Assembly (NCBI GenBank): GCA_964511305.1
Contig: CAZEEU010000002.1
Coordinates: 17,608 to 81,607 of the forward strand
Source: an uncultured Gammaproteobacteria bacterium
GTDB lineage: Bacteria > Patescibacteriota > Microgenomatia > Levybacterales > GWA1-39-11
Direction: 5' to 3'
Length of the DNA: 64,000 nucleotides
Part shown: positions 1 to 64,000 of the stretch, piece after piece
Numbering within the stretch: the first letter of the stretch is position 1
Layout of the letters: every line of letters starts with the position of its first letter
Program-made: the position numbers and the translations under genes
The notes under the pieces: model-generated
What the model saw: the letters and a program-made list of their open reading frames with translations, nothing else
Database searches by the model: none
Told to the model about the DNA's origin: nothing

Positions 1-573
1 TATGTTTTTGGCGAATCCGAGTCTCCTCCTCTTTATATTTCGGATATCGCAAACATGTATGGAGTTTCAAGAGAATTAATAAAAATAGATGTAGACCAAA
101 CACTTACAGCTCTCCATGCCAATGCTCCATTGCATATTCAAGACAAATACAGTTTGGGAGAGCTGATTGGTACACCAGTTCCCAAGCTAGAAAGAAAGCC
201 GTATGTACCACCGTATCAAAGAGACCGCCTGGACCCAAAGGCCGATTTGGATAAAAGAGTTATTGATCAAACATTAACACGTGAAGAAGCTCAAGTAATC
301 ATTGCGGGGTCATCTGATGGAGAGCTACTTTCATACAGAAAAAGTGATATGTTCGTTGATTCAATACTTACAATCCAAAAAGAGGCTTGGGGGATTGCAA
401 ATAGAAGAATGAGCAAATATGCATTTGGTATTCTTGAAGGTGCTGGTTTGGTTGTCGCAGAAAGGGCTCATATTGTTCGTGGCAAACAAAAAGGAAGCCA
501 CAGATTTGTATGGAAAACAGACAAAGAGCTTGCGGTTAAAACCCTTATTAAGTTCGGCTACGATTCCGGATAA
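1..573 (+). CDS. hypothetical protein, possibly 5'-partial (first ATG at 55; same frame has no stop back to base 1). C-terminal region looks like a winged-helix DNA-binding fold.
   Basis: ORF 55..573 from the track. The in-frame codons 1..54 contain no stop, so the gene may begin upstream of the window. No recognisable catalytic motif. Confidence 0.35.
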   Translation, partial: YVFGESESPPLYISDIANMYGVSRELIKIDVDQTLTALHANAPLHIQDKYSLGELIGTPVPKLERKPYVPPYQRDRLDPKADLDKRVIDQTLTREEAQVIIAGSSDGELLSYRKSDMFVDSILTIQKEAWGIANRRMSKYAFGILEGAGLVVAERAHIVRGKQKGSHRFVWKTDKELAVKTLIKFGYDSG

Positions 574-715
574 AGATTCAAAAATTTTATTTTTCGATCT
601 TAGAAGCTGCGCTGCAAATCTATCCTAGATTTGAGCTACGCTATAGAAATTCAGAAGTTCTACTTTTATATTTGGGTCACCCCTCCCTACTAATCCTATG
701 GAGTTCGAGATCACG

Positions 716-2065
716 TTACATTCGTCCGATTTTTTTGGAGAATTCAATTATTCGGGGGTCTACCATCACGTCATTTGGATAAATCTTTTTAGTTACAACC
801 ATTCCCTCAAGGGTTCTACACCGACTCAAGGCAACATACGTTTGACCATGAGTAAAAGGAGACTTTGTAAAATCAATATTGGCTTTATTAAATGTCATAC
901 CCTGGCTTTTATGAATAGTTATAGCCCATGCAAGTTTTAGCGGATATTGCTTTAATGTACCTAGCACTACCGGAACAACGCTTTGAGCATCCTCATCATA
1001 TTCGTATTTGATATTTTCCCACTCTTCTATTGGAACTGTCACAATTTCATGAAATCCAGGGTCATCTAATCTTACTTTTATAGAATCTTTATCTAATGAC
1101 TCAACAAAACCTGAAGTCCCATTAACCCAACGACGAGCTTTATCGTTCTTTATGAAAATTACCCTCGCACCTTTCTTAAGTTTTAAATCTATTTCAATAG
1201 GCAGCGTTCTTTCCTCAGTCGGAAAATTTCCTTCGACCGTTGCGTTATATGTAAATAATGGACCATCAATTTTGTTAAGCTCTGAATCGTTGATGCCAGC
1301 AACTACACTATTAGTTGTTGCAAGAGTTATAAATTCTCGTCTCACTTTTTCGTAGTCCTTTACTACAACCCTATCATTTATAAGAGCCATGTCTTGCATT
1401 GATACGTCCCCAATTCTAATTTTGTTAAGAAGTGAAATATATTGCTCATCTTTTTGCCTAAAAATGTGTGTAAGCTCAATAACAGCAAATCCGGAATCCG
1501 AAAATGCATTTGCACTGAAAAAATATGGCGACTCAAAAAATTGGCTAAAAATATGTGCCTCTTCTCGAGCAACTATCGGAGGTAGCTGATACAGGTCCCC
1601 AACTACTATCATTTGTATTCCTCCAAATGGAAGATTTCTATCTTTACCGTTAATTCTTAAGAACCTATCTAGAGCATCAAAAAGATCAGCACGTACCATA
1701 GAAATTTCGTCAATAATAACTACGTCCAAGTCCTTATACACTCGAGAATTAGAATGCCTAAATTGCACGTGAGGATCTAAAAATCTCGGTGGAAGATGGA
1801 AAAAAGAATGAACTGTTTGGCCTTTTACATTAATTGCAGCAAGTCCGGTTGGCGCAAGAACAACAGTCTTTTTCTTTGTTGTATTTCTAAAGTATTCAAT
1901 AAGCGTTGATTTTCCAGTCCCAGCTTTTCCTGTAATAAAAAGATTGAGATGTGTATTTTCCATGCTCTCGATGCAGTCGAGAAATTCTTGACTCATCTCG
2001 AAGGATTCTTCATTCCCAGTAACTAAATCTTTTATTTTTTTAATAGTCGTTGTTATAGATGACAT
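716..2065 (-). CDS. PIF1/RecD-family ATP-dependent DNA helicase
   Basis: Walker A GKAGTGKST, Walker B VVIIDEISM, motif AITIHKSQG typical of the PIF1/RecD SF1B family. 449 aa. Confidence 0.8.
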   Translation of the reverse strand: MSSITTTIKKIKDLVTGNEESFEMSQEFLDCIESMENTHLNLFITGKAGTGKSTLIEYFRNTTKKKTVVLAPTGLAAINVKGQTVHSFFHLPPRFLDPHVQFRHSNSRVYKDLDVVIIDEISMVRADLFDALDRFLRINGKDRNLPFGGIQMIVVGDLYQLPPIVAREEAHIFSQFFESPYFFSANAFSDSGFAVIELTHIFRQKDEQYISLLNKIRIGDVSMQDMALINDRVVVKDYEKVRREFITLATTNSVVAGINDSELNKIDGPLFTYNATVEGNFPTEERTLPIEIDLKLKKGARVIFIKNDKARRWVNGTSGFVESLDKDSIKVRLDDPGFHEIVTVPIEEWENIKYEYDEDAQSVVPVVLGTLKQYPLKLAWAITIHKSQGMTFNKANIDFTKSPFTHGQTYVALSRCRTLEGMVVTKKIYPNDVMVDPRIIEFSKKIGRM

Positions 2066-2175
2066 TTATAGAACAATCAGTATATCACTGCTTTAAGATG
2101 GGCTGCTATAATGTCATAACAATACAAATTCCACTCATCCCCTACTTTAAAACTTCCCGCTACAGAGTCGCTGCC

Positions 2176-2568
2176 ATGGTTGAGCTTTCAGAAATTAAAG
2201 AAGGTGAACGAGTTGCAGATCTTGGATCAGGGGACGGTCGTATTTCAATTGCTTTCGGCAAAAAAGGAGCAATAGTTACAGGATACGAATTAGACGATAG
2301 ACTCATAGATGAATCACAAAAAGAAATCCAAAATCAAAAACTAGAAAAAAATGTAATTATTAAAAAGGAAGATTTTTGGAATACAGACCTTTCTTCATAT
2401 GACGTAATTGTTATCTATCCTATGCCAGACATAATGGCACCTCTTGAAGAAAAGCTTATGAAAGAATTACGCAGAGGAACACGCGTTCTTTCAAATTTTT
2501 ATACTTTTCCTAATTGGAAATACACGGAATGCAAAGATAAGATTTATTTATACGAGTATAATGAATAA
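2176..2568 (+). CDS. class I SAM-dependent methyltransferase (small)
   Basis: Motif VADLGSGDGR (SAM-binding motif I) followed by an acidic loop YELDD. Start moved to the internal ATG at 2176 (MVELSE...), because the annotated 5' extension overlaps the divergent helicase start. Confidence 0.55.
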   Translation: MVELSEIKEGERVADLGSGDGRISIAFGKKGAIVTGYELDDRLIDESQKEIQNQKLEKNVIIKKEDFWNTDLSSYDVIVIYPMPDIMAPLEEKLMKELRRGTRVLSNFYTFPNWKYTECKDKIYLYEYNE

Positions 2569-3688
2569 AGTGTTCATACCTCACAAAATTCCTCGCTTCA
2601 TGCTCATTGGGCTTTCAGACCCTCGGGCTCCCAAGGAAGAAATGTATTCAGATTTTGAAGAGGTAGAAAGTCTAGTTACAACTTTTGGAGGAACTGTGGA
2701 GGCAGCACTAGTCCAGAACCAAACAAGAGGAGCCTCTGGCACATTTATTGGCCATGGGAAAGTAACGGAGGCACTTGAAGTTATTAAGGAAAATGAAATC
2801 GACGTTGTTGTTATTAATGTTGCCATCAAACCAGGACAAATCCATGAACTTCTCCTTGCATTCCAAAAGGCTAATCCAAATATTGTTGTCTGGGACAGAG
2901 TAAGTCTTATTCTTGAAATATTTTCAAAAAATGCCTCCACTATGGAAGCCAAACTGCAAATAAAATTTGCAAAGCTAAGACAGATGGGACCAAGGATTTA
3001 TGGAATGGGAATGGAACTTTCAAATCAGGCAGCCGGTATTGGCGCAAAAGGAGCTGGCGAGACTAATACAGAGCTTATGCTTAGGCACTGGAAAAATGAA
3101 AAACATAAAATCCAAGAAGAATTAGCAATCCTTTCAAAACAAAAACTAGGACAAATCGATCACCGAAGAAAATTAGGAGCTCCTACAATTTCACTAGTAG
3201 GATATACCAATGCAGGAAAGACAACGTTATTTAATCGACTATCTGGACAGAATGATCTTGTAAAAGACGCGCTCTTTGCAACACTAGATAGTACTGTTAA
3301 TAAGTTTTATTTAAAAAACGCAAAGCGTGAAGTATACATTTCAGATACGATCGGCTTTATTAAGAATTTACCTCCTGAGTTAATTGATGCATTTAAATCT
3401 ACCCTCCTTGAGACAATTCACGCAGACGTAGTTCTTCATGTAATTGATTGTAGCGATCCGCAAATGGAATCAAAAATTATCACAGTTGAGGAAATCTTTG
3501 GTGATCTGAAGATTAAAAGAGAAAGTGTTATGTATGTTTTTAACAAAGTAGAAGATCTAAAGTCCGACAAAGAGATGATTATTGAACAATACAAAGAGTT
3601 CTCCCCTACTTTTATCAGTGCAAAAAAAGGAGATGGCATAGATGATCTTTTGGAGGCAATTACAAAACGCCTGCCCAATTTATCCTAG
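2561..3688 (+). CDS. hflX: GTPase HflX
   Basis: HflX N-terminal domain followed by G-domain motifs G1 GYTNAGKTTLFN and G3 DTIGF. 375 aa. Confidence 0.85.
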   Translation: MNKVFIPHKIPRFMLIGLSDPRAPKEEMYSDFEEVESLVTTFGGTVEAALVQNQTRGASGTFIGHGKVTEALEVIKENEIDVVVINVAIKPGQIHELLLAFQKANPNIVVWDRVSLILEIFSKNASTMEAKLQIKFAKLRQMGPRIYGMGMELSNQAAGIGAKGAGETNTELMLRHWKNEKHKIQEELAILSKQKLGQIDHRRKLGAPTISLVGYTNAGKTTLFNRLSGQNDLVKDALFATLDSTVNKFYLKNAKREVYISDTIGFIKNLPPELIDAFKSTLLETIHADVVLHVIDCSDPQMESKIITVEEIFGDLKIKRESVMYVFNKVEDLKSDKEMIIEQYKEFSPTFISAKKGDGIDDLLEAITKRLPNLS

Positions 3689-3699
3689 AGTCTGCTATA

Positions 3700-4323
3700 A
3701 TGAGCTTCATGGGAAATTACGGACGAGACAATAACTCAAGAGGACGCAGCTACAACGATAGAGGCGGAGCAGGTTTTGGAGATCGCGAGATGTTCAAGGC
3801 AACTTGTGCAGACTGTGGAAAGGCATGCGAAATTCCATTTAAACCATCGAATGGTAGACCCGTATATTGCAGAGATTGTTTCAAAAAACATGCTCCTCAA
3901 GACGCTAGAGGAGGAGAAAGAAGTAATTTCTCAAGAGATCGTAATGATAGAGGAGGAAGAAATACTCAAGATAGACCCATGTTTGATGCCGTTTGTGATA
4001 ACTGCGGAAATAACTGTCGAGTACCATTCGCTCCTCGAGAAGGCAAAGAAACGCTTTGTAGTAACTGCTTTGAGGCAAAAGGCGGAGATCCAAGAAGCAC
4101 AAGCAATCAAAGCTCTCAAGCTCTAAATGATATAAATGCAAAACTAGATAAAATTTTAGAGCTACTCTCTCCTACTCCAAAACAATCAAAGAAAGAAACG
4201 AAAGCAGAAGTTCTCGTTGAAGAAAATATAGTCGAAGAAGTACCTACTGAAGAGGTAGAACAGGCTGAGGAAATCGAAGTTAAAAAGCCAAAAACAAAAA
4301 AGAAAGCCGCAAAGTCAGAGTAA
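3700..4323 (+). CDS. tandem CxxC zinc-ribbon protein with acidic/lysine-rich C-terminal tail
   Basis: Two ~45-aa repeats of F(K/D)AxCxxCGxxCxxPFxP..G....C..CF. The C-terminus is a low-complexity E/K tail. Confidence 0.55.
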   Translation: MSFMGNYGRDNNSRGRSYNDRGGAGFGDREMFKATCADCGKACEIPFKPSNGRPVYCRDCFKKHAPQDARGGERSNFSRDRNDRGGRNTQDRPMFDAVCDNCGNNCRVPFAPREGKETLCSNCFEAKGGDPRSTSNQSSQALNDINAKLDKILELLSPTPKQSKKETKAEVLVEENIVEEVPTEEVEQAEEIEVKKPKTKKKAAKSE

Positions 4324-4331
4324 TTTTAGCC

Positions 4332-4919
4332 TTAGCAGCTCCCACCGGGAATATTCACCGTAATTCTTTCAAATCCAAAAGAAGACAGTATTGATGTAAT
4401 CTGCTTCCTGCCATTCTCACTAGTAGTTGTAAGTATCCCACCAGCACACGCAGCGCCTCTTATAGCATTTACAGCCTCCACTCTTGCGTCGCTTTCCAAA
4501 TTATTATCCGAACCCACTAATAACCCTTGCTGTCTATCATAGACTCTGGTTTCGGACTCATTAAGACTTGTTGATAATATTGTCGGAGGTGGGAAATTTA
4601 TAGTAATTGATTTACCTTCAATCTTTACACTATCTTCAGTTAGACTTGCAAAATCAAATCCTCCTACAACTTCACCATGTGCGATCAAAAGTATCCTATT
4701 TCCAAAAAGAACTCTTTGAAAAACATTTCCACTCTCCCCTCTATCAATTATCTTTTCGATAGAATATGAAGCCGTTTCCCATCTATTCAAATTTCGTATT
4801 TTTTCAATAACGGCGTGGTCATTGTACTTTTGCTTGAACGCTGATGAGAAAAAGAATCCTAGAACCACTATTGCAAGGATCGGGAAAAGAATAATGAGGG
4901 CAATTTTTAATCTATTCAT
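4332..4919 (-). CDS. DUF4230-like membrane-anchored protein
   Basis: N-terminal TM helix followed by a ~170-aa domain whose pattern resembles the DUF4230 family. Confidence 0.45.
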   Translation of the reverse strand: MNRLKIALIILFPILAIVVLGFFFSSAFKQKYNDHAVIEKIRNLNRWETASYSIEKIIDRGESGNVFQRVLFGNRILLIAHGEVVGGFDFASLTEDSVKIEGKSITINFPPPTILSTSLNESETRVYDRQQGLLVGSDNNLESDARVEAVNAIRGAACAGGILTTTSENGRKQITSILSSFGFERITVNIPGGSC

Positions 4920-4938
4920 ATATATAGTGTAGCAGAAT

Positions 4939-5415
4939 TTAAATCGCTAAAAGATACCCGCTAACCAATGGACGAAGAATAGCTTTAGACTTCTCGTACT
5001 TACCCCACCGCACTACATCTCGCTCGGTCGGTTCACCATTAATTCTTCGCCTGTCTGTATTATGCGTGAGATCAGCAAATTTCATATCAATTGCTAGTTG
5101 ATTACCTGAATCGGCAATTTTGTGGATTTTTTTGAAATACGCTTCGTGTGTTCCATCAAAATCTGGGTCATGAGTAACTAATCTTAGCGCATCTATAACA
5201 TGAGGAGGACAACCCATATCCAGAAGCTCTTCAAAGGTAATAGGAGAATCTTCTACAACATCGTGTATTATTGCCAAAAGCTTTGCATCATGCCCTTCTA
5301 CCAATTCCATAACACCCATTGGGTGATTTATGTAGTCGACTCCAGCTTTATCTACCTGCCCTTCGTGGGCTTCAAAGGCAACAGCAGTTGCGAGTTCAAG
5401 GGAAAACTCAACCAT
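4939..5415 (-). CDS. HD-domain protein, small (p)ppGpp hydrolase (SpoT/Mesh1-like)
   Basis: HD motif AIIHDVVED preceded by HEGQ..K.G..YI.HP, as in the RelA/SpoT hydrolase domain. Start placed at the internal Met (MVEFSLELA) where the homology begins. Confidence 0.6.
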   Translation of the reverse strand: MVEFSLELATAVAFEAHEGQVDKAGVDYINHPMGVMELVEGHDAKLLAIIHDVVEDSPITFEELLDMGCPPHVIDALRLVTHDPDFDGTHEAYFKKIHKIADSGNQLAIDMKFADLTHNTDRRRINGEPTERDVVRWGKYEKSKAILRPLVSGYLLAI

Positions 5416-5480
5416 TCTTATTGTAAAAATAATATCACATAAAATTGACATTGTAAGGACTTTGCATCTACGATGAATGC

Positions 5481-5927
5481 ATGGGTATTCTTGATAAATT
5501 AATGATCTTTGCAGCAGGTAAGGACGCTGAAGGAAAAATTCCTGTTCAGGCAACTACAAATCTTCCGAAGATAATGATTGTTGAGGCTGATCCAGCACTA
5601 AAAGCTCAATATATTCTGCTTTTACCAGCGGATAAATATTCAGTAAGCTCCTCAGTAAATGGTGCTGAGGCACTTAATATGTTACTTACCTTTCAGCCTT
5701 CCATCATACTTATCGATCTTAATCTTCCGGTCATGGACGGTAAAGAGCTTCTTCACCATATTCGTGCGATTCCTGAGTACAAAGTTACGCCTGTACTAGT
5801 AGTTTCTGATAAAGGAGATATAGACACAATTAGACAGGTTAAGCTTTATGATGGAGCAAAGGGATTTTTAATCAAAGAAAATGTTACACCAGAACAGACA
5901 ATAGCAACACTTCTTGATCTAATGTAG
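5481..5927 (+). CDS. receiver-only (CheY-like) response regulator
   Basis: Receiver fold with phospho-acceptor Asp in ILIDLNLPVMDGKEL and conserved Lys in GFLIKENVTP. No output domain. Confidence 0.7.
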   Translation: MGILDKLMIFAAGKDAEGKIPVQATTNLPKIMIVEADPALKAQYILLLPADKYSVSSSVNGAEALNMLLTFQPSIILIDLNLPVMDGKELLHHIRAIPEYKVTPVLVVSDKGDIDTIRQVKLYDGAKGFLIKENVTPEQTIATLLDLM

Positions 5928-5928
5928 T

Positions 5929-6693
5929 CTACTTTATAGGAATATTTATGAAAGGTGTACCGCTTGTAGCATTTGGCAATTTTCCATCCCATTTCTGAAC
6001 AGCTAAAAATTGTAAATATTCAGCAGTAAGACTCCCACTATCCCTTAATATCTTTTGTGCATCAGCCTGCCCTTGGGCCTGAGTTGTTGCTGTTGTTGCC
6101 TCAATTCTTGCTTTCTCATAATTTTGTTGCGCGACTTGTTTTTGTTCAATCGACTGATTGAAGTCTTGCGAAAAATCGAAGTTAACAATATTAAAATCAT
6201 CAACTATTACATTAAAGACATTAAGTCTTTCCTTTAGATGAGATAGTGCTTCCTGCTTAACCGCTTCTCTTTTAGTTATTAGCTCTGTTGCCGTAAATTT
6301 GGCAGTCGTTGCTTTAAATGCCTCTTGGATTGCAGGATCGATGATTCTTTCCTTATATAACGAGCCAATATTCTGGTAAACAACCACTGCCTTTTCTGCT
6401 CTTAAATGAAAATTAAGCGCAATCGTACTTTGCACTTCTTGCAAATCCTTTGAGGCTGCCCTAGCATCTACTTGCTCTTTTTGTGTTCTAGTCTCCATCA
6501 AAGTCACTCCTTCAATAAAAGGAACTTTGAAATTAAGTCCTGGGTTGACTACTCTATTCACTGCGCCAAATCGAGTAATAACCCCTACACTTCCTGCCTC
6601 AACAACAGCAAAGGATGAAGCAAACATAGCAATAAAAATAATAACTACTACACCAACTCCTATTATTTTCGGAAGATTTGCCTGAATATTCAT
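5929..6693 (-). CDS. SPFH/band-7 (prohibitin/HflC-like) membrane protein
   Basis: N-terminal TM helix, SPFH core (GxVGVITRFGAV...NPGLNFKVPFIE), C-terminal coiled-coil region rich in Q/A. Confidence 0.75.
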   Translation of the reverse strand: MNIQANLPKIIGVGVVVIIFIAMFASSFAVVEAGSVGVITRFGAVNRVVNPGLNFKVPFIEGVTLMETRTQKEQVDARAASKDLQEVQSTIALNFHLRAEKAVVVYQNIGSLYKERIIDPAIQEAFKATTAKFTATELITKREAVKQEALSHLKERLNVFNVIVDDFNIVNFDFSQDFNQSIEQKQVAQQNYEKARIEATTATTQAQGQADAQKILRDSGSLTAEYLQFLAVQKWDGKLPNATSGTPFINIPIK

Positions 6694-6780
6694 TTGACTT
6701 GAATGATAACACTAAGCAACATTAATTTCTACTCAATCTTATTCATATCACTCACACTTTCGACATGATATTATAAATTT

Positions 6781-7551
6781 ATGCAGTATAAGGCTTTGAT
6801 GCTTGACGTAGATGGCACGCTTATTCCCTATGAATATGGTGCCCTTCCCACTAAAAGGGTCAGGGAGGCAATTAAAAAAGCAAAAGAAAAAGTTGCAGTT
6901 TGCATAGTTACTGGGAGATCATACAAATCAACAAAAGGAATTCTTAATAGTCTTAATTTAAAAGATGGCATCGCCGTAGTTGATGGCGGTGCAATCGTAA
7001 TTGATATCGGAACAGAGAAAATTCTGTCGTCTAACTTTATTTCTGAAGAAGATGTAGAGTTAGTACTTTCTGTATTTGAAAAGGAAAGCGCTCATTTATT
7101 TATTAAAGATGCAAAAAGCCGTCTAGATATTAGAGATCATTATGACCCGTACGTACAGGGTCAAAAATTCGAACTTGTAAGCCAATTTTTTACAGACGAA
7201 GTTTTTACCCTTGAAGCAACACATGGAATTTTAAAGAAACTTTCCTCCCCTACCCTCACCACATTTAGGTCAAAACACAAAGATCCCAATTTATATGGCT
7301 TAAATATTGCAAATATCCATGCGTCAAAACTTCATGGTGTACTTTTTGTGAGTCAAAAACTTGGAATTAATAGGTCAGAGATGATTGGGGTTGGGGATGG
7401 ATACAATGATTTTCCGCTTCTTGAGGCTTGTGGATTAAAAGTCGCAATGGGAAATGCACTTGAGGATCTAAAAGGAATTGCTGATTACATCGCACCCTCT
7501 GTTGATGAAGATGGAGTTGCTAATGTTATTGAAAAATTTATTCTTATATGA
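6781..7551 (+). CDS. Cof-type HAD-IIB phosphatase
   Basis: HAD motif I LMLDVDGTL and motif IV GVGDGYNDFPLLEACGLKVAMGNA. Confidence 0.75.
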   Translation: MQYKALMLDVDGTLIPYEYGALPTKRVREAIKKAKEKVAVCIVTGRSYKSTKGILNSLNLKDGIAVVDGGAIVIDIGTEKILSSNFISEEDVELVLSVFEKESAHLFIKDAKSRLDIRDHYDPYVQGQKFELVSQFFTDEVFTLEATHGILKKLSSPTLTTFRSKHKDPNLYGLNIANIHASKLHGVLFVSQKLGINRSEMIGVGDGYNDFPLLEACGLKVAMGNALEDLKGIADYIAPSVDEDGVANVIEKFILI

Positions 7552-7994
7552 AAAAACTTTTGGTCATTTTTATTGCTGCACTTTTCTTCTTTCTACCTAA
7601 ATTATCATTTGCAGCAGACATTTCAACTACAGACAAGCTCATTACTGTTGATCTAGGCAAGCAAAAGCTTTATGCATGGGAAGGTGGAAGAATACAGAAG
7701 GAATTTAGCGTCTCAACAGGAATGCGCTACACGCCAACGGTTAGGGGGAGTTTTAAGATTTATATCAAAAATGAAAAGCAAAATATGAAAGGAAGCTACC
7801 CTCCCTATGAACCTTATTTTCTAAAAAACGTTCCATATGTCATGTTCTTCAAAGGCTCCTACGCAATTCATGGCACTTATTGGCACAATAAATTTGGCTC
7901 CCGCGCATCTCACGGATGCGTTAACTTACGTGTTGAAGATGCTCAATGGGTCTATGAATGGGCCCCTATGGGAACCCGAGTTGAAGTCTTCTAG
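7548..7994 (+). CDS. L,D-transpeptidase (YkuD domain), secreted
   Basis: Signal peptide. Catalytic motif HGTYWHNKFGSRASHGCVNL with the conserved His and Cys. Confidence 0.75.
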   Translation: MKKLLVIFIAALFFFLPKLSFAADISTTDKLITVDLGKQKLYAWEGGRIQKEFSVSTGMRYTPTVRGSFKIYIKNEKQNMKGSYPPYEPYFLKNVPYVMFFKGSYAIHGTYWHNKFGSRASHGCVNLRVEDAQWVYEWAPMGTRVEVF

Positions 7995-8031
7995 TATTTT
8001 TCTATCTTATAATCTGTTAAAATGTCGGCCT

Positions 8032-8640
8032 ATGGAAAATGGTCAGAGGCCGCGTCTTGCGGAAATACCAAATGTTAGTATTCATGTATCTGAGAATCCC
8101 CATACACTCCCCTTGGTTAGAAAAACGTTAGGATTTATCGGGAAAACTTCTAGAATGATAGGGGAAGATTTTGTAGCAAGCTATTCTACTAATCGGGCGC
8201 AAGCAATTGGAAACCCCCATCCATCAAGTCTAGATTTCTTGATAAAAAGAAATCTCCATTTACCTCAATTTGGGGTTTTTGATGCATTAACAGCGGGTGT
8301 CTTTCTAAATGCTGCAGGCTTAGACCATCAGATTGAACCCGATAATCTTTTGTTGGTATTTCAATTCCCTCAATTAACTGCCCGCTGGAATAGACGTAAA
8401 TATGAAGAAGAAAAACCTGAAAATTCTGTTATTAATTGGGGGAAATTTAGCTACCCCTTTAAGAGAGTTGTTTGGAATAATGTAAAGCTTTATTCAGAAA
8501 AAAGTCAGGAACTCACTTTTGATAGAATAAATGGCGAAGGAGAACATGACAGTAGCCTGTATCATTATGTCTGGGAAGTTGCATTACCTGAAGAAAAAAA
8601 AGAATATTTAAGAAGAAGTGGATTTAACCCCTCAAAATAA
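8032..8640 (+). CDS. hypothetical protein
   Basis: ORF 7837..8640 trimmed to the internal ATG at 8032 (MENGQ...), to avoid a 160-nt out-of-frame overlap with the L,D-transpeptidase. No recognisable motif. Confidence 0.35.
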   Translation: MENGQRPRLAEIPNVSIHVSENPHTLPLVRKTLGFIGKTSRMIGEDFVASYSTNRAQAIGNPHPSSLDFLIKRNLHLPQFGVFDALTAGVFLNAAGLDHQIEPDNLLLVFQFPQLTARWNRRKYEEEKPENSVINWGKFSYPFKRVVWNNVKLYSEKSQELTFDRINGEGEHDSSLYHYVWEVALPEEKKEYLRRSGFNPSK

Positions 8641-8662
8641 TTTCCGTTAATTGTTAAGTGGT

Positions 8663-8696
8663 CCGGCACCCGCAGCTAAAAAGCCACGGGTGCCGG
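8663..8696. terminator. GC-rich hairpin between convergent genes (possible bidirectional terminator)
   Basis: Perfect 10-bp inverted repeat CCGGCACCCG (8663-8672) / CGGGTGCCGG (8687-8696) with a 14-nt A-rich loop. Sits between the stop at 8640 (+) and the stop at 8718 (-). Confidence 0.5.
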
Positions 8697-8717
8697 AAAG
8701 ATCTGCTGGGATGAGCG

Positions 8718-9692
8718 CTAACTCTTGCTCGCCTTCTTGTGGCCGAGCGCAAGTACGTAAGCGCCGATGATGGCACCAAACACCATGAAGGTCAATGCCC
8801 ATGCCTGTGTTTGGCTGACAAGCATGCCTGTCCCCGAACTTGGCGGGGCTGGCGGTTTCGACGGCGTTATTGCCGTCGGTGTCCGCGTAGGCGTAGACTG
8901 CACCTCGGTTGGCGGTGCAGTCGGAGCCAAGGTCGGCGCGACAGTAGGCGAAGCTGTCGGTGGTACCTGCGTACCAGTCGGCGTTGCCGAAGGAGTCGTC
9001 GTCGGTGACAAAGTCCCCGTCGGCGTAGCCGTCGGGGTCTTGGTTTTGGTCGGTGTAGGCGTTGGCTCGACCGTGGTCGGTATAGCCGTCGGCGACGGCG
9101 TCAGGACAATGGTCGGTGTTGGTGGAGGAACCGTTGGGGTGGGCGTTGGCGGCCTACAATTGGGGTTGGGGCGATTAAGCCCCTCACCACCTGCACCATC
9201 CTCGTGGTGTTTGGCCAGCTCTTCCAATCCATACTGGCCTCCGGGTCCGCTCGTCAGGATGCTTCTCGGCGAACTGCCGATATAGACATCGAACTGAACG
9301 AAGCAGACATCGTCGGGTACGGACAGGTAGACTTTGACCGTCTGGCCAGCCTTGATCGTAACAGGCCCGTTCTGGCCAGCGATGTGCTGGTCACACACTT
9401 GGACGCTTGCGCATCCGTGTGTATTGAAGGCCTGAAACGTAGCGTTGTCGCACGTTACCGTACTGTTGTTCGTGACGGCTGCTCCTCCGAACCCGATGGG
9501 CGCCCATGTGAAATTGGCACCCACGCATTCGGAGGGACTTGCACTTACCGTGCGAGGCTGCGGCACCACTGCCACCAATCCCGCGATGAACGCGGCGACC
9601 AGTGGGATCAGTAGTAGCCAAGAACGACCTGCGGGTTTTCTCAAAACCCAACCTCCTTGTCTCACCTTTCCGGCGAGGGCAAACGCAGGCAA
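8718..9692 (-). CDS. secreted/membrane-anchored protein with Cys-containing domain, long Pro/Thr linker and C-terminal TM helix, encoded in a high-GC island
   Basis: N-terminal hydrophobic helix, ~120-aa Cys-containing domain, ~110-aa (PT)n linker, C-terminal TM plus basic tail. The DNA is ~60-65% GC versus a mid-30s% background. Confidence 0.6.
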   Translation of the reverse strand: MPAFALAGKVRQGGWVLRKPAGRSWLLLIPLVAAFIAGLVAVVPQPRTVSASPSECVGANFTWAPIGFGGAAVTNNSTVTCDNATFQAFNTHGCASVQVCDQHIAGQNGPVTIKAGQTVKVYLSVPDDVCFVQFDVYIGSSPRSILTSGPGGQYGLEELAKHHEDGAGGEGLNRPNPNCRPPTPTPTVPPPTPTIVLTPSPTAIPTTVEPTPTPTKTKTPTATPTGTLSPTTTPSATPTGTQVPPTASPTVAPTLAPTAPPTEVQSTPTRTPTAITPSKPPAPPSSGTGMLVSQTQAWALTFMVFGAIIGAYVLALGHKKASKS

Positions 9693-9739
9693 AGTATTAC
9701 CTAAGTTTGTTCTCGCCGAAAAATAGCAGATTTTTAAAG

Positions 9740-9830
9740 AACTGCTAGTCCATATCCATAGCGCGCAAATTTGCTAAACGTAGTTAGCATTAAATGCTAA
9801 ACGCAGTAGCAAATTGCTATGGGATAGAAA
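9740..9830. promoter_or_regulatory. imperfect palindrome upstream of receiver gene (candidate operator)
   Basis: CCATAGCGCGCAAATTTGCTAAACG ... GCTAAACGCAGTAGCAAATTGCTATGG. The two halves are near reverse complements, and TGCTAAACG occurs twice as a direct repeat. Confidence 0.3.
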
Positions 9831-9906
9831 AGCAGTCAAATCATACCACAAAACGGTCAAAATTCAATTAAATTGACATAAAATTACGACAAATGTAATA
9901 TGAGTT

Positions 9907-10356
9907 ATGGGACTCTTTGATAGATTTAAATTCGGCTCACAAAATTCTCAACCATCAGCTCCCTCTCCTGCTGCTCCAGTTGGCCCAAAAATGAAAAAAG
10001 TACTTGTTGTTGAAGACGATGAAGCTCTTCGTGGATTATACGTGGAAGTACTAAAAGCCGAGCAATTAGATGTGATTTCTGCAGAAAATGGCCTTAAAGG
10101 CTTAGAAATTGCCCAAGCACAAAAGCCAGACGTCATTCTCTTGGACCTCATGATGCCTGTTATGGATGGCAAAACCATGCTTCGTACGCTTAGAGGACTT
10201 CCTGGATTTGAAAAACTACCGGTTATTATATTGACCAATGCAGGAGACATAGACTCCATTCGAGAAACAAAATTATTTGGAAATGCCAATGCATTTCTTA
10301 TAAAAGCAAATGTTACCCCTCAAGATATAGTCCAAAATATAAGAACCTACATTTAA
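9907..10356 (+). CDS. receiver-only (CheY-like) response regulator, paralog of 5481..5927
   Basis: Motifs KVLVVEDDEALR and VILLDLMMPVMDGKTML...AFLIKANVTPQD. The C-terminal half is near-identical in motif order to the 5481 protein. An alternative start is the MKKVLVV Met at 9991. Confidence 0.7.
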   Translation: MGLFDRFKFGSQNSQPSAPSPAAPVGPKMKKVLVVEDDEALRGLYVEVLKAEQLDVISAENGLKGLEIAQAQKPDVILLDLMMPVMDGKTMLRTLRGLPGFEKLPVIILTNAGDIDSIRETKLFGNANAFLIKANVTPQDIVQNIRTYI

Positions 10357-10359
10357 TCC

Positions 10360-11208
10360 ATGAGATTTCTTGCCCTACTTTTTTTCCTCGCGACAGCTCC
10401 ACTTGTTATATTTTTAGCTGCACTTTCATACGGAGGGGTATCCACTGACATTATCAAAACCGAACTAGCAAAAAGCGGTTTGTATAAAAAAATCGATTTT
10501 CCCCCAGTTACTCCTGATTATGCGAGAGCGAAAGTAAATAAGGCAATTGATGATTCAGCCTTGTGGATCACAGGCAAGACAAATGACGCTCCCATAGTCT
10601 CATTCAAAGATATAAAGGACGAATTTTTGGCAAAAAATCCAGATATACAAGATTCAATTGTCGAAATGTCCAATATGCCTGAAGCTGAAGCATCAGAGGG
10701 AGACTATGCCCAAGGTGAGGATCCTCAGGAAATTATGAAGTCTATCGCAAAAAATGACTTCTCTTATCCACTTAAAGATGCTTTATCGGGACTCAAGATG
10801 GGACATTCTGTACTTTCTGTAATGCTTCCAGTGCTTTTAATTCTCATGATCATAAGTGTTATTGTAATAATTTTGAAATCTCCTGACAATAAAAGCAGGT
10901 TTCGATGGCTTGGAGTTACTTTTCTCTTAAGCGCTGTTGGCTCATATCTCCTTTTTCTCGTATTTGAATTTATCGCAGCAACAGCACTTGCTGCGGCCAT
11001 CCAAAATTCAAACGGTATATTTACCTTAGTTATTCCTATCATTGAGAGTGTCGCTATGCTTTTTCTAGCAAGACATGGAGATTTTCAGATATTTTATTCT
11101 TTTGCAATCGGGGTATTTGGCGTGGTTTGTCTTGCATCATCTTTTGCTTTTCAAAAGGATACTATACCTAACAAACCACAACCAAATCAAAAAAAGAAAT
11201 CTACTTAA
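10360..11208 (+). CDS. integral membrane protein, hypothetical
   Basis: N-terminal TM, soluble segment, then 3-4 C-terminal TM helices. No motif recognised. Confidence 0.45.
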   Translation: MRFLALLFFLATAPLVIFLAALSYGGVSTDIIKTELAKSGLYKKIDFPPVTPDYARAKVNKAIDDSALWITGKTNDAPIVSFKDIKDEFLAKNPDIQDSIVEMSNMPEAEASEGDYAQGEDPQEIMKSIAKNDFSYPLKDALSGLKMGHSVLSVMLPVLLILMIISVIVIILKSPDNKSRFRWLGVTFLLSAVGSYLLFLVFEFIAATALAAAIQNSNGIFTLVIPIIESVAMLFLARHGDFQIFYSFAIGVFGVVCLASSFAFQKDTIPNKPQPNQKKKST

Positions 11209-11509
11209 TCAATGTAAATCCTCCGATTAACGGAAGGGGTTTCATAACTCCATTAGAAGCGTTGATAATACCCATTACAAAGAAAACCAAGACTGCGATA
11301 TTTCCTATTGGGAGCACTAAGAACCATCCCAAGAAAGGAACTACGCCACCTACTACCTGAACTGCTATAGCTAGGATTAAAAGGATAAGTCCTTGGTTAG
11401 CATGATATTTTGCAAATGTTGATTTTGGTGCCGCAAGAAGCGGTATGAAAAAAAGGATATAAGCCAAAATCCCCATTGTTTTGTTTTGTTGTGCGTCAGT
11501 TGATGCCAT
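11201..11509 (-). CDS. DUF4870-like small membrane protein
   Basis: Motif KYHANQGL between two TM helices, characteristic of the DUF4870/TM2-like small membrane proteins. Confidence 0.5.
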   Translation of the reverse strand: MASTDAQQNKTMGILAYILFFIPLLAAPKSTFAKYHANQGLILLILAIAVQVVGGVVPFLGWFLVLPIGNIAVLVFFVMGIINASNGVMKPLPLIGGFTLIK

Positions 11510-11669
11510 ATTTACTCACCTCCTTTACTAAAGAATTACTTCCCAAAAATTTGCATAGTAAGCTACAGAAAAGCGCCCAAAATTAAAGTTACTAGAAATT
11601 GCAACAACGAGTTTGCCAGAATACACATGCTGGAGAAATTTGGTGTTTGACTTCTTGGCCATGGGAGAT

Positions 11670-12308
11670 TTAGTAGCCTTCTGAATCATCTGTAACAGGC
11701 TCTTCACCTGTCATAGAATCCCCGCCTTGATACTGCTCCATCATTTTCTTTACATCTTCTTCACTCATTCCATTACCATTCATCATTTTTGACATATCCT
11801 GAAAATCTACGTCAGCAGGTGGAGTGAACAAGCTATCCGAAACAACTGAGGCTTTACATTTATCTTTATACTCTTCCAAGTCTTTGATTATATTGTCTGC
11901 TTCATTTGATTTATCATTCTCCATTGCTTGATCATCATCTTTTGCTTCCGGAATTTCCATCATAAATCCTTCTTTACCTTTCCAAGAATATATCTTTCTA
12001 TCTTTCATGATCATGCTACCGGTCTGTTCTGGATCTGAAGACTCCATATCTGCCCGTATCGCACCATTCTTTATGAAGTATTTGGATTTTACGTTTTGAG
12101 CGTCAGTATATTCACATTCAAGGCTAACTGATTTTGTAAGTGCGTCTTTAATTGAAGTGAAAGCGTTTCCGCCCATCATGCTGCTACCCATCATTTTTCC
12201 TTTATTGAGCATGAAAAAAGCACCTGCAGCAACAACGAGAACTCCTACAACAATTAGAACAATTACAATTGGGGGGAATCCTTTTTTAGCAGTAGCCATA
12301 AGATACAT
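11670..12308 (-). CDS. membrane-anchored acidic protein, hypothetical
   Basis: N-terminal TM, then a soluble domain with an acidic/Met-rich C-terminal tail. Confidence 0.4.
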   Translation of the reverse strand: MYLMATAKKGFPPIVIVLIVVGVLVVAAGAFFMLNKGKMMGSSMMGGNAFTSIKDALTKSVSLECEYTDAQNVKSKYFIKNGAIRADMESSDPEQTGSMIMKDRKIYSWKGKEGFMMEIPEAKDDDQAMENDKSNEADNIIKDLEEYKDKCKASVVSDSLFTPPADVDFQDMSKMMNGNGMSEEDVKKMMEQYQGGDSMTGEEPVTDDSEGY

Positions 12309-12515
12309 TAAGCATAATCATTTGGAAGATTTCCTGTCAAGAGATCAATTTCAGCAATTTTCTGATGCAATTTTATCAAGCAACCATATTTTAACGTCTA
12401 AATCATATGTGAATGAGCGAAACATATAGCGCATGCAACAACAACTAATAGCTAGACATTCCACAAATCAAAGATGAGAGAAGGGCTATGGAGCAGGTTC
12501 ACTATATACGTAAAT

Positions 12516-13100
12516 CTACCTCTTCTTTTTCTTGTCAGCATTTCTCAGTGGAGGAAAATAGTCTTTAAATAGAAAAAATACTATATTAATCATTGACCCA
12601 AATACTAACACCCAAGTAAGCAATTCAATATTGCCAAGAGTTAGCATAATATCCTGGACTACTTTCATAGGTTCTGTGAATATATACCAAGAATGAGTTC
12701 TTTGAACCTTGCCCAAGATAACTCCAAATGCTATGACGTAATTAAGCCCTATATATAAAATTTCTTTCTTTATCTCTGGAAAGCGAAGCCTTTTGAAAAT
12801 GAGTGCAATTGGCTCAAGCGAATATACATAAGTCATAACACCTAGTGCCGCAAGAATCGAGAATTGGACAAGAAGAATAAGCTGCTCTCCCATCCCGACT
12901 CTAAGAAGCTGATACGGTAGATGCTGAAGGTCGGTTATCAAATAAATCGTGTTAGGTAAAAATAAGAGCCAAAAGAAAAAAACTATTAAATGAACGACGA
13001 TGTTAAGTCTGCGTCTCAGAACAACAACTAATATTATTGGGAGGAAAGCTAATATGGTATTAAATACCATCCAGGAAAAATTGTAGGCAAAGAAAGTCAC
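12516..13100 (-). CDS. polytopic membrane protein, hypothetical
   Basis: 5-6 predicted TM helices. No catalytic motif. Confidence 0.4.
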   Translation of the reverse strand: MTFFAYNFSWMVFNTILAFLPIILVVVLRRRLNIVVHLIVFFFWLLFLPNTIYLITDLQHLPYQLLRVGMGEQLILLVQFSILAALGVMTYVYSLEPIALIFKRLRFPEIKKEILYIGLNYVIAFGVILGKVQRTHSWYIFTEPMKVVQDIMLTLGNIELLTWVLVFGSMINIVFFLFKDYFPPLRNADKKKKR

Positions 13101-13110
13101 GAATTTAATC

Positions 13111-13911
13111 TTACCCTACTTTTTTCACCAAAATCAACTTGCCATCAGCGTCAAAACCCACGATACCCTCATCTACTAGCTTCTTTACATGAGCCCTAGC
13201 GGTCATTTTTCCAGCGAATCCGTGGTTCCCATAATAAACCTCCACCATTTCATCGATTGTACGTACTCCCCTCTCTATCAACCTAAGCATCCCTATTTCA
13301 CGTCTTGTTGTTCTATCGATATATGCATCTATTTTTCCTGCAGCATCAGTAATGGGTTTGCCATGGCCTGAAAGAAGCATCGAGGGCTCCATGTTTTTAA
13401 GCAAATGAAGACTATTAATATAGTCGCTCATTTCAGCGCATACCACAACAGAGTCTGCTTCAATTATTGTATCTCCCGTAAATATTGCGCCAGTTACAGA
13501 ATCGCTTACAACCAAGCTATCTTCAGTATGTCCCGGTGTTGCAACTACATTAAGTACCCGTGAACCAAGATCAATGCTTCGGTTAACTGCTTTTTTGCCA
13601 GTTCCTCCATGCGACCTGCTTTCAGTAATTTGACCAAACTGTGATCTACCACCTCGATGATCAAAATGGAAATGCGTTACAACCATCGAGTCAATTTTAG
13701 GAGAACCAAGATTGCGCCAAGTGTCTGCAAGCAGTTGCCCTTCTTGCGCCATACCACGTCCTGTATCAATAATAGCTGCACTCTCTTGCCCAACAACAAT
13801 ATAAAAATTGGGTGCACCGACTGTCCATTCATAATCACCAACAGTCATTTGGGTTATACCCTCTGCAACCTCGCGTGCAATAGCCTGGCCATGGCTTGGA
13901 GTTTCAAACAT
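13111..13911 (-). CDS. MBL-fold metallo-hydrolase
   Basis: Metallo-beta-lactamase motif VVTHFHFDHRGG (HxHxDH) and downstream His/Asp ligands. Confidence 0.7.
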   Translation of the reverse strand: MFETPSHGQAIAREVAEGITQMTVGDYEWTVGAPNFYIVVGQESAAIIDTGRGMAQEGQLLADTWRNLGSPKIDSMVVTHFHFDHRGGRSQFGQITESRSHGGTGKKAVNRSIDLGSRVLNVVATPGHTEDSLVVSDSVTGAIFTGDTIIEADSVVVCAEMSDYINSLHLLKNMEPSMLLSGHGKPITDAAGKIDAYIDRTTRREIGMLRLIERGVRTIDEMVEVYYGNHGFAGKMTARAHVKKLVDEGIVGFDADGKLILVKKVG

Positions 13912-13926
13912 GGGGGAATGATACCA

Positions 13927-15183
13927 CTAGAGCGGGAGGTCTACAATAAAAGATGCGCCATCCCCGGCTTTGCTCTCGACTGAAAGCTTACCTTTATGTG
14001 CTTCTACAATCTGAAGACAAATATATAGCCCGACTCCAAGACCAGAATACTCTTTTGAGTTTACGGCTCTTTTGAACTGCTCGAATATCATCTCCTGATC
14101 AACCTTTTTAATGCCAATCCCATTATCTTTTATGCGAATGTGCGCATTTTTCCCTAGTTTCTTGACGGTTATCAAGATAGGTTTCCCTTTTCCATACTTA
14201 ATTGCGTTTGAAAGTAGATTTGCGATTACCTGCTCTATGCGAACCTTGTCCCACATACCGACAATCTTTTCATCCATATCTACAACTACCTGTATGTTGG
14301 AATCCTTAAGGCGCGCTTTAAAACTAAGTATTACCTCTTTTACGAGTCCTATTAGCTCTGTTTCTTCTTTTTCAATTTGTAGTCTTCCTGTTGATGCAAC
14401 CGATACATTTAGTAGGTCATTAATGAGTCTTGCCATCCTATGACTTTGTCTACTGCTTAGCTCCAACATTTTTACAATTTCTCGAATCTCTGGAGATTCG
14501 ATCTCGGTTTTTTGGATTTTCTTAATAACCGCCTGGATATTGAGTAAAATTGAAGTTAAAGGTGTCTTAAGCTCGTGAGACGCAACTGACAAAAATTCAT
14601 CCCTAGTTCTTAATGCCTTTTGCGCTTCCAAATAAAGCCTCGCTTTATCTACAGCTGTTGCAGCTCTATTTGCTAGTTCTTCAATAAATGGTAGGTCAGT
14701 TTCTGAATAGGAAAACTTTGGATCCATTGATGCAGTTGTCAAAACCCCAATTGTTTGACCACGACTAATGAGTGGAACAAAAAGGTGTGAATTAAGACCT
14801 AATTTTTTTATAGTCTCACGCTCTTCCTTTATCTTTGAAACTCTATTAAGCCAGGTAGGTGTAGCTTTTTTTATCAGAACAGTCTTGTTATTTTTAGCAG
14901 TGTCATAAATTGCTTCCTTATTGGATGGACTCGGAAGAAATTCATACATTTTATTTGCAAGTTTTTGCTTTTTTCGATCAGCAACCCTAACAGCAACCCG
15001 AGACATTTTTCGCCCATCAAAAATATCTATAATACAAAAATCAGAAACTCCGGTTACAATAAGCTCTGCTACCGTTCCAAGAGTTGTGTAGTAGTCAAGA
15101 GAAGATGAAAGGACTTTACTTGCTTCAGATAAAAAAAGTATCTTGTCTGATACGACGTGAGGCATGTACCACAAGTGTAGCAC
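13927..15183 (-). CDS. cytoplasmic GAF-domain sensor histidine kinase
   Basis: N-terminal GAF-like domain, H-box SVASHELKTPLTSI, N/G boxes NAIKYG, DNGIGI, GLGVGLYI. No TM segments. Confidence 0.8.
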   Translation of the reverse strand: MLHLWYMPHVVSDKILFLSEASKVLSSSLDYYTTLGTVAELIVTGVSDFCIIDIFDGRKMSRVAVRVADRKKQKLANKMYEFLPSPSNKEAIYDTAKNNKTVLIKKATPTWLNRVSKIKEERETIKKLGLNSHLFVPLISRGQTIGVLTTASMDPKFSYSETDLPFIEELANRAATAVDKARLYLEAQKALRTRDEFLSVASHELKTPLTSILLNIQAVIKKIQKTEIESPEIREIVKMLELSSRQSHRMARLINDLLNVSVASTGRLQIEKEETELIGLVKEVILSFKARLKDSNIQVVVDMDEKIVGMWDKVRIEQVIANLLSNAIKYGKGKPILITVKKLGKNAHIRIKDNGIGIKKVDQEMIFEQFKRAVNSKEYSGLGVGLYICLQIVEAHKGKLSVESKAGDGASFIVDLPL

Positions 15184-15437
15184 TGATCAATAATATAGCA
15201 AATTTGCCCTGAAACACCCACTACAACAATTGATAGTCAAAACGTAAGTTTTGTTGAAGATGCATTGGAATATGGAGTAGTACTTTACCCCTGATGAGAC
15301 ACCTAGAATCACACACAACCGAATGACTAACCAATTCGGAAGGATGACGAATGTGCCAGTTGAAAAAGTTGATCCAGTTGTAAAAGCCTTAAGTGTGCAA
15401 TTAAAGTTAATAAAATTGCCTGATGCAGAATAATTGG

Positions 15438-16103
15438 TTATTCCCTAATTGTATATCCAAAACCCCTAACACTTTTTATGAGTTTTTTATCATGTCCAGT
15501 ATCTATTTTCTTTCTAAGATATCCGATATACACATCTACCACTCTACTCTCAATTTCAGGTGAATAAAGCCAAATGTGATCTAATATTGCTTCCCGGGAA
15601 AGAACAGCACCCTTGTTAATAATTAAATACTCAAGCAGTTTGAATTCTTTTGCTGTTAGAGAAATACTTTTGCCTCCTCTTTCAACATCATACGTTGAGG
15701 TATTCACAGTAAGGTCCCCTATCTCAAGCAACGGCGTGCCCTGCTGCTTCAATCTTGTTCTGATACGTGCAAGTAATTCGTCTATCTCAAATGGTTTGGA
15801 TATATAATCATCCGCACCCAAATCAAAACCTCTCACAACTTCTCTGGAAGTATTTTTAGCGGTGAGAATTATAATAGGAAGGTCGGGGTGCATTTTTTTC
15901 ACTTCTTCACATACTGTTTCGCCAGCAATACTTTCAATTCCAAGATCAAGCACTATCAAGTCTGGTTTTGCATCTTTCACCATCTTGATAGCCTTTGCCC
16001 CATCTGGCGTGCCAGTGACACTATAGCCCGTCTCCTTAAGGGCATCTAGCAAGAATTCCCGAATATTCGGGTCATCTTCGACAACTAGCACTTTGTATAT
16101 CAT
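15438..16103 (-). CDS. OmpR-family response regulator
   Basis: Receiver (KVLVVEDDPNIREFL, LIVLDLGI) plus winged-helix output (RVVDVYIGYLRKK...GFGYTI). Upstream of the histidine kinase on the same strand. Confidence 0.85.
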   Translation of the reverse strand: MIYKVLVVEDDPNIREFLLDALKETGYSVTGTPDGAKAIKMVKDAKPDLIVLDLGIESIAGETVCEEVKKMHPDLPIIILTAKNTSREVVRGFDLGADDYISKPFEIDELLARIRTRLKQQGTPLLEIGDLTVNTSTYDVERGGKSISLTAKEFKLLEYLIINKGAVLSREAILDHIWLYSPEIESRVVDVYIGYLRKKIDTGHDKKLIKSVRGFGYTIRE

Positions 16104-16322
16104 AATTTTTGATTAGTAAGGCTACAGACAGGCATATTATTACATAACATCTCCGTCGCAACCACCCTCTGAAATCTCATATGTGTCATATAACTATACT
16201 AATGACCTGAAGTAAATCTAATTGTAAGAATCGGTAAGAGAATTGTAAGAAGAAATCGAGCGTTCAAGGCAACACTTGGTGAGAGCTTTTGGTACTTTTT
16301 TCGGTAGAAAAGTACAAGAAAT

Positions 16323-17975
16323 TTACCAACTCATGCGTAAATGCTCCATTGAATAGTCCATAGTAACCCCAACTTTCTTTCTCGGATTGAACATATTCTC
16401 AGGATCAAATATCTTCTTTGTCTCAACGAATAATTCATATACCTTAGGTCCATACATTTGTCTCAAATATGGAGTCCTTACAAGGCCATCATTATGCTCA
16501 CCGGTAATAGAACCACCATATTTAATAACAAGCTCATACACTTCTTTAGAAATTTGAGGTATTGCGTCTCGAATATGCTTTTTCGTGATATCAACAAGAG
16601 GGATTATATGAAAATTCCCATCCCCAACATGACCGGCAACAGTATAGATAAAGTCTTTATGTTTTTGAATTATTTTATTAACTTGAGGCATAATTTCAGC
16701 AATATGCTCAGGCTTTATAACAAAGTCATCAATGAATGGCGCTGTATGTTTATTTTTAATCTTCTTCCTCAAAAGATTAAAACTCTCACGTCTGATTAAC
16801 CAATACTTCTCTTCCTGAGACTCAATAGCAACCTTAAGTTGTGGATGCAGGGGTGCAAGTTTTGCCTTGAGCTCTGTTACTTTTTGTTTTAATTCTTCCG
16901 GATCATTGCCGGTAAAATCGATTTGTAATACAAGCTTGGGTAATCCACTTCTCATAACCATAAGAAATTCTGGGAAGAATGCAATTCCGCTTCCTATAAA
17001 TCCTTTTGCTCCAAGCTGTTTTGCAAATTCTGGGAAATATTTTAAAGCAAGCTTGAGAGTGTTGTCGTCGTATGACTCAAAGCTTTCTGGCTTGAAAGGC
17101 ATTGCCAAATTTATAATTTCGCCCAAATGCTTTAGGTCATGAAGAAATAGAATTACCATCTCTCTGTGCATATGCATTGGAACAAGATCAATATCAGCTT
17201 CCGTCATAAGACCCAATGTTCCTTGTGCTCCAACCCATAATTGAGTTAAGTCAAAAGTCTTTGCTTCTTTATCCCATACATTCCAAAGCGAATATCCAGC
17301 AGAATTTTTACTTACCTGTGGTTTTGCATCCATGATGACATCATAATTGTCTTTTATTAGCTTGAACATTTTTCTATAAATCTCTCCCTCTACATCTTCT
17401 TGTGCCATTTTCTTCTCCAAAGCCGCTTCTGTAATTTTTTTAATTTCATAGGTATTCCCATCTCTTAGAACTACTTTTACTTTCTTAACATAACGCTCAG
17501 TTTTTCCATATTGCAAAGATTTTTCTCCACCTGAGTTATTATTTACAATCCCTCCCATGGCACAAAGTCCACGAGAAGCTGGATACGAAGGGAAAAGAAG
17601 ACCTTCTCGGGTTGTAACCTTCTCAAGGTCACGATAATATACGCCCGGCTGTGTAGTTATTGTGCGATCGTTAATTACTGGGGTCGCATTAAAGTATTTT
17701 GTAAAACTTACAATTATTGAGTCATTTATTGAGCCTCCACCCATGTCCGTACCCGCTGATCTTCCGGTAAGCGACAAATGCGGATGATCCTTTTTATTCT
17801 CAGCAACAAATTTAACTAAATTTTGAAGATCCGAAACATTTTTTGGGAAAACAACGACCTGTGGTCTTATTTCAAAAAGCGAAGCATCGTGGCTATATTC
17901 CGCAAGAGTGGTTGAGTCAGTCACGACGTCTCCCTCAATAACTTTAGTGAGTGCGGACAGTAATTTTGGATCCAT
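16323..17975 (-). CDS. FAD-linked oxidase (GlcD/D-lactate dehydrogenase/alkyl-DHAP synthase family)
   Basis: FAD-binding PCMH-type domain (GRSAGTDMGGGS, GGIVNNNSGG) plus a C-terminal FAD-oxidase domain. 550 aa. Confidence 0.7.
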   Translation of the reverse strand: MDPKLLSALTKVIEGDVVTDSTTLAEYSHDASLFEIRPQVVVFPKNVSDLQNLVKFVAENKKDHPHLSLTGRSAGTDMGGGSINDSIIVSFTKYFNATPVINDRTITTQPGVYYRDLEKVTTREGLLFPSYPASRGLCAMGGIVNNNSGGEKSLQYGKTERYVKKVKVVLRDGNTYEIKKITEAALEKKMAQEDVEGEIYRKMFKLIKDNYDVIMDAKPQVSKNSAGYSLWNVWDKEAKTFDLTQLWVGAQGTLGLMTEADIDLVPMHMHREMVILFLHDLKHLGEIINLAMPFKPESFESYDDNTLKLALKYFPEFAKQLGAKGFIGSGIAFFPEFLMVMRSGLPKLVLQIDFTGNDPEELKQKVTELKAKLAPLHPQLKVAIESQEEKYWLIRRESFNLLRKKIKNKHTAPFIDDFVIKPEHIAEIMPQVNKIIQKHKDFIYTVAGHVGDGNFHIIPLVDITKKHIRDAIPQISKEVYELVIKYGGSITGEHNDGLVRTPYLRQMYGPKVYELFVETKKIFDPENMFNPRKKVGVTMDYSMEHLRMSW

Positions 17976-18018
17976 ATTTATGCTTCTTAACCATGATGCA
18001 GGAATTACGAGCTATAAG

Positions 18019-20151
18019 TCAAGTGGAGAGGTAGCATAATGCAGCAATCGCTGCCCCCTTAAGACAAGCGTTTTCCTTCATGTTTTTTGTGTATATAAGC
18101 TGAGATGAACCTTCTACATTTCGCGCCAAATATTGCTCCAACCTCTCTTTGTATCCTGCCACATTGAATACTCCACCATGGAAAACGACAGCTGTTTTTT
18201 GTGGGTTTTCAAATAATCCAAACGTGTTGCCAATACCTTTTACTACAATAGCAGTCATTCGCGCTGACTCATCGTAAAGAGTAATTGCCCTTGCATCTCC
18301 CTTTTGCGCCAATGTGTTAATTTCGTGTCCGCTAGCTCTTTCCCCACTTAATTTCTCGTACATTTTTTCTATACCCGCTTTTCCTGATGCCACCATTTCT
18401 ACGCACGGATTTTGATTTTCAAATACTCCGCATGGATCCGTAATTCCATGGACATTCAAATCTTCAGACAGGCTGATATGCCCTGGTTCTAAAGCTAGTA
18501 TTTTTCCCTGATGTAGTAATGCGCCACCAAATCCACTTCCAGATATTATATAGAGAACCGACTCAACCTCAGGGTATTTCGAAAGCGCCTCAATTGCTCC
18601 GGCTTTAAGTCCCGCAACAGCATCATTGTCAACCACAGGTTGAGCAAATAATTTAGCAAAATCACTTTGATACATTGCCTCAAATTCGTTCCCAAACTCT
18701 TGAACATTTGGACCCATATGAAGTACTGTTCCATTCAGTGGCCCCGCGACAGAAAGACCAACTTTAAGATTTTTATCAAGAGCTTTACTTGCAACATCTT
18801 CCAAAAATTGAAGGTAACCTTTTCCATAGTCTCCTTTATTCATCATAATCTCACTAGAAGTAATTACTTTCCCGTCATCTACTGCAAAAATTTGAGCTGC
18901 AATTTTGTCTCCACCCAAATCTATTGCATATACCTGCTTACCATTTGAATCCAATAAATCTTTTTGCACTTTACGAACATCAAATTCGCTAAGCTCTTTT
19001 ATGTGAAGAGCATCTCTAGATATTAGATTTAACTGTGAATCGGAAAAAGGTAGAAGGTCAGGGCTCGTTAGATATTCATTTTCTTCGACAACCATACTTT
19101 GGCCACGCTCCATCTCATAAAGAGCAACTATAAAAAGAGATTCAGACCAGCCTAATGGCGTATTATCGTTATAATCAGGAGAGTTTGAAAAATATAACTC
19201 AGGAATTCCACTTGAAGTATCTGCAGCAATAAGATCCTTTATATATTCAAAAGCTTTTTCCTTCTCTCCCCTTTTTTGATAAATAATGGAGAGCCATGCA
19301 AGACCAAAAGTCCACTCGGCCTCTTCACTTACAGTATCCACGTTCTTATTGTAATAGGCATCCCCTTTATATCGAATAACTCCCCGCTCTCGCAAAAGGT
19401 GGTATTCAACATTAGTCAGTATCTCCTCTGTTTCTTCAGGTGTTGTTACGTTGTATGGCCAAATAAGTGAAAGTAGGGATAAATCTACAAACTTTCTAGC
19501 GGATTCTCGGGGCAATAAATCTCGCAACGCCTGCTTCCCATTCTCAATTAGCTCTTTTGGCACAGTAATTTTTTCAAGCCTATTGATCGACTCAAGACCT
19601 GCAACGCATGCACCGACAGAGGACGCATGAAGCTCCTCATCCTCTTCCCACATTCCGCTATCTCGATCTTTCCAATACTCGATTGCACCAAGATACTTTA
19701 CGAGCTTATTAACTATCCTAACATGGTCTTCGTCCTTAAGTATTACTCTCTTGTGATGCTTCTCAAGCTCTCCAATTCTAAAAAGAATGCATCCAATTGC
19801 GTCATTCTGCTTATTACCCCACGACTCCCAAAATTCATCAAATGTAGTTGGGTGGAATCGTGCATGGATATACTGATACGATTCTGTTGGTTTATTTTCG
19901 ATAGCCCAATCGATTTTTGCTTCATGCTTTACAAGTATTTCAAGAATTGCAGCGTATGTATTTTCAACAGTTGCCCAATCATTAATTACCTCAAAGGCAA
20001 TAGTCTCGTAGAAATTATCACGAAGCCAGGACTTGTCATAACCGGTACTTACCGTACGATCTGCTGCAGCAAAAAGCCCAGAATCATACTGAAGGGATCT
20101 TAAAATCTCCAAATGTTTGTCTATTAGTTGTTGATAGGAAAGACGAGCCAT
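18019..20151 (-). CDS. fusion protein: GH15-like (glucoamylase/glucodextranase-type) (alpha/alpha)6 domain plus C-terminal ROK-family sugar kinase
   Basis: N-terminal ~360 aa: SGLFAAADRTVSTGYDKSWLRDNFYE matches the GH15 'sGl.As.s....Y.y.W.RD' signature and six-hairpin pattern. C-terminal ~330 aa: ROK motifs LGGDKIAAQIF, ISGSGFGGALL, Zn-motif DPCGVFENQNPCVEMVASG. Confidence 0.6.
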   Translation of the reverse strand: MARLSYQQLIDKHLEILRSLQYDSGLFAAADRTVSTGYDKSWLRDNFYETIAFEVINDWATVENTYAAILEILVKHEAKIDWAIENKPTESYQYIHARFHPTTFDEFWESWGNKQNDAIGCILFRIGELEKHHKRVILKDEDHVRIVNKLVKYLGAIEYWKDRDSGMWEEDEELHASSVGACVAGLESINRLEKITVPKELIENGKQALRDLLPRESARKFVDLSLLSLIWPYNVTTPEETEEILTNVEYHLLRERGVIRYKGDAYYNKNVDTVSEEAEWTFGLAWLSIIYQKRGEKEKAFEYIKDLIAADTSSGIPELYFSNSPDYNDNTPLGWSESLFIVALYEMERGQSMVVEENEYLTSPDLLPFSDSQLNLISRDALHIKELSEFDVRKVQKDLLDSNGKQVYAIDLGGDKIAAQIFAVDDGKVITSSEIMMNKGDYGKGYLQFLEDVASKALDKNLKVGLSVAGPLNGTVLHMGPNVQEFGNEFEAMYQSDFAKLFAQPVVDNDAVAGLKAGAIEALSKYPEVESVLYIISGSGFGGALLHQGKILALEPGHISLSEDLNVHGITDPCGVFENQNPCVEMVASGKAGIEKMYEKLSGERASGHEINTLAQKGDARAITLYDESARMTAIVVKGIGNTFGLFENPQKTAVVFHGGVFNVAGYKERLEQYLARNVEGSSQLIYTKNMKENACLKGAAIAALCYLST

Positions 20152-20154
20152 AGA

Positions 20155-21396
20155 TTATACAAACAAACTACCAAATCCACCGACTAGTGCGCCGATTGTG
20201 ATTGCAACACCGCATGCTATAAGTAAAAAGTTCTGCAATCTAGTATTTTTATATTTACCCATTAGCTCCTTATCATTTACAAATTTATACAAGAAGAACA
20301 AAATTACCGGCAAAAATATACCGTTTAAAAAGTCTGCATACAGTGTAAATTTAAACAATGACACATTTGGGAAACTAACAACTAGAACCCCTAAAAGAAC
20401 TTGGATTATAAAGAACCCATAAAAAAGCCTACTCTTCGAAAAAGAGACGTCAAGACTCCCTTCGTAGCCAAAAAATTCCGAGAACGCATAAGCAGTCGCC
20501 AATGGCACAATGGCTGCTCCAATAAATCCTGCAACAATTAACCCCCCACCAAAAAGAACACCGGCAAGCTCTCCTGCAAAAGGCTTAATAGCTACAGCAG
20601 CATCAGCTGCCCCTTCAATTTTGAGGTCATTTGCAAAAACTGTCGCGGCAACTGCAACCATCATAAAAAGAGAGAAAAGATTAGTAAGAAATGCCCCTGC
20701 AAAAATTTCAGCACGATTATATTTGATCCTATCAATCGTTAGCTTCTTATCCTTAACGTAACTATTTATAAAGAATTGTCCCCATGCCGTAACTGTAGTT
20801 CCTAATACCGCGATCGAAGTATATAAGTAGTCAAATGATATTTTTGATTGAGGAACAATAACTGATTTTGCAACCAATCCCCAGTCGGGCTTTGCAAGAA
20901 CAGCAGATATAAAATAAGCAACATAAAAAACAATCAAAAAGAGAAAGAACTTCTCCACTTTTGCGTACGAAGCCTTTGTTATAAAAAAGAATAAGAATGC
21001 AATAACAACAGGAAGAAAAATCCATAAATTGAGGTTAAATAACGACAAACCATCTTTTAGCCCTCCTATATTTTGGATAATTACCCCAAAATTCACAAAA
21101 AATAGGAGTGAGAATATTAGCACACTCACGCGAATTCCAAATTTTTCGCGGATTAAATCCCCTAGACCTTTCCCGGTAACAATTGCCAGCCTACTTCCAA
21201 TTTCTTGTGTGATAATCAGTACGACAGTAATAGGAATAATCGTTGCTAACATTGAGTAGCCAAACTTGGAAGCGGCAACTGAATATGTCGCAACTCCTCC
21301 AGCATCATTATCAGCAAAAGCGGTTATAATTCCTGGCCCAACAACTGCCATGATGATCAGTATTTTAATTTTTGCTCTTTTTAAAAATTGTTTCAT
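20155..21396 (-). CDS. mntH: NRAMP-family divalent metal (Mn2+/Fe2+) transporter
   Basis: Nramp signature MAVVGPGIITAFADNDAGGVATYS (DPGN-type motif), ~11 TM helices. Start trimmed to the internal Met to reduce overlap with the upstream gene. The ORF could extend to 21441. Confidence 0.75.
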   Translation of the reverse strand: MKQFLKRAKIKILIIMAVVGPGIITAFADNDAGGVATYSVAASKFGYSMLATIIPITVVLIITQEIGSRLAIVTGKGLGDLIREKFGIRVSVLIFSLLFFVNFGVIIQNIGGLKDGLSLFNLNLWIFLPVVIAFLFFFITKASYAKVEKFFLFLIVFYVAYFISAVLAKPDWGLVAKSVIVPQSKISFDYLYTSIAVLGTTVTAWGQFFINSYVKDKKLTIDRIKYNRAEIFAGAFLTNLFSLFMMVAVAATVFANDLKIEGAADAAVAIKPFAGELAGVLFGGGLIVAGFIGAAIVPLATAYAFSEFFGYEGSLDVSFSKSRLFYGFFIIQVLLGVLVVSFPNVSLFKFTLYADFLNGIFLPVILFFLYKFVNDKELMGKYKNTRLQNFLLIACGVAITIGALVGGFGSLFV

Positions 21397-21403
21397 GTAA
21401 TTA

Positions 21404-22621
21404 TCATAATTTTCGCTCAATATCTTCAACCATATCATCAAATTTCACGACACCGATCATCTTTCTATTATCCTCAATTACTGGTAACGCATACAGTTTG
21501 TATTTCAGCATCCTCTTCAAAGCAATTTCCTGTGGTGTCGTAAGATGGGCAACAACAACATCCTGCTCCATGAATTTAAAAAGTTGCACATCAGACTCTT
21601 GCTTAAGAATATCTGCAAGACTCACAACCCCAACTAAATGTTTTTCGCTATTGTGTGTGTATATATATGAGGCAAATGGTGATTCGGGCAACAATGTCTT
21701 TATTTCGGAGAGTGCCTGTGAAGCGGTTAGCTCGGAATTAATTGTAATAAAGTCAGGATTTAAAAGCTTTCCTACCGACGTCTTTGAATACTTAATAAGC
21801 TCTTTTAGCTCTTCTCTTTTTTTTGCCTCAAGCCCTTCTAGTATTTCGATTCTCTTTTCTCGAGGAAGTGTTAAGAGAATATCAACAGCTTCATCTGGCT
21901 CGAGAATGTCAATGAGTCTTGTTGCCTGCTCTGTCGGAAATCTTTTAAAAAGCGCGGTCTGATAATTTACGTTAAGGTCTTCAATAACATCAGCGGCATA
22001 TGAAGCGTCAAGACCGACAATAATTTTATTAACATTTTTGATATTTGTCTTTTCCAGATAGTCAGCCAGATCTTCTGGCCTCATCCTTTCAAGATCAGAA
22101 ATATCTTTCTTCAGTTGAATGGTACCGCGAGCAAGCTCAAGTGGCTCAATATCTCCCCAAGATAAAAAGTGAGGATGAGAAAAAATATTTAAAGCTTTAT
22201 ATATGGGCACTGTTGGCTTCTCAAGCTTGAACCATCTCAAGATTGCTCTAAATCCGACATCAACTCCTGCGATATAGTATTCCGAATTATTGTCTTTATC
22301 TTGGATAGCAATATCATTTACCCTTACAACTTTTCCACCTTTAACATCAATTATCTGTCTATTTAATAAATTTTTTGCAAGTGAAAATTCTCTTTCGGCA
22401 ACGTCTTTCTCGACATAATCCGCATTTACTACAACGTTTTTGTCGATCTTAACAAGATCCTTTATTACTATGGCAAATGTTTTTCTCTTGCCTTTTTTTA
22501 TAAAAAGTTTTGTTACTTTTGGGGATTCTTCAGCAAGAAATAGAAAGTCTTTTAGTGTCCCAATCTGCTTATTATTGGTATTAACAACTTTCTTATTAAC
22601 GAGCTCTGAAAAATAATACAT
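21404..22621 (-). CDS. soluble MgtE-N plus CBS-pair protein with N-terminal PRC-barrel-like segment (no transmembrane domain)
   Basis: MgtE intracellular N-domain pattern (acidic helical bundle, DEAVDILLTLPREKRIEILEGL) followed by two CBS motifs. No TM helices, so this is not a complete MgtE channel. Confidence 0.6.
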   Translation of the reverse strand: MYYFSELVNKKVVNTNNKQIGTLKDFLFLAEESPKVTKLFIKKGKRKTFAIVIKDLVKIDKNVVVNADYVEKDVAEREFSLAKNLLNRQIIDVKGGKVVRVNDIAIQDKDNNSEYYIAGVDVGFRAILRWFKLEKPTVPIYKALNIFSHPHFLSWGDIEPLELARGTIQLKKDISDLERMRPEDLADYLEKTNIKNVNKIIVGLDASYAADVIEDLNVNYQTALFKRFPTEQATRLIDILEPDEAVDILLTLPREKRIEILEGLEAKKREELKELIKYSKTSVGKLLNPDFITINSELTASQALSEIKTLLPESPFASYIYTHNSEKHLVGVVSLADILKQESDVQLFKFMEQDVVVAHLTTPQEIALKRMLKYKLYALPVIEDNRKMIGVVKFDDMVEDIERKL

Positions 22622-22914
22622 ACGGGCAGCAAATGAACCACGCTTTCATGCGCTTAATTCATTGTATGATCAGTGAAAAAGTGAAGTCAAGAAGAAGAAA
22701 ACTAAATTACAGTCGTATCAAGTGATTGGGGAAAAACTGCACAACTTCAAGTGCATAACAACCGCTTGAGAAGAGTTACTGGAAAGGCTTAGCGTGATAG
22801 AGATACCAAAACCTATTTAAGAATAATGAATTTCTATCAACTCGTCAAGGAATTTCAATTATCGTGCTTTTGAAATTCTTTCCTCACTTTTTACCAAGAA
22901 AGTTATCTAGCGTC

Positions 22915-23421
22915 TCACTTACCCTGTAACCATTCGTTTTGATTTGCCACCATCAAAGGAAATTCTTTTCTATAAGAGCTATATCTTTCTGCTAATTCAG
23001 GGTTACTCGAAGCTAACATTTCCACAGCAAGTAGTGCTCCATTGTCTGCTCGTCCTATTCCCACAAAGGTCAGTGGGATAGGAACCTCAGGTTTCAATGT
23101 GGTAGGAAAGATGGCCAAAGCAAGCAGATTATTAAAACCATTGGATTTTTCTGTTGCAAGAGGGACCCCAATAACCATTTTTACGTTTTTTGATGCTAGC
23201 AGTACTGGTAATACAGGGTCTTGGCCAGCAGCGGCAATAATTACTCCAACGCCTGAGTCCATCTTCTGTAAAAATTCCGGTTCATAATGTATAACTTCGT
23301 GCGTTACTCCAAAATCATTCAGTACCTTAACAGCACCTGACATGCCCTCCAAATCCTCAGACCCTCCCACTACTACTCTTACAGTAGAATCTTCCATTCC
23401 TTCTTTTCTTAAACCTTCCAT
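22915..23421 (-). CDS. PurE-like (AIR carboxylase fold) protein lacking canonical catalytic motifs
   Basis: Collinear with PurE: RVVVGGSEDL...GVIIAAAG...VIGVPL...IGRADNGALLAVEMLA. The SAHR(T)P and GGAAHLPG motifs are replaced by IHYEPEF and AGQDPVLP. Confidence 0.55.
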   Translation of the reverse strand: MEGLRKEGMEDSTVRVVVGGSEDLEGMSGAVKVLNDFGVTHEVIHYEPEFLQKMDSGVGVIIAAAGQDPVLPVLLASKNVKMVIGVPLATEKSNGFNNLLALAIFPTTLKPEVPIPLTFVGIGRADNGALLAVEMLASSNPELAERYSSYRKEFPLMVANQNEWLQGK

Positions 23422-23711
23422 CCCATATGTATTGCCATATCTAACTCATAATTGTCTGAAATTTCGATTACTCTCCCATTAAAACCATCGGGCTTAAATT
23501 TACCATTGATACGATACTCTCTTGGATTAACAATTTCTGTGTGGATTTTATGTTCTTTTGCTCGTTCTAGTGCGAGTGCGTTTGGATTACTGGAAACAAC
23601 AACTGGGACAATAACACCTAATCTATCTACCTTCCGAGCCGAAAGAGGACCAGATTCCATTGTAGTTCCGTCGCCCGAAACAAATATACCTGCGTTCTTT
23701 TCATACGGCAT
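23409..23711 (-). CDS. formyltransferase (PurN/Fmt N-terminal)-like fragment, 100 aa
   Basis: IFVSGDGTTMES...ALERAKEHKIHTEI resembles the N-terminal nucleotide-binding half of PurN/Fmt. The protein ends before the catalytic His/Asp region and overlaps the PurE-like gene by 13 nt. Confidence 0.3.
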   Translation of the reverse strand: MPYEKNAGIFVSGDGTTMESGPLSARKVDRLGVIVPVVVSSNPNALALERAKEHKIHTEIVNPREYRINGKFKPDGFNGRVIEISDNYELDMAIHMGWKV

Positions 23712-23772
23712 TTAAACTAGATATTACCAAACATAGTTACAAAAACAAGAGAGAAAGGATATACTTACATAT

Positions 23773-24261
23773 GTGAAATTACATGAGGATTACCTTCGAT
23801 CTCTAATGTTTGGACTGCAGGACGGCATTGTCAGTACGACTGGCGTTGTAGTTGGTATTTCAACTGGAGTATCAAGCAAACCAATTATCGTTCTTGCTGC
23901 ACTCGTTGCTGTTATGGTAGAGGCAACATCAATGGCTGCCGGACAATACACTTCTGAAAAAGCCGTACATCAAATGGATAAAACTGGAAAGCATACTGAT
24001 AGTTTGATGATAGGCGCAGTTATAATGTTCTTTTCTTACTTAGTTGGAGGAATGTTTTCGATCATACCAACGCTTCTCTTCAGACAGCCGGAGGCCCGAA
24101 TAATTGCCATAATGTCATCTTTCGTTGGACTATTCTTAATTGGATATTTGAAGGGTTATCTTGTCGAACATAAGCCGCTACGAAGTGCCATTGAACTCTT
24201 TATAATTGGCTCAATTGCAACAACAATTGGTCTTATCGTTGGCCACTTCCTAAAAGTCTAA
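23773..24261 (+). CDS. VIT1/CCC1-family membrane protein (iron/manganese transporter-like)
   Basis: Motif LMFGLQDGIVSTTGVVVGIS...AAG.Y.S typical of the VIT family. 162 aa with 3-4 TM helices. Confidence 0.5.
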   Translation: MKLHEDYLRSLMFGLQDGIVSTTGVVVGISTGVSSKPIIVLAALVAVMVEATSMAAGQYTSEKAVHQMDKTGKHTDSLMIGAVIMFFSYLVGGMFSIIPTLLFRQPEARIIAIMSSFVGLFLIGYLKGYLVEHKPLRSAIELFIIGSIATTIGLIVGHFLKV

Positions 24262-24504
24262 CTAATTGGTTAATCCAAGAGCTTTTAGGGCTTCTTTTGG
24301 GGTATGATAAGTTCTATTCGGAGGTAGAACCTGAACAAGAGTCATTACGTTTATGTTAGCTCCCTGACTTGCAACCTTCTTAAAAATTTCCTCTTTAGTC
24401 GCTGGGTAATTTACGATCGAAAGGTATCTTTGAACGTCACTTAAATTTTCAAAAACACTGGTTCCCTTTCCTGTTCCCACTGATATTCTTGTATTGCGTA
24501 CATT
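24262..24504 (-). CDS. DUF2795 family small protein
   Basis: ...YLSIVNYPATKEEIFKKVASQGANINVMTLVQVLPPNRTYHTPKEALKALG matches the DUF2795 pattern (Y.....YPA.K..L...A...GA...V...L..LP...Y.....V..A). Start placed at the internal Met. Confidence 0.55.
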   Translation of the reverse strand, partial: NVRNTRISVGTGKGTSVFENLSDVQRYLSIVNYPATKEEIFKKVASQGANINVMTLVQVLPPNRTYHTPKEALKALGLTN

Positions 24505-24774
24505 CATAATTACTAATGTAGTCTTTAAGAATGAAAGCACAACTAAAGAATGGTAAGGAATCAATAAAAAGAGTTACAATATATAAAGAATGAAAGGACT
24601 TAAATTCTCACTGCTTCAACTTATAATTTGTGTTTGCTTGATATTATTTATTGCATTTGTACTTATCAATGCATATAAACCCTCTGTTTCACCTACTGTT
24701 GCACCACAAGATCCGGTTGTTACTATTCCATTTCAACAGATTAAAGTTAAGTGATTGGTGATTGGTGGATAGAA

Positions 24775-25170
24775 TTAGATAGCAGAAGCTTGATGTGTTG
24801 AGGTTGAGGTTCTTACAGCTTTTTGTTTTCCTGCTTCGCTTTTCGAATTCAATGAATTCTTGTGTGCTTGGCCCCATTTATGCATTGTTTCAAGAACTGG
24901 CAAAAGAGTTCTACCATACGGTGTCATTGAGTATTCCACTTTAGGAGGGACTTGGGGATAAACTTTTCTTGATATAAGCCCATCTTTTTCAAGCTCCCTC
25001 AGCTGCTCAGTTAGCATTTTTTGAGTTATATGAATTATATTTCTTTGAAGCTCAGAAAATCTGAGAGTCTGGTCAACCAATAAAAACATGATCAAAGGCT
25101 TCCATTTTCCACCCATTGCTTCCAGAGTCACTTTTACTGAAGAACATCCTACCGATATTGGTTTTGTCAT
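24775..25170 (-). CDS. HxlR-family transcriptional regulator
   Basis: HxlR-type winged helix: C..V..TLEAMGGKW...I...L......RFSEL.R.I..IT.KML...LREL...GLI.R..Y...PPKVEY..T..G. Start at the internal Met just downstream of the tandem-repeat array. Confidence 0.7.
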   Translation of the reverse strand: MTKPISVGCSSVKVTLEAMGGKWKPLIMFLLVDQTLRFSELQRNIIHITQKMLTEQLRELEKDGLISRKVYPQVPPKVEYSMTPYGRTLLPVLETMHKWGQAHKNSLNSKSEAGKQKAVRTSTSTHQASAI

Positions 25171-25194
25171 ATTTTGATTATTAAAAACGTAACT

Positions 25195-25380
25195 TAGCGT
25201 AAACGAAGTTTGCGCCAAGCTCTGCTTAGCGTAGCTCTGCTTAGCGTATACGAAGTTTGCGCCAAGCTCTGCTTAGCGTAGCTCTGCTTAGCGTATACGA
25301 AGTTTGCGCCAAGCTCTGCTTAGCGTAAACGAAGTTTGCGCCAAGCTCTGCTTAGCGTAGCCAAGCTCTGCGTAGCCAAG
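25195..25380. repeat. tandem direct repeats (~50-bp period; 35-bp and 15-bp subunits), about 3.5 copies
   Basis: Unit TAGCGTA(A/T)ACGAAGTTTGCGCCAAGCTCTGCT alternates with TAGCGTAGCTCTGCT. Read directly from the sequence. Lies in the divergent promoter region between the HxlR gene and the 25522 gene. Confidence 0.85.
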
Positions 25381-25521
25381 ACTTTTTTTGGTACTTAATT
25401 AATATTGCAAGAAAGGCTTAAATAAAGCTGAATACATACTTAGTTTCCTTTTTGATAGTATAGCACATTATTGTGGGTACTTGTTGATTTACAACTAAGT
25501 CCCTATAGTATACGGTAGGCT

Positions 25522-26145
25522 ATGAAAAATGACAAATACACTACTCTTGCAACCTCATTTGTAATTGATACAACTATCGCTGCACTCAAGAAAAACAACA
25601 TATCCGCTATGGTTGTTGATACAGAGGAAGAGGCAATCACACAGGCAACCAGCCTCATTCCTGAAGGGTCTGAGGTTATGACAGCAACTTCAAAAACTCT
25701 TGAAAAACTTGGTCTTGATACCCTTTTCAATGACTCGGGAAAATATAATTCAATTAAATCTCAACTTAAAAAGCTTAATAGGGAACATGATGGATTGAAA
25801 ATGCAAAAACTAGGCGCTGCGCCCGAATACGTAATTGGAAGTGTTCATGCTGTAACCAAAGATGGAAAAATAGTTATTGCCTCAGGATCTGGAAGCCAAC
25901 TACCGTCGTACTCATATAGTGCACCGAATGTTATATGGATTGTCTCAACAAAAAAGATAGTAAGCGATGTTGAAGAAGGCCTTGATAGGATTTATCAGCA
26001 TATTCTTCCTCTTGAAGACGAAAGAATGAAAGAGGTTTATGGACCTGAGTCAGGCAGTACTCCTCGCAAAATCTTGATAATCAACTCTGAATTGAACCCA
26101 AAAAGGATAAATATAGTCTTCGTTAAGAAAAATCTAGGATTTTAA
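25522..26145 (+). CDS. LUD-domain protein (LutC/YkgG-like, DUF162)
   Basis: Size, secondary-structure pattern and the C-terminal GS..GS..S...AP..IW motif resemble lactate-utilisation LutC-family proteins. Confidence 0.5.
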   Translation: MKNDKYTTLATSFVIDTTIAALKKNNISAMVVDTEEEAITQATSLIPEGSEVMTATSKTLEKLGLDTLFNDSGKYNSIKSQLKKLNREHDGLKMQKLGAAPEYVIGSVHAVTKDGKIVIASGSGSQLPSYSYSAPNVIWIVSTKKIVSDVEEGLDRIYQHILPLEDERMKEVYGPESGSTPRKILIINSELNPKRINIVFVKKNLGF

Positions 26146-26153
26146 TTGGCGTC

Positions 26154-26726
26154 TTGACTTCCTTACTTAAAATACGTACCATAAATCCCATGTCTGATGA
26201 AATGTGTCCTAAGTGTGGAAGCCCACTTGGAGAAATAACAACAACCCCTACCGGAAAGAAATTACAACGCTGCACAAATGGATCCTGGGATAAAGAAACA
26301 AGAAAAAATGTTGGCTGTGATTTTGTTAAGTGGCTTGAAGTAGAGCCAGAGACTTTGGATGAAAAATGTCCAAAATGTGGATCCCCTCTCACTCTAATTG
26401 TGACTCGGTTTGGCAAAAAAATGAAGAAATGTTCTACCAATCAATGGGACAAGGATACAAAAAAAGCTAGTGGATGTGACTTCGTCGAATGGATCAATGG
26501 CACAACAGAACCTCTCGATGAAGATTGCCCTACTTGTGGCAATAAGCTAGTTCTCTATACAACAGCAGCTGGTAAGAAGATGAAAAAATGCTCAACCAGC
26601 GGTTGGGATTCAAAGGCAAGAAAAGCAACTGGATGTGCATATGTCGAATGGCTCAAGGCTGGAGAATATACAAAAAACGAAGACCACGGTGGCGAAGAGT
26701 TCCTTCCACCAGACCCTAATGAATAG
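26154..26726 (+). CDS. triple topoisomerase-IA-type C4 zinc-ribbon protein (YrdD-like)
   Basis: Three ~60-aa repeats of CPxCGSPL....G(K)K..KC......W........GC.FV.W, the zf-C4_Topoisom pattern. The true start is probably MSDEMCPKCG at 26190. Confidence 0.55.
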   Translation: MTSLLKIRTINPMSDEMCPKCGSPLGEITTTPTGKKLQRCTNGSWDKETRKNVGCDFVKWLEVEPETLDEKCPKCGSPLTLIVTRFGKKMKKCSTNQWDKDTKKASGCDFVEWINGTTEPLDEDCPTCGNKLVLYTTAAGKKMKKCSTSGWDSKARKATGCAYVEWLKAGEYTKNEDHGGEEFLPPDPNE

Positions 26727-26764
26727 CTAAGCTTTCATTCGAATTTATTAATCCCTCAAGAATC

Positions 26765-28027
26765 ATGAAAAAAGCTGATGTAATTTCAGAAGCTCAAAGA
26801 ATTTTTGATCTCAACACAATGTCTGGGTATTCCAAATGGCGGGATACTGAGTATAGATTTATTGCTCCTGCAAATCGTGAATATACGTTTCAGTGGTATT
26901 GGGATACCGCCTTTCATGCGATCGTACTTTCTCATTTCGATACTCTCCGCGCAAAAAATGAAATAAGAAATTTCCTAAAAGCACAATGGGATAATGGCTT
27001 CCTCCCCCATATAATATTCTGGGGCAAGAAAAAAATGCTGCCACATTGGGCATACATAGAAAGTGCTATTTCAATACGGCCAAGAACTACTTCCATTACA
27101 CAACCTCCGATTTTTCCAATATCAGTTGAGAAGATATTTCAAAAGGACCATGATCGGGACTTTCTCAAAGAAGTCCTTCCGTCCCTTGCTAAAAATCATA
27201 GGTGGCTTTTAGAAAACCGAGATGTCGATCAAGATTATTTAGTTTCGATAATTTCACCAAATGAGAGCGGCATGGACGAGCTACCTGTATTTCAATATGC
27301 AGCAGGATATACAGGACTTGAAACAGCTCGACTTCACTATACCTATAGACGCGGGGACATTCTCAACCAGCGATATAAATTTGACAATAAGAAAATTCTT
27401 GAGAAAGATTACTTCAATGTTGAAGAACTTCTTTTTAATACCGTTTTTGCTGAAAGCTCAAGGGCACTATCAAGGCTATTTAAAGAAATTGGAAATGCTC
27501 CAGAGTCTGTCTTTTTTGAGATGGTTGCCACAAAAACAGAGGATGCAATCATTTCAAAATGCTGGAATGACAAAGACGAAATATTCTATTCACTCTATAA
27601 AAAGGATGAAAAACAAGCAAAAGTAAAAACTGTTGCCTCACTTATCCCTCTATTTCTTGAAGGGCTTAAGGGTGCAAAACTTAAAAAGCTTGTTGAGGAA
27701 CATTTAAAAAATCCGAAGGAGTTTTGGACCCCCTATCCCTTCCCAAGCGTGAGTCGCGACGAAAAATATTATGTACCAGGTGATACTCCCTTCCATCAAG
27801 TAAAACTCTTATGGCGTGGGCCAACATGGCTTGCCACAAATTGGTTTGTTATAAAGGGCCTGCAAAAACATGGCTATAAAAAATTAGCCAAGGAGGCTGT
27901 TGATAAAATGACTGAGATGATCGATCGCGAAGGATTTAGGGAATACTACAATCCAGAAACCGGAGAAGGTTATAGGCGTCAAAACTTCGGCTGGAGCACA
28001 TTGATCCTTGACTTGCTTGAAGAATAG
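26765..28027 (+). CDS. (alpha/alpha)6-barrel glycoside hydrolase, GH63/GH37-like (glucosidase/trehalase-type)
   Basis: Motifs WYWDTAFH, GMDELP, GPTWLATNW, EYYNPETGEG...FGWST are characteristic of the six-hairpin glycosidase clan (GH63/GH37/GH15-related). Confidence 0.55.
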   Translation: MKKADVISEAQRIFDLNTMSGYSKWRDTEYRFIAPANREYTFQWYWDTAFHAIVLSHFDTLRAKNEIRNFLKAQWDNGFLPHIIFWGKKKMLPHWAYIESAISIRPRTTSITQPPIFPISVEKIFQKDHDRDFLKEVLPSLAKNHRWLLENRDVDQDYLVSIISPNESGMDELPVFQYAAGYTGLETARLHYTYRRGDILNQRYKFDNKKILEKDYFNVEELLFNTVFAESSRALSRLFKEIGNAPESVFFEMVATKTEDAIISKCWNDKDEIFYSLYKKDEKQAKVKTVASLIPLFLEGLKGAKLKKLVEEHLKNPKEFWTPYPFPSVSRDEKYYVPGDTPFHQVKLLWRGPTWLATNWFVIKGLQKHGYKKLAKEAVDKMTEMIDREGFREYYNPETGEGYRRQNFGWSTLILDLLEE

Positions 28028-28082
28028 ATCATCCCCTCCACCCAATTGACACTTCTTAAAATTTTATGTATCCTAAATCTAG

Positions 28083-28499
28083 ATGAAGAAATTCCTATTT
28101 GCAATTTTACTCGCAACCGCTTTCTTAATTCCAACAGCAACATCATCCCAAGCAGCCACACCAAACTTACCAACACATTTTCGTATTCCCCATGTAGCAG
28201 GGGTCTTTGGCATGGGGGTTGCTAAAAAAGCAATCGTAAAAGTTCATTTTGCACCACTCCTCTGGGTTAAAAACGTTAGCTATGTTCTAACATATGATGC
28301 CAATGGAATTCCTCAAGGAATCTCTGGATCATTTAATCCAAATGGAAAGAGTAATGTTTCTAAAGAATTTTTCCTTGGCACCTGCTCAGGCAGCGTTTGT
28401 ATAAAGCATGAAAAAATTAAGAATGTAAAAATACAGGCAACCTTTGAATATACAGATAATACATCAGAAACCAAAACCGACAACATCTTCGTTTTCTAA
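28083..28499 (+). CDS. small secreted protein, hypothetical
   Basis: Cleavable signal peptide (MKKFLFAILLATAFLIPTATSSQA). 138 aa, no motif. Confidence 0.45.
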   Translation: MKKFLFAILLATAFLIPTATSSQAATPNLPTHFRIPHVAGVFGMGVAKKAIVKVHFAPLLWVKNVSYVLTYDANGIPQGISGSFNPNGKSNVSKEFFLGTCSGSVCIKHEKIKNVKIQATFEYTDNTSETKTDNIFVF

Positions 28500-28552
28500 C
28501 TTAAATCTAGCAGCTTTTCTTAATTTCACAAGAATCATGTATAATATAGGAT

Positions 28553-30031
28553 ATGATTCAGGCTAAAAACATTTCATTTGCGCATCTTCGCCCGATATTT
28601 ACTGAAGTGAGTTTTACAATCGGAGAAGGACAAATCGTAGGAATAGCAGGACCAAATGGTGCTGGGAAATCTACTCTCTTTAAGCTACTCATGCGAGAAG
28701 AACATCCCCGAGAAGGAGAGATAGTAATTGATGGATCAATAGTTCTCGTTCCTCAAGAAATTAAGTATGACCCGATCCTTGAAAAGGCTAATACCCTTCG
28801 CGAGTACCTTGATGAACACTATGTCAGAGAAGATCGCGAAATTTTATCAATGATCCATGGACTTGAGATGAATGATATAGATCTTTATGCAGAGCCACAT
28901 AATCTGTCTGGAGGACAAAAAACCAAACTTGCGATTATTCGTGCACTCTTGCTAGAACCTGACATATTACTCCTGGATGAACCTACTAACTTTCTAGATA
29001 CTAAAGGAAAAGCATGGGTTGCTAAATTTCTGTCATCATACCCAAAGACATTATTACTTATAAGTCACGATCTTGATCTCCTTGATTCTGCAATCGATAA
29101 AGTTATGACAATCGATCCTCTCAAAGCAAAAATTGAAGAATATAAAGGTAATTACTCCCAATATCTCAAGTTAAAGGCGCAACACGATGCACTTCTTACC
29201 CGCCAAATTGTTAATACCTCAAAGCACGTGAAGCGAATGGAGAAAAGCTTAGTAGGTCTAATGGGAAGAAAATCAGAAAAAGGAGTCAGGCAACGCGTAC
29301 AACTCCAAAAAAGAATTGAGAGAATAAAAGACAGTCTTCCTCCTCTTCCGAAAGAAGCTAGAGGATTTAGATTAAATCTTCCAGAACCTCATCCGATAAG
29401 TGATATTCCTGTAAGAATTGCAGAAGTCACAAAAGCCTTTGATGATGTAGTAATTCTTGAAGACTTCACAACAACAATAGGAAAAGGAGACAAGGTTGCG
29501 CTTATTGGTAGAAATGGAGCGGGTAAAAGTACGTTCATAAAAATGATAATGGGCGAGATAGAACCTGACAGTGGCGAAATAATAAAAGGACAAAATTTAA
29601 AAATTGGATATTACTCACAAGAGCTTGAAGCATTGGACTTTAACAAAAATCTTCTTGAAACCGTCGCTTTTTACAAAGCTTTTCCTGAAGAAAAAATACG
29701 GGCACATTTGGCTGCCTTCTTATTTACAGGAGATAAAGTCTATCAACGCGTAGGCTCTCTTTCAGGCGGTGAAAAAACCAGACTCTCAATTGCCCTACTT
29801 CTTCTTGATAACTTCAATATGCTCATTCTAGACGAGCCTACGACTTATCTTGACGTTATGTCTCAAAGAATTATTCTAGAGGCGATAAAAAGGTATAAGG
29901 GGACAATACTGATAGTAAGTCACACAGAAGACTTTATAAAAGAACTCATGCCTACAAAAGCAATTATTCTACCAGATCAAAAAGTGGCACGATGGGAAGA
30001 CTCACTGCTAGATGGCGTCGGGGAAATTTAG
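28553..30031 (+). CDS. ABC-F family ATPase (tandem ABC domains, no TM; translation factor/ribosome-associated type)
   Basis: Two Walker A motifs (GPNGAGKSTL, GRNGAGKSTF), two signature motifs (LSGGQKTKL, LSGGEKTRL), inter-domain linker, no membrane domain. Confidence 0.85.
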   Translation: MIQAKNISFAHLRPIFTEVSFTIGEGQIVGIAGPNGAGKSTLFKLLMREEHPREGEIVIDGSIVLVPQEIKYDPILEKANTLREYLDEHYVREDREILSMIHGLEMNDIDLYAEPHNLSGGQKTKLAIIRALLLEPDILLLDEPTNFLDTKGKAWVAKFLSSYPKTLLLISHDLDLLDSAIDKVMTIDPLKAKIEEYKGNYSQYLKLKAQHDALLTRQIVNTSKHVKRMEKSLVGLMGRKSEKGVRQRVQLQKRIERIKDSLPPLPKEARGFRLNLPEPHPISDIPVRIAEVTKAFDDVVILEDFTTTIGKGDKVALIGRNGAGKSTFIKMIMGEIEPDSGEIIKGQNLKIGYYSQELEALDFNKNLLETVAFYKAFPEEKIRAHLAAFLFTGDKVYQRVGSLSGGEKTRLSIALLLLDNFNMLILDEPTTYLDVMSQRIILEAIKRYKGTILIVSHTEDFIKELMPTKAIILPDQKVARWEDSLLDGVGEI

Positions 30032-30405
30032 GGCTGCTGTATTTCCGTGTGCACATTATTTACTGTTATTGGCAAGCACAATAAATCCATAGATTTGTAT
30101 GAGTTGTATATCTCTATTCCCTCACCCTCATTTAATATGGCAGGAAAAAGGATTTCTACTCCTCTTATAAGCTCAGTGCCTCTTATCTCTATGTGCTTGC
30201 CACGAATATTTCTCTTGGGATTATCTACAAAAATGATAGTAGATCCGCCTTCATCGCCAACCTTTGCTTCAATAGTCACATTTGGGAAAAAATTAGAGGC
30301 ATATTCACCATTAGGATCAAGAATATCTTCTCCTAAAAAAATCCACTCACTTTCGTTGGAACAATGATGTCTATTTTTTATATACGATGACGACTCAAGA
30401 AGCAT
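30028..30405 (-). CDS. hypothetical protein
   Basis: 125-aa ORF with a 4-nt overlap with the ABC-F stop. No motif. Confidence 0.3.
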   Translation of the reverse strand: MLLESSSYIKNRHHCSNESEWIFLGEDILDPNGEYASNFFPNVTIEAKVGDEGGSTIIFVDNPKRNIRGKHIEIRGTELIRGVEILFPAILNEGEGIEIYNSYKSMDLLCLPITVNNVHTEIQQP

Positions 30406-30437
30406 TTGGAGTATTGTAAGAATAAGCGTTCAAAAGA

Positions 30438-31121
30438 TCAATAATCTACTTTATTTACTATTTTTCCAAAAACTATAATTGCTAAATCAAGAATTAATGG
30501 AATTCCCAGAAGAACACATGCTGTTGTAAAAAAATCCTGAAGATTCTGGCCGTTTAAAATTTCCAGCGTTAGGCCGGGAATTCTTACTCCCACGAAATAT
30601 AGAGTAATAATAGGCGCAACGATTAGAAGGATAAATTCAATTGCTCCTTCCATATCCTTTTTCGAGGAGTACATGGTATTTGCCATCATAAAAGTAAAAA
30701 CTAAAACCAAAACTGTTAATAAATTAAATCCAAATAGATGGTTTGTAAAAAAGTAAAAAAGAACGGATAGAAGCAAAGCTGTACCAACAATGAATGGCGC
30801 AATCCCAATTAAAAAATTTCTAACAATATCTGTTTTTCCTACTTCTACACTTCCCAACTTCAAACTATTTCCATTCAATAGCGGAAAAAGACTCATTTTT
30901 CCCACATACACAAAAAGTACTTTTGCCATTATTGCATGCGAAAATTCATGAATAACCGTACCAGGTAAAAAAAGTATAGCCATCAACCAAATAGCGACTT
31001 TCTGACTTTTGAAAATTTTATAAAAAAGTAAAGACAACTCAGAGGTCAATTGACGAGAAAGAAAGAATAAGACAATAAGCTCTATAAAGAATAAAATAAC
31101 CACTCTATCTAATGTTACCAA
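30438..31121 (-). CDS. polytopic membrane protein with HExxH motif (putative intramembrane zinc metalloprotease, DUF3267-like)
   Basis: GTVIHEFSHAIMAK at the start of a TM helix. 5-6 TM helices. Confidence 0.4.
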   Translation of the reverse strand: MVTLDRVVILFFIELIVLFFLSRQLTSELSLLFYKIFKSQKVAIWLMAILFLPGTVIHEFSHAIMAKVLFVYVGKMSLFPLLNGNSLKLGSVEVGKTDIVRNFLIGIAPFIVGTALLLSVLFYFFTNHLFGFNLLTVLVLVFTFMMANTMYSSKKDMEGAIEFILLIVAPIITLYFVGVRIPGLTLEILNGQNLQDFFTTACVLLGIPLILDLAIIVFGKIVNKVDY

Positions 31122-31127
31122 AGAACT

Positions 31128-31610
31128 TTACAAAGCGCGGATCAAACTAGCTAAATATTGTGGCACTCTACTTTTCCAGCTTTTTTTTGATAGCATAAGC
31201 GCTCTTATTCTATAACCCTCAAATTCTTCCCTGTTGTGAAGACCTGTGTATATCGCCGCAATTCCATGTCTTTTTATAATTTCATTATTCCATTCATTAT
31301 TACCAAGCGTAACATCAAACGGTCCTGTTTTTTTATATAAGTTCTCAAACCATACGTCATCATCGGGATTATCATCTAAATTTACTATTTTAATCACTCT
31401 GTCACTGTAACCATTTTTATTAACAAACCTTTCAAGCATCAGCCTTCGTTCATGTGCAGACCAAGGATTATTTTTATTCTTCCTGTTAGCACTACCTACA
31501 CCAATGATTATTCTTTCGCATTGCTCGAATGCTTTTTCAAATAAATATACGTGCCCGTTGTGAAATGGCTGAAATCTACCAATAACAAGCCCTATCTTAT
31601 ATTTTTTCAT
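31128..31610 (-). CDS. nicotinamide-nucleotide adenylyltransferase (archaeal/NadM-type cytidylyltransferase fold)
   Basis: Motif GLVIGRFQPFHNGH (HxGH nucleotidyltransferase) plus ISGT-like region. 160 aa. Confidence 0.7.
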   Translation of the reverse strand: MKKYKIGLVIGRFQPFHNGHVYLFEKAFEQCERIIIGVGSANRKNKNNPWSAHERRLMLERFVNKNGYSDRVIKIVNLDDNPDDDVWFENLYKKTGPFDVTLGNNEWNNEIIKRHGIAAIYTGLHNREEFEGYRIRALMLSKKSWKSRVPQYLASLIRAL

Positions 31611-31788
31611 AATTTATGAGTTCCTTCCTGCTCTTACTTCCTCAGCAACACTTATAAATGGTAGTTCTGCTCCCACAATCGCATTCTAATAAACTCTTGA
31701 TGTTAAAACAATAATCTCATTTGCACTCTTTGTAATTAAGATTACAAAAGTATTGTAATAGAAATTACATGCGCATATAATCAACAAA

Positions 31789-32496
31789 ATGCCGGAAAGC
31801 ACTTCGTCTTTGTCCCGCCGCCTTAGCACTCTTTGGAAGAAGCCGGACTTTACTGCTTTCTTTTCCCAATACTCCAAACGCAAACCACTAAAAATCAAAA
31901 AGGGAGGAACTATTTTCTATGAGGGCGATCTTTCAGAAAAGATCTACTGCGTAATTAAAGGCTATGTAAAGCTATATAGACTTTCTGAAAGTGGTCGTGA
32001 TGCAGCGATTTATTTATATGGACCAGGAAGTATATTGGGACTTCGCTCTATCACATCAGAAGATGGGATTCTTAGACACAGCGCCGAAGCCTTAACTGAT
32101 TGCGAAATATCATCAATATCAAAAGATGAATACTTAAGAATACTCTCAGAACATCCCGAGCATGTAGTTGACCTTATGCATTCATTTATTCAACGCTTAA
32201 ATAATGCAGAAAGAAAACTTGAAGGATTTATACTGACAGATACTACTGCTCGAGTGGCAAGCTTTTTTGTCGACTGCGCACTTCGTTTTGGTGAAAAGCA
32301 AGACAAAAACATTGCACTCCCTATTCCTTTCACTCATCAAAGAATAGCTGAATTCGTAGGGGCATTCCGCGAAACGATTACGATTGCGATAAATAAATTG
32401 GAAGGTGAAAAACTTATTTCTCTTGATAAAGGCAAGGTTACTATTCTTAATCTCAAGAAACTAAAACAAAAAACTCATATTAACGACTCCCTCTAA
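31789..32496 (+). CDS. Crp/Fnr-family transcriptional regulator
   Basis: cNMP-binding beta-barrel (IFYEGDLSEKIYCVIKGYVKLYRLSESGRD) followed by HTH (THQRIAEFVGAFRETITIAINKLEGEKLIS). Confidence 0.75.
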   Translation: MPESTSSLSRRLSTLWKKPDFTAFFSQYSKRKPLKIKKGGTIFYEGDLSEKIYCVIKGYVKLYRLSESGRDAAIYLYGPGSILGLRSITSEDGILRHSAEALTDCEISSISKDEYLRILSEHPEHVVDLMHSFIQRLNNAERKLEGFILTDTTARVASFFVDCALRFGEKQDKNIALPIPFTHQRIAEFVGAFRETITIAINKLEGEKLISLDKGKVTILNLKKLKQKTHINDSL

Positions 32497-32700
32497 CGAA
32501 CTGAAACCCCAAGAGACCATACGTATGTATGGGATCATACAATTTTCGTGTGTTATTTATTACAGAAATCTGAATATTGACATGTTTTAATAAAATCATG
32601 AAAAAGATAACTGCCATTCCAGGAAGAATAATAGTTGCTTTCTTAGAGGTTCTAAATTCAAATACCGAAGTTGAGGAAATTTCAAAGTTTAGGATAAATT

Positions 32701-33414
32701 TTAGACAACGCCAGAAAGATACTCTCTTCTTCTATCCGCGTCAAATCTTTCGATAGCATATCGTAAAGCAGTCCTTCCCATCTTCTTATAATTTTTTAAC
32801 AGATATTTCTCCAGATCTTTCTCAGATACTCTTTTGCCTGACTCTCTCAACATCCACCCTACCGCTTTTTGGACTAGATCATTCTTATCCTCCAACAATA
32901 GATCGGCAACCTGGAAGGTCAATGAATTGTCTTTTTTTGCCCGTTGGAACATATGAGTCGCAACCATCGCTATTCTTCTAAGCCATATGTTGTCTGATTT
33001 TGCATAAAATAGAATTAACGTCACTTTTTTATCTAGTAAAAAATCTCCAATTATTTCAGGAGCAGATCCATCAACTAAATCCCAATTGTTTACAGTTTTA
33101 ATATGCTCTACATAGAAATCGAAAATATTTTTTTTCATTTCTAAATCTGCTTTTTTATATCGGTTGACCAAAATAATAAGACCAACTGAACGCTCTTCAT
33201 GTATCTTCGATAATAAGAGTTTTTCAATATCTGCAAGTGTTAACTTTGGAAATTTCTTAGCTAATACACGCTGCTCTGGAAGTGTTACTCCAATGAATTT
33301 GTCACCATATCCGTATTGACCTTCTCCTGTTTTAAAAAACCGTGAGGATGATTTCTTTTTTTTCTCACTTCCTAATGCACCAAGTTCTTTTCTCAATTGA
33401 GCTAAGCTATTCAT
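32701..33414 (-). CDS. DNA alkylation repair enzyme (AlkD/AlkC-like HEAT-repeat glycosylase family)
   Basis: Motifs NNWDLVD and VGWMLRE with HEAT-like repeats, typical of PF08713. Start placed at the internal Met (MNSLAQL). Confidence 0.6.
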   Translation of the reverse strand: MNSLAQLRKELGALGSEKKKKSSSRFFKTGEGQYGYGDKFIGVTLPEQRVLAKKFPKLTLADIEKLLLSKIHEERSVGLIILVNRYKKADLEMKKNIFDFYVEHIKTVNNWDLVDGSAPEIIGDFLLDKKVTLILFYAKSDNIWLRRIAMVATHMFQRAKKDNSLTFQVADLLLEDKNDLVQKAVGWMLRESGKRVSEKDLEKYLLKNYKKMGRTALRYAIERFDADRRREYLSGVV

Positions 33415-33418
33415 TTTC

Positions 33419-33829
33419 TTATTTTTGAATGTAAATATGTGAGTGCCAAATTTCAGCAACAGAAACTTTGCCTTCTTTTCGTGTCATTGAAATCCATTGT
33501 GCATTCTTAAATTTTTTCTCAACCCCTTCTTTTATTTTTGCTTCCGGTAATTCACCTTCCAAACTCCAGAGACAATAATGCATTACGTCAGGTAAATGCG
33601 CTAAAACATTTGTGTGAGGAAAAATATTTTCAATAAGAGCAATTCGTTCATCATTGAATTTTGATGTTATCATCTTTAGAAATTCTTCTCTTGGAATGGA
33701 ATTTTGGTGTGTACTATATTTTTCTCTATCTTCATTCTTTCTTAAAAAGATAGGGTTACAGTCGGTTAAATAATCACGCAATTCAACTAATTCATTCCAG
33801 CTTTCTGGTATTTTGGGGAAGTCATTCAT
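33419..33829 (-). CDS. hypothetical protein
   Basis: 136-aa ORF immediately upstream of the AlkD-like gene. No motif. Confidence 0.35.
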   Translation of the reverse strand: MNDFPKIPESWNELVELRDYLTDCNPIFLRKNEDREKYSTHQNSIPREEFLKMITSKFNDERIALIENIFPHTNVLAHLPDVMHYCLWSLEGELPEAKIKEGVEKKFKNAQWISMTRKEGKVSVAEIWHSHIYIQK

Positions 33830-33842
33830 ACAACTCTATCAG

Positions 33843-34787
33843 TTACCCAATGTTATTATTCTCGGTGTGTACAGGATTCTCCCTTTGCAGCTTTCGAAGA
33901 TATGTACATCCATTCGGACATATTTGACCACTCTGATCAATACATTTCTCACATAAAATAAAATGTCTATGACACCCAACAGTATCGCAATTAATGTAAT
34001 GCTCTGATTTCTTATCGCATTTCTCACATCTACCTACAATTTCATGCTCTGGATCGTTAGTATTAAATCCCATAAGTACTCGCTGATCAAAGACATATAA
34101 CTTTCCTTTAAAATGCTCGTTTGGATATTTTTCCATATAGCTCACTATCCCACCACTTAGTTGATATACGTCTGAAAAACCATTTGCCACCAAAAAGCCT
34201 GATGCTTTTTCGCATCTCACTCCACCTGTGCATACTGTCAGTATTTTTTTATCCTTCAAATTCGCCAACTTAGGAAGTATTTTGGGTAAATCTCGATAAT
34301 TTGTTAATTCTGGAAGAATTGATCCTTCGAAATATCCGGCTTTGTGTTCATAGTCATTTCGCATATCAACAATGAAAAATTCCTGCTTTTTCTCAAACCA
34401 TGAATGAAGCTCTTCAGGAGACAAATGTTTGCCTGTTACACTCCATGGCTTAATATCATTTTCATGCAAGTGCATACTAACTATTTCCTCCCTAACCTTT
34501 ATTGAAAGTTTTGGAAATGCTTCACCGGTACCTGTTGACCTTTTCCAATGTACGTCAGAAAATCTTGGGTCTTTTGACATTTCCTCAATATACTTTTCTG
34601 TTGACTCAACGGTGCCTTCGACAGTACCATTTATTCCCTCTGTTGCGATGATGATTCTGCCAGTAAGACCCAGACTCTCACAAAGCCTGCGCTGTTCGCG
34701 CATTTCATGTACTGGATTTTCTATTTCCACATATTTGTAAAATAGGAGTATCTGATAATTATTCATAGGTATCCTAACTTTGCCCAC
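33843..34787 (-). CDS. trhO: rhodanese-domain tRNA uridine(34) hydroxylase TrhO (UPF0176/YceA family)
   Basis: N-terminal ILLFYKY...E, rhodanese domain with active-site Cys (VCTGGVRCEKASG), C-terminal Cys-rich tail (CEKCDKKSEHYINCDTVGCHRHFILCEKC). Confidence 0.75.
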   Translation of the reverse strand: MGKVRIPMNNYQILLFYKYVEIENPVHEMREQRRLCESLGLTGRIIIATEGINGTVEGTVESTEKYIEEMSKDPRFSDVHWKRSTGTGEAFPKLSIKVREEIVSMHLHENDIKPWSVTGKHLSPEELHSWFEKKQEFFIVDMRNDYEHKAGYFEGSILPELTNYRDLPKILPKLANLKDKKILTVCTGGVRCEKASGFLVANGFSDVYQLSGGIVSYMEKYPNEHFKGKLYVFDQRVLMGFNTNDPEHEIVGRCEKCDKKSEHYINCDTVGCHRHFILCEKCIDQSGQICPNGCTYLRKLQRENPVHTENNNIG

Positions 34788-34916
34788 TCGCTTTGCTCGG
34801 GGTAAAATAGAACCATTTTATTTTCTATTCTATAGAGATCTTATTATACCAAAATTGAGAGTCAATTCGCTCTCTATCTTGACTATTTGTCTTCCAGTAT
34901 TTAATATTTACCCAAC

Positions 34917-35204
34917 ATGGCCGCAAAGTACCGTCAATTATTTCTTGATATGATGCAAGAGCATCGCGATCTTTTCCTCGACTTTAAGGAAGTGCATGAT
35001 AAATTCATGGAAGATGATTCTCTGAAGCCTGAATTTAATGAGAAAGGAACCAAGGTTGTTGAGGTAATACGGGATTATGAAAGACGTCTTACATCTCAAC
35101 AAGACAAAGGACAATATTCTAAGTTTTCGACGGGACTATCAGATAAATTCTGGGATCAAATCCGCTCCTTTCTCCCATACATAGACTTTGTAGGTGTTAA
35201 ATAA
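34917..35204 (+). CDS. small hypothetical protein
   Basis: 95-aa ORF, helical, no motif. Confidence 0.3.
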   Translation: MAAKYRQLFLDMMQEHRDLFLDFKEVHDKFMEDDSLKPEFNEKGTKVVEVIRDYERRLTSQQDKGQYSKFSTGLSDKFWDQIRSFLPYIDFVGVK

Positions 35205-35267
35205 TACCATTAAGTTATATCTTGGCTCTGTACTTCTTGTGCTTAAAATTGTATACTTTAACTTCCA

Positions 35268-35603
35268 ATGGCACACCTCGCAGAACTTAAAATTGAAGAG
35301 CTCGTAGTTGGTAACGGCGCAGAAGTTAAAGAAGGCGACACAGTGGTTATGCACTATACCGGTTCGTTTCAGGATGGTGAAAAGTTTGATTCATCTGTTG
35401 ATCGCGGCGTTCCATTCGAAACCAAAATCGGTGTAGGTCATGTGATTAGAGGTTGGGATGAAGGTGTTCCCGGAATGAAAGTTGGAGGAAAGAGAAAATT
35501 GTTCATTCCTTATACAATGGCTTACGGAGAAGAAGGTGCTGGAAGCGTTATCCCCCCACTAGCAGATCTTATTTTTGAAATGGAACTCCTCGCGATTAAA
35601 TAA
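35268..35603 (+). CDS. FKBP-type peptidyl-prolyl cis-trans isomerase
   Basis: Motifs VVMHYTGSFQDGEKFDSS, GWDEGVPGMKVGGKRKLFIPYTMAYG, LIFEMELL. Confidence 0.85.
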   Translation: MAHLAELKIEELVVGNGAEVKEGDTVVMHYTGSFQDGEKFDSSVDRGVPFETKIGVGHVIRGWDEGVPGMKVGGKRKLFIPYTMAYGEEGAGSVIPPLADLIFEMELLAIK

Positions 35604-35628
35604 CTCTCAGTTTTGCTACAATTGCTTC

Positions 35629-36504
35629 ATGCTTTGGTTTTTTCTCTCACTTTTTGTCGCTGCCTCAAGCTCGACAACAAATATTTTAACGAAAAAAGCC
35701 TCAAAAGAAATTTCACCTCTTACATTCCTGCTTTTATTTTTTGGCTTTATTATTCCATTTGACATACTACTACTTCTTTTACTTGGCGGCACACCAAACG
35801 TATCCGAAGCTTTTTACTTCATGATGCTGCTCTCCATCGGACTTGATGTTATTGCGTTTATTTGTTCTATAAAAGGAATTCAGCTTTCTGACCTTTCTCT
35901 GATTGTTCCTCTCTCATCGTTTCTGCCGGTATTTACGATTATATTTAATGCTATTCTTTTTCAGGAATTCCCAACCCCTATAAAGTTCCTAGGGATTCTT
36001 TTAATTGTTGTTGGTGTTTATGTCCTTAACTTAAAAGATGTTAAGAGAGGTTTTTTAAGACCCATTCAGGACGTCTTATTTAATCGTGGCGCGCAATTAT
36101 TTCTTTTCGCCAATTTTATATGGTCAGTCACTCCAATTTTTCAAAAACAGGCAGTTCTTGCAACAATGCCCCAGAGTCCCGCATATATTGCTCTTGTAAA
36201 TTCGGTAGGAATATTTAGCGTATTGATTGTAATCGTATTTCTCAAAAGAGAAAAAATATCAAAAGCGTTTGTCAAAAAACATACACCTCTTTTTCTTTTG
36301 CTTGGAGTCCTTGGGGCAAGTTCTCAGTACGCAGCGTTTACTGCATTTTCACTTACAAACGTTGCGTATCCAAATGCTGTTTTTAAATTATCTACTCTTT
36401 TTACCGTTATTGTTGGTGGGATACTTTTAAAGGAGAAAAATGTAGGGTCGAGAATAATAGCAACAATCATAATGCTCACAGGCGTAGTCTTCCTCATCTT
36501 CTAA
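35629..36504 (+). CDS. EamA/DMT-family transporter
   Basis: 10 TM helices in two 5-TM halves. Start placed at the first Met after the FKBP stop (ORF begins at 35575). Confidence 0.6.
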   Translation: MLWFFLSLFVAASSSTTNILTKKASKEISPLTFLLLFFGFIIPFDILLLLLLGGTPNVSEAFYFMMLLSIGLDVIAFICSIKGIQLSDLSLIVPLSSFLPVFTIIFNAILFQEFPTPIKFLGILLIVVGVYVLNLKDVKRGFLRPIQDVLFNRGAQLFLFANFIWSVTPIFQKQAVLATMPQSPAYIALVNSVGIFSVLIVIVFLKREKISKAFVKKHTPLFLLLGVLGASSQYAAFTAFSLTNVAYPNAVFKLSTLFTVIVGGILLKEKNVGSRIIATIIMLTGVVFLIF

Positions 36505-36514
36505 CTTACTTAAT

Positions 36515-36634
36515 TACGGGTGACACGTCGAAGGGGCTCCATCGAGAAAATTTCACAAGCGATCAATAAAAAATAGACAGGTAGAGCGGGTGGATATTTT
36601 TGAAAATGGGGATTTAGACGTGACAGGACCCGTA
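36515..36634. repeat. ~120-bp intergenic element bounded by terminal inverted repeats (MITE-like or structured RNA), copy 1
   Basis: TACGGGTGACACGTC...GACGTGACAGGACCCGTA. The ends are reverse complements (ACGGGT/ACCCGT and CACGTC/GACGTG). A second copy at 43848..43965 is ~90% identical in both arms. Confidence 0.6.
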
Positions 36635-36639
36635 TCCCC

Positions 36640-38199
36640 TTATCCTATCTCTTCCCTCTTATTGTGCAAGAAGAAGAACCACTGATCAAAAAATCCAACC
36701 AACCCCTTATATGGGGCTTCTATTAGAAAGTCTAATATAAATAAGAAGATATTAACTTGAGAAATACCTGCAGTTAAGTATTGACCAACCCTGGCAATCG
36801 GCATGAAGAAGAAATCTACGATTGGAGTGAGTATCCCCTGAGTGCTCTCGACGCTATATTCATGAGCAGTTATATTTATGCGATATGCCAAAAAGCTTAC
36901 GATCGCCAAGAAGAATATAAAAATTGCCTGGCTGACTGCTGAAAATCCGAGAAGCGAAAGACCCAGTGATACTGCGCCAAAACTTAAAAGAAAAGCAACA
37001 ACCCACAAGATACCAAATGTTAATTCCATTACACTTCTCGGTTTTTTTTCAGAAGAAGGAAAAGCCATCACCCTACCAACTTTCGGATCTTCCTCAAAAA
37101 GGAGAGCATGAATTCTGCTTAATATTAATCGTGAATTCTTCTCGCCAGGGGTCCTTATTGAGAACCCTACTACTATCATAAAAAGGGTTGGAATAATAAC
37201 ATTTAAAGCCAATGTTAACCATTGAATGTGCCCTAAAAATATTCTTTCATATGTTCCTTCGATTCCAAAAGCTATGACTGTCTTTGAAAGCAAGATAAAT
37301 ATAACGCTCCTTATAATTGCGCGTCTTACCTTTTCAGAGATTGTCTTATATTTCTTTTTGCACGCGGCATTGATTGCAGTATTTAATTCTTCTTCATTCT
37401 CAGCAAGTTCTTTAATGTTGTTTTGTGTTGCAAAAATATCCTCCATTATCAAAAATGCAGGGATCTGTCTTTTGACATAACCCAGAACTTTAAAACGTGC
37501 AGGATGCGCAAGTTGAGATTCAATTTGTTTGTGTGCATGGCCAAATTGAGCTCCAACCTCCCCAACATCCATCTTAGACATTTCTCCAAAATACTGCGTA
37601 AATAATTTGTATCTTAAAAAGGCAAGATCATCTTTGGAATATGCACGTCTAATAGCAATAAAAAGTTGTATATCGCGCTGTTCTTCTGTTTCTTCTTGGG
37701 CAGATATACTTTTTTGCAGGACGTGGAAAATATAGTTCCCCACAGCCTCTTCAACTTTGTTTGGATGCAACATCTCTTCAATATCGGAGGACATTAACTG
37801 GAACATTAACTCCCTCATCTCTCCCTCTTTAATTTGGTGAGACTTAACAACTTCGGTTTTCAAGTGTATGTAAAAATTTATTACGTTTTCCAAAGATGTA
37901 ATAGTGTCTTCGGTGTACATACTCTCCGGAAAATATCGTGCCCACACCAACTCTTTAAGTAAAGGCTTTGCCGTACTAGCACCATTTCCACCTAAAGCCA
38001 AACGACGTTTTAGAATCCTTTCGATTGAGGCTCTTAGAATGACTTCTTCATCCCGATATTCTATGGAGTTTCTAAATTTTTCGTACCAGGAGGCAAGCTC
38101 CGAAACAAGGGGGTTAATTGCATTTGCACTTTCAATTGGAACTTCTTTTGCCTTCTCAAAAATATGGATAAGGCTCTCTGAGTACTTATTTAACTGCAT
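36640..38199 (-). CDS. large membrane protein with cytoplasmic helical N-domain, hypothetical
   Basis: ~250-aa soluble N-terminal region followed by ~7 TM helices. Start placed at the Met (MQLNKY) whose codon abuts the divergent gene. The ORF could extend to 38349. Confidence 0.45.
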   Translation of the reverse strand: MQLNKYSESLIHIFEKAKEVPIESANAINPLVSELASWYEKFRNSIEYRDEEVILRASIERILKRRLALGGNGASTAKPLLKELVWARYFPESMYTEDTITSLENVINFYIHLKTEVVKSHQIKEGEMRELMFQLMSSDIEEMLHPNKVEEAVGNYIFHVLQKSISAQEETEEQRDIQLFIAIRRAYSKDDLAFLRYKLFTQYFGEMSKMDVGEVGAQFGHAHKQIESQLAHPARFKVLGYVKRQIPAFLIMEDIFATQNNIKELAENEEELNTAINAACKKKYKTISEKVRRAIIRSVIFILLSKTVIAFGIEGTYERIFLGHIQWLTLALNVIIPTLFMIVVGFSIRTPGEKNSRLILSRIHALLFEEDPKVGRVMAFPSSEKKPRSVMELTFGILWVVAFLLSFGAVSLGLSLLGFSAVSQAIFIFFLAIVSFLAYRINITAHEYSVESTQGILTPIVDFFFMPIARVGQYLTAGISQVNIFLFILDFLIEAPYKGLVGFFDQWFFFLHNKREEIG

Positions 38200-39343
38200 G
38201 AAGATAGTATACGACAAAAATAGACAAAAAAATCTCTTAGTGCTACCATATATTCTTGTGACTGATAGCAATAGACAACAACTCCAAGAATTATCCCAAG
38301 AAATAATAGAAATCAAAAAGACTTTACGATTGGGAACTACCTCCCTCACACCTCTTAATTACCAAGAGGAAATGGACAATTTTAATTCATCTGCTTCGTA
38401 TAGTCCCATCTATATATACAAACAACCAGAGCTTCCAGATTTTTCTAAAATGATTGATGAATTTAAGCTAAAGGCAGACAGACTTGACGTCCCCGAGGAC
38501 ATAAAAGAGCACATCTTCCAATTTCTTGAAGATCAAAATAATTTGTATCTAACTAAATCGTCAATAGGTACTGAAGCGTTTTCTGAACATGCCCATCGTC
38601 TTTTTGACTGGGGCACGGACAGACTCGAAATAATTTTGGCAAATACTCCGGCAGTAGAATTTACAATGTACATAGAACATAAATTAGTTGATGCATACGC
38701 AATTAAAGAGAAATTTGTAGAAGCGCTTAGCAAGTATAATTTAACTGATTTTGAGGTTAGAGTAGACGAATTTAGTCCTCATATTGTAAGTGTTGGTTAT
38801 AAATCAGTTAGTATTGGGGCTGCTGTTAAACGATTTGAATGCAATGTGGACAGGCTTATTGTTCATGAAATAGAAAGTCATGCGATCCAAACCCAAAATA
38901 TGAAAAACTCCCCAACTCCACTTTCTGAATTTGTAAAATATGGGAATCAACATCTCTATGGAGAAGGACTTGCTGTATACAATGAGATTACTACAAGAAA
39001 GATTACCCCTTCAGCTTTTGAAATATACTTCAATAGGATTAAAGCAGTTAAGCTCTTAGATAAAAGTTTTCGTGAAATATATGAAAGCCTTTGTGAAGAT
39101 CTAGATCCAAAACGAGCTTTTGTAATGACGTATAGAGTAAAAAGGGGCATGCATGATACGGCACAACCTGGAGGTTTTCCTAAAGACGCATCATATCTTT
39201 TGGGTTACCATGAGGTTGAAAATCTTGTACTTGAGAATTATCCGAAGAAATTATTGTATGCGACTAAATCCCCCATTCTTTCATTACTGCTTCATAAGCA
39301 TGGATTATTAGATTTAGATAATGTCCTAATTCCGAAGTTCTAG
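38198..39343 (+). CDS. DUF1704 'QEGLA-motif' family protein (MATCAP-like putative zinc metallocarboxypeptidase)
   Basis: HExxH motif VHEIESHA followed by YGEGLAVY (the QEGLA signature of DUF1704). Start placed at the internal ATG 38198 (MKIVYDK...). Confidence 0.55.
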   Translation: MKIVYDKNRQKNLLVLPYILVTDSNRQQLQELSQEIIEIKKTLRLGTTSLTPLNYQEEMDNFNSSASYSPIYIYKQPELPDFSKMIDEFKLKADRLDVPEDIKEHIFQFLEDQNNLYLTKSSIGTEAFSEHAHRLFDWGTDRLEIILANTPAVEFTMYIEHKLVDAYAIKEKFVEALSKYNLTDFEVRVDEFSPHIVSVGYKSVSIGAAVKRFECNVDRLIVHEIESHAIQTQNMKNSPTPLSEFVKYGNQHLYGEGLAVYNEITTRKITPSAFEIYFNRIKAVKLLDKSFREIYESLCEDLDPKRAFVMTYRVKRGMHDTAQPGGFPKDASYLLGYHEVENLVLENYPKKLLYATKSPILSLLLHKHGLLDLDNVLIPKF

Positions 39344-39347
39344 TAAA

Positions 39348-40691
39348 TTATGTAATGAGGCCTAAACGTTTTTTTGCTGTATCAATATTGTGTAGATAGA
39401 ATTTTGGATCAAATGCCTCATCAAGCTCCTCTTTAGTCAAATGGTCCGTTATTCCAGAGTTATCAACTGCCAACTCGTAAAGCAATGTTTTCTCTTTCAT
39501 TGCTTTTAAGGCCAACCCTTTAACCAATTCGTATGCTTCAGTCCTAGAATATGCACCTTGGTCCAATAACATATTCAGAAGTCTTCCACTATATATCGCA
39601 CCAAAACTTTTCTCTACGTTTTCGGCCATTTTCTCAGGATCTACTTCAAGATTTCGAATAATATGAGTGGTTAGTTTGGTAGCATATGCTAATAATCCAA
39701 ATGAGTCAGGGAATGAAAATCTTTCAGTTGATGAATGACTTATATCTCTTTCGAGCCAAAGAATCATTGCGTCCAGCTCTTCAGCGGCTGCACTTCTTAT
39801 TCTACGATTAACACCCACAACTCTCTCTGACAACTCGGGATTTCTTTTATGAGGCATTGAACTTGAACCTTGTTGCGAGCCCGCCTCAAACGGCTCTCTA
39901 ACTTCCCCAACTTCACTTATAGATAGGAGTCGAACGTCTGTAGCTATTCGCGCCAATGTTGCAGCATTAATCGCATTTATTCCTAAGACTTCCGCATGCC
40001 TATCGCGACTGATTACTTGGGTTGGCGCTTCGTCCGGCCTTAGTCCTAATTTTTTTAATGCTAACTCCTCAAACTCCGGTTCGATGAATACATTTGTTCC
40101 AATTTCGCCTGACAACTTCCCGACTGATATTACTTGGTCAGCTCGATCAAACCTTTCAACGCCTCTCATTACCTCTGCATACCACCCTAGCATTTGACGC
40201 TCAAATGTTTGAGGCAATGCCTGTTGCGTATGACTTCTACCTATTTGCAATGTATCTTGGTGCTCTCCTGATTTTTCTAATAAAGCTACCCCTAATTCCT
40301 CAAAGCCTGATTTCACCATCCCAATTGACTCTTTCACCTGCAAAGCCAAACTTGTATCCAAAACATCACTTGATGTATTACCCCTATGAAGATGGTTCCC
40401 CACAGCATCTGGCAGCTTTGACTGAACATGCCTCAGCAATTTGTTGGTTTCATGACCACTTGCGGCATTTAATGTAGTTACTTCATCGGGGGTTAATACC
40501 AACGCACCTTTTATTTGCAGTAATTCATCAGCCGTCGGTTCACCGTATAGCTCATGCCTTGCTTCGCTTTGAGCACCCCAGATTCCCATTTGTGCATTGA
40601 AATAACCCGCTGACTCCCAAACCTGCGTCATCTCAGGCACTTCTCCTGCGTATCTTTCTGGTAGTGGCATATTTCGATTATATGTGCTCAT
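39348..40691 (-). CDS. purB: adenylosuccinate lyase
   Basis: Fumarate-lyase family signature GSSSMPHKRNP and PurB-type N-terminus. 447 aa. Confidence 0.85.
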   Translation of the reverse strand: MSTYNRNMPLPERYAGEVPEMTQVWESAGYFNAQMGIWGAQSEARHELYGEPTADELLQIKGALVLTPDEVTTLNAASGHETNKLLRHVQSKLPDAVGNHLHRGNTSSDVLDTSLALQVKESIGMVKSGFEELGVALLEKSGEHQDTLQIGRSHTQQALPQTFERQMLGWYAEVMRGVERFDRADQVISVGKLSGEIGTNVFIEPEFEELALKKLGLRPDEAPTQVISRDRHAEVLGINAINAATLARIATDVRLLSISEVGEVREPFEAGSQQGSSSMPHKRNPELSERVVGVNRRIRSAAAEELDAMILWLERDISHSSTERFSFPDSFGLLAYATKLTTHIIRNLEVDPEKMAENVEKSFGAIYSGRLLNMLLDQGAYSRTEAYELVKGLALKAMKEKTLLYELAVDNSGITDHLTKEELDEAFDPKFYLHNIDTAKKRLGLIT

Positions 40692-40732
40692 TTTATTTTG
40701 TCAATGAGTTCAAAATGATGTACAATTCTCAC

Positions 40733-41476
40733 ATGAATATCACGTCCCTCAGAACTCACAAGATTACATCACAAGACAACGACATTTTAAAAATTATTGA
40801 TCAATACATTCCACAACTGCAGGAAAATTCTATACTCGTTGTCACCAGCAAAATTGTTGCTATATCCGAAGGAAGTGTTGTTGAAAGTAATAAGGTTAGC
40901 AAGGATGAACTTGTTCTGGGACAAGCAGATATGTATCTTCCAAAAGAAGGGAACACTTTTAATTTATTTGTCACTATCAAAGATAATATATTGGCAGTCA
41001 ATGCTGGTATTGATGAATCAAATGCAGATGGAAAGTATGTTTTGTGGCCAACTAACGCACAGCAAAGCGCTGACGCAATAAGCTCTCATCTACACAAAAA
41101 ATTTAATCTTAAAAACGTCGGCGTTCTTATTACCGACAGCAAGACCACTCCACTACGTTATGGAATTACAGGTATTGGAATTGCTTACAGCGGTTTTGTC
41201 GCAATTAATGACTTTAAAGGCAAGCCAGACATCTTTGGAAGAATTTTAAAAATGACAACGGTGAATGTTATGGATGGGATAGCGGCCGCTGCTGCAGTTG
41301 TTATGGGTGAGGCATCAGAACAAACACCTCTTGCTATCGTTACTGACATACCTTTTGTACAGTTTCAGGACCACGCGCCCACAAAGGAGGAATTAGACCT
41401 TTTGGACATCGATCCTGCAACTGATGTCTATGGTGTCATGCTTCAAAGTACTCCTTGGAAAAAAGGCGGCAAATAA
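40733..41476 (+). CDS. CofE-like (F420-0:gamma-glutamyl ligase family) protein
   Basis: SILVVTSKIVAISEG...VGVLITDSKTTPLRYGITGIGIAYSG pattern of the CofE/FbiB-N fold. Start moved to the internal Met (MNITS). Confidence 0.5.
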   Translation: MNITSLRTHKITSQDNDILKIIDQYIPQLQENSILVVTSKIVAISEGSVVESNKVSKDELVLGQADMYLPKEGNTFNLFVTIKDNILAVNAGIDESNADGKYVLWPTNAQQSADAISSHLHKKFNLKNVGVLITDSKTTPLRYGITGIGIAYSGFVAINDFKGKPDIFGRILKMTTVNVMDGIAAAAAVVMGEASEQTPLAIVTDIPFVQFQDHAPTKEELDLLDIDPATDVYGVMLQSTPWKKGGK

Positions 41477-41523
41477 CCGCCAAAGTATTGACAACAAACC
41501 TCATTTTCTTGTAACTTAGAAGT

Positions 41524-43830
41524 ATGTCCGAACCATTAGCACCCGGAGGTGTTGCTGTTGCAGAAGCTCCACAGGCAGTAGTACCCACAACAGAAAACGT
41601 CTTAGATCAAGCTGTTGCTGTAGCTGAGCAAGCTGGCGGAGCAAGTCTAACCGGTTCTGCTGCACCAGCTATAGAAAATCCACCACTTGGAGGAATAAGT
41701 AATGTACTTCCTGGTGGAGATATGAGCTCGACAGAAGACCCCGGCAAGATTGCTGCGCAAAAAGCAGGTGAAGTTGCTGCAACGCAGGCAGCCGCGGGAA
41801 ATGAAAAAAAAGGCGGACTCTTCAGTTCTCTTGCCAAACTAAATCCCTTTAAAACGGAAATTGTTGATAGAGCAACTGCTGACGCTGCGCCTCCTCCAAA
41901 ACCTGCAGAAGTTACTCCTGGCTTAGGATTTGCCCCTGGTGAGCCAAAAATTGCAAAAATTGATGTTCCAGTTGGAGCTAATCAAGAACTAGCAGCGGGG
42001 ACCACTCCACCTGTACTTAGAGTTACAGAAGAAGCTCAAGCTGCAGAAGCAAGTGCAAATAAAGTTCTTGGCGGGAATTCACAGCTTCCAGACGCACCTG
42101 TTGAAACACCACCTGCTACTGGTTCGCTTGATGCTGCTATGGATGAGATCCACAAAACAGCTGAAGAAGCATGGAACAAGCCAGAAACATCTGCAGAACC
42201 TGCTCCCGCTGTAGATAGCGCTGTTGCCTCACCTACAGAGGTTACCGCACCAATAGCCGAAGCATCCGTTGTTCCAACAACTGTTGAAGCACCAAAGACC
42301 GCTGCCCCAGTTGAATCATTACTAGCTGCAGCTGCTCAAGAAACTGATGTCGCTGCTGATGCAGCTGCACATCCTGAAATAGTGGACTATGACAAAAATG
42401 TTGCAGCAACTGCAGGTGAAGCAGAAGATGCCGCAAATGCAGCAAAAAATGAAGCACCAAATCTTGATCCTCTTGCCGTAACAGGAACTGAGGCAAGCGC
42501 GGCGCCAGACGTTCCTGCATATACTCCTCCCCTTGATGGTCTTCCAAGTGCAGAAGTTACAGCCTCAGCCCTGCCAGATGCACAAACATCAACGCCAGAT
42601 CCTCTTGCCGTAACCACAGAGCCAGAACAAGCAATGCCTCAAGCAGTACCAGATGTTCTTTCACAAGCAGCAGACGTTGCTGCAAATGCTGAAGCAACAG
42701 GCGGACCACTCCCATCAGACGGTGCAGTAGCTCCTGCAGTCGAGAGTCCAATTCTTGCTCAAGCAAATGAAGTTGTAGCAAATGCTCAAGCATCAAGTAG
42801 TATTGCAGAGCCAAGCACTATCGGATCACAAGAACCAACAGCTCCTACGGATACTCTTTCACAAGCAGCAGACGTTGCTGCAAATGCTGAAGCAACAGGC
42901 GGACCACTCCCATCAGACGGAGCAGCAGCTCTTACAATTGAAAATCCAGTTCTTGCACAAGCAAATGAAGTTGTTGCAAACGCTGAGGCTGTCGGAGGTG
43001 CACTACCGACTGAGAATTCAGCAGATTCAGGTAATACTCCAATTGAAGCAATTGCTTCCCCACTTCCTAACGCGAATGCTACAAACGAAAATCAATGGAG
43101 TGCCTCCAACTTAACAGGAGTAACATCGGCGGAAACATCAAGCATAGCTGCATCCAGTGAGCAAACCGCAGCAACTCCTGCAACAGCCGTAATTCAGTCA
43201 TTAGAAACTATGCCCAAAGCAAACCCTATTCAAGTTCAGGCACCAGATGGCACAACACTTCCTGCAGCACCTGAAATAACCCCAGCAGAACCAGTTGCAC
43301 CAGCTGTAGTTGAAACAGTCACTACACCTACACCATCTGCAGTACCTGAAACAGTAGATTCTCCAGCCAATGAACAATCCAGCAATTTAACACCGTTCCC
43401 AGCGGCAACTCTACCAACAGAAGCATCTAGTACTTCTCCTGAAATAGCAGCTGATCTAAATACAACTACAACAATTGGAGCTGATGCAAGCGTTGAAGAA
43501 GCACCTTCAGCCTCTGTATTGCCAGATAATATGTCTGCCCTTCCTGGTGTAACTCCAGAAGCACAAACACAAGAACAAATTACCGCGGCACAAAGCGGGA
43601 TAGCACCAACATTAATAAATACAGAAGCTCCTTCAGCCACACTTGGTACCGCAACTCCAGATAATTTACTCGCCTTCCCAGGAGCAACAGCTGAAGCACA
43701 ATCACCTCAGCAAATTGCAACGGCACAAAGCGGAACACCATTAAGTACTGTCGACACCGGGCCTACAGCACCAGCTGAGGATACAAATTCAGGAACAGGA
43801 ACTCCAACTGCACCACCCATCGCCGCATAA
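41524..43830 (+). CDS. 768-aa Ala/Pro/Thr/Glu-rich low-complexity protein with internal repeats
   Basis: No TM or signal peptide. Repeated blocks LSQAADVAANAEATGGPLPSDGA (x2), NPVLAQANEVVANA (x2), DPLAVT (x3). Acidic throughout. Confidence 0.5.
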   Translation: MSEPLAPGGVAVAEAPQAVVPTTENVLDQAVAVAEQAGGASLTGSAAPAIENPPLGGISNVLPGGDMSSTEDPGKIAAQKAGEVAATQAAAGNEKKGGLFSSLAKLNPFKTEIVDRATADAAPPPKPAEVTPGLGFAPGEPKIAKIDVPVGANQELAAGTTPPVLRVTEEAQAAEASANKVLGGNSQLPDAPVETPPATGSLDAAMDEIHKTAEEAWNKPETSAEPAPAVDSAVASPTEVTAPIAEASVVPTTVEAPKTAAPVESLLAAAAQETDVAADAAAHPEIVDYDKNVAATAGEAEDAANAAKNEAPNLDPLAVTGTEASAAPDVPAYTPPLDGLPSAEVTASALPDAQTSTPDPLAVTTEPEQAMPQAVPDVLSQAADVAANAEATGGPLPSDGAVAPAVESPILAQANEVVANAQASSSIAEPSTIGSQEPTAPTDTLSQAADVAANAEATGGPLPSDGAAALTIENPVLAQANEVVANAEAVGGALPTENSADSGNTPIEAIASPLPNANATNENQWSASNLTGVTSAETSSIAASSEQTAATPATAVIQSLETMPKANPIQVQAPDGTTLPAAPEITPAEPVAPAVVETVTTPTPSAVPETVDSPANEQSSNLTPFPAATLPTEASSTSPEIAADLNTTTTIGADASVEEAPSASVLPDNMSALPGVTPEAQTQEQITAAQSGIAPTLINTEAPSATLGTATPDNLLAFPGATAEAQSPQQIATAQSGTPLSTVDTGPTAPAEDTNSGTGTPTAPPIAA

Positions 43831-43847
43831 CCTTATTCAACTGCCCA

Positions 43848-43965
43848 ACGGGTGACACGTCGAAGGGGCTCCATCGAGAAAATTTCACAAGCGAACAATG
43901 TTACTAAATTAGTAGAGTGGGTGAATATTTTCGAAAATGGGGATTTAGACGTGGCAGGACCCGTA
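43848..43965. repeat. ~120-bp TIR-bounded intergenic element, copy 2
   Basis: The first 47 nt are identical to copy 1 (ACGGGTGACACGTCGAAGGGGCTCCATCGAGAAAATTTCACAAGCGA). The last 53 nt differ at 4 positions. The central ~20 nt is divergent. Confidence 0.6.
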
Positions 43966-43969
43966 ACAC

Positions 43970-44587
43970 CTAATACTCGCTTCTTCCTTCAAGTGCTCGA
44001 GTGAGGGTTACTTCGTCAGCATATTCAATATCTGCACCGACTGGAAGTCCTCTACCAATTCTAGTTATTTTAAGCTCGGGACTTTGGAACTTTAATTGCT
44101 TAACCAGATACATTGCCGTCGCTTCCCCTTCCATTGTAGGATTTGTCGCAATAATAATCTCCTCAATCTCCTGACCGCTGTCCGCTGTTTCCCGTAATCT
44201 TTTCATCAATTGCGGGATATAAATATCATCGGGTCCAATTGAATTGAGAGGATCAATTACTCCATGAAGTACATGATACACCCCGTTAAATTTGTCAGAT
44301 TTTTCAAATGCAATTACGTCTAACGCGTCCTCAACCAAACAAATTGTTGAAATATCACGTTGAGGATCAGAACACACGTCACATATATCAGTAGTGCCGA
44401 TATTAAAACAGATCGTACACATCTTTGTATTTTTCTTAAGATTTGTGAGAGAGGCTGCAAAATCATCAAGATCACTTTGTGGTACATGTAATAAATAGAA
44501 GCCAAGGCGCTGCGCCGACTTAGGACCAATACCTGGTAGTCGTTCAAAACCTTCAATAACCTGTTCTAACGCTCTGGGAATTTTCAT
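43970..44587 (-). CDS. recR: recombination protein RecR
   Basis: HhH N-terminus, C4 zinc finger CTICFNIGTTDICDVC, Toprim domain. Confidence 0.9.
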   Translation of the reverse strand: MKIPRALEQVIEGFERLPGIGPKSAQRLGFYLLHVPQSDLDDFAASLTNLKKNTKMCTICFNIGTTDICDVCSDPQRDISTICLVEDALDVIAFEKSDKFNGVYHVLHGVIDPLNSIGPDDIYIPQLMKRLRETADSGQEIEEIIIATNPTMEGEATAMYLVKQLKFQSPELKITRIGRGLPVGADIEYADEVTLTRALEGRSEY

Positions 44588-44607
44588 GGAAAAAAACTAA
44601 ACGCTTC

Positions 44608-45171
44608 TTAGACTGTCATGAGCTCCTGCTCTTTTGCTTTTGATGCTTCGTCAATTTTTGCGATAAATTCATCTGTTATTTTTTGAATCTCTTTTTCCAT
44701 TCTTTTTTCATCATCCTCAGAAATTTCTCCATCTTTTTTTGCTTTTCCAACTTCTTCATTAAATTCCTGCCTCACTTGTCTTATCATAATTTTCCCATTT
44801 TCTGCTTTTTTATGGATAAGTTTTACGAATTCTTCACGTCTTTCTTGAGTCAAGGGAGGAATGCTTACGCGGATGTTTGTGCCATCCACTGCGATACCTA
44901 ACCCCATCTGGCTATCTGATATACCCTTCTCAAGATCGCGAAGCACTGATGAATCAAAAGGAGTTATAACAATAGTCTGGTGATCTTGCACATGAATAGT
45001 AGCAAGTTCCAACACTTTAAGTCTTGCTGTCCCGTTGTAAGCTGAAATTACAATATTTTCGACCAACTGAGGATTTGCTTTACCGGTCTTTACAGTCCCA
45101 AAGTCTTCTCTTAGTACAGAAAAGGCCTTATCCATTTTATTTCTTGTTTGTTGTTGAATCTGTGCATCCAT
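44608..45171 (-). CDS. frr: ribosome recycling factor
   Basis: Full-length RRF pattern (..ENIVISAYNGTARLKVLE...ITPFD...). 187 aa. Confidence 0.9.
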   Translation of the reverse strand: MDAQIQQQTRNKMDKAFSVLREDFGTVKTGKANPQLVENIVISAYNGTARLKVLELATIHVQDHQTIVITPFDSSVLRDLEKGISDSQMGLGIAVDGTNIRVSIPPLTQERREEFVKLIHKKAENGKIMIRQVRQEFNEEVGKAKKDGEISEDDEKRMEKEIQKITDEFIAKIDEASKAKEQELMTV

Positions 45172-45268
45172 ATGACCGTTAGGTTATCAGAATAAGAATC
45201 AAGAAGCAAGAATTAAATATCAAGCATATAAGAACTTTATACATTCTTCTTCATTCTTTATTCTGTAT

Positions 45269-46384
45269 TCAGGGTAAGATACTCTTTCCCTGAACCAATC
45301 TTGAAACGTCTAGCAATGTTATAAGAAGCATGAGCCCCAAAAGAGCAACTAGTCCTACTGCATGAGCGTATCCTTCGTATTTTTGACTTACCTTTCTTCG
45401 AGTAGCAAGTTCAATAAGCATAAAGAAAAATCTTCCTCCATCAAGAGCTGGTATTGGCATGATATTAAGTACAGCAAGATTAAGAGACAATAAAGCAACG
45501 AACCAAAGAACAGCAAACCATCCTGCTCTTACGGCTTCTCCCGTTAGTTGAGCAACTCCTATTGGACCCGCAACACTTTCTGGCCTAACTCCACCATGGA
45601 CAAGATCATTCACCATTCCACCAAGTCCTGACAATATCAACCAAGAGAATTTACCAGCTTCGATTGTTCCATATATAGGAGCTTCGTACCATGTGTATTT
45701 CTTGACAATGATATTTGTGATGCTAACCCCCATTGCACCCTCATTTTTCGGAGGATTAAGTCGAGGTGTGAGGCTAGTGGTAAATTCTTTGCCATCGCGC
45801 CTGACCAAAAGTTGTATCTCGTGTCCTGCGTTTTTCTTTGTCTCAGAGATAAAAACGTCAGTCTTACTAATCGCTTTGTCATTAATTTTTAAAATTCTAT
45901 CTTCAACTTTAAGACCTGCTACTTCCGCTGGAGAATTTTTTGAAATACCTGATACGATAACGTCGCTTGAGGGTAGCGGTACGCCTTGAGTTGAAAAGAG
46001 GAAAGAAATAAGTACGATGGCAAGTAAAAAATTCATGATAACCCCAGCGGTTACAACTGCCATTCTCTGCCAAAGGGGACGCGCATAAAAAGCCCTCTTA
46101 ATATCTGTTTCCTCATTCTTAATACTTGATTCTTGATTCTTAGCTCTAACTGATCCTCCACCTGCATTATCTTCTCCATATAACTTTACAAAGCCTCCGA
46201 TAGGAAGCCAATTAATTGAGTACACCGTCTCGCCAATTTTTTTGCCAAATGCACGAGGTGGAAATCCTACACCAAATTCCTCCACCTTGATCCCAAATTT
46301 CTTGGCAACTAAGTAGTGGCCTAATTCATGAATTAATACAAGGATAGAGAGAATTACAATAAAGGAGATAATTGTCAGAAGCAT
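45269..46384 (-). CDS. rseP: RIP metalloprotease RseP (site-2 protease, M50) with PDZ domain
   Basis: HELGHYLVAKKFG HExxH motif in TM1, PDZ domain, C-terminal LDGG motif. Confidence 0.85.
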   Translation of the reverse strand: MLLTIISFIVILSILVLIHELGHYLVAKKFGIKVEEFGVGFPPRAFGKKIGETVYSINWLPIGGFVKLYGEDNAGGGSVRAKNQESSIKNEETDIKRAFYARPLWQRMAVVTAGVIMNFLLAIVLISFLFSTQGVPLPSSDVIVSGISKNSPAEVAGLKVEDRILKINDKAISKTDVFISETKKNAGHEIQLLVRRDGKEFTTSLTPRLNPPKNEGAMGVSITNIIVKKYTWYEAPIYGTIEAGKFSWLILSGLGGMVNDLVHGGVRPESVAGPIGVAQLTGEAVRAGWFAVLWFVALLSLNLAVLNIMPIPALDGGRFFFMLIELATRRKVSQKYEGYAHAVGLVALLGLMLLITLLDVSRLVQGKSILP

Positions 46385-46422
46385 TTAATTATTATACAGG
46401 ATTACTTACAAAAAACAGGGGC

Positions 46423-46875
46423 TTAATAAATTCTTGTAGTATGAGTATAACTCGTAAAATCGGCGTTGTGTGTTTCAGTTATCTGCCCTACAGAGGCACC
46501 TACGTATTCACTCAGCAATATTAATCTTTGAGGAGTCTCATTCAATGTAAGTTCAAATTGTTCCAGCATTTCAGCTGGAAGCCTGTGCCATTCATCAACT
46601 TCAAGGGTAGCTAATTTGGCTTCCCATCCCGCATCTCTTTTTTGAACACTATGCATGAGAACATAATTGATTGTCCTAATAGAACCAAATTCTATGTTGG
46701 CGACTCTATAAACTTCTGCCGTTTGATCCCCTGCTCCTCTTAATTTATTTGCACTATCCTCCACTATGTGACGAGCTTCACCTAACTGATCTTTGCGTTC
46801 GCCAATGAAATTATCTAGAAGTGTTCTTGATTCTTGAATTTGGGCTGGGGTGGACGAATGGGTTTCGTTAGCCAT
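46423..46875 (-). CDS. hypothetical protein (occupies the slot where pyrH usually sits)
   Basis: 150 aa, no kinase motifs. Start codon overlaps the tsf stop by 1 nt (TAATG). Confidence 0.45.
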   Translation of the reverse strand: MANETHSSTPAQIQESRTLLDNFIGERKDQLGEARHIVEDSANKLRGAGDQTAEVYRVANIEFGSIRTINYVLMHSVQKRDAGWEAKLATLEVDEWHRLPAEMLEQFELTLNETPQRLILLSEYVGASVGQITETHNADFTSYTHTTRIY

Positions 46876-47327
46876 TAGATTTCGGAGCGTTTGAATTCAC
46901 TAATCTTAATATTCTCACCAAGTTTTGCGATTGCTTCTGTTACCAAATCATTTATAACCTTTGATCCGTCCCGAATGTATTCTTGCTTAAGAAGCGCATC
47001 TACATCTTTAGGATTCATTGCTGCAATTTGCATAGCAACTTCATGAGCCAGATGCTTAAATTCGTCTGTTCTTGCAACGAAATCTGTTTCACAAAGCACT
47101 GATACGAGTACTCCTACTTTTCCTGTTTGATGAACGTAGCTTTCAACGAGTCCTTGACCTGTCTCACGGTCAGACTTTTTAGCAGCTTTTTCAAAACCCT
47201 TTTTTCGAAGGATTTCTTCTGCCTTTTTCATATCTCCTTTTGCCTCATCAAGAGCCATTTTGCAATCTGCAAAACCTGCTTGGGTTTTTTCTCTTAAGTC
47301 TTTGATTTGTTGTGCTGAAATTGCCAT
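46875..47327 (-). CDS. tsf: elongation factor Ts (short form)
   Basis: N-terminal UBA-like MAISAQQIKDLREKTQAGFADCKMAL plus dimerisation core. Start placed at the MAIS Met, 1 nt after the rpsB stop. Confidence 0.85.
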   Translation of the reverse strand: MAISAQQIKDLREKTQAGFADCKMALDEAKGDMKKAEEILRKKGFEKAAKKSDRETGQGLVESYVHQTGKVGVLVSVLCETDFVARTDEFKHLAHEVAMQIAAMNPKDVDALLKQEYIRDGSKVINDLVTEAIAKLGENIKISEFKRSEI

Positions 47328-47328
47328 A

Positions 47329-48111
47329 TTATTTAGCCTTCTCCTCTGCAACCTTTGCTTTTCTTGTTTCTTCTGCTAATTTCTCGGCTGCTTTGTTGTC
47401 TACTTTTAATTTTTCCTTAGATCCTTCGATCCAAGCGTCAATTAAATATGTAGTAATAAGCTTGATTGATCCAACTGCATCATCATTTGCAGGAATTGAA
47501 AAATCAACTTCGGATGGATCTGCATTTGTGTCAGTTATACCGATTGTTTTAAGTCCAACTCTTGCAGCCTCTCTTACAGCTGTATTTTCTCCATGCGTAT
47601 CAATAATAAATACAGCATCAGGTGCTTGCTTGATAGTAAATAAACCTCCGTATATGTCTTTTAATTTTATTAGTTCTTTTTCAAAAATACCAACTTCTCT
47701 TTTTGTGTATCCACCACGATCTTCAGCAGTAACAATTTTCTCAAGATCAACAAGCTTTTTGAAATTTTTCTTTACTTCTTCAAAATTTGTAAAAATTCCA
47801 CCAATCCAACGAGAAATGATGTAATGAATCGTGTCTGGGGTTACTTCTCGGGCCCTTTCAACTTCTTCTTTAACGATTGCCTGAGCCTGTCTTTTTGTAC
47901 CTACGACAACAATGCTTCCGCCTTTTGCTGCAAGTTCTTTAACATATTCTGCAGCCGCAATAAGACCTTCCTGAGTTGCCTCAAGATTTATGATATTAAC
48001 TCCTCCGCGAGCTTCAAAAATATAGCGATTAGCTTTTGGGTTGCGTCTATTAACTTGATGTCCAAAATGACATCCAGCTTCCAATAATTCTTCTAGTGTA
48101 ATTTGTCTCAT
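47329..48111 (-). CDS. rpsB: 30S ribosomal protein S2
   Basis: MRQITLEELLEAGCHFGHQ...RWIGG signature. Confidence 0.95.
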   Translation of the reverse strand: MRQITLEELLEAGCHFGHQVNRRNPKANRYIFEARGGVNIINLEATQEGLIAAAEYVKELAAKGGSIVVVGTKRQAQAIVKEEVERAREVTPDTIHYIISRWIGGIFTNFEEVKKNFKKLVDLEKIVTAEDRGGYTKREVGIFEKELIKLKDIYGGLFTIKQAPDAVFIIDTHGENTAVREAARVGLKTIGITDTNADPSEVDFSIPANDDAVGSIKLITTYLIDAWIEGSKEKLKVDNKAAEKLAEETRKAKVAEEKAK

Positions 48112-48234
48112 TTATTTATTCCTTTTAAACCTCTGCTTCTGGGGGCGTTTTCAGCCAGGAAGTAATCCAGAGCATGTTGTTATGAAGGTAATTATATAGA
48201 ATTAAGCACAAAGAATCAAGTATTAAGAGTCCAT

Positions 48235-48615
48235 TCAGATTCTTGTAATATTTTTTGAACTTTTTAATAAGCCATTTATGATCTTATGAACCTCAATGGA
48301 CTTAGCATCAAGTTCCTGAAATACTTCTGAATTCATCAATCCTACGTCATGAGATATTTGTAATTGGCTTTGGAGCTCAGTTACAGAACCAAGTGAAACT
48401 GAATAGAACTGAGACTTATCCTTATAAGTTTTTCTGCTAAAACCTTCTGCTATGTTTGAGACTATAGAGACGACACACCTTCGCATTTGACTTGTTAACC
48501 CAAACTGTTCGATTGTGGGGAAATTTCTTGTAACCTCATAGATTCTAACGGCTAGAACGTGAGATTTTTTCCAAGCAAACAAATCTTCAAACGACTTAAT
48601 TTTTAAATTTTCCAT
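48235..48615 (-). CDS. four-helix-bundle protein (23S rRNA intervening-sequence protein family)
   Basis: F.AWKKSH.LA..IY..T..FP..E.FGLTSQMRR...SI..NIAEG pattern of PF05635/TIGR02436. Confidence 0.75.
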   Translation of the reverse strand: MENLKIKSFEDLFAWKKSHVLAVRIYEVTRNFPTIEQFGLTSQMRRCVVSIVSNIAEGFSRKTYKDKSQFYSVSLGSVTELQSQLQISHDVGLMNSEVFQELDAKSIEVHKIINGLLKSSKNITRI

Positions 48616-48716
48616 ACCTGTAAGTCAGTATAAAATCTTGTTATTAAATTATTCTGTACTTTTCTACTTAATACTTACTTCTTGATACTTTATTCTTTAT
48701 CCGTCTAAAATGAGTT

Positions 48717-49619
48717 ATGGCTAAGAATAAGCGTCGTGGCGGTGGATATGGTTTTACAGTTAGTCTTACCGGTCCCGGTACGATTTTTACCATTGGTTTT
48801 ATCACTGTCGCAATCGGCATGGGACTACTTCTTGCACGTGGGGTTGCCCCAAAAAATATGTACTCTGACCCTGGCCCTACTGGAGACCTTGAAGTTATCC
48901 CAGAACCCGCCGATCCGGAGCAAAAAGGTCTTCAACTTAAGACGCTTAAATTCAAAGAATGCGCAAGCACACTTACCATTGATCTACTTGTAGATAAATC
49001 TGATTCCATGAATCGACAAACTAGCTCTGGAGTTGCCAAAATTGCTAGACTTAGGGAAGCGATAAGAGAGCTTATAAGCAATGCGGGAGATGATTCAATA
49101 ATCGGAATCCAATCTTTCACAACTGGCGATATCACAAATGATGTTCCTATTGCCTATTACAAAGACAATAAGTCTACTATCCAGGCAAAAATTACTGCAA
49201 TTGGTGGAAGATCTTCAACTCCTACTTATGAAGCGCTTACGTTTTCCTACAATCATCTAAAAGAGTCTATTCCGAAATTCCCTGCTGATAGGAAGTTCAC
49301 TTTCATATTTATCTCCGATGGTGGTCCATGCCCCGGTTTTGCCTGTCCCGGCAATGCAGGAGCTGATCAAGACCCAAGAATATACAGCCCCAATCCAGCA
49401 GATCAGATCAAAGGATTAGGAGTCGAGGTTTATAGCCTTGGAATTTTCGCCCCAGATGAACGCCAATATGTTTTTCAGATGGAAACCTTGCTAAAAAGCA
49501 TAGCAAGCAAACCAGAAAACTATTTTGCTGCAGAATCAGCAGATGATGTCAAAAGACTTCTTACAACAATTACAAGCAGGCTTTGCACTGGAGGCCCAAC
49601 GCCAACACCGAAGATCTAA
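48717..49619 (+). CDS. membrane-anchored von Willebrand factor A (VWA) domain protein
   Basis: N-terminal TM, MIDAS motif DLLVDKSDSM, VWA fold, C-terminal Cys pair and PTPTP tail. Confidence 0.7.
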   Translation: MAKNKRRGGGYGFTVSLTGPGTIFTIGFITVAIGMGLLLARGVAPKNMYSDPGPTGDLEVIPEPADPEQKGLQLKTLKFKECASTLTIDLLVDKSDSMNRQTSSGVAKIARLREAIRELISNAGDDSIIGIQSFTTGDITNDVPIAYYKDNKSTIQAKITAIGGRSSTPTYEALTFSYNHLKESIPKFPADRKFTFIFISDGGPCPGFACPGNAGADQDPRIYSPNPADQIKGLGVEVYSLGIFAPDERQYVFQMETLLKSIASKPENYFAAESADDVKRLLTTITSRLCTGGPTPTPKI

Positions 49620-49676
49620 CATGAATAAAGAATGTAGAATAAAGAATGTAGAATTAAGAATTAAGAATTAAGCAAT

Positions 49677-50279
49677 ATGTTTTTATTTAAGAAAATCATT
49701 AAAAATGACCCCAATACATTATTCTCATCCCTTAATTCTTCACGGGGTCAGTCTTCTATATATATAGTGATAATTATAATGGTCATAATTTTTGCCGTAA
49801 TGTTTGTAGGTGGCGTAGAATCTCTATCATCCGGCAATGAGGCTTCCCCCGTCAGTATAACGCCATCCGCAGTAGCCGACTCAGGTTCAGCTTCCCCCTC
49901 CGCTGGCTCTGCCTCTCCTACCGCATCAACTTCTCCAACAGCGACTACCGCCCCGGCAACCTGGACTCTTGATGTTATACCTGGTGCGTGTGAAGGATTA
50001 ACTAAGGCTAAGTTCAAAAAGTTTCAGGTAGCCATTAATGGAAACTCCAAGGGCTACATTGCTGTTTCTCAACTAAAGGGAAGCTCTTATGAAGTTTATG
50101 GAACTAGTGAATTCTCACCTCCTCTACAGAATTATACGATGTCTCTACTATCTGACCTTCAATTCGATACAAAACCATGGAAAATAACTATATTTTCAGG
50201 TGGAACAAAAAATGGAGAAAATTGGGTGGGAGGATCAACACAAAAAATATATGACGGCCAACCAACGGGATGCAACTAG
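49677..50279 (+). CDS. membrane-anchored/secreted protein with Ser/Pro/Thr/Ala linker, hypothetical
   Basis: TM helix, SPSAGSASPTASTSPTATTAPA linker, ~110-aa C-terminal domain. Confidence 0.45.
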   Translation: MFLFKKIIKNDPNTLFSSLNSSRGQSSIYIVIIIMVIIFAVMFVGGVESLSSGNEASPVSITPSAVADSGSASPSAGSASPTASTSPTATTAPATWTLDVIPGACEGLTKAKFKKFQVAINGNSKGYIAVSQLKGSSYEVYGTSEFSPPLQNYTMSLLSDLQFDTKPWKITIFSGGTKNGENWVGGSTQKIYDGQPTGCN

Positions 50280-50323
50280 TGACTTGACATGATATATATA
50301 ATTGGTGCAAACTCAAAGTTAGC

Positions 50324-52015
50324 ATGAAATTATTAACAAAAATTAAAAAATTGCTGTTTTTCACCAGCATTTTAATCTTTGCATTATCTGGTCTGAGTTT
50401 TGTAGTATCCCCTAGACCAATAATTCCTGTTGCTCAAGCGGCGTGCCTAATTCCACCTCCAGTGTGCGTCCTTAATTTTTGCGTTGATTCTCCGTTGTGT
50501 GCTCTTGACACGGGTGATCTGAAAGATGCTGGTAAAGTTGCACTTTCACTTGCCGGAAAGGGATTCGGAGAAATTGATGATGTTCTTGCAAAAGTCGCTT
50601 CGCACGGCGGTGACGCTTGTTCAGTTGTTGTTAAACTAGCATCTGAACTTTCACCTGTTGATTTTGATAAGTTGGTTAAAAAATATGGGTGTGATAATAT
50701 TCCAGGTGGTGGTGGCGGTAGTAGTAGCGGTGGTGGCCAAGATGGATTTACCGGGTGTGAAACACCTATTATGACTGAGCGCGGTAGAGACTTCTGCGAA
50801 AGCTTCAGTAGCCATCAATGCTTTTGGTACTCAGGCTATTCCAGCGAATCTCCTAGTTGTAGAACAAATAGTGAAAATATGGATCCCAATCAATTGTGCC
50901 GAGATGGTGGGCATTGCTATATTGGACAGACTTGTCAGCCAGGCAATTATTGTTCATCTACTCCAGAGAGTCCATCAACCAGCCCAGCACCGACCAGTGG
51001 TGGTGGCTCGAGTGGAGGTACAGACACATGCACAGAGGTAGACAGAACAAAAGGTTTTGAGTGGAAATGTATGGATGGCTGCTCCGGGGGGTTCGATGAT
51101 ACCAAGAAGACGAATACTACACCGTTTCACCAATGCACTGCGGGACTAACCTGCTGCGTCAAAAAGACTGTGGCGATTGGCTCTGGCACAGGGACCGGTA
51201 CTGGAAGCACAACTCCTGCTCCAACACCAGCAACGCCAACTGAAATTGGATATTGCGGAGACTCTGTTCCAACATTAGGCACTTTGAAGCCAGTCAATGG
51301 GGCAACATGCGCAACCACTTCAACTGGTAATTTAAGATGGATAAAAAGGAGCACTGATTCATCAGGTTATGATAAATACTGTGATCGTCTAACCGGCCAA
51401 CAACAAGTATACTTCTACGAATGCGCTTCTGGCACGAGTGGTGGTGGATCAACAACACCAACTCCAACTACGACAGCTTCCCCTACCCCAACAACCTTTG
51501 TACCTATTTCTCAAGGTGGTGTGTGCAATCCCGTGCAAGGCCCATGGCAATGTCAGTCACCAAATGTATGTCTTACTGTCCCAGGTGAGGGTAGATGCTG
51601 CCCCGCAGGTACTCAATGGATAAATAATCAGTGCGTAACCCCCACTTCTACTCCAGCACCTACAACAACCCAGACACCTACTAACCCTACACCAATTTCA
51701 ACAGGAAGTACATGCAACGACTATATTCCAGCATCAAATATCCACCAAGTATGTAGAACTGGTGTAAATTCATGTATCGGCACCGAGGTTCAAAATACAG
51801 ATGGAAATAAAGCCTGTTCTGATTTCTACCAAAATACATCAACTTGCTGTCAATTACCTCCAAGCGCGGGACCAGCTGGAGGTTCATGTAATCTACCAGG
51901 AAGAACATGCAATCCTAGCTCAAATACTTCAACAGGAACAAATATTGCATGCACTGGATGCGGAGGATACTGCGTAGGATCAGGCACAACAGGATCCTGC
52001 CAAAATCCCTATTAA
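50324..52015 (+). CDS. large secreted Cys-rich modular protein (Gly/Ser/Thr linkers; 'YCGDS' module)
   Basis: Signal/TM N-terminus, more than 40 Cys in repeated modules separated by GGGSS/TGTGTG/PT linkers. The module IGYCGDSVPTLG recurs in the 56946 protein. Confidence 0.5.
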   Translation: MKLLTKIKKLLFFTSILIFALSGLSFVVSPRPIIPVAQAACLIPPPVCVLNFCVDSPLCALDTGDLKDAGKVALSLAGKGFGEIDDVLAKVASHGGDACSVVVKLASELSPVDFDKLVKKYGCDNIPGGGGGSSSGGGQDGFTGCETPIMTERGRDFCESFSSHQCFWYSGYSSESPSCRTNSENMDPNQLCRDGGHCYIGQTCQPGNYCSSTPESPSTSPAPTSGGGSSGGTDTCTEVDRTKGFEWKCMDGCSGGFDDTKKTNTTPFHQCTAGLTCCVKKTVAIGSGTGTGTGSTTPAPTPATPTEIGYCGDSVPTLGTLKPVNGATCATTSTGNLRWIKRSTDSSGYDKYCDRLTGQQQVYFYECASGTSGGGSTTPTPTTTASPTPTTFVPISQGGVCNPVQGPWQCQSPNVCLTVPGEGRCCPAGTQWINNQCVTPTSTPAPTTTQTPTNPTPISTGSTCNDYIPASNIHQVCRTGVNSCIGTEVQNTDGNKACSDFYQNTSTCCQLPPSAGPAGGSCNLPGRTCNPSSNTSTGTNIACTGCGGYCVGSGTTGSCQNPY

Positions 52016-52023
52016 GATTAAAC

Positions 52024-52668
52024 ATGGAAGAACAACTGCCCACAATACAACAGAGCCCAGAACAACCAAAAAAATCTGGAAATAAAAAGCTTCTCCTTTC
52101 TCTTGGGGGGATTGTTTTAATTTTAGCTATTATTCTTGTTACTTTCTTTGCACTCAAATCAACTTCAATAAAAGAAGAAAAGATAGCACCAAGCTCTGAA
52201 AGCCTTACAAATCCACTAAATATACAAGCTCTGCTAGGTTTTTCTACATTTAACTTGACGGCGGTTGATAAAAGATCCGAAACCGTTGACGTGACACTAG
52301 GAACAACAACTACGGCTGGTATTTCAGGTGGAACTATTGTTATCACCTATGACCCCTTTATGACAAATGACCTAAAGGTAAAACCAATAATTGGATCTAC
52401 CTCTCTTCTTCCAAACGCTATTTTCTCCGAGGTCAAATATAATCCCAACAATATAGTTATCACATTTTCTCTTCCCGAAGGATCTAATCCAGTTACGGGA
52501 TCGGGGAGAATTGCAGCTCTTACCTTTACACCTGTAGCTTACAATAAAACGGATAGATCTACTATATCTTTTGATCTAAAGCGCTCAGAGCTCTATACAA
52601 TAGAAAACGGACAGAAAAAAATATTAAGAGCTTCCCGAGCTGATCTTGATATAAAAATTCAGCCATAA
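52024..52668 (+). CDS. membrane-anchored cohesin-like domain protein
   Basis: TM anchor then a ~150-aa domain: TVDVTLGTTTTAGISGGTIVITYDPFMTNDLKV...GSGRIAALTFTPVAYNKTDRSTISF, matching the cohesin pattern (aG.q..l.YDp.vL ... G..a.itF). Start at the internal ATG 52024. Confidence 0.5.
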   Translation: MEEQLPTIQQSPEQPKKSGNKKLLLSLGGIVLILAIILVTFFALKSTSIKEEKIAPSSESLTNPLNIQALLGFSTFNLTAVDKRSETVDVTLGTTTTAGISGGTIVITYDPFMTNDLKVKPIIGSTSLLPNAIFSEVKYNPNNIVITFSLPEGSNPVTGSGRIAALTFTPVAYNKTDRSTISFDLKRSELYTIENGQKKILRASRADLDIKIQP

Positions 52669-52714
52669 CCTATCCCAAAGTCTATTTCCTCGAATTTATG
52701 GCATACTTATAGAT

Positions 52715-53698
52715 ATGAAGAGTCAAGGATTTATTAATATCGTCATTCCCATCCTTATTCTTGTAACCGCTTTTGCCTTTATGCTTACAAGTGGCAAGAT
52801 GTTCAATATCTCAACCACTAATCCAAATGAAAAATACGAAAGTCCAGTCACTTCCGGAGACTCACAGAAAAAAAATCTTCAATTAAAAAAACTCACTTTT
52901 AAGCCAAAGCCCACTCCCGTTGGGGACGCGTGCAATCATGATATGTCAAAAAAGGTTGACCCAAATGTATGCACCAATTGCATTGCGTGGCTTGTCTACT
53001 GTAAAGATAACGCATGTGTTGATGTTGATACCACTAAATCGAAAATGCCAGGAGACAAAACAACCGTATGCCCAGAGTTTGAAAATTCGGGGTGGTGCAG
53101 AACTCTTGCCATGGAGGGAGACGGATGGTACTGCATAGGCAAGCCAGTAATATACCTCTACCCCACAGTCCCCACCCTTGTTAACGTCAAAATCAGAACA
53201 GAAGGCGCTGTTGTTGTAAGCGATCCCCAAATAGAAAAAGAGAATGGATGGACAAATGTCATGGCTCACCCAAATGGAATACTTTTCTACAACGATCAAC
53301 CATTCCGTGAATTGTTCTACGAGTCGGAGGCGCAAAATGTGAGTCAGCCGAAGGCCGGATTTGTTTTTAAAAAAGAAAATCTTAAAAAGGAATTAACTGA
53401 CTTCATAGAAAAATTAGGTTTAACACGTGAGGATGAAAAGGATGAATTCCTTGAGTGGTGGCTTCCCCGCTTGGAGGCATTTGAGTCTCCATATTGGTTT
53501 GTTTCAATTCTAGAAAAAGATGAAAAAAGACGTATTGATGAAGTGACAATATCTCCCAAGCCCGATACATTTATCGAGTTTATCGCGTATTTCAAGCCAC
53601 TTGAAAATGCTGAAGAAGTTGAAAAATTGATTCTTCCTCCTACTCCACAACGAAAAGGCTTTACAGCCGTCGAATGGGGAGGGGTTATTGGTAAATAA
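52715..53698 (+). CDS. membrane-anchored/secreted protein, hypothetical (shares LQLKxLxFK motif with the VWA protein)
   Basis: TM helix, then KNLQLKKLTFK (compare KGLQLKTLKFK in the 48717 protein), then a Cys-rich region and a ~200-aa domain. Confidence 0.45.
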   Translation: MKSQGFINIVIPILILVTAFAFMLTSGKMFNISTTNPNEKYESPVTSGDSQKKNLQLKKLTFKPKPTPVGDACNHDMSKKVDPNVCTNCIAWLVYCKDNACVDVDTTKSKMPGDKTTVCPEFENSGWCRTLAMEGDGWYCIGKPVIYLYPTVPTLVNVKIRTEGAVVVSDPQIEKENGWTNVMAHPNGILFYNDQPFRELFYESEAQNVSQPKAGFVFKKENLKKELTDFIEKLGLTREDEKDEFLEWWLPRLEAFESPYWFVSILEKDEKRRIDEVTISPKPDTFIEFIAYFKPLENAEEVEKLILPPTPQRKGFTAVEWGGVIGK

Positions 53699-53710
53699 GC
53701 GAAGCTTGCC

Positions 53711-53727
53711 CTTTTGGCAAAGGGTGA
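53711..53727. terminator. hairpin CCCTTTtggcAAAGGG immediately after stop of 52715..53698
   Basis: Inverted repeat read from the sequence, within a GC-rich ~100-bp segment between convergent genes. No downstream T-tract, hence low confidence. Confidence 0.3.
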
Positions 53728-53801
53728 CACCGACCCTCCTCTTCTGGGCGCTGCCATGCAATGGCGAGTACTCTTGGGGTGGAGGGGTTATTGGAAGATA
53801 G

Positions 53802-54392
53802 CTACTGAAGACTAGCAAGCATTGCATCATACTGAGCCTCAATCACTGGATCTTTATCCCCTACATATGACAGCTGTAATCTTATAATTGAATACCCTTT
53901 TTGAAATAAAGCAACTTTCTCGTGAAGACGCAGAACTGAATTGCCACCTTTATAATAATAGCCAGGCATATCGCTACGCGCTATCTCTTTACTTTCGTAT
54001 TTGGCACTCTGGTAGGGTTTTGATAAGTCCTCAATTGTGTTATTTTGACGGGAAAAAACAACCACGCTTATCTCTTTTGTTGACGGGCTTACAAAGCGTA
54101 TGTATTCGGAAATGCCTTCGTTTGGTATTACACTTACAACCTGAAAGCTTTCAGGGTAAGCAATTGAAAAAATTTCAGAATTGTATCTTACCGACGTGAT
54201 ACTACCTTCCTGCGTTTTGACAATGCCTGGACTGGCATTTGTAGGTGCTGGAGTTATATTGGATTTGCCGGCCACACTAACGTTGTCAGCATTTCGCAAG
54301 GACACTATTGCAAATGTCGTAAGTCCTAGACATCCCACCACTATAATAACCGCCATTTTTTTCCATCCAAGCTTCTCTACTAGTTGTTCCAT
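53802..54392 (-). CDS. membrane-anchored protein, hypothetical
   Basis: N-terminal TM then a ~160-aa extracytoplasmic domain. No motif. Confidence 0.45.
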   Translation of the reverse strand: MEQLVEKLGWKKMAVIIVVGCLGLTTFAIVSLRNADNVSVAGKSNITPAPTNASPGIVKTQEGSITSVRYNSEIFSIAYPESFQVVSVIPNEGISEYIRFVSPSTKEISVVVFSRQNNTIEDLSKPYQSAKYESKEIARSDMPGYYYKGGNSVLRLHEKVALFQKGYSIIRLQLSYVGDKDPVIEAQYDAMLASLQ

Positions 54393-54461
54393 ATATTTAA
54401 ATATTATCAGATTTTCTTAATTCTTGATTCTTAATTCTTAATTCTATATACTCGTGACAAG

Positions 54462-55778
54462 ATGCTAAGCCAACAAGATCCAGAAGTTTATGCCATACTC
54501 CAAAAAGAAGACAAGAGACAGCGGGATACTCTAACGCTTATACCTTCAGAAAATTACGCCTCCCTTGAAGTGAGATCCACCCTCGCGTCAGTATTTACAA
54601 ATAAATATTCAGAAGGATATTCAAAGAAAAGATATTATCAGGGAAATGCCAATGCTGATGACATAGAAATGCTAGCAATGGAGCGAGCAAAAAAATTATT
54701 TGGCGTTCCTTTTGTAAATGTCCAACCTTATTCAGGAAGTCCGGCAAATACGGCAGTCTATTTTGCACTACTCGAACCTCTAAAAAGCAAAATTATGGGA
54801 CTTGCTCTGTCATCTGGAGGACATCTAACTCATGGGTCACCTGTTAGCTTTTCTGGCAAATATTTTAAAACTGTCAGCTTTCCTGTAACTCGCGACGGAA
54901 TCCTTGATATGGATGAAATAGAGAAATTGGCCATAAAAGAAAAACCGCAGATCATTGTATGTGGATTCACTGCATACCCACGAATTATTGATTTTGAAAG
55001 ATTTGGCAAGATTGCTGATAAGTGTGGGGCTTATTTACTTGCTGATGTGTCCCATATTGCTGGTCTTATTGCTGGAGGCGCTCATCCTTCACCCGCAAAT
55101 CACGCCCATATCATTATGACTACAACTCACAAATCTCTTCGCGGACCCCGAGGAGCAATGCTTATGGTAACTGAAAAAGGTATTCAAAAAGATCCAGATC
55201 TTCCAGAAAAAATAAATAAGGCGGTTTTTCCAGGCCTCCAAGGAGGACCTCACGATAACCAGACAGCAGCAATCGCTGTTGCGTTAAAAGAAGCCATGAG
55301 CCCGGAATTTAAAAAATATGCTCATCAAATAGTTAAAAACGCGAAAGTTCTTGCTGATGTTCTACTAGCAAATGGCTTTCGTCTTACAACAGGTGGCACG
55401 GAAAATCATTTAATTGTTATAGACACCATGTCAAAAGGGGTTAATGGAGCACTCGCCTCTTACGCTCTGGAGCTTGGGGGGATAATTACCAATAAAAATA
55501 CTATTCCGTATGACACACTTCCCCCTTTCTATCCGTCAGGTGTAAGAATTGGAACTCCTGGAAGTGCCACTCGGGGCATGAAGGAAAAAGAAATGAAGAT
55601 TCTAGGACAATGGATTGCTGATATTATCAAGGAATGCGAAGGAAATGTATTACCGGAGATAAAAGAAGAACGCGGACCTTTCTTTAAGAATTTTAAGAAA
55701 GAAATAGCTGAAAATAAAAAAATCAAAAAAATTGCTCTTGAAGTTAAAAGAACACTCAAAGAATTCCCGCTTCCCTAA
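54462..55778 (+). CDS. glyA: serine hydroxymethyltransferase
   Basis: SHMT signature ...SGGHLTHGSPVSFSGKYF... and PLP-lysine region TTTHKSLRGPRG. Confidence 0.95.
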   Translation: MLSQQDPEVYAILQKEDKRQRDTLTLIPSENYASLEVRSTLASVFTNKYSEGYSKKRYYQGNANADDIEMLAMERAKKLFGVPFVNVQPYSGSPANTAVYFALLEPLKSKIMGLALSSGGHLTHGSPVSFSGKYFKTVSFPVTRDGILDMDEIEKLAIKEKPQIIVCGFTAYPRIIDFERFGKIADKCGAYLLADVSHIAGLIAGGAHPSPANHAHIIMTTTHKSLRGPRGAMLMVTEKGIQKDPDLPEKINKAVFPGLQGGPHDNQTAAIAVALKEAMSPEFKKYAHQIVKNAKVLADVLLANGFRLTTGGTENHLIVIDTMSKGVNGALASYALELGGIITNKNTIPYDTLPPFYPSGVRIGTPGSATRGMKEKEMKILGQWIADIIKECEGNVLPEIKEERGPFFKNFKKEIAENKKIKKIALEVKRTLKEFPLP

Positions 55779-55846
55779 AAAACGCGCTTCTTATTGACAC
55801 TCAAGTCTATCTTCACTACTATGTAAATAGTTGGCCTTATATAGAT

Positions 55847-56959
55847 ATGGTAAAAATTATTCCTCGAATTCTCTTTCTCATTGTAAGCCTTTTTTTTATA
55901 ATCCCTATGAATTTACAAATAAATGCATCAAACGAAAATTCTAAAATAGACACAAATAAAACTTTGGCTTTTATCCCAGGTACAGACAAACTACCAGATA
56001 GCTATATATGGACACAGAATTCATCACCTTGCTCAGCAGGTGAAGCTTATTGTTATCAAGACACAACAGGAAATTACCAACATGGAATCGAAAATACTCA
56101 AAACAATGATTTACCCCCGGCAGATCAATCAGTTAACGATAATCCAAATGGGAACACCAGTCGCAAATCTGGATATGGAGGGGATTGTACAATATTTGGC
56201 GGTTGCGTGAATGAAGGGGTATGCGAACTCACAGACATTGGAGGCATTAACGGTCAATGTGTTGCGCCCAGAACAGCACAGCCAACTAGTTGCAATAGTC
56301 AGAGTGGCCGGGCAAATGGATGCAACTGCGAACAATCAAATAACACTCAATGCGCAAGTCAATATTGTGGTGGACCATATCGAGTAGAAGATGTCTATCG
56401 CAGGGGAAGCCCAAAAACTATCGGCACCTGTCAATCGTCAACGGTGTCTGGTCCATCCGTAACACCTGGCCCTTCAAGTCAGCCTCTTGTATGCGGAATT
56501 ATTGGAGATCCTAATGCAGACGGGATGATTACTGACGCAGATGCCTTATTTGTAGGAAGAATGATGGCTGGCCTTGAAACATCAACTCCCGACAGGATAG
56601 CAAGAGCAGATGTTAATAATGACGCTATTGTAGACAGCAAAGATCAATTAGAAATAAGAAAATATGTTACAAAATTAATTACAACTTTTCGTGCTTGCAA
56701 TAGTTCTAACCCTCCCCAAGTCTTATGTCCTCCTGAGACGACAAATCCCAATACAACACTCAAGAACAAAGGGGATGCAAATTGCAGCGGTACAATAACA
56801 ATTCAAGACTACAATTTATGGCGGGATGAATTCATTGCTAAAGAAGCCAATACAACCAACAGAACAAAGTACGCTGATTTTAATGGTGGGGATGTTACGA
56901 TTTCTGACTATAATATATGGAGAGATAATTTTATAGCTACAAATAATGGAACAAACTAA
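55847..56959 (+). CDS. secreted Cys-rich protein carrying two tandem dockerin-like modules
   Basis: Signal peptide. Dockerin-type Ca-loop pairs GDPNADGMITDAD / ADVNNDAIVDSKD and GDANCSGTITIQD / ADFNGGDVTISD, each followed by a hydrophobic helix (classic D-x-N-x-D-G-x-I-x-x-x-D repeats). Confidence 0.6.
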   Translation: MVKIIPRILFLIVSLFFIIPMNLQINASNENSKIDTNKTLAFIPGTDKLPDSYIWTQNSSPCSAGEAYCYQDTTGNYQHGIENTQNNDLPPADQSVNDNPNGNTSRKSGYGGDCTIFGGCVNEGVCELTDIGGINGQCVAPRTAQPTSCNSQSGRANGCNCEQSNNTQCASQYCGGPYRVEDVYRRGSPKTIGTCQSSTVSGPSVTPGPSSQPLVCGIIGDPNADGMITDADALFVGRMMAGLETSTPDRIARADVNNDAIVDSKDQLEIRKYVTKLITTFRACNSSNPPQVLCPPETTNPNTTLKNKGDANCSGTITIQDYNLWRDEFIAKEANTTNRTKYADFNGGDVTISDYNIWRDNFIATNNGTN

Positions 56960-59042
56960 CAACCCAATCATCCAGTATATTAAGACTCTAAAAAGAAAAC
57001 AGATTTTTATGGCAATTGGTGGTTTAATTGTAGCTGGTGCTCTTGTCACAACGTTATATCTCGTAAAACAATCCCAGGACTTAAGACAACGGGCTTCTGG
57101 AGAAGAAGTTATACTCTCATATTCCCCTTCTCAAATACAATTAGCACAGCATACAGAAACTGCAATTGAGCTTAAAGCCAGAACCATAGCAGCAAATGTG
57201 AATGTTACAGCAATCCAAACGACTGTAAAGTTTGATCAAGATAAAGTCGAGCTCGTGAGATACGAAGACGGTAACAGATCGGCACTACTAACACCTCTTC
57301 AAACTCCGTCACCAAATAATGCAGCAGGTACCATGAGCGTTACCTTCCTGCGACCAACGGCAGACGCAACTGTTCTTAGTGGAGACATCAATCTTGGTCG
57401 GCTAATATTTAAATCTAAAGGAACTATCGGAGTAACTGACATCACGGCAATTAACTCTTTAGTTACTAAGTCTGGATCCTACACTGACATAACGCCGGGA
57501 GTTGAAGTATCCAGTCTCACTGTTTCGTCAAATACATCTGTTACAGTTACGACAGCACCAAGCGGAACAACCGCCCCCTCTCCTTCTCCAAATACTCAGC
57601 CGACAGGCTCACAGGTATATTGTGGAGATTCTAGTCATGTTGGTTGCACGGTTGGACTTTATTCCTGCTACGTTAACCTAGGCAATAATGTAGGCAAGAC
57701 ATGTACAGATGTGTCTGGCAGTAACGGCACATACAATTGCGTTAAATGCGCATATGTCACTCCATCGCCAACGGTATCCCCTAGCACAACCCCTGTACCA
57801 AGAGTTCCTGAATGTGGAGTTTCAACTATTCCACCTACGATAGGAGCTGCCCCACTCAAAGTAGCTTTACATGGTTCTGGAAAGTCAAATGCACTGGGAG
57901 TAGGAATTGCAGGATATGAATGGGATTTTGATGGAAATGGAACATGGGATTCTCCTGTCCAACTTGATTACATAGAACATATTTATACTGTTAATGGTAC
58001 ATATAGACCTAAATTCAGAATTAAGGGTCAAAATGGTAAATACAGTGAGACTTGCACTTACGGATATGAGGTGCTGGTTGGACCCATCTCAACAAATCCC
58101 AACTATGACGTGACCATTATTCCGCCAGCCAATCTTCAACCATCAGGCAATATAGATTCTGGAAGCCGAAATATAACATGGACAGCTTCAGCAAAAGCTG
58201 AGGGAGGTTACTATCTGAGAGTTAATGAGGATGGAATAGATACTACAACTTGGAACGCACCTAGTTGTGATTCGAATACAAATTTAAGAACCGGCGATAT
58301 TTGCGAAACAATTAACACAACCAGCTACTCTTATACATTTAAGCCTGGAAAGAATTACTTTGTATGGGTTCACAGTCGAGCAACTAATGGTAAATACGGT
58401 GAGCCAGTTGCCGCCACTGTAGTCACGCGTGCTGGTTCCGAGCCAACAACTTCACCCACATTAACGCCTACGGCAACTATATTTCCTACTGCAACTCTTG
58501 CACCAAATGATACAGCTATAAATGTGAACATTGCACTTCCTGGTATAGGCACTGGGGCTGAAAATCTGGGACTTAATGCAACCCCAATACACCCACAAAG
58601 AACTGCAACGCTTAAGCTATACGACAATACGAGTGCAAATATTAAAACAGTCGATGCTATCATGACCTACGTGCCACAGTCATCATCCTACTTTGGCCAA
58701 TTCCCATTGGGCACCACATTCCCAACAGGAGTGTATACTGCAAAAATTAAGGTCAACAATGCTCTCTATCGAAGCCTTGTAGGATCAATGCAAATTACAG
58801 GCGGCGTAGCAAATGCGTCTACTATATGGACAGGAACTCCAAGGAATCTTATTAGCGGAGATCTAAATAATGATAATACTCTTGGTATTATTGACTGGAC
58901 CTATATGATAGCTTGCGTAAAGAATGAGGCAGCTTGCACATCCGCAATAAGAGGTCTTGCAGACCTTAACGATAATGGAAGTGTTGACGAGATAGATGTT
59001 CAGATATTACAACGCGGGTTTGCATTACGTGACGGAGACTAA
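56946..59042 (+). CDS. membrane-anchored multidomain surface protein: cohesin-like + Cys-rich 'YCGDS' module + PKD + FN3-like + C-terminal dockerin
   Basis: TM anchor. Cohesin-like segment (TTVKFDQDKVELV...GRLIFKSKGTIGVTDI). PKD motif (GYEWDFDGNGTWDS...HIYTVNGTYRPKFRIKGQNG). Dockerin loops GDLNNDNTLGIID / ADLNDNGSVDEID at the C-terminus. Confidence 0.6.
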   Translation: MEQTNNPIIQYIKTLKRKQIFMAIGGLIVAGALVTTLYLVKQSQDLRQRASGEEVILSYSPSQIQLAQHTETAIELKARTIAANVNVTAIQTTVKFDQDKVELVRYEDGNRSALLTPLQTPSPNNAAGTMSVTFLRPTADATVLSGDINLGRLIFKSKGTIGVTDITAINSLVTKSGSYTDITPGVEVSSLTVSSNTSVTVTTAPSGTTAPSPSPNTQPTGSQVYCGDSSHVGCTVGLYSCYVNLGNNVGKTCTDVSGSNGTYNCVKCAYVTPSPTVSPSTTPVPRVPECGVSTIPPTIGAAPLKVALHGSGKSNALGVGIAGYEWDFDGNGTWDSPVQLDYIEHIYTVNGTYRPKFRIKGQNGKYSETCTYGYEVLVGPISTNPNYDVTIIPPANLQPSGNIDSGSRNITWTASAKAEGGYYLRVNEDGIDTTTWNAPSCDSNTNLRTGDICETINTTSYSYTFKPGKNYFVWVHSRATNGKYGEPVAATVVTRAGSEPTTSPTLTPTATIFPTATLAPNDTAINVNIALPGIGTGAENLGLNATPIHPQRTATLKLYDNTSANIKTVDAIMTYVPQSSSYFGQFPLGTTFPTGVYTAKIKVNNALYRSLVGSMQITGGVANASTIWTGTPRNLISGDLNNDNTLGIIDWTYMIACVKNEAACTSAIRGLADLNDNGSVDEIDVQILQRGFALRDGD

Positions 59043-59124
59043 TATAGAATTAAGGACAATGAATAAAGCGTAAAGAGAAAAGTTGACAGTAAAAGAAAAT
59101 TGCTTAATACTTAATTCTTGATAC

Positions 59125-59745
59125 TTGATTCGAATAATACTGCCTAACATGCCTAAAAAAACGACAATACTAATAGTGATTCTTGCTCTAGTTACAGGAG
59201 TTCTTATTTTCCTTGCGGTACGATCGGATCAAGGACAAAATTTACTCTCGACTGATCAGGGAGAAGCTACCCCTACCCAAGTGCAACCATTTGCAAGCTT
59301 GTCATTTGAGAACCCACTTCTTGATGCTTCAACCGGCCCGACAACACAATCGGTAAATATTGTAATTGATACTCTGGGTAAACCTGCCGCAGGAGCACAA
59401 ATAGAGCTTTCATATAATCCTGCTGTGCTAACGAATGTGAGCGTTAAGACTCCCCAGACGTCTTTCTTTGGAGCAAACCCGAGTGTGCTTATAAATACTG
59501 TTGATCCTACTCAGGGAAGAATCTCTTACGCTGTAGGGATATCTGCATCAGATGCAGAGAAGTCTGGAAATGGTACCTTAGCAACCATAACTTTCACAGT
59601 AAATAGACTCGCTGGTATTGCAACTACTAATCTAACCTTTCTTCCTAAATCTGCTGTAACAACACTGAGTGCTCAGGGGTCAATTCTCAACACCTCAACT
59701 CCCCTTGAGATACGCCTTACACCTCTTCCAACATCTGCCAATTAA
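59125..59745 (+). CDS. membrane-anchored cohesin-domain protein
   Basis: TM anchor then TQSVNIVIDTLGKPAAGAQIELSYNPAVLTNVSV...GNGTLATITFTVNRLAGIATTNLTF, the best cohesin-like match in the window. Confidence 0.6.
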   Translation: MIRIILPNMPKKTTILIVILALVTGVLIFLAVRSDQGQNLLSTDQGEATPTQVQPFASLSFENPLLDASTGPTTQSVNIVIDTLGKPAAGAQIELSYNPAVLTNVSVKTPQTSFFGANPSVLINTVDPTQGRISYAVGISASDAEKSGNGTLATITFTVNRLAGIATTNLTFLPKSAVTTLSAQGSILNTSTPLEIRLTPLPTSAN

Positions 59746-59748
59746 TGC

Positions 59749-60099
59749 ATGTTTATTGATAAAATTTGGAAAAAGAATCAATATGTCCTTCTTGTAGCGG
59801 CAACGGTACTTTTGGGAGCCTGCCTAGCAATACTTATTCTCCTGCGATTTAGTTCCAATAGGCAACAAGAGCATCAACAAAATACAATAACCCAACAGTC
59901 GGCCTCTCAAAATTGCACTGCTCAAAAAATAGCGTGTAACCCTCAATTCATAGACAATAAGAAGATAGCATGTGGATTACTTAAAAATAAGATAATTGAT
60001 GAACTTTTGAAACGAAATGAGTCACCATGTAAGAGTATTAATAGAGAAATAGTTGAAAATCAAATGAATGAAGCATGTCAAATAGGTTGCCCCAAGTAA
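59749..60099 (+). CDS. small membrane-anchored Cys-containing protein, hypothetical
   Basis: TM helix then a ~80-aa segment with 6 Cys. Confidence 0.35.
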   Translation: MFIDKIWKKNQYVLLVAATVLLGACLAILILLRFSSNRQQEHQQNTITQQSASQNCTAQKIACNPQFIDNKKIACGLLKNKIIDELLKRNESPCKSINREIVENQMNEACQIGCPK

Positions 60100-60147
60100 C
60101 TTCTGTAGTTGATTTAAGTGATAGCATTCTGAAATAATGTAACTAAT

Positions 60148-60510
60148 ATGGCAGACATACCACAAAATTCATTTCAAGGACCTTTGGCTCCAAAATATGG
60201 ATTAAATGACAATTTCAGAAATCCGATTCCGGCTGGACCCAAAGTTAATATTCCAAAAAACAGAAATTACGGGCGACTTATACCGGTGGGCGCAGTTGCA
60301 CTTGCGCTTCTTATTCTTCCTTTAACTATCCAGCAGCTTGGCCAGCAACAAGATAATAGACAGCAAGCATCTCAACCAACTCCTACAATATCGCTACCTG
60401 CCCAGGTGACTTCCCCGACATCAACCCCGACACCTATAGGCCTTACTCCAACACCAACCTCTACAGTAGAATTAGTACCACCACTTCAAGCAACTTCTTC
60501 CGGGAATTAA
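60148..60510 (+). CDS. small membrane-anchored Pro/Thr-rich protein, hypothetical
   Basis: Central TM helix then a PT-rich tail (SPTSTPTPIGLTPTPTSTV). Confidence 0.35.
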   Translation: MADIPQNSFQGPLAPKYGLNDNFRNPIPAGPKVNIPKNRNYGRLIPVGAVALALLILPLTIQQLGQQQDNRQQASQPTPTISLPAQVTSPTSTPTPIGLTPTPTSTVELVPPLQATSSGN

Positions 60511-60513
60511 ATT

Positions 60514-61026
60514 TTAATGGTGCCCTGAACCTGGCTTAGAAAGCACTGGGGTATTTCCACGTCTTACTTTTGCTGCAAAATCAGCAGCCATGTCCCCAGC
60601 TGCATATGCCATAAGTCCTACCCCTGCTACAGGGTGAGCAGCTCCTAGAACTCCCAGGATTGTAAGTCCCATACCGGCACGTTTTACGCCCTTGTCCATT
60701 GTCTGCTCGAATGGACCTTGATGCTCGGGGAACATACCTTTCTTTGATCTATTCTTAAATTTTGCCATCATGTCTGCCATAAAATCTCCAGCTGCATACG
60801 TAAGCAGACTCAAACCTACCACGGGATGACTCATGGCGATTGTTCCTATTGCTACAAGGGCAAGGCTTGCCCCCCATTTGATTTTTTTATCTGCGAAATT
60901 CTCAGTTATTCCCTCATGATGTACAAAGGTTGCAAATTGAGGTTCTGAATGAGAAGCCTCATGACTTGCTTCATGTCCACGCGTCTCAGCAGGTGCTGCA
61001 TGTGATGGTCCGTGTTCTGCGCTCAT
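60514..61026 (-). CDS. membrane protein with His-rich N-terminus and two internal repeats, hypothetical
   Basis: Repeats HPVVGLSLLTYAAGDFMADMMAKF and HPVAGVGLMAYAAGDMAADFAAKV. N-terminal HEASHEASH. Confidence 0.45.
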   Translation of the reverse strand: MSAEHGPSHAAPAETRGHEASHEASHSEPQFATFVHHEGITENFADKKIKWGASLALVAIGTIAMSHPVVGLSLLTYAAGDFMADMMAKFKNRSKKGMFPEHQGPFEQTMDKGVKRAGMGLTILGVLGAAHPVAGVGLMAYAAGDMAADFAAKVRRGNTPVLSKPGSGHH

Positions 61027-61394
61027 ATTATTTAGATAATTTCTTTCTTAAGTTGAAAACTTTTCGTTCTAAAGAACGGGCCACAAAAGGCTTAACTGCT
61101 TCAAAGGTGTTTGATGCAACCTTACCGACAACTTTTGCCCCTGTCTTAATATCTTTTGTAGGTAACTCAATTTCTTTCACAGTGCGTAATTATATCAGAA
61201 AACCTGGGAAAATTAAAGTACTATGGGATTAAGTGTTGCACACTTAATCCCAACGAAGTTAAGATGCAATCTTAACTGAGTATGGGACAATCTGTGATCC
61301 TAGACACAGAACAATCTTTGTCAAAAGATTTTTATGGGATTAAGACGAAGTCCATTGTGCTTTGGGCGAAGCCAAAAGAGTTGGGGTAAATTTG

Positions 61395-61466
61395 AGGCGC
61401 GGAAGGGAATCGAACCCTCGCATAGAAGTTTTGCAGACTCCCGTGTTACCACTTCACCACCGCGCC
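61395..61466 (-). tRNA. tRNA-Cys (anticodon GCA)
   Basis: Reverse complement folds as GGCGCGG|TG|GTG-AAGTGGTAA-CAC|G|GGAGT-CTGCAAA-ACTTC|TATGC|GAGGG-TTCGATT-CCCTT|CCGCGCC|T. 7-bp acceptor stem, T-loop TTCGATT, U33 and A37 present, anticodon GCA. CCA not encoded. Confidence 0.85.
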
Positions 61467-61550
61467 ATGAGTGTTGAGTGTATCAAAATTTGAGGCAAAA
61501 ATCCATCTCCACGATTGATTTACCCCACCCTCACAGACTAAACTTAATCC

Positions 61551-62606
61551 GTGAACAAAAAAATAATCTTAATTGCCTTAATAGTGCTTGTTCTTATAGG
61601 TGTTGTCGTCACAACTCTTCTTATTAGACAAAACCAGGACAATAGACAGCGAGCTGATGAAGGAACTCCTACGACAACACAAGGTCCTACTCTCGACACA
61701 GAAGAATGGAATTTCGTTAGGATTTTGAACGAACATAGGCAAGAAATAGGACACAATCCACTTAAAGTGTCCCAAAAATTAACACTAGCAGCTAGATGGA
61801 TGTCAACAGACATGGCAGCAAGAAATATATTGCCCGCTGATCATTCAGATTCGCTTGGCAGGCAATTCCAAAACAGAATAAGATCATTTGGCTACAACGC
61901 CGTACCTATTGGAGAAAATATAGCAAAAGTTGGTGCAACCGGTCAAAACGCATTTGATGCTTGGCTCGCCTCAACAATGGGGCATAAAGAAGAAATGGAA
62001 AGCCCTGCAAGAAGTGTTATTGGTATTGCTAGAGTTCAAAGTGGAAATAGCTGGTATTGGACTGCAGACTTCGGGCCATCGTTAGACTCCGAAATTACTC
62101 CAACGACAACTCCATCTATTACTGATAGCCCTACCCCATCAACAACAGTATCTCCTACATTATCAGTTACTACAACCCAAGAGCCCACAATAACTGCCTC
62201 ACCAACAACTGTAATAGTAACCCCTTCTAATACGGTAACTCCTACGTTGACCGCAACTTCGACACCCACGTCTACAGCAACGCCAACACCAACTTCGACT
62301 CCTACCGCAACTCCTACCCCAACGCCTAGTCCAACAAAAGTACCAACAAGCACACCAACTCCTACATCCAAACCAACTGCTACTCCCACAGCTACGTCCA
62401 TTCCAACTGTGCCTCCAACGGCAACTCCAACAATCCTACCAACTGTAATTGCTCATATATCACCAACCCCTACACAATTGCCGCCTATTGCAACGAGCAC
62501 TCCAGTACCATCCATAGCACAACCAGGAGGACTCGTACCTACTCTGGGTATATTTGGTGGAATTTTGGTCGTGATCGTTGCTGGAATATTCTTGTTAGCA
62601 CTTTAG
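61551..62606 (+). CDS. membrane-anchored CAP (SCP/PR-1-like, YkwD-type) domain protein with long Pro/Thr linker and C-terminal TM
   Basis: N-terminal TM. CAP-domain motifs (LNEHR...G..PL, HK..M, SWYWTADFG). ~130-aa (PT/ST)n linker. C-terminal hydrophobic helix. Confidence 0.7.
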   Translation: MNKKIILIALIVLVLIGVVVTTLLIRQNQDNRQRADEGTPTTTQGPTLDTEEWNFVRILNEHRQEIGHNPLKVSQKLTLAARWMSTDMAARNILPADHSDSLGRQFQNRIRSFGYNAVPIGENIAKVGATGQNAFDAWLASTMGHKEEMESPARSVIGIARVQSGNSWYWTADFGPSLDSEITPTTTPSITDSPTPSTTVSPTLSVTTTQEPTITASPTTVIVTPSNTVTPTLTATSTPTSTATPTPTSTPTATPTPTPSPTKVPTSTPTPTSKPTATPTATSIPTVPPTATPTILPTVIAHISPTPTQLPPIATSTPVPSIAQPGGLVPTLGIFGGILVVIVAGIFLLAL

Positions 62607-62670
62607 AGTGTACAGCGTAAAGTTAACAGCGTACAGAAATTCTAGAACTGGCCGCTAAACGCTGTCTACT

Positions 62671-62937
62671 GTCCGCTACTTGTCTTGATTGTATTTACTC
62701 TCTTGAGGTCCAACCTGAAACTTAGCGAAGCAAAGGATCAGGCACATTACTTATCTTGATTATATCGACTTTCCTGTGGTCCTGCCTGAAACTTACACGC
62801 AGTGAAGTTTTAGGCGTTATTTATCTTGGTTATACTTACTTTCTTGAGGACCTGCCTGGAACTTACACGCAGTGAAGTTTTAGGCGTTATTTATCTTGGT
62901 TATACTTACTTTCTTGAGGACCTGCCTGGAACTTATA
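62671..62937. repeat. ~70-bp tandem repeat, ~3.8 copies with increasing divergence upstream. The last copy encodes the C-terminus of dcd
   Basis: 62811-62880 and 62881-62935 are identical (TAGGCGTTATTTATCTTGGTTATACTTACTTTCTTGAGGACCTGCCTGGAACTTA...). Two further degenerate copies lie upstream. Confidence 0.8.
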
Positions 62938-63456
62938 TTTTGCGTCTTTCTTTTTTGTATATGGGGTCTCTGCAGGACTTGATAGTTGCTCAAAAGCCAT
63001 AGCGCAAATTCTCATTCCGGGGTACAAAGCAACAGCCATACGCCCAAGATTACCAAGCTCCAAAACGCAATTACCGTCCCATCCTGCGTCAAAAATACTT
63101 GCAGTTGAATGTACAACAATTCCAAGTCGCCCCAATGAAGATCTTCCCTCTAACCTTCCCAGAAGATCATCTGGAATTCTTACCTTTTCCATGGTAACGG
63201 CAAGCACAAAATCCCCTGGCTGCATAATAAATGGTGAACCTTTCTTAATCTTTATTTCAGTTGTAATTTCGTTTGTATAATCTTTTTTCGTAGGGTCAAG
63301 GAAGGCATTCCTGCTATGGTCAAAAACTCTAAATTTATCTCCAAGACGAAGGTCTAAAGAGCAGGTACCCAACTGTGTTTTGAAATCTGGGGCCGGCAAT
63401 ATACCAATCTTTTTCTTCTTAATATAATCTTTGATGTCGCGATCGGATAAAACCAT
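62887..63456 (-). CDS. dcd: dCTP deaminase
   Basis: Dcd pattern MVLSDRDIKDYI...LDLRLG... The last ~17 aa (KYKFQAGPQESKYNQDK) are encoded inside the tandem repeat. Confidence 0.85.
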   Translation of the reverse strand: MVLSDRDIKDYIKKKKIGILPAPDFKTQLGTCSLDLRLGDKFRVFDHSRNAFLDPTKKDYTNEITTEIKIKKGSPFIMQPGDFVLAVTMEKVRIPDDLLGRLEGRSSLGRLGIVVHSTASIFDAGWDGNCVLELGNLGRMAVALYPGMRICAMAFEQLSSPAETPYTKKKDAKYKFQAGPQESKYNQDK

Positions 63457-63559
63457 AATTGGCAGTAGGGCTTGCGGTTATTTCATCATTCTACAGAAGG
63501 AAAAATGATTTCGCAATACGAGTATTTAGTTTGGTAAGATAAATTGCGTTTGTGACATC

Positions 63560-63922
63560 TCACATGGAACAAGTGCCATTGCATTGAATTGACAATAGAA
63601 TCAAAAACAAAATATTGGAAATAAAATAGATAAATAAGATAATAATAACCGGTGCGAAGAAAGTTAATGAAAACATTTTCAACATTACTTTGATTCTATT
63701 TTTCTTATTAAGAATACCTGCAAAAAATCCTGTGGCACCACTTATGATGAGAACCGATATCAAGAAATTAAAGATAAGATCATAATATGACATAAAAAGT
63801 TCTGGCATGGCAAGAATTCCTTTTACGTTAAAAGTTAGAGTAGTAAAAGAGAGAATAAACAATGCAAACCCCATTTCAAACATGTCTTTTGATGTTATTT
63901 TATTGGTAAGAATATTTATCAA
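63560..63922 (-). CDS. small polytopic membrane protein, hypothetical
   Basis: Three TM helices. 120 aa. Confidence 0.4.
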   Translation of the reverse strand: MINILTNKITSKDMFEMGFALFILSFTTLTFNVKGILAMPELFMSYYDLIFNFLISVLIISGATGFFAGILNKKNRIKVMLKMFSLTFFAPVIIILFIYFISNILFLILLSIQCNGTCSM

Positions 63923-63974
63923 TACTACAAGAAGTGATAATGATACTGAAACAATGAACAGAACTAAATTTTTG

Positions 63975-64000
63975 TTCTTAATATAATCTTTGATGTCGCG
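63975..64000. repeat. 26-bp exact duplicate of the dcd 5' end at the window edge
   Basis: TTCTTAATATAATCTTTGATGTCGCG is identical to 63416..63441. On the minus strand it encodes RDIKDYIKK, the Dcd N-terminus. Confidence 0.5.

Follow-up and report, generated by a model that had tools for sequence, protein, structure and literature searches.

A putative adaptor scaffoldin and its candidate anchor cohesin in an ultra-small, CPR-type bacterium

The locus and its genes

The stretch of DNA that was analysed (64 kb, referred to as the window) contains three cohesins and three dockerins inside 8 kb (Table 1). The gene of principal interest, at 56946..59042 on the + strand, starts with ATG and encodes 698 aa, exactly as an earlier note on this DNA had it, and its translation contains the peptides quoted there (GDLNNDNTLGIID, ADLNDNGSVDEID, YEWDFDGNGTWDS and HIYTVNGTYRPKF). 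The gene is neither frameshifted nor chimeric, the circumstance that would have undone the earlier description: identical full-length architecture is found in relatives at 98% identity (P0001, with 12 member sequences on 40 contigs), 88% (P0002, on a 353-kb contig) and 84% (the syntenic locus L001). It is also true that the gene overlaps the dockerin gene upstream of it by 14 nt (the TAA stop codon of the latter occupies 56957-56959, and the ATG lies at 56946); in L001 the corresponding overlap is 20 nt. A scan of the sequence for promoters and terminators yielded no more candidates than shuffled sequence did (36 vs. 31.8 and 13 vs. 12.4), so that operon structure rests solely on the 14-nt overlap and on synteny.

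The protein encoded upstream does have the two dockerin-like modules that had been ascribed to it, one canonical and one a W-rich variant designated DocB, and the other two cohesin genes (starts at 52024 and 59125/59149) are also genuine. The downstream one encodes a cohesin of the class designated C3; the open reading frame list begins it at TTG 59125, and its orthologues place the conserved start, MPKKTT, at 59149. In its product the N-terminal TM helix is followed by ~30 residues of linker and a cohesin, and by nothing else.

Table 1. Coordinates of genes and protein modules in the window
Feature	Position	Strand	Basis
Second small TM-anchored cohesin, C1 class	52024..52668	+	Pfam Cohesin 26 bits; 23-31% identical to C3; jackhmmer cross-detection with C3
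Secreted Cys-rich protein encoded upstream; dockerins: canonical (aa 220-274), W-rich DocB (aa 301-368)	55847..56959	+	Pfam Dockerin_1 44.9 bits, 2 stretches; DocB HMM E 1.1e-35
56946 protein, whole gene; TM/cohesin/Cys-rich/PKD/fn3-like/X module/dockerin, adaptor-scaffoldin-like	56946..59042	+	698 aa; ORF, Pfam, AF2 with alignment, full-length homologues
N-terminal hydrophobic helix (aa 20-40) after a K/R-rich stretch	57003..57065	+	Sequence; AF2 helix H17-48, high confidence
Juxtamembrane motif KQSQDLRQRA, aa 41-50	57066..57095	+	Family consensus QQ[DE]xRQ[RQH]A; conserved across family
Cohesin module, aa 51-200, C2 class	57096..57545	+	Pfam; AF2 block means ~74-97
Six-cysteine module, aa 223-270	57612..57755	+	Sequence; conserved in P0003 and P0030
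PKD domain, aa 290-380, WDFDGNG hallmark	57813..58085	+	PKD_4, ColH PKD match, AF2 pLDDT 84-97
fn3-like beta module, aa 381-498, inserted loop with two invariant Cys	58086..58439	+	Pfam fn3 as isolated module; module alignment
Ig-like X module, aa 521-630, LPGIG motif	58506..58835	+	Alignment; AF2 pLDDT mostly 86-96 (aa 520-625)
Dockerin, aa 636-698, C-terminal RDGD	58851..59039	+	Pfam, Ca-loop motifs, AF2 pLDDT 92-98
Small N-terminally TM-anchored cohesin, C3 class	59149..59745	+	Pfam Cohesin 36.5 bits; orthologues; adjacency to X-Doc genes
120-aa protein: cytoplasmic MADIPxNSFQGPLAPK segment, TM, QQQDNRQQA, PT tail	60148..60510	+	Conserved 3' of C3 gene

Modules of the 56946 protein

The order of modules along the 56946 chain is TM helix, cohesin, six-cysteine module, PKD domain, fn3-like module, Ig-like X module and dockerin. 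The monomer was modeled with AF2 from a 118-sequence alignment (the single sequence gave a pLDDT of only 36.8). The domain inventory proposed earlier is right, with its cohesin and dockerin above their Pfam thresholds and its PKD domain well supported; the fn3-like and Cys-rich assignments are weak. Export or anchoring is through the N-terminal hydrophobic helix, which has the look of an N-in signal anchor or uncleaved signal and leads into a lineage-specific QQDxRQRA motif. Residue A50 of this motif is conserved at ≥90% in 97 family members (consensus QDxRQRA at this place), and no Pfam or NCBIfam model matches the juxtamembrane KQSQDLRQRA.

The Pfam Cohesin match (PF00963) spans aa 83-186 and scores 28.0 bits against a gathering score of 24.1; the module has the nine-stranded jelly-roll fold of cohesins, and by itself finds no sequence match in the PDB. 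For the six-cysteine module there is no family match in Pfam, and the AF2 pLDDT is ~38 over aa 204-282. The assignment of aa 290-380 as a PKD domain is well supported although PKD_4 falls short of its gathering score there (aa 298-369, 20.4 bits against 27, E 5.6e-4): the region matches the ColH PKD domain (4jgu_A, E 3.9e-5) and contains YEWDFDGNG, and PKD-repeat proteins are numerous among the library matches. Pfam fn3 scores 16.9 bits on the full protein (aa 393-487) and 23.1 bits (E 8.9e-5) on the isolated module, the cutoff being 25; of 11 homologous modules, 8 are matched by it at E ≤ 1. The AF2 pLDDT of aa 382-500 is 35-64, and PDB profile matches of this stretch are not significant.

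The C-terminal module is a dockerin, recognized by HMM (Dockerin_1, PF00404, aa 638-690, 25.6 bits, above the threshold of 22.9) and by its duplicated Ca-binding loop, with a helix after each copy. The two loops, of 12 residues each, are DLNNDNTLGIID (639-650) and DLNDNGSVDEID (673-684), and the three helices of the model span 648-658, 666-672 and 682-693 (pLDDT 92-98). Residues D650, C657, C664, D673 and D684 are invariant in 97 sequences. The two helices of the dockerin are strongly dissimilar, which would point to one binding mode only, like that of type II dockerins.

The X-Doc dyad and its family

The X module lies directly N-terminal to the dockerin, so placed as in the type II-like arrangement of one rigid C-terminal unit, and the two constitute an X-Doc dyad of the type by which primary scaffoldins like CipA attach to anchoring scaffoldins. 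The dyad aligns to, and superposes on, the X-DocII of CipA, a bona fide cohesin binder. When a profile of 33 such C-terminal modules was run against the PDB, the top of the list was occupied by type II X-Doc dyads only (2b59_B at E 6.8e-10, 3kcp_A, 5g5d_B, 4wi0_B and 4u3s_B), with isolated dockerins ranking below them, all weaker.

The family of proteins sharing this dyad is large and barely studied, and belongs to ultra-small (CPR-like) bacteria. The CPR assignment is drawn from members labelled Daviesbacteria or Saccharimonadales and from several matches (L091 and L105 among them) on contigs whose name, Hain-H51-01um, would point to groundwater passed through a 0.1-um filter. It was revealed by exhaustive search of representatives: protein searches with X-Doc alone and with the X-Doc profile had returned just 1 and 13 proteins, candidates that words from Pro/Thr linkers are suspected of dominating. 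In 92 of the 96 library proteins bearing it, the X-Doc module is C-terminal. The passengers attached to it include VWA, CAP, SdrD_B, PKD and M64 domains and, in one member, CBM_4_9. By Pfam, cohesin and X-Doc share a chain in 24 of 97 family members; by jackhmmer iteration they do so in 54 of 94, a fraction inflated by the choice of representatives, whose ranking followed their similarity to the full-length query. Some chains have 2-3 cohesins. (A one-step phmmer search with the window cohesin, giving 3 of 96, was rejected as an underestimate arising from divergence.)

The recurrence of cohesin and dockerin on one chain invites the proposal, made in the earlier note, of a block that polymerises head to tail into a stalk or fibre; the dockerin of one copy would bind the cohesin of the next, and a network on the surface could also result. 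For archaeal cohesin-dockerin modules, specific bonding has been verified (work cited in PMC9012536), and proteins that combine a cohesin with DocB also exist (P0039, P0041, P0151 and L079 8624..9988), which makes chains of adaptors conceivable. The same combination on one chain defines the adaptor and primary scaffoldins, and in these the two modules differ in specificity (PMC4959524), which argues against a homopolymer, as do the gene pairings that follow.

A conserved gene pair: X-Doc and the C3 cohesin

A gene for a small TM-cohesin lies immediately 3' of the X-Doc gene at 6 genome loci (the window, L001, L003, L079 and, twice, L080). When metagenomes were scanned with no seed other than the C3 cohesin, 18 C3-class loci were retrieved; among the 16 with enough upstream sequence, the end of an X-Doc module is found 12-190 nt upstream of C3 on the same strand in 15, the exception being L100 (449 nt of upstream sequence); this count presupposes a boundary, set after the data had been seen, that assigns L088-L105 to the C3 class and sets apart L106-L115, more distant tandem cohesins that lack X-Doc. 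The pair is kept even amid neighboring genes that lack homologues in the window, and in L080 it is present as two tandem copies, with 47% and 46% identity between the paralogues. More distant X-Doc genes (P0176, P0179, P0180 and P0181) were checked as well: there is no cohesin within 8 kb of the X-Doc genes of loci L084-L087, so that adjacency is a property of the C3-linked subgroup and not of the whole family. In L082 and L083, cohesin-bearing genes lie two or three genes downstream of X-Doc.

This conservation bears on two alternatives. The first is that the modules do not pair at all and that the protein is a stand-alone adhesin, its Ca-binding dockerin and beta-sandwiches binding host-cell or matrix glycans. 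Non-cellulosomal dockerins are widespread and their partners are not known (Peer et al. 2009, as cited in PMC9012536), and an essential, dockerin-containing envelope protein of the saccharibacterium Southlakia has led its authors to speculate about targeting of host glycans (PMC10633639). A stand-alone adhesin is nevertheless unlikely in view of the crowding of cohesins and dockerins at this locus, the retention of the X-Doc/C3 pair across divergent contexts and the superposition on a cohesin-binding dyad. The second is the homopolymer. X-Doc is conserved on many proteins that contain no cohesin, and these are next to C3 just as often as those that do contain one; the conserved genomic partner of X-Doc is the C3 gene immediately downstream.

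Cohesin classes and the second dockerin

The three cohesins of the locus do not form a single class. C3 and C1 detect each other, and the first jackhmmer search gave no link between them and the N-terminal C2 cohesins. The C2 class is highly divergent, its window and L079 members sharing ~25% identity, against 50-55% for C3. Matches of the C3/C1 profile to the PDB are non-significant (E 0.1-1.5) and mix type II with type I cohesins; the hallmarks of type II cohesins are a helix between strands 6 and 7 and beta-flaps.

C2 cohesins co-occur with the second dockerin type. A DocB gene is directly upstream of the X-Doc gene in 4 of 5 loci whose X-Doc protein bears a cohesin and in 0 of 7 loci whose X-Doc protein does not (Fisher p = 0.010, kinship ignored), the association of C2 with DocB being drawn from few, phylogenetically related loci. 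At the fifth locus, L096, there is a Peptidase_S8 protein with a C-terminal segment that, judged by eye, resembles a divergent DocB. The 56946 cohesin probably recruits DocB, with the upstream 55847 protein as candidate cargo, and cohesin class, the X-Doc/C3 pairing and the position of DocB are indirect indications that the cohesin and the dockerin of the 56946 protein may differ in specificity and link two tiers of a complex. For the homopolymer this is a further difficulty, and a membrane helix at the N-terminus disfavors a free polymer: a cell-bound adaptor fits better than a free fibre. We judge head-to-tail assembly to be distinctly unlikely, slightly more so than the stand-alone adhesin; the head-to-tail part of the earlier proposal is not borne out, and its other part, that the protein bridges scaffolds, comes close to the reading favored here.

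Dockerin-bearing enzymes identified in related loci are a clear subtilase (L096; Peptidase_S8, E 3e-44) and an HExxH protein (L079; Peptidase_M66, E 0.074, a very weak match). They include no glycoside hydrolases, which bears on a third alternative, that of a true polysaccharide-degrading cellulosome. Such a system has been put forward for a Microgenomates MAG, with expressed cohesin/dockerin proteins of Ca. Shapirobacterales read as a cellulosome (Bell et al., bioRxiv 10.1101/2021.08.21.457207); the CBM_4_9 of the one family member already mentioned and a weak GH53 match near L079 would be in keeping with it. Across the 64 kb, dockerins are confined to the 55847 and 56946 proteins, the GH15-ROK protein (18019..20151) has none, and neither dockerin-bearing glycoside hydrolases nor a scaffoldin CBM was found in the window and the fetched loci, the 56946 protein included. 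A polysaccharide-degrading cellulosome is accordingly very improbable, the least probable of the readings considered.

A probable monovalent adaptor at the cell surface

With at least one cohesin and a dockerin on one secreted chain, the 56946 protein has the makeup of an adaptor scaffoldin. On balance we take it, with moderate confidence, for a monovalent one that serves a non-cellulolytic, cellulosome-like surface display in a CPR/Patescibacteria-type bacterium and docks on the neighboring anchor cohesin. Its X-Doc would bind the cohesin of the membrane protein encoded at 59149..59745, the candidate anchor, and the 56946 protein would thereby be fixed to the cell surface. Its C2 cohesin would recruit carriers of the W-rich DocB, here the Cys-rich 55847 protein, and in relatives the subtilase and the HExxH protease-like protein. 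Connected by Pro/Thr linkers, the Cys-rich, PKD and fn3-like modules would act as spacers or adhesive modules, with the cargo held off the membrane.

The closest known system is the Coh9-X-DocII segment of CipA with the anchor SdbA in Clostridium (Acetivibrio) thermocellum (PDB 2b59, 3kcp, 4fl4 and 5g5d). CipA has nine cohesins and the 56946 protein one, together with a membrane helix and QQDxRQRA motif at its N-terminus, an invariant Cys pair (Cys657/Cys664) in its dockerin and no CBM3; its candidate cargo is other than glycoside hydrolases, and the organism is CPR-like rather than a clostridium. The SLH repeats of the clostridial system would have their counterpart in a single N-terminal TM helix: neither SLH repeats nor an LPXTG sortase signal, the marks of SdbA/OlpB, was found in the 59149 protein, which would work like an anchor with a different mode of attachment. 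ScaC of Ruminococcus flavefaciens, a monovalent adaptor scaffoldin (a concept reviewed in PMC4959524), is without X module, PKD, fn3, Cys-rich spacers and membrane helix. Archaeoglobus fulgidus and ANME archaea, which have cohesin/dockerin proteins of a non-cellulosomal kind, belong to another domain of life, and the passages of PMC9012536 consulted (with Peer et al. 2009 cited there) describe neither an X-Doc dyad nor a conserved X-Doc/TM-cohesin gene pair for them. In the same broad lineage, and with these modules on envelope proteins, are Ca. Shapirobacterales, whose proteins are expressed (bioRxiv 10.1101/2021.08.21.457207), and Southlakia, whose SEML1_0315 is essential (PMC10633639); these reports list domains only, read as cellulosome or glycan binding, and analyse neither the architecture and its X-Doc dyad nor the pair of dockerin types or the pairing with an anchor.

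Little is known of the way in which ultra-small CPR/Patescibacteria construct their surface and attach themselves to hosts; such genetic data as exist show that the epibiotic lifestyle requires envelope proteins with adhesion-type domains, one of them with a dockerin (PMC10633639). The locus offers a concrete, if putative, wiring diagram (anchor cohesin to X-Doc adaptor to DocB cargo) with modules that are easy to assay in vitro. It also takes the scaffoldin-type X-Doc dyad beyond the cellulolytic Firmicutes, to a setting in which it would go with membrane anchoring and with cargo other than glycosidases, namely Cys-rich proteins, a subtilase and a protease-like HExxH protein. Orthogonal cohesin-dockerin pairs of such lineages would be useful parts for designer protein assemblies.

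The N-terminus and the fate of the tether

Both proposed partners, the 56946 and 59149 proteins, have N-terminal membrane helices, and the adaptor would on that account be tethered at both ends unless its motif-bearing N-terminus is cleaved. If it is not, the protein would form an arch from its own anchor to a C3 cohesin, with a surface loop as the result if that cohesin belongs to the same cell and homotypic cell-cell adhesion if it belongs to a sister cell. Besides the two helices, the AF2 model is consistent with an arch: it continues the TM helix through the motif, unlike a classical signal-peptidase site, and there is a Gln at position -3. The QQDxRQRA motif is found systematically on docking proteins, both X-Doc and DocB, and on none of the C3 anchors, which is the pattern of a processing or sorting signal, and we regard the doubly tethered arch as improbable, though less so than the adhesin.

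That distribution also allows the adaptor reading to be extended, at present as a speculation with a low, if not negligible, chance of being right that we place somewhat above the arch. X-Doc, the small TM-cohesin and the QQDxRQRA signal could constitute a lineage-specific sorting and display pathway of CPR bacteria, in which a dedicated protease would free motif-bearing proteins for non-covalent re-attachment through C3. In function such a pathway would parallel sortase or SLH anchoring, and it would display adhesins and proteases for attaching to, or feeding on, host cells. The 120-aa protein, which may participate in re-attachment and is a possible third component of the system, is encoded 3' of C3 in the window, L001, L003, L079, L080, L088, L089, L090 and L092.

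An X module-dockerin dyad at the C-terminus

The last ~200 residues of the target protein are all that it has in common with 96 of the proteins retrieved by an exhaustive search (1.84 billion representatives covered, E up to 1e-3, 2156 matches). In the shared unit a Pro/Thr linker precedes an Ig-like module that bears the LPGIG motif, followed by a dockerin and, at the terminus, RxGD; the Ig-like X module and the dockerin (aa 521-698) are referred to here as X-Doc. The protein chain ends no more than 5 residues beyond the module in 92 of the 96 proteins, and all 97 family members share two dockerin cysteines (C657 and C664) and three aspartates of the loops. A profile of 33 of these C-terminal modules (alignment A1) has X-Doc type II dyads as its best five matches in the PDB (2b59_B at E 6.8e-10, 3kcp_A, 5g5d_B, 4wi0_B and 4u3s_B), with each alignment spanning the last X-module strands through the dockerin; isolated dockerins rank after these dyads, all more weakly. 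Family members carry the labels Daviesbacteria and Saccharimonadales; these, the low GC of the window (about 0.38) and contig names such as Hain-H51-01um, taken to denote groundwater filtered at 0.1 um, indicate CPR/Patescibacteria as the lineage.

Pfam places a Cohesin at the N-terminus of 24 of the 97 X-Doc proteins; VWA, CAP, SdrD_B, PKD, CBM_4_9 and peptidase M64 are the other N-terminal passengers. Iterative searching finds an N-terminal cohesin in 54 of 94 members, at roughly residues 45-200, and two or three in some, a fraction that is inflated because representatives were ranked by the full-length query. Cohesin plus X-Doc thus recurs across the family and is a common architecture there, not a peculiarity of the target gene.

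Integrity and modules of the target

The open reading frame and the peptides that the earlier note quoted from it are present as described, and the position of the upstream gene's stop codon bears out the 14-nt overlap; in L001, which is syntenic, it measures 20 nt. All four domains named there are recovered by Pfam, Cohesin (aa 83-186, 28.0 bits, cutoff 24.1) and Dockerin_1 (aa 638-690, 25.6 bits, cutoff 22.9) above cutoff, PKD_4 (aa 298-369, 20.4 bits, cutoff 27) and fn3 (aa 393-487, 16.9 bits, cutoff 25) below it. The gene is neither frameshifted nor chimeric: the same architecture is found at 98% identity in the homologue P0001 (40 contigs), at 88% in P0002, whose contig spans 353 kb, and at 84% in the L001 copy, with the same genes next to it.

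Coordinates of features in the window and in related loci
Feature	Locus	Coordinates	Strand	Remarks
GC island	window	8001-10000		GC ~0.48-0.49
GC-island ORF	window	8718..9692	-	
Glucoamylase-kinase fusion	window	18019..20151	-	710 aa
GC-island ORF	window	41524..43830	+	768 aa, Ala/Val-rich
GC island	window	42001-44000		GC ~0.48-0.49
Cys-rich secreted protein	window	50324..52015		563 aa
C1 TM-cohesin	window	52024..52668		
Upstream dockerin gene	window	55847..56959	+	TAA stop at 56957-56959
Target gene	window	56946..59042	+	ATG start, 698 aa
KQSQDLRQRA	window	57066-57095		in target
C3 TM-cohesin	window	59149		ATG start
p120	window	60148..60510		
CAP-domain protein	window	61551..62606		
p120	L001	12878..13243		
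p120	L003	1275..1604		
p120	L079	13256..13612		
p120	L080	14478..14864		
p120	L088, L089, L090, L092			
N-terminal motif	L079	6190, 8624, 13833		
DocB protein with HExxH	L079	13833..15539		
Tandem X-Doc/C3 pairs	L080	9986..14474		
Subtilase	L096	3..1142		

An AlphaFold2 model built on a 118-sequence alignment (A2) has a mean pLDDT of 74.9, against 36.8 from the single sequence. Confidently predicted are a long helix at the N-terminus (17-48), the cohesin (51-200), PKD (290-380), the Ig-like module (520-625) and a dockerin of three helices (635-698); a stretch with six cysteines (204-282) and the fn3-like region (382-500) are of low confidence. Residues ~381-498 are putatively fn3-like: in isolation the module matches fn3 at 23.1 bits (E 8.9e-5), 8 of 11 homologous modules also match fn3, and two invariant cysteines lie in a loop inserted within it.

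A probable partner encoded downstream

In the window, L001, L003, L079 and (twice) L080, the X-Doc gene is followed directly by a small cohesin gene. Its product, of the cohesin class termed C3, has 190-210 residues and a conserved MPKKTT start; in it a TM helix at the N-terminus is joined by a short linker to a cohesin. A metagenome scan seeded with the C3 cohesin alone (A5), to avoid circularity, located C3-class cohesins in eighteen loci (L088-L105), two of which were set aside because <150 nt is available 5' of the gene. In 15 of the 16 assessable loci (14 of 15 distinct ones, because L096 and L097 are apparently one sequence) the C3 gene is preceded on the same strand by an X-Doc module whose end lies 12-190 nt away; L100 is the sole assessable locus that has no X-Doc upstream. 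The pairing is kept where none of the flanking genes is homologous to anything in the 64-kb window (L095, L099, L101, L103) and in the rearranged context of L102. L080 has two pairs in tandem (P0006 then Coh212; P0007 then Coh188), whose X-Doc and C3 members are 47% and 46% identical, respectively; this suggests that the pair was duplicated as a unit and that both members then diverged together. Ten remoter cohesin loci (L106-L115; 27-32% identical to C3, mostly tandem genes) have no X-Doc gene near their cohesins and are treated as a separate class, its boundary drawn after the data were seen. On gene order, the most likely partner of X-Doc is the C3 TM-cohesin encoded downstream.

The target's combination of cohesin and dockerin had suggested a stalk or fibre unit, able to polymerise head to tail or to bridge scaffolds. 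C3 genes are paired with cohesin-bearing X-Doc proteins in the window, L001, L079, L089 and L096, and with X-Doc proteins that have no cohesin in L080 (twice), L091, L095, L102 and L103 (twice). This independence of the pairing from the protein's own cohesin, together with the membrane helix of the target, disfavours a polymer, which we consider quite improbable.

The target's own cohesin and DocB

A first jackhmmer search of an initial small locus set connected the C3 cohesin with C1, that of the 52024 protein, and did not link either to C2, the target's own; deeper iteration on a larger set links all three as cohesins. C2 is highly divergent even at orthologous positions. The small C1 protein is 23-31% identical to C3; M26 at 52024 is its more likely start, the longest ORF call (51949) overlapping the upstream gene. 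That gene, 5' of C1, encodes a very Cys-rich secreted protein in which no dockerin was detected.

The protein encoded immediately upstream of the target bears two dockerins, one canonical (aa 220-274) and the other a W-rich variant, DocB (aa 301-368); L001 keeps DocB alone. DocB is also carried by three further proteins, all in L079, one of them with a C2 cohesin, and P0039, P0041 and P0151 combine cohesin and DocB. Directly upstream of the X-Doc gene, DocB is found in 4 of 5 loci whose X-Doc protein bears a cohesin versus 0 of 7 whose protein does not (one-sided Fisher test, p = 0.010, with no correction for relatedness). At the fifth locus, L096, the X-Doc gene encodes two cohesins, and the gene immediately 5' of it encodes a Peptidase_S8 subtilase (E 3e-44) that ends in a segment which, judged by eye, is divergent but DocB-like. 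This thin evidence points to binding of DocB by the C2 cohesin. Another of the three L079 DocB proteins has an HExxH motif and only a very weak peptidase match (Peptidase_M66, E 0.074). Since DocB-type dockerins sit on enzymes in these relatives, the cargo may include proteases rather than glycosidases.

A proposed display system

The established modules, folds, family and gene pairing of the target accommodate a cellulosome-like, non-cellulolytic display system of three tiers, a reading that is probable, if not strongly so. The C3 protein would be the membrane anchor; the target, an adaptor, would dock on it through X-Doc and would hold cargo via DocB with its own cohesin. We infer both bindings, and likewise the fate of the N-terminus. 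A true cellulosome is very improbable: a dockerin-bearing glycoside hydrolase and a CBM are both absent from the window, and in relatives the enzymes identified as cargo are one subtilase and one HExxH protease-like protein. The proposed role of the Cys-rich, PKD and fn3-like modules is that of spacers or adhesive elements. That the protein acts alone as a glycan adhesin is unlikely.

The target begins with a K/R-rich stretch, continues with a hydrophobic helix and then reads KQSQDLRQRA. The corresponding consensus QQ[DE]xRQ[RQH]A is nearly universal on X-Doc proteins (no fewer than 90% of the 97 sequences keep A50), and the helix before it often contains ..LP/IP... The consensus is also present on DocB proteins, the CAP-domain protein (aa 25-34), the 60148..60510 protein (aa 64-74) and other secreted proteins of the lineage, with instances in L079, L080, L089, L091, L095, L102 and L103; it is absent from all C3 anchors examined and matches no Pfam or NCBIfam model. 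In the AlphaFold2 model the TM helix runs on through the motif, which could serve as a dedicated signal for sorting or cleavage. Were the N-terminus to stay uncleaved, both ends of the adaptor would be tethered; a doubly tethered arch or cell-cell bridge is a minor possibility.

Comparison with known systems

The proposed three-tier system most closely resembles CipA Coh-X-DocII docking on SdbA and, in concept, the monovalent adaptor scaffoldin (PMC4959524). It differs in anchoring by a membrane helix rather than by SLH or sortase, in a dockerin with an invariant Cys pair, in the second, W-rich dockerin type, in putative non-glycosidase cargo, in the N-terminal motif and in the conserved X-Doc/TM-cohesin gene pair. 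Non-cellulosomal cohesin-dockerin proteins, including scaffoldin-like chains, are described for A. fulgidus and ANME archaea (PMC9012536). The Patescibacteria literature only lists cohesin/dockerin proteins (bioRxiv 10.1101/2021.08.21.457207, PMC10633639): those of a Shapirobacterales MAG are expressed and were interpreted as a cellulosome (bioRxiv 10.1101/2021.08.21.457207), and Southlakia has an essential dockerin protein (PMC10633639).

Other features of the window

Just 3' of the C3 gene lies the gene of p120, a protein of ~120 aa with a cytoplasmic MADIPxNSFQGPLAPK segment, a TM helix, QQQDNRQQA and a Pro/Thr tail, which makes a conserved triad of X-Doc, C3 cohesin and p120. The CAP-domain (PF00188) protein combines the N-terminal signal QNQDNRQRA with a long stretch rich in Pro/Thr and, at its C-terminus, a hydrophobic helix; two family members have CAP and X-Doc fused in one chain. 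Two GC islands, against a background of ~0.38, may be foreign DNA; neither of their ORFs has a Pfam match. A further ORF fuses a GH15 glucoamylase-like domain to a ROK-family sugar kinase domain.

Follow-up and report, generated by a model that had tools for sequence, protein, structure and literature searches.

A cysteine-rich protein with tandem dockerin modules beside cohesin genes in a Microgenomates-type bacterium

The window, a stretch of 64 000 nucleotides of Microgenomates-type DNA, includes a gene for a protein of 370 amino acids that ends in two dockerin-like modules and is surrounded by genes for cohesin-like proteins. The earlier note on this locus, made from the sequence alone, suggested that such a bivalent protein could cross-link two cohesin-bearing anchors. 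The locus raises the questions of whether the two modules and their putative partners are genuine dockerins and cohesins and, if so, whether the protein is a cross-linker or a cargo that is plugged into the cell surface.

The gene and the cysteine-rich domain

The open reading frame (55847..56959, plus strand, 370 amino acids plus stop, with an ATG start) encodes, in this order, a signal peptide, a Cys-rich N-terminal domain, dockerin module 1, a linker and dockerin module 2. The gene is real, as indicated by the codon pattern in the comparison with the ortholog (193 identical codons, 45 with synonymous differences only and 51 with non-synonymous ones) and by the conserved synteny of the ortholog locus; scans for promoters and terminators detected nothing above the chance level. 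The N-terminus, MVKIIPRILFLIVSLFFIIPMNLQINA|SN, resembles a Sec signal peptide (predicted at residues 1-27, MVKIIPRILFLIVSLFFIIPMNLQINA, 55847..55927, plus strand), with K3/R7, a hydrophobic core and a small residue at -1, and cleavage would occur after INA. This prediction from sequence agrees with the earlier description of the protein as secreted. In the single-sequence AlphaFold2 model of the whole protein (pLDDT 33.8), the helix 4-23 is the sole confident part. The 16 cysteines comprise 12 at residues 62-195, one pair that flanks module 1 (C216 and C284) and two located at module 2 (C294 and C313).

The N-terminal domain (residues 28-215, 55928..56491, plus strand), which is rich in G, S, N and T and contains 12 of the cysteines, had been described as having no recognisable enzyme, and this holds: there are no family matches in Pfam (E<=1), NCBIfam or PHROGs, and the profile search of PDB yields only a chance-level match to fibronectin type I (E=0.01). 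Paralogs are absent from the window and from the compared loci. The relatives of this domain are limited to P0002, P0003, P0007, P0070 and P0152, the last of these being the sole addition from a search of a 5.8-billion-protein database with the alignment of the domain (A4). Within this alignment, a 'head' motif is conserved, FxPGxDKLPxxxxWxQNxxPC..E.YCYQxxxGxYQHG (residues 42-80, 55970..56086, plus strand), which is shared with P0070, P0152 and P0007. The head is also found on proteins with other dockerin types, and its combination with anchors of a third type (Doc3) in P0070 and P0152 fits a design of cargo plus interchangeable plug. We propose that the N-terminal domain, head motif included, is the functional part of the cargo; that it is an adhesin or a ligand-binding module is a guess.

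The two dockerin modules

Module 1 (residues 216-284, ~70 amino acids, 56492..56698, plus strand) is, by its sequence, a canonical type-I-like dockerin, as supported by Pfam, PDB matches and the AlphaFold2 model. It matches Pfam Dockerin_1 (PF00404) with 44.9 bits (E=1.4e-11, residues 220-274; cutoff 22.9) and consists of two repeats, each with a 12-residue EF-hand-like loop (D1, N/D3, D/N5, D12) followed by a helix; the predicted Ca-loops are DPNADGMITDAD (221-232) and DVNNDAIVDSKD (255-266), with Ala replacing Gly at position 6 of the second. The duplicated 12-residue Ca-loop plus helix is shared with type I dockerins such as C. thermocellum Xyn10B (1OHZ/2CCL) and with the amylosome dockerin of R. 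bromii Amy16 (9QF9), and the PDB search retrieves the same proteins (Amy16 at 1.8e-6, 1ohz/2ccl at 3e-5). The model contains three helices (230-240, 248-254 and 264-274; pLDDT 89-97), and the predicted fold matches dockerins in Foldseek with TMt of 0.75-0.90. The C216/C284 pair is retained in tandem relatives (alignment A6) and is a candidate disulfide clasp around the module, whereas the 'intramolecular clasp' of known dockerins is non-covalent (PMC3821032). Positions 10, 11, 17 and 18 differ between the halves of module 1 (DA/GR vs SK/RK), which is thus asymmetric there.

Module 2 (residues 302-369, 56750..56953, plus strand) represents a 'DFNIWRDxF' subfamily and is also a dockerin as judged from the family HMM, the PDB profile search, pLDDT and internal symmetry. 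By itself, it scores 16.5 bits (E=0.0099) against Pfam Dockerin_1, under the gathering cutoff of 22.9, and the scores of the family members span 12.6 to 40.5 bits, with P0141 at the top. The HMM built from its own family scores module 2 at 94-96 bits and sets the members (at least 66 bits) apart from canonical dockerins (at most 34 bits). The family profile (A3, 27 sequences) retrieves solved dockerins from PDB (2y3n_B at 2.6e-7, 5nrk_B at 5.4e-7, 1ohz_B at 4.8e-5 and also 4fl4_A) in alignments that span both loops; generic EF-hand proteins do not come up before 7.7e-4. Some family members show weak matches to EF-hand and dockerin_GC models; the window protein has no match to the latter (NCBIfam NF041540). 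The earlier identification of two dockerin modules is therefore upheld by the Pfam score of the first and the profile matches of the second to solved structures.

The loops quoted in the earlier note and the helix motifs DYNLWRDEF and DYNIWRDNF (the helices of module 2 are 319-333 and 352-367, and the module has pLDDT 66-91 in the AlphaFold2 model) are all present, with one correction. Loop 3, DANCSGTITIQD (310-321), is of full length and has Ser at position 5. Loop 4, DFNGGDVTISD (344-354), has 11 residues, one under the family consensus DFNxDGxVxxxD, and aligns as DFNG-GDVTISD, with a gap at position 5, where the consensus Asp is absent. Loop 4 of the ortholog P0002 is likewise one residue short. 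Because loop 4 is short and lacks the position-5 Asp, the second Ca site of module 2 may be impaired.

The DYNxWRDxF helix had been singled out as conserved and unusual. It is conserved, but it is no peculiarity of one protein: it is the hallmark of a subfamily of which 68 non-redundant instances were collected, mostly from MAGs of Microgenomates-group CPR (Levyi-, Shapiro-, Roizman- and Gottesmanbacteria are named among the matches) and mostly in C-terminal positions; the genome scan employed a narrower profile, A5, because A3 was too diverse, so that the census is biased to 'GDANC...DFNIWRDE'-like members. A word-indexed search with the profile of module 2 found a single protein and is unfit as a census.

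Across the subfamily, D12, F13, W16 and F20 are constant, and positions 10, 11, 14 and 18 are variable. At these variable positions, the two halves of the same protein agree. For the 68 instances, the half-to-half identity is 0.53 within proteins vs 0.40 between proteins, a value matched by none of 2000 permutations in a test that treats the instances as phylogenetically independent. Positions 9, 10, 11, 14 and 18 carry most of the signal, and the within/between identities at positions 10, 11, 14 and 18 are 0.69/0.31, 0.49/0.11, 0.75/0.24 and 0.34/0.13, respectively; in the window protein, the putative recognition residues are IQ..N...D in one half and IS..N...D in the other. Two-fold symmetry of this kind is expected of a dockerin that binds cohesin in dual mode, and the duplication would allow such binding; alternatively, gene conversion between the halves could generate the symmetry, with no selection required.

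The model of the C-terminal 167 amino acids (residues 204-370, from an 11-sequence alignment) has a pLDDT of 80.4 and a pTM of 0.54, with each module folded into loop-helix pairs. The linker (residues 285-301, 56699..56749, plus strand), which includes C294, overlaps a stretch (residues 291-303) with pLDDT <50. The best Foldseek matches are the C. thermocellum double-dockerin structures 8x3a/8x39, with 149-160 aligned columns, followed by 23 single dockerins (2ccl_B with TMt 0.90 and rmsd of 1.1 A). The modules superpose on the double-dockerin, but their relative arrangement does not, given the full-length rmsd of ~12 A; with the linker pLDDT and the pTM, this points to the lack of a fixed interface in the predicted structure.

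The combination of both modules recurs in at least eight other proteins with unrelated cargo. The closest ortholog of the window protein, P0002, is 82% identical over aligned positions and has module 2 but not module 1; its locus retains all three cohesin genes. Bivalency is accordingly dispensable. A more distant full-length homolog, P0007 (35% identical), contains both modules, with module 2 degenerate, and for this reason loss of module 1 in the P0002 lineage seems to be the more parsimonious scenario.

The cohesin neighbourhood

The three cohesin modules named in the earlier note are real, all scoring above the Pfam Cohesin cutoff of 24.1 bits, and membrane proteins bearing them adjoin the gene. 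CohA (51949..52668, plus strand; 26.0 bits) is a membrane-anchored cohesin with orthologs in L001 and L002 and, as these consist of 215-222 amino acids, its true start is probably near 52024. CohB (56946..59042, plus strand; 698 amino acids), the start of which overlaps the target gene by 14 nucleotides, is a candidate adaptor. It combines, from the N-terminus, a TM/'RQRA' segment, a cohesin (28.0 bits), a PKD/FN3-like region and a C-terminal dockerin of the third type, Doc3 (25.6 bits for Dockerin_1). CohC (59125..59745, plus strand; 206 amino acids, 36.5 bits) is a membrane-anchored short cohesin and a candidate surface anchor, with homologs in the matching position in L011, L012 and L016. 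Each of these proteins contains one cohesin, the three show low similarity to each other and lie within 8 kb, and neither CohB nor CohC has a sequence relative in PDB at E<=1.

The target gene, CohB and CohC, as genes 1, 2 and 3, form a cassette of the form cargo-Doc2, cohesin...dockerin, membrane cohesin that is conserved in the window and in L001-3, L011, L012 and L016. More broadly, a cohesin ORF starts at most 150 nucleotides downstream of 19 of the 48 module-2 genes, or in 19 of the 35 evaluable loci, with no adjacent cohesin in the other 16; the cohesin calls at distant loci depend in part on an iterated HMM made for this analysis and, in a sample of 10, six reach Pfam E<=1.5e-3 (two of those above 24.1 bits) and four have no Pfam cohesin match. 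The reading of module 2 as generic EF-hand repeats with no cohesin partner, which the earlier note named as an outcome that would count against dockerins, was dropped because EF-hand proteins come behind dockerins in the PDB profile search and cohesin genes are adjacent in 19 of the 35 loci.

Surface display and the competing readings

The best explanation of the locus, and a fairly probable one, is that the protein is a Sec-secreted cargo displayed on the cell surface of a Microgenomates-type CPR bacterium via Ca-dependent dockerin-cohesin binding. The domain identities, the predicted fold, the subfamily membership, the internal symmetry and the conservation of the gene neighbourhood are observed; from these, we infer Ca binding, dockerin-cohesin pairing, disulfides, surface display and the role of the N-terminal domain. 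A disulfide-rich protein would be exported by Sec and held at the surface by a dockerin-cohesin plug, with a flexible linker of ~17-25 amino acids between its two dockerins, which belong to different classes. Module 2 would be the primary, conserved anchor, with an aromatic core made up of D12, F13, W16 and F20 and, on the opposite face of the helix, a specificity surface made up of positions 10, 11, 14 and 18. It would most likely dock on a cohesin encoded directly downstream, CohB or CohC; in the CohB route, the adaptor would in turn be tethered to CohC, the membrane cohesin, through its Doc3. Module 1 would be an accessory second plug, probably recognising a different cohesin, for example, CohA, and providing bivalent attachment in the lineage of the window that was lost in the sister lineage. 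The wiring itself, with Doc2 on CohB or CohC and Doc1 on CohA, is conjecture.

The proposal of the earlier note, a true bivalent cross-linker with both dockerins engaged at once on two different membrane cohesin proteins, possibly on two cells, so that the protein would be a strut in a surface lattice or a symbiont-host bridge, is plausible but unlikely. The dockerins of clearly different classes, the predicted flexible linker and the presence of three dissimilar cohesins within 8 kb are all compatible with this function, and the recurrence of the tandem with unrelated cargo suggests selection as a unit, but the absence of module 1 from P0002 despite the three retained cohesin genes and the degenerate module 2 of P0007 speak against it, as does the precedent of the C. 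thermocellum double-dockerin, in which a partner is defined for the first module only (PMC12484212). The opposite case, that the pair is a rigid dDoc_0689-like unit in which the interface is packed, only one binding site functions and the second module has a structural role, is highly unlikely. It would account for the choice of 8x3a/8x39 as the best Foldseek match and gains some resonance from P0034, an S8 protease that also carries this tandem and echoes the S8 protease context of dDoc_0689 (PMC12484212); however, the linker is predicted to be disordered, the pTM is low despite confident modules, the full-length rmsd is large, the linker varies from 0 to about 45 amino acids across the tandem relatives, and module 2 apparently functions alone in most family members.

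Module 1 could also be the sole real dockerin, with module 2 being a Ca-binding, EF-hand-like tail that stabilises the protein or targets it to the envelope, for example, to a glycan or the S-layer. The sub-threshold Pfam scores of module 2 and several of its relatives, the weak EF-hand and dockerin_GC matches in the family, the 16 of 35 loci lacking an adjacent cohesin and the F/W/F pattern, atypical of characterised dockerins, are in accord with such a role. Nevertheless, this is a decidedly improbable alternative considering that the family profile places solved dockerins above all EF-hand proteins, with both repeats aligned, that P0141 matches Dockerin_1 at 40.5 bits, that cohesin genes closely adjoin in 19 loci, that the symmetric co-variation falls on a single face of the helix, as do the recognition positions of dockerins, and that in many proteins module 2 is the only candidate anchor.

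The protein itself is of a known kind: dockerins, double-dockerins and cohesin-dockerin pairs outside cellulosomes have all been described. C. thermocellum dDoc_0689 (Clo1313_0689, PDB 8X39/8X3A; Chen et al. 2024, as cited in PMC12484212) and A. cellulolyticus DocDoc/ScaK (PMC4217186) are double-dockerins, which, like the window protein, have tandem dockerins at the end of the polypeptide; dDoc_0689 is reported to have a stable packed interface between the dockerins, limited mobility and, in the only double-dockerin studied, a defined partner for one module (PMC12484212). The window protein differs from these in that its modules come from different subfamilies, the linker is predicted to be flexible, the cargo is Cys-rich rather than a protease, and the host is a CPR bacterium, with no cellulosome enzymes among the scanned genes. 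In the non-cellulosomal cohesin-dockerin systems (Peer et al. 2009, PMC3035643; ANME archaea, PMC9012536), the modules occur in surface proteins of non-cellulolytic organisms, with small single-cohesin anchor proteins and no large scaffoldins, as at this locus. The NCBIfam family NF041540, 'GC-type dockerin domain-anchored protein', has a C-terminal dockerin-like anchor of ~67 amino acids and is weakly matched, full-length, by P0109 and P0097 at 14.7-15.8 bits (cutoff 29); the window protein is not a member. A cellulosome was rejected given that all cohesin proteins here are single-cohesin ones and that scans of the target and its neighbours detected neither a glycoside hydrolase nor a CBM; the cellulolytic or amylolytic context of the clostridial cellulosome and the R. 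bromii amylosome is missing at this locus. Neither the operon-like cassette (cargo-Doc2, Coh...Doc3, TM-Coh) nor the 'DFNIWRDxF' subfamily turned up in the literature searched.

The dockerin subfamily is mostly missed by standard Pfam annotation and is found beside probable cohesin partners, so that the plug-and-socket modules point to a major route of surface protein display in Microgenomates. The locus offers candidates, three dockerin classes vs three cohesins in one 8-kb region, that, if the pairs are specific, would extend the set of orthogonal cohesin-dockerin pairs available to protein engineers. It is conceivable, although doubtful, that Microgenomates CPR possess a compact, operon-encoded, hierarchical surface display with at least three orthogonal classes (Doc1, 'DFNIWRDxF' Doc2 and 'RxGD'-terminated Doc3), in which cargo-Doc2 proteins would plug into the adaptor cohesin, the adaptor Doc3 into the membrane cohesin, and Doc1+Doc2 proteins would bridge the branches. 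CPR (Patescibacteria) are thought to be attached to their hosts. If the hierarchical scheme is true, ultrasmall episymbionts would use a minimal form of 'cellulosome logic', one that is non-cellulolytic, for assembling and swapping surface adhesins or enzymes, possibly in host attachment.

Tandem dockerins in a secreted Cys-rich protein

The gene occupies positions 55847..56959 (+), exactly as placed in the earlier note, with an ATG start and a product of 370 aa, the translation of which contains all the peptides quoted there. Sequence comparison shows a genuine gene that evolves under constraint; codons compared with the ortholog include 193 identical ones, 45 with synonymous-only and 51 with non-synonymous differences, and synteny is kept around the gene on contigs up to 353 kb. 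Genes are generally small in the window, the GC content of which is ~38%. The N-terminal segment, MVKIIPRILFLIVSLFFIIPMNLQINA followed by SN, shows the n-, h- and c-regions of a Sec signal peptide and is the sole part of the protein that is confidently helical in a single-sequence model. Among the 16 Cys, 12 are located at residues 62-195, C216 and C284 lie around the first dockerin (module 1), and C294 and C313 are found at the second (module 2). Searches of Pfam, NCBIfam, PHROGs and PDB gave no match for the 190-aa N-domain, which agrees with its original description as a Cys-rich domain without a recognizable enzyme; its conserved head motif (residues 42-80) is common to the homologs P0070 and P0152, whose anchors differ.

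Residues 220-274 match Dockerin_1 with 44.9 bits (Pfam cutoff 22.9), and module 1 is a dockerin family member on every testable count. For the C-terminal 87 aa alone, the Dockerin_1 score is 16.5 bits. Members of the module-2 family score between 12.6 and 40.5 bits in Pfam, on either side of the threshold, so that standard annotation usually overlooks this module; four homologs (P0008, P0009, P0099 and P0133) are credited with one dockerin stretch only. An exhaustive HMMER search among 1.84 billion representatives yielded 1031 matches, many covering only residues ~300-366, and the consensus from the relatives' sequences is CPLKxxGDANCDGxINxxDFxIWRxEF ... ADFNxDGxVxxxDFxIWRxxF. This subfamily has no separate model in Pfam or NCBIfam; with a dedicated HMM, its members score at least 66 bits and canonical dockerins at most 34 bits.

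The earlier note allowed for the loops being generic EF-hand/Calx-like repeats with no cohesin partner. When a 27-sequence module-2 profile was run against all PDB sequences, dockerins came out on top with both repeats covered (2y3n_B, 2.6e-7; 5nrk_B, 5.4e-7; 4fl4_A; 1ohz_B), and generic EF-hand proteins started only at 7.7e-4. Residues 204-370, modelled in AlphaFold2 on 11 aligned sequences from tandem relatives, have a mean pLDDT of 80.4 (89-97 in module 1, 66-91 in module 2, <50 in the linker 291-303) and a helix after every Ca-loop. The best Foldseek matches in PDB are to the C. thermocellum double-dockerin Clo1313_0689 (8x3a, 8x39); the next 23 are single dockerins (TMt 0.90 and rmsd 1.1 A for 2ccl_B). 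The PDB profile ranking, the family HMM, the predicted fold and the Foldseek matches therefore identify module 2 as a divergent dockerin and not as a generic EF-hand repeat; it is a homolog below the Pfam threshold with one shortened loop. The tandem described in the earlier note is borne out.

Conserved helix and two-fold symmetry of module 2

Across 68 non-redundant module-2 instances, D12, F/Y13, W16 and F/Y20 are constant, or nearly so, in either half, and helical periodicity would put them on one helix face as an aromatic core. The DYN(L/I)WRD(E/N)F helix, called unusual in the earlier note, is a clade-wide signature. Positions 9, 10, 11, 14 and 18 vary across proteins and tend to match between the halves within one protein (TD/TD, IL/IL, LN/LN, LV/LV, TA/TA). 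Half-to-half identity is 0.69 within vs 0.31 between proteins at position 10, 0.49 vs 0.11 at position 11, 0.75 vs 0.24 at position 14, and 0.53 vs 0.40 overall. The observed overall within-protein value was reached in 0 of 2000 permutations, a test that ignores relatedness, and gene conversion between the halves would yield the same pattern. In type I dockerins, recognition classically involves positions 10, 11, 17 and 18. The dual binding mode of these dockerins rests on internal symmetry, according to the account of Carvalho et al. 2007 in PMC3821032 and the title of PDB entry 2VN5.

Module 2 of the window protein has I10 Q11 N14 D18 in one half and I10 S11 N14 D18 in the other; by comparison, the halves of module 1 are asymmetric (D10 A11 ... 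G17 R18 vs S10 K11 ... R17 K18). Loop 4 (DFNGGDVTISD) is, as in the ortholog, one residue under the consensus and shows a gap in the alignment where the Asp of position 5 would stand, so that the second of the predicted Ca-binding sites of module 2 may be weakened.

Cohesin cassette and tandem relatives

The three cohesin modules mentioned in the earlier note all exceed the Pfam Cohesin cutoff, in ORFs 51949-52668 (CohA), 56946-59042 (N-terminal part, CohB) and 59125-59745 (CohC), and each protein has an N-terminal hydrophobic anchor. The target gene overlaps by 14 nt with the downstream gene (+), which encodes a 698-aa protein comprising a hydrophobic N-terminal segment followed by QSQDLRQRASGEE, the cohesin, PKD/FN3-like modules and, at the C-terminus, a third type of dockerin (Doc3); next comes CohC (+), a 206-aa membrane-anchored cohesin. 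This order of module-2 cargo, cohesin...dockerin protein and short TM-cohesin homologous to CohC recurs in much more distant genomes (loci L011, L012 and L016), with VWA+SdrD_B as cargo in L011 and CARDB in L012. With cohesins called by an iterated HMM and starting <=150 nt downstream, a cohesin ORF directly follows 19 of the 48 module-2 genes, these being in 19 of the 35 evaluable loci. A Pfam scan of 10 such neighbours detected Cohesin at E<=1.5e-3 in six, two above the 24.1-bit cutoff, and a C-terminal dockerin at E<=0.003 in three. In the genome scan, the MAGs with module 2 are for the most part labelled Levyibacteriota, Shapirobacteria, Roizmanbacteria, Gottesmanbacteria, Microgenomates and ‘Patescibacteria group'. 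Some titles of TPA MAGs resemble placeholders. Together with the GC content and small genes of the window, this makes a Microgenomates-type CPR bacterium its most likely source. No account of the module-2 subfamily or the cassette turned up in the literature that could be searched; non-cellulosomal cohesin-dockerin systems are already known, as stated in PMC9012536, citing Peer et al. 2009.

Doc3 occupies window positions ~58860-59039, at the C-terminus of ORF 56946-59042, and the C-termini of P0070 and of proteins in L012 (6366-8885), L016 (3037-4566) and L023 (6198-7394). Its pattern at the extreme C-terminus, GDLNxDNxIDxxDYNxFxAC...C...ADxNDDGxVDxxDxxILxxxFAxR(D/E/K/Q)GD, includes a Cys pair between the halves, and in the examples examined it is borne by the cohesin-bearing second gene of the cassette. 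In L043 (4333-7445), a 622-aa protein with two module-2-type dockerins directly precedes a pair of cohesin genes; the contig bears the title Candidatus Methanoperedens sp. and is binned as an archaeon, for which either mis-binning or lateral transfer could account. Cohesin and dockerin proteins are known to abound in ANME archaea (PMC9012536).

Module 2 is C-terminal in 63 of 79 instances, and a canonical dockerin lies <=45 aa upstream in nine of the 79, the window protein counted; the tandem is not special to this protein. In L013 and L028, module 2 is instead N-terminal, right after the signal peptide. Several loci (L028, L031, L033, L023 and L020) carry runs of two to four consecutive module-2 genes, which are arrays of cargo genes, each ending (in L028, beginning) with module 2. 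Double-dockerins are rare and known in C. thermocellum and A. cellulolyticus (PMC12484212; PMC4217186), and the studied one has a defined partner for its first module only (PMC12484212 section 3.2). The N-terminal cargo is unrelated across tandem proteins, as exemplified by P0034 from the representative search (1147 aa; Inhibitor_I9, Peptidase_S8, Cohesin, a canonical dockerin and a module-2 dockerin), which strikingly parallels the S8 protease of C. thermocellum bearing the only structurally studied double-dockerin. Almost all aligned tandems have a Cys pair around the canonical dockerin (C-x3-4-GD ... TFxxC), putatively a covalent counterpart of the dockerin ‘intramolecular clasp' (PMC3821032).

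P0002 (292 aa), the closest ortholog, shows 82% identity over aligned positions and lacks residues ~213-293, that is, the whole of module 1; genomes with P0002 retain all three cohesin genes. Given that both modules are present in P0007, a full-length homolog at greater distance, the tandem is probably ancestral, with module 1 lost in the P0002 lineage. Whichever way module 1 was gained or lost, bivalency is dispensable. P0002 is identical in amino-acid sequence on contigs L001 and L002 (10001-10879), and the adjacent genes differ in length (583 vs 563, 336 vs 309 and 707 vs 697 aa); this identity is unexpected in a protein otherwise evolving fairly fast.

Surface-protein island and proposed mode of display

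A surface-protein island spans 48717-62606. It encompasses a TM VWA protein (48717-49619), a TM protein of 200 aa, a secreted protein of 563 aa that is very rich in Cys and has no Pfam match (50324-52015), CohA (+), a TM protein of 327 aa that includes a Cys-rich stretch (52715-53698), an embedded SHMT (54462-55778) and the target cassette, as well as small TM proteins and a CAP-domain protein (61551-62606) that has a C-terminal TM and a long PT-rich stalk. At its edge, 48235-48615 (-) encodes a 125-aa 23S_rRNA_IVP / bAvd-like four-helix-bundle protein (124.8 bits), of a kind that accompanies diversity-generating retroelements. Outside the island, the low-complexity ORF at 41524-43830 (+) encodes 768 aa rich in Ala/Pro/Thr/Glu, contains internal repeats, has a GC content of 0.48 vs ~0.38 elsewhere and gives no Pfam match. 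A second GC-rich patch at 8-10 kb (8001-10000; 0.488), without an Rfam match, contains a 324-aa ORF (8718-9692, -) without a Pfam match.

Many surface proteins of the clade open with a hydrophobic helix and, immediately after it, a conserved Q(Q/S)Q(D/E)(L/I)RQRA(S/A)G(E) motif, found in the window at 56946-57110 (residues 1-55 of the 698-aa ORF) and 61551-61670, and elsewhere in P0070, P0152, P0034, P0067, P0108 and genes of L011, L016 and L023. This motif may act as a signal for sorting or cleavage that is specific to the clade; in the event of cleavage, the cohesin...dockerin ‘adaptor' would leave the membrane.

We propose that the window protein would be secreted, form disulfides by oxidation and be displayed on the cell surface via dockerin-cohesin binding. 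Module 2 would be the conserved primary plug, most likely docking on a cohesin from the cassette downstream, be it CohB on the adaptor, itself hanging on CohC by Doc3, or CohC directly. Module 1 would be an accessory plug for another cohesin, CohA being a candidate, and the cross-linking of two anchors suggested in the earlier note is a possibility. The N-domain with its head motif would be the cargo, which, as a guess, might serve as an adhesin or bind a ligand.

Follow-up and report, generated by a model that had tools for sequence, protein, structure and literature searches.

A single-cohesin protein with a conserved N-terminal helix, encoded next to dockerin genes in a Levybacterium: a candidate membrane socket for adhesin-like proteins

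Cohesin and dockerin genes in the window

The window, by which we mean the whole 64-kb stretch of DNA that was analysed, encodes two short proteins, cohA and cohB, each of which consists of an N-terminal hydrophobic helix, a linker and one cohesin domain. Both genes, the dockerin genes upstream of cohA and the adjoining genes are listed in Table 1. The window has a G+C content of 39% and looks like ordinary chromosome, with genes that include those for SHMT, dCTP deaminase, adenylosuccinate lyase, an ABC ATPase, Nramp, MgtE and a histidine kinase. The sole match in an Rfam scan was a tRNA (61395..61466). A scan for promoters and terminators between 55700 and 60700 returned counts at chance level, and hence is uninformative on operon structure.

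Table 1. Positions of the cohesin and dockerin genes, their domains and adjoining genes in the window
Feature	Position	Strand	Description
563-aa secreted Cys-rich protein	50324..52015	+	directly upstream of cohB, gap 8 nt
cohB	52024..52668	+	214 aa: 22-residue N-terminal tail, helix, linker, one cohesin
cohB hydrophobic helix	52090..52155	+	residues 23-44; Kyte-Doolittle 19-mer maximum 2.91; AlphaFold2 helix 22-46
cohB cohesin domain	52228..52662	+	residues 69-213
370-aa secreted Cys-rich protein	55847..56959	+	two dockerin modules; Dockerin_1 44.9 bits
First dockerin of 370-aa protein	56483..56692	+	residues 213-282; classical
Second dockerin of 370-aa protein	56768..56941	+	residues 308-365; variant, GDANCSGTITIQDYNLWRDEF ... 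ADFNGGDVTISDYNIWRDNF; local HMM
698-aa candidate cargo/adaptor	56946..59042	+	transmembrane helix, LVKQSQDLRQRA motif, cohesin, Cys-rich, PKD-like/fn3-like, Ig-like, C-terminal dockerin
Cohesin of 698-aa protein	57192..57503	+	residues 83-186; Pfam 28.0 bits (cut-off 24.1)
C-terminal dockerin of 698-aa protein	58824..59039	+	residues 627-698; 25.6 bits (cut-off 22.9)
cohA	59149..59745	+	198 aa: N-terminal helix, linker, one cohesin
cohA hydrophobic helix	59161..59220	+	residues 5-24, TTILIVILALVTGVLIFLAV, preceded by MPKK; Kyte-Doolittle 19-mer maximum 3.07
cohA cohesin domain	59290..59715	+	residues 48-189; Pfam, AlphaFold2, Foldseek, strand conservation
Small single-helix, Cys-containing protein	59749..60099	+	directly downstream of cohA
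Small protein (120 aa)	60148..60510	+	helix, motif LGQQQDNRQQAS, Pro/Thr-rich tail; conserved downstream of cohA in related loci

The open reading frame of cohA, when called mechanically, opens at a TTG codon (59125). Since all of the roughly 79 homologues begin with MPKKT, the true start is almost certainly the ATG at 59149. By sequence and by fold, cohA and cohB belong to the cohesin domain family. The Pfam Cohesin model PF00963 has a curated gathering threshold of 24.1 bits. cohA exceeds it with 36.5 bits (E 6.5e-9), and cohB barely does, with 26.0 bits (E 1.1e-5). A count from the table of cohA homologues gave 54 of 79 with a precomputed match to the same model. The hallmark stretches are AAGAQIELSYNPAVL and GTLATITFTV in cohA, and ISGGTIVITYDPFMT and GRIAALTFTP in cohB.

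A cohesin domain is a nine-stranded jelly-roll beta-sandwich of about 140–150 residues, and the AlphaFold2 models of cohA and cohB have this fold, with nine main strands each. Both models were made from family alignments, and each comprises a long N-terminal helix (residues 3–32 in cohA), a disordered linker and the nine-strand sandwich. The cohA model has a pLDDT of 90.4; the cohB model has a pLDDT of 82, with most of the domain above 90. When both models were compared with the PDB using Foldseek, solved cohesins took essentially all of the top 47–50 ranks, and the top match in each case was C. acetobutylicum CohA2 (E 3e-10 for cohA and 6e-10 for cohB; target-normalised TM-score 0.74–0.79). 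An earlier, sequence-only reading of this DNA had described the two proteins, of about 200 residues each, as a transmembrane helix, a linker and one cohesin, and had quoted hallmarks of the domain. The Pfam scores, the models and the fold matches bear out that description, and the quoted hallmarks are present in both proteins.

The target-normalised TM-scores of the models are 0.74–0.79 with type I cohesins, 0.51–0.56 with type II cohesins and about 0.5 with the type III cohesin of ScaE. Type II and type III cohesins have an extra helix and beta-flap insertions, which the predicted folds of cohA and cohB lack. In contrast, the best match in a search of PDB sequences with the cohA profile was the type II cohesin of SdbA (E 2.4e-4). 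Hence, the modelled structures appear closest to type I, whereas the sequence profile favours type II. Homology between the cohA and cohB families is confined to the cohesin domain (23% identity, hhalign probability 98.1%).

cohB is a true cohesin, paralogous to cohA and predicted to be membrane-anchored, and belongs to a second conserved cluster. This separate cluster, 3 kb upstream, encodes a VWA protein, a single-helix protein, the 563-aa Cys-rich protein and another single-helix protein. Pfam, a motif scan and a local HMM detected no dockerin in the proteins of the cohB cluster, including the 563-aa protein. The cohB family is small (10 clusters) and its members all begin with MEEQLP. In two related loci, cohB retains its synteny with the Cys-rich protein and with a cohA module a few kb away.

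According to motif scanning and a local dockerin HMM, only two open reading frames in the 64-kb window contain dockerins; they are the pair of genes that immediately precedes cohA, on its strand. These two genes overlap by 14 nt, and the second ends 106 nt before cohA. Thus, within 5 kb, a gene for a dockerin-only protein is followed by a gene for a protein that runs from cohesin to dockerin, and then by cohA. With cohB included, the region encodes three cohesins and three dockerin modules. The two dockerin genes, which are the most informative neighbours of cohA, and the third cohesin, in the 698-aa protein, were absent from the sequence-only reading. The C-terminal dockerin of the 698-aa protein has two calcium-loop repeats, two conserved cysteines and a terminal RDGD; the PKD-like and fn3-like regions of the same protein are sub-threshold. 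In the 370-aa protein, the variant second dockerin is kept in the orthologues from two other loci.

Topology, conservation and processing of the N-terminal helix

cohA and cohB each contain a single uncharged hydrophobic stretch of 20–22 residues, with lysines on its N-terminal side (MPKK in cohA, KKSGNKK in cohB). Given the positive-inside rule, these lysines predict that the cohesin lies outside the cell. cohA is therefore most likely a type II membrane protein, with the N-in/C-out orientation that the sequence-only reading had assumed; we infer both this topology, from hydrophobicity and charge distribution, and the retention of the helix in the mature protein. The linkers of cohA and cohB are short and variable. 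In cohA, the linker has only about 20 residues, which would place the cohesin close to the membrane instead of displaying it far out. It would probably lie under any wall or S-layer rather than being exposed on the cell exterior.

The absence of SLH and sortase motifs had also been claimed, and we found neither. A Pfam scan of cohA and cohB detected no SLH domain, and no sortase-type signal was evident when the sequences were read by eye: cohA ends in LPTSAN, with no LPXTG followed by a hydrophobic tail. The C-terminal tail of cohA is short and is not conserved across the family. Two further modes of attachment were rejected, likewise from reading the sequences by eye: a type IV pilin-like signal, as there is no G↓F..E motif, and lipoprotein anchoring, as there is no cysteine.

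The helix is better conserved than the domain it would anchor. Across the cohA family, identity to the window sequence is 82% in the helix versus 55% in the cohesin, and the helix has the higher value in 78 of 79 homologues. The conserved N-terminus reads MPKKTTILIVILAxITGxLIFLAVRSDQ. This level of conservation is more than a passive anchor would account for, and suggests that the helix has a role beyond anchoring. Hence, the proposal that the membrane helix itself is the anchor holds insofar as each protein has one N-terminal helix, but it does not capture the conservation, or the V-R-S↓D site that follows the helix in cohA. A word-index search for homologues of the N-terminal 44 residues of cohA gave zero candidates. 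Moreover, a phmmer search with the first 46 residues against 1.84 billion representatives retrieved only four proteins, all of a size typical of the family (157–219 aa). We conclude that the helix is specific to the family, with no detectable shared or portable sorting signal. Packing of the helix against a specific membrane partner seems the more likely explanation. A related helix, MPRKTLALISGLVLVT, is kept in an orphan subfamily whose members have no dockerin gene within 12 kb.

The V-R-S↓D sequence fits the -3/-1 rule of signal peptidase, which may cleave there. If the helix were a cleavable Sec signal peptide, cohA and cohB would be free secreted cohesins of about 170 residues, acting as soluble adaptors or caps. 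The orphan subfamily also satisfies the -3/-1 rule, with A-L-R-A↓G, and autonomous single cohesins do exist: R. flavefaciens ScaG (4n2o, 4wkz) is among the fold matches. Nonetheless, the putative site is preceded by a 20–22-residue uncharged stretch without a helix breaker, AlphaFold2 models a continuous helix to residue 32 of cohA, and several cohA homologues have Asn at position -1. Furthermore, signal peptides are usually poorly conserved, whereas the helix is the best-conserved segment of cohA. We consider it unlikely, although worth keeping in mind, that these proteins are released as soluble cohesins.

Association of cohA-type genes with dockerin genes

In the protein database, the cohA family comprises 79 clusters, all of 185–240 aa. 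A single source name is informative, [quoted passage not shown]; that these are cohesin-domain proteins is thus already known from their NCBI labels. NCBIfam has no family model that matches cohA or cohB. A scan of one genome per species yielded 77 loci. The informative organism names among them are Candidatus Levyibacteriota/Levybacteria or Patescibacteria group; many of the metagenome-assembled genomes that were submitted in bulk are named “uncultured Gammaproteobacteria”, which we take to be a placeholder.

To survey gene pairing, open reading frames were called in all loci (the window, four loci reached by way of homologues, and the 77 from the species-level scan) and searched with local cohesin and dockerin HMMs. 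The survey set consisted of 76 short (150–280 aa) cohesin-only open reading frames with at least 1.5 kb of upstream sequence. In 46 of the 76, the neighbouring gene directly upstream, on the same strand, encodes a protein with a C-terminal dockerin. The paired genes are 4–218 nt apart, and the dockerin match ends 3–29 residues from the C-terminus. For comparison, a dockerin is found anywhere in 98 of 802 open reading frames of at least 150 aa from the same loci, a background that is itself enriched for dockerins. Every locus with at least 40% identity to cohA and with upstream sequence shows the pairing, as read from the listings. Two loci contain a tandem duplication of the unit, in the order dockerin, cohesin, dockerin, cohesin. 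The remaining 30 members of the set (~40%), like cohB, have no dockerin gene nearby.

The adjacent dockerins are of one subtype, GDxxxDNxLxxxDY..C..C..ADLNDDGxxDxxDxN..R.F..R.GD-COOH, with two calcium-loop repeats, two conserved cysteines between them and an invariant terminal GD-COOH. In the family of the 698-aa protein, C657, C664 and G697 are nearly invariant. Domains found in a scan of 42 neighbouring dockerin proteins are SdrD_B, SpaA, fn3, Big_1, VWA, PKD and CarboxypepD_reg; six of the 42 have a detectable cohesin. The profile of the N-terminal domain of the dockerin proteins aligns to the cohA cohesin profile (E 2e-5), and the cohesin-to-dockerin architecture is hence probably general.

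Glycoside hydrolase and CBM domains are absent from all 42 dockerin proteins that adjoin cohA-type genes, and Pfam detected no CAZyme domain in the dockerin proteins of the window. Since the cargo has adhesin-type domains and no carbohydrate-active enzyme, the system appears to be non-cellulosomal, and we reject its interpretation as a true cellulosome. A genuine but reduced cellulosome, tethering polysaccharide-degrading enzymes to the cell, would fit the presence of cohesin and dockerin modules in a scaffoldin-like gene order, and related loci have GH53-like genes a few kb away. The glycoside hydrolase-like proteins scanned in the window (GH15-ROK and GH63-like), however, gave no dockerin match, and together with the composition of the 42 adjoining proteins this makes a reduced cellulosome very improbable indeed.

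Do the cohesins bind dockerins at all? The 8-3-6-5 sheet is the canonical Ca2+-dependent dockerin-binding face of cohesins. With strands assigned by analogy with solved cohesins, this sheet varies less within the cohA family (mean entropy 1.08 bits) than the opposite one (1.65 bits; p 8e-4). Distances between cohesins also correlate with distances between their adjacent dockerins (Mantel r 0.52). With the 125 residues that precede the dockerin as a control, r is lower, at 0.40, and the partial correlation is 0.37. This co-variation, only modestly above the control, is suggestive of a real interaction, not decisive.

As an alternative, these cohesin folds may bind no dockerin. They would then belong to some other membrane complex in which the helix packs on a partner, and adjacency to dockerin genes would reflect a shared surface neighbourhood. 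The greater conservation of the helix than of the ectodomain is consistent with this idea, as are the conserved small single-helix proteins just downstream and the family members, together with cohB, that lack a nearby dockerin gene. It is difficult to reconcile with an immediate dockerin-to-cohesin order that 46 loci share and that has been duplicated as a whole, with conservation of the very sheet that canonically binds dockerins, or with co-variation of the two modules beyond the control. We therefore give little credence to a function unrelated to dockerins.

A possible surface assembly and its relation to known systems

What might cohA hold? Its position directly after a gene that ends in a matching dockerin gives the pair a “socket-and-plug” appearance. 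We propose, with a probability of roughly 0.6, that cohA is a membrane-bound socket for the upstream dockerin cargo, in a small, hierarchical, non-cellulosomal surface assembly. In this Levybacterium (Microgenomates, CPR), cohA would hold one type-I-like cohesin above the cytoplasmic membrane, on its linker of about 20 residues. This cohesin would bind the calcium-type C-terminal dockerin of the adhesin-like 698-aa protein and so keep that protein at the cell surface. The cohesin of the 698-aa protein could, in turn, recruit the Cys-rich 370-aa protein with its two dockerins. The outcome would be a small hierarchy of adhesin-like surface proteins held together non-covalently. Whereas the domains, the fold, the helix, the gene pairing and the domain content of the cargo are shown by the analysis, all of these cohesin–dockerin pairings are inferred. 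The sequence-only reading had put forward both short cohesins as candidate receptors for dockerin proteins. For cohA, the upstream dockerin gene and the recurrent pairing lend this idea strong circumstantial support; it does not extend to cohB, which has no neighbouring dockerin.

The same reading had likened the two proteins to cellulosomal anchoring scaffoldins, and these provide the comparison set for cohA (C. thermocellum SdbA, OlpB and Orf2p; R. flavefaciens ScaE; the gene order cipA-olpB-orf2p-olpA). The likeness stands for gene order and logic. As in cellulosomal clusters, cohA, the gene for a presumably cell-attached cohesin, directly follows a gene for a protein with a cohesin and a terminal dockerin, and this order suggests a hierarchical cohesin–dockerin logic. 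The order of anchoring scaffoldin, primary scaffoldin and dockerin protein is thus paralleled at cohA, but not at cohB. The likeness does not hold for content, as no carbohydrate-active enzyme is attached. Moreover, anchoring scaffoldins have C-terminal SLH repeats or a sortase signal, whereas cohA has an N-terminal membrane helix, a single cohesin, adhesin-like non-enzymatic cargo and a CPR host. Hence, cohA is not a cellulosome anchoring scaffoldin, for it has neither the wall-anchoring module nor the CAZyme cargo, although its mode of action may be analogous.

Cohesins and dockerins also occur outside cellulosomes, in both bacteria and archaea (Peer et al. 2009, FEMS Microbiol Lett 291:1, as cited in PMC9012536), and roles in cell-cell contact have been proposed for such modules (PMC9012536). 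Like the modules of Archaeoglobus fulgidus and ANME archaea, the cohesin of cohA is single, and occurs on a non-catalytic, apparently surface-associated protein of an apparently non-cellulolytic organism; the A. fulgidus cohesin 2xdh is among the Foldseek matches of cohA. Unlike them, cohA is a dedicated protein of about 200 residues, with a highly conserved helix, and is paired with a presumed dockerin partner across dozens of genomes. A two-gene unit of one cohesin protein and one dockerin protein also occurs in Cellulosilyticum lentocellum, where adjacent genes encode ClcC (single cohesin) and ClcD (single dockerin), shown experimentally to form a heterodimer (PMC13487519); this is a precedent for binding between the products of such neighbouring genes. 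There, ClcC also has a CBM, ClcD is a GH5 cellulase, and neither a transmembrane nor a membrane anchor is mentioned in the text of that paper (PMC13487519). In contrast, the system in the window includes a membrane helix and lacks both a CBM and an enzyme. The cohesin-like modules of Clostridium perfringens (2jh2, 2vo8, 2w1n; FIVAR-dockerin/cohesin pairs of toxin-associated glycoside hydrolases) are non-cellulosomal assembly folds and are also among the fold matches. They are embedded in large secreted enzymes, whereas cohA and cohB are stand-alone proteins with a predicted membrane anchor.

When the available literature was searched for cohesins or dockerins in conjunction with CPR, Microgenomates or Levybacteria, such a system was not described in any paper. 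The architecture of about 200 residues with a hyper-conserved helix and a single cohesin appears to be new, as do its conserved association with a single subtype of dockerin, present on adhesin-like proteins, and its confinement to Levybacteria and related CPR lineages. Attachment to other cells is the presumed lifestyle of CPR/Patescibacteria, and the construction of their surfaces is poorly understood. The proposed socket gives a concrete hypothesis for how surface proteins may be assembled in Levybacteria, and would extend cohesin–dockerin biology to a new mode of anchoring and a new lineage. The dozens of naturally paired cohesin and dockerin sequences are also potential orthogonal parts for protein assembly.

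The 698-aa protein has an N-terminal helix of its own, so a second anchor is not obviously needed unless that helix is removed. The helix is followed by a strongly conserved QQDxRQRA motif, for which there is no Pfam or NCBIfam model. Speculatively, were cleavage to occur at this motif, retention of the cargo on the cell would depend on the cohA socket. A more elaborate arrangement can be envisaged, in which the three genes encode the tip, shaft and base of a non-covalent cohesin–dockerin appendage: the dockerin-only protein, the cohesin-to-dockerin protein (of SpaA/SdrD/fn3 type) and the membrane-helix cohesin. The helix and QQDxRQRA would be a novel signal for N-terminal processing, through which the shaft protein is released from the membrane, and the hyper-conserved helix of cohA would fit the base into a dedicated partner in the membrane. 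Such a structure would be a counterpart of sortase-assembled pili, used by episymbiotic CPR cells for attachment to a host. We regard an appendage of this kind as a rather improbable elaboration. The module of helix and QQDxRQRA is not confined to the presumed cargo: it recurs across loci related to cohA and heads unrelated proteins of the window, namely the 120-aa protein at 60148 and a CAP/YkwD protein at 61551. Possibly the module represents a signal for sorting or processing that has not been described before.

N-terminal helices

The N-terminus of several proteins encoded in the window consists of a hydrophobic helix followed immediately by a conserved (I/L)xQQQD(I/L/N/T)RQ(R/Q)A(S/D) motif (see table). 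This module is portable: it occurs at the N-terminus of three or more families of secreted proteins that are unrelated to one another, namely cohesin-dockerin proteins, a Pro/Thr-rich protein of 120 aa and a CAP/YkwD-domain protein, and is also found in many ORFs of the related loci from other genomes that carry cohA-type genes (L001-L082). When ORFs of the window and of these loci were searched over their N-terminal 120 residues, a regular expression for the QQD-RQ motif gave 66 matches. The module has no match in Pfam or NCBIfam. It may serve as a signal for sorting or processing.

The transmembrane helix of cohA, the small helix-plus-cohesin protein, is more conserved across the family than the domain that follows it (82% identity versus 55% for the cohesin domain), and it is the more conserved of the two in 78 of 79 sequences. 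It is retained in a subfamily that has no dockerin gene nearby. A scan of 1.84 billion proteins found the cohA-family helix in no other protein architecture.

Features of the window and related loci
Feature	Position	Protein or extent
Helix + QQD-RQ motif module	56946..59042, residues ~19-51	cohesin-dockerin protein
Helix + QQD-RQ motif module	60148..60510, residues ~41-78	120-aa Pro/Thr-rich protein
Helix + QQD-RQ motif module	61551..62606, residues ~1-36	CAP/YkwD-domain protein
Second, variant dockerin-like module	55847..56959, residues 308-365	GDANCSGTITIQDYNLWRDEF ... ADFNGGDVTISDYNIWRDNF
cohA transmembrane helix	59161..59220	also homologues (A1; L030-L079)
Subtype dockerin	58824..59039	also at the C-terminus of 49 proteins encoded upstream in related loci
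Second conserved surface-protein cluster, around cohB	48717..53698	

Dockerin modules

The dockerins encoded beside cohA-type genes form one distinct subtype, in which the linker between the repeats carries two conserved cysteines and the carboxy-terminus is an invariant ...R(N/D/Q)GD. In the 370-aa Cys-rich protein, Pfam shows only the dockerin at residues 220-274 and gives no separate match to the variant module. The variant is kept in the orthologues from L004 and L005; in L003 it is the sole dockerin-like module detected. In one related genome (L004, 13529..20597), genes in the same neighbourhood encode an SdrD_B-dockerin protein, an additional 360-aa cohesin protein and a pair of M4 (thermolysin-like) peptidases, which suggests a more extensive cohesin-dockerin network, perhaps with proteases among its members.

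The cohB cluster and other observations

The cluster around cohB, the second helix-plus-cohesin protein, comprises a VWA protein with a membrane anchor, a single-helix protein of 200 aa, a secreted protein of 563 aa that is rich in Cys and Thr/Pro, cohB itself and, last, a 327-aa protein that has a single helix and a Cys-rich region. The VWA protein is the only one of these neighbours with a domain match; gene order is the same in L001.

Elsewhere in the window, a 710-aa ORF (18019..20151, minus strand) is an apparent fusion of a GH15 glucoamylase-like N-terminal region to a ROK-family sugar kinase or regulator domain. Among L006-L082, many of the MAG records in which this Levybacteria-type gene occurs bear the title “uncultured Gammaproteobacteria/Pseudomonadales bacterium”; a few others name Acidiferrales, Sulfotelmatobacter, Limnocylindrales or Methylomirabilota. 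Such non-Levybacteria titles are probably placeholder or mis-binned labels.
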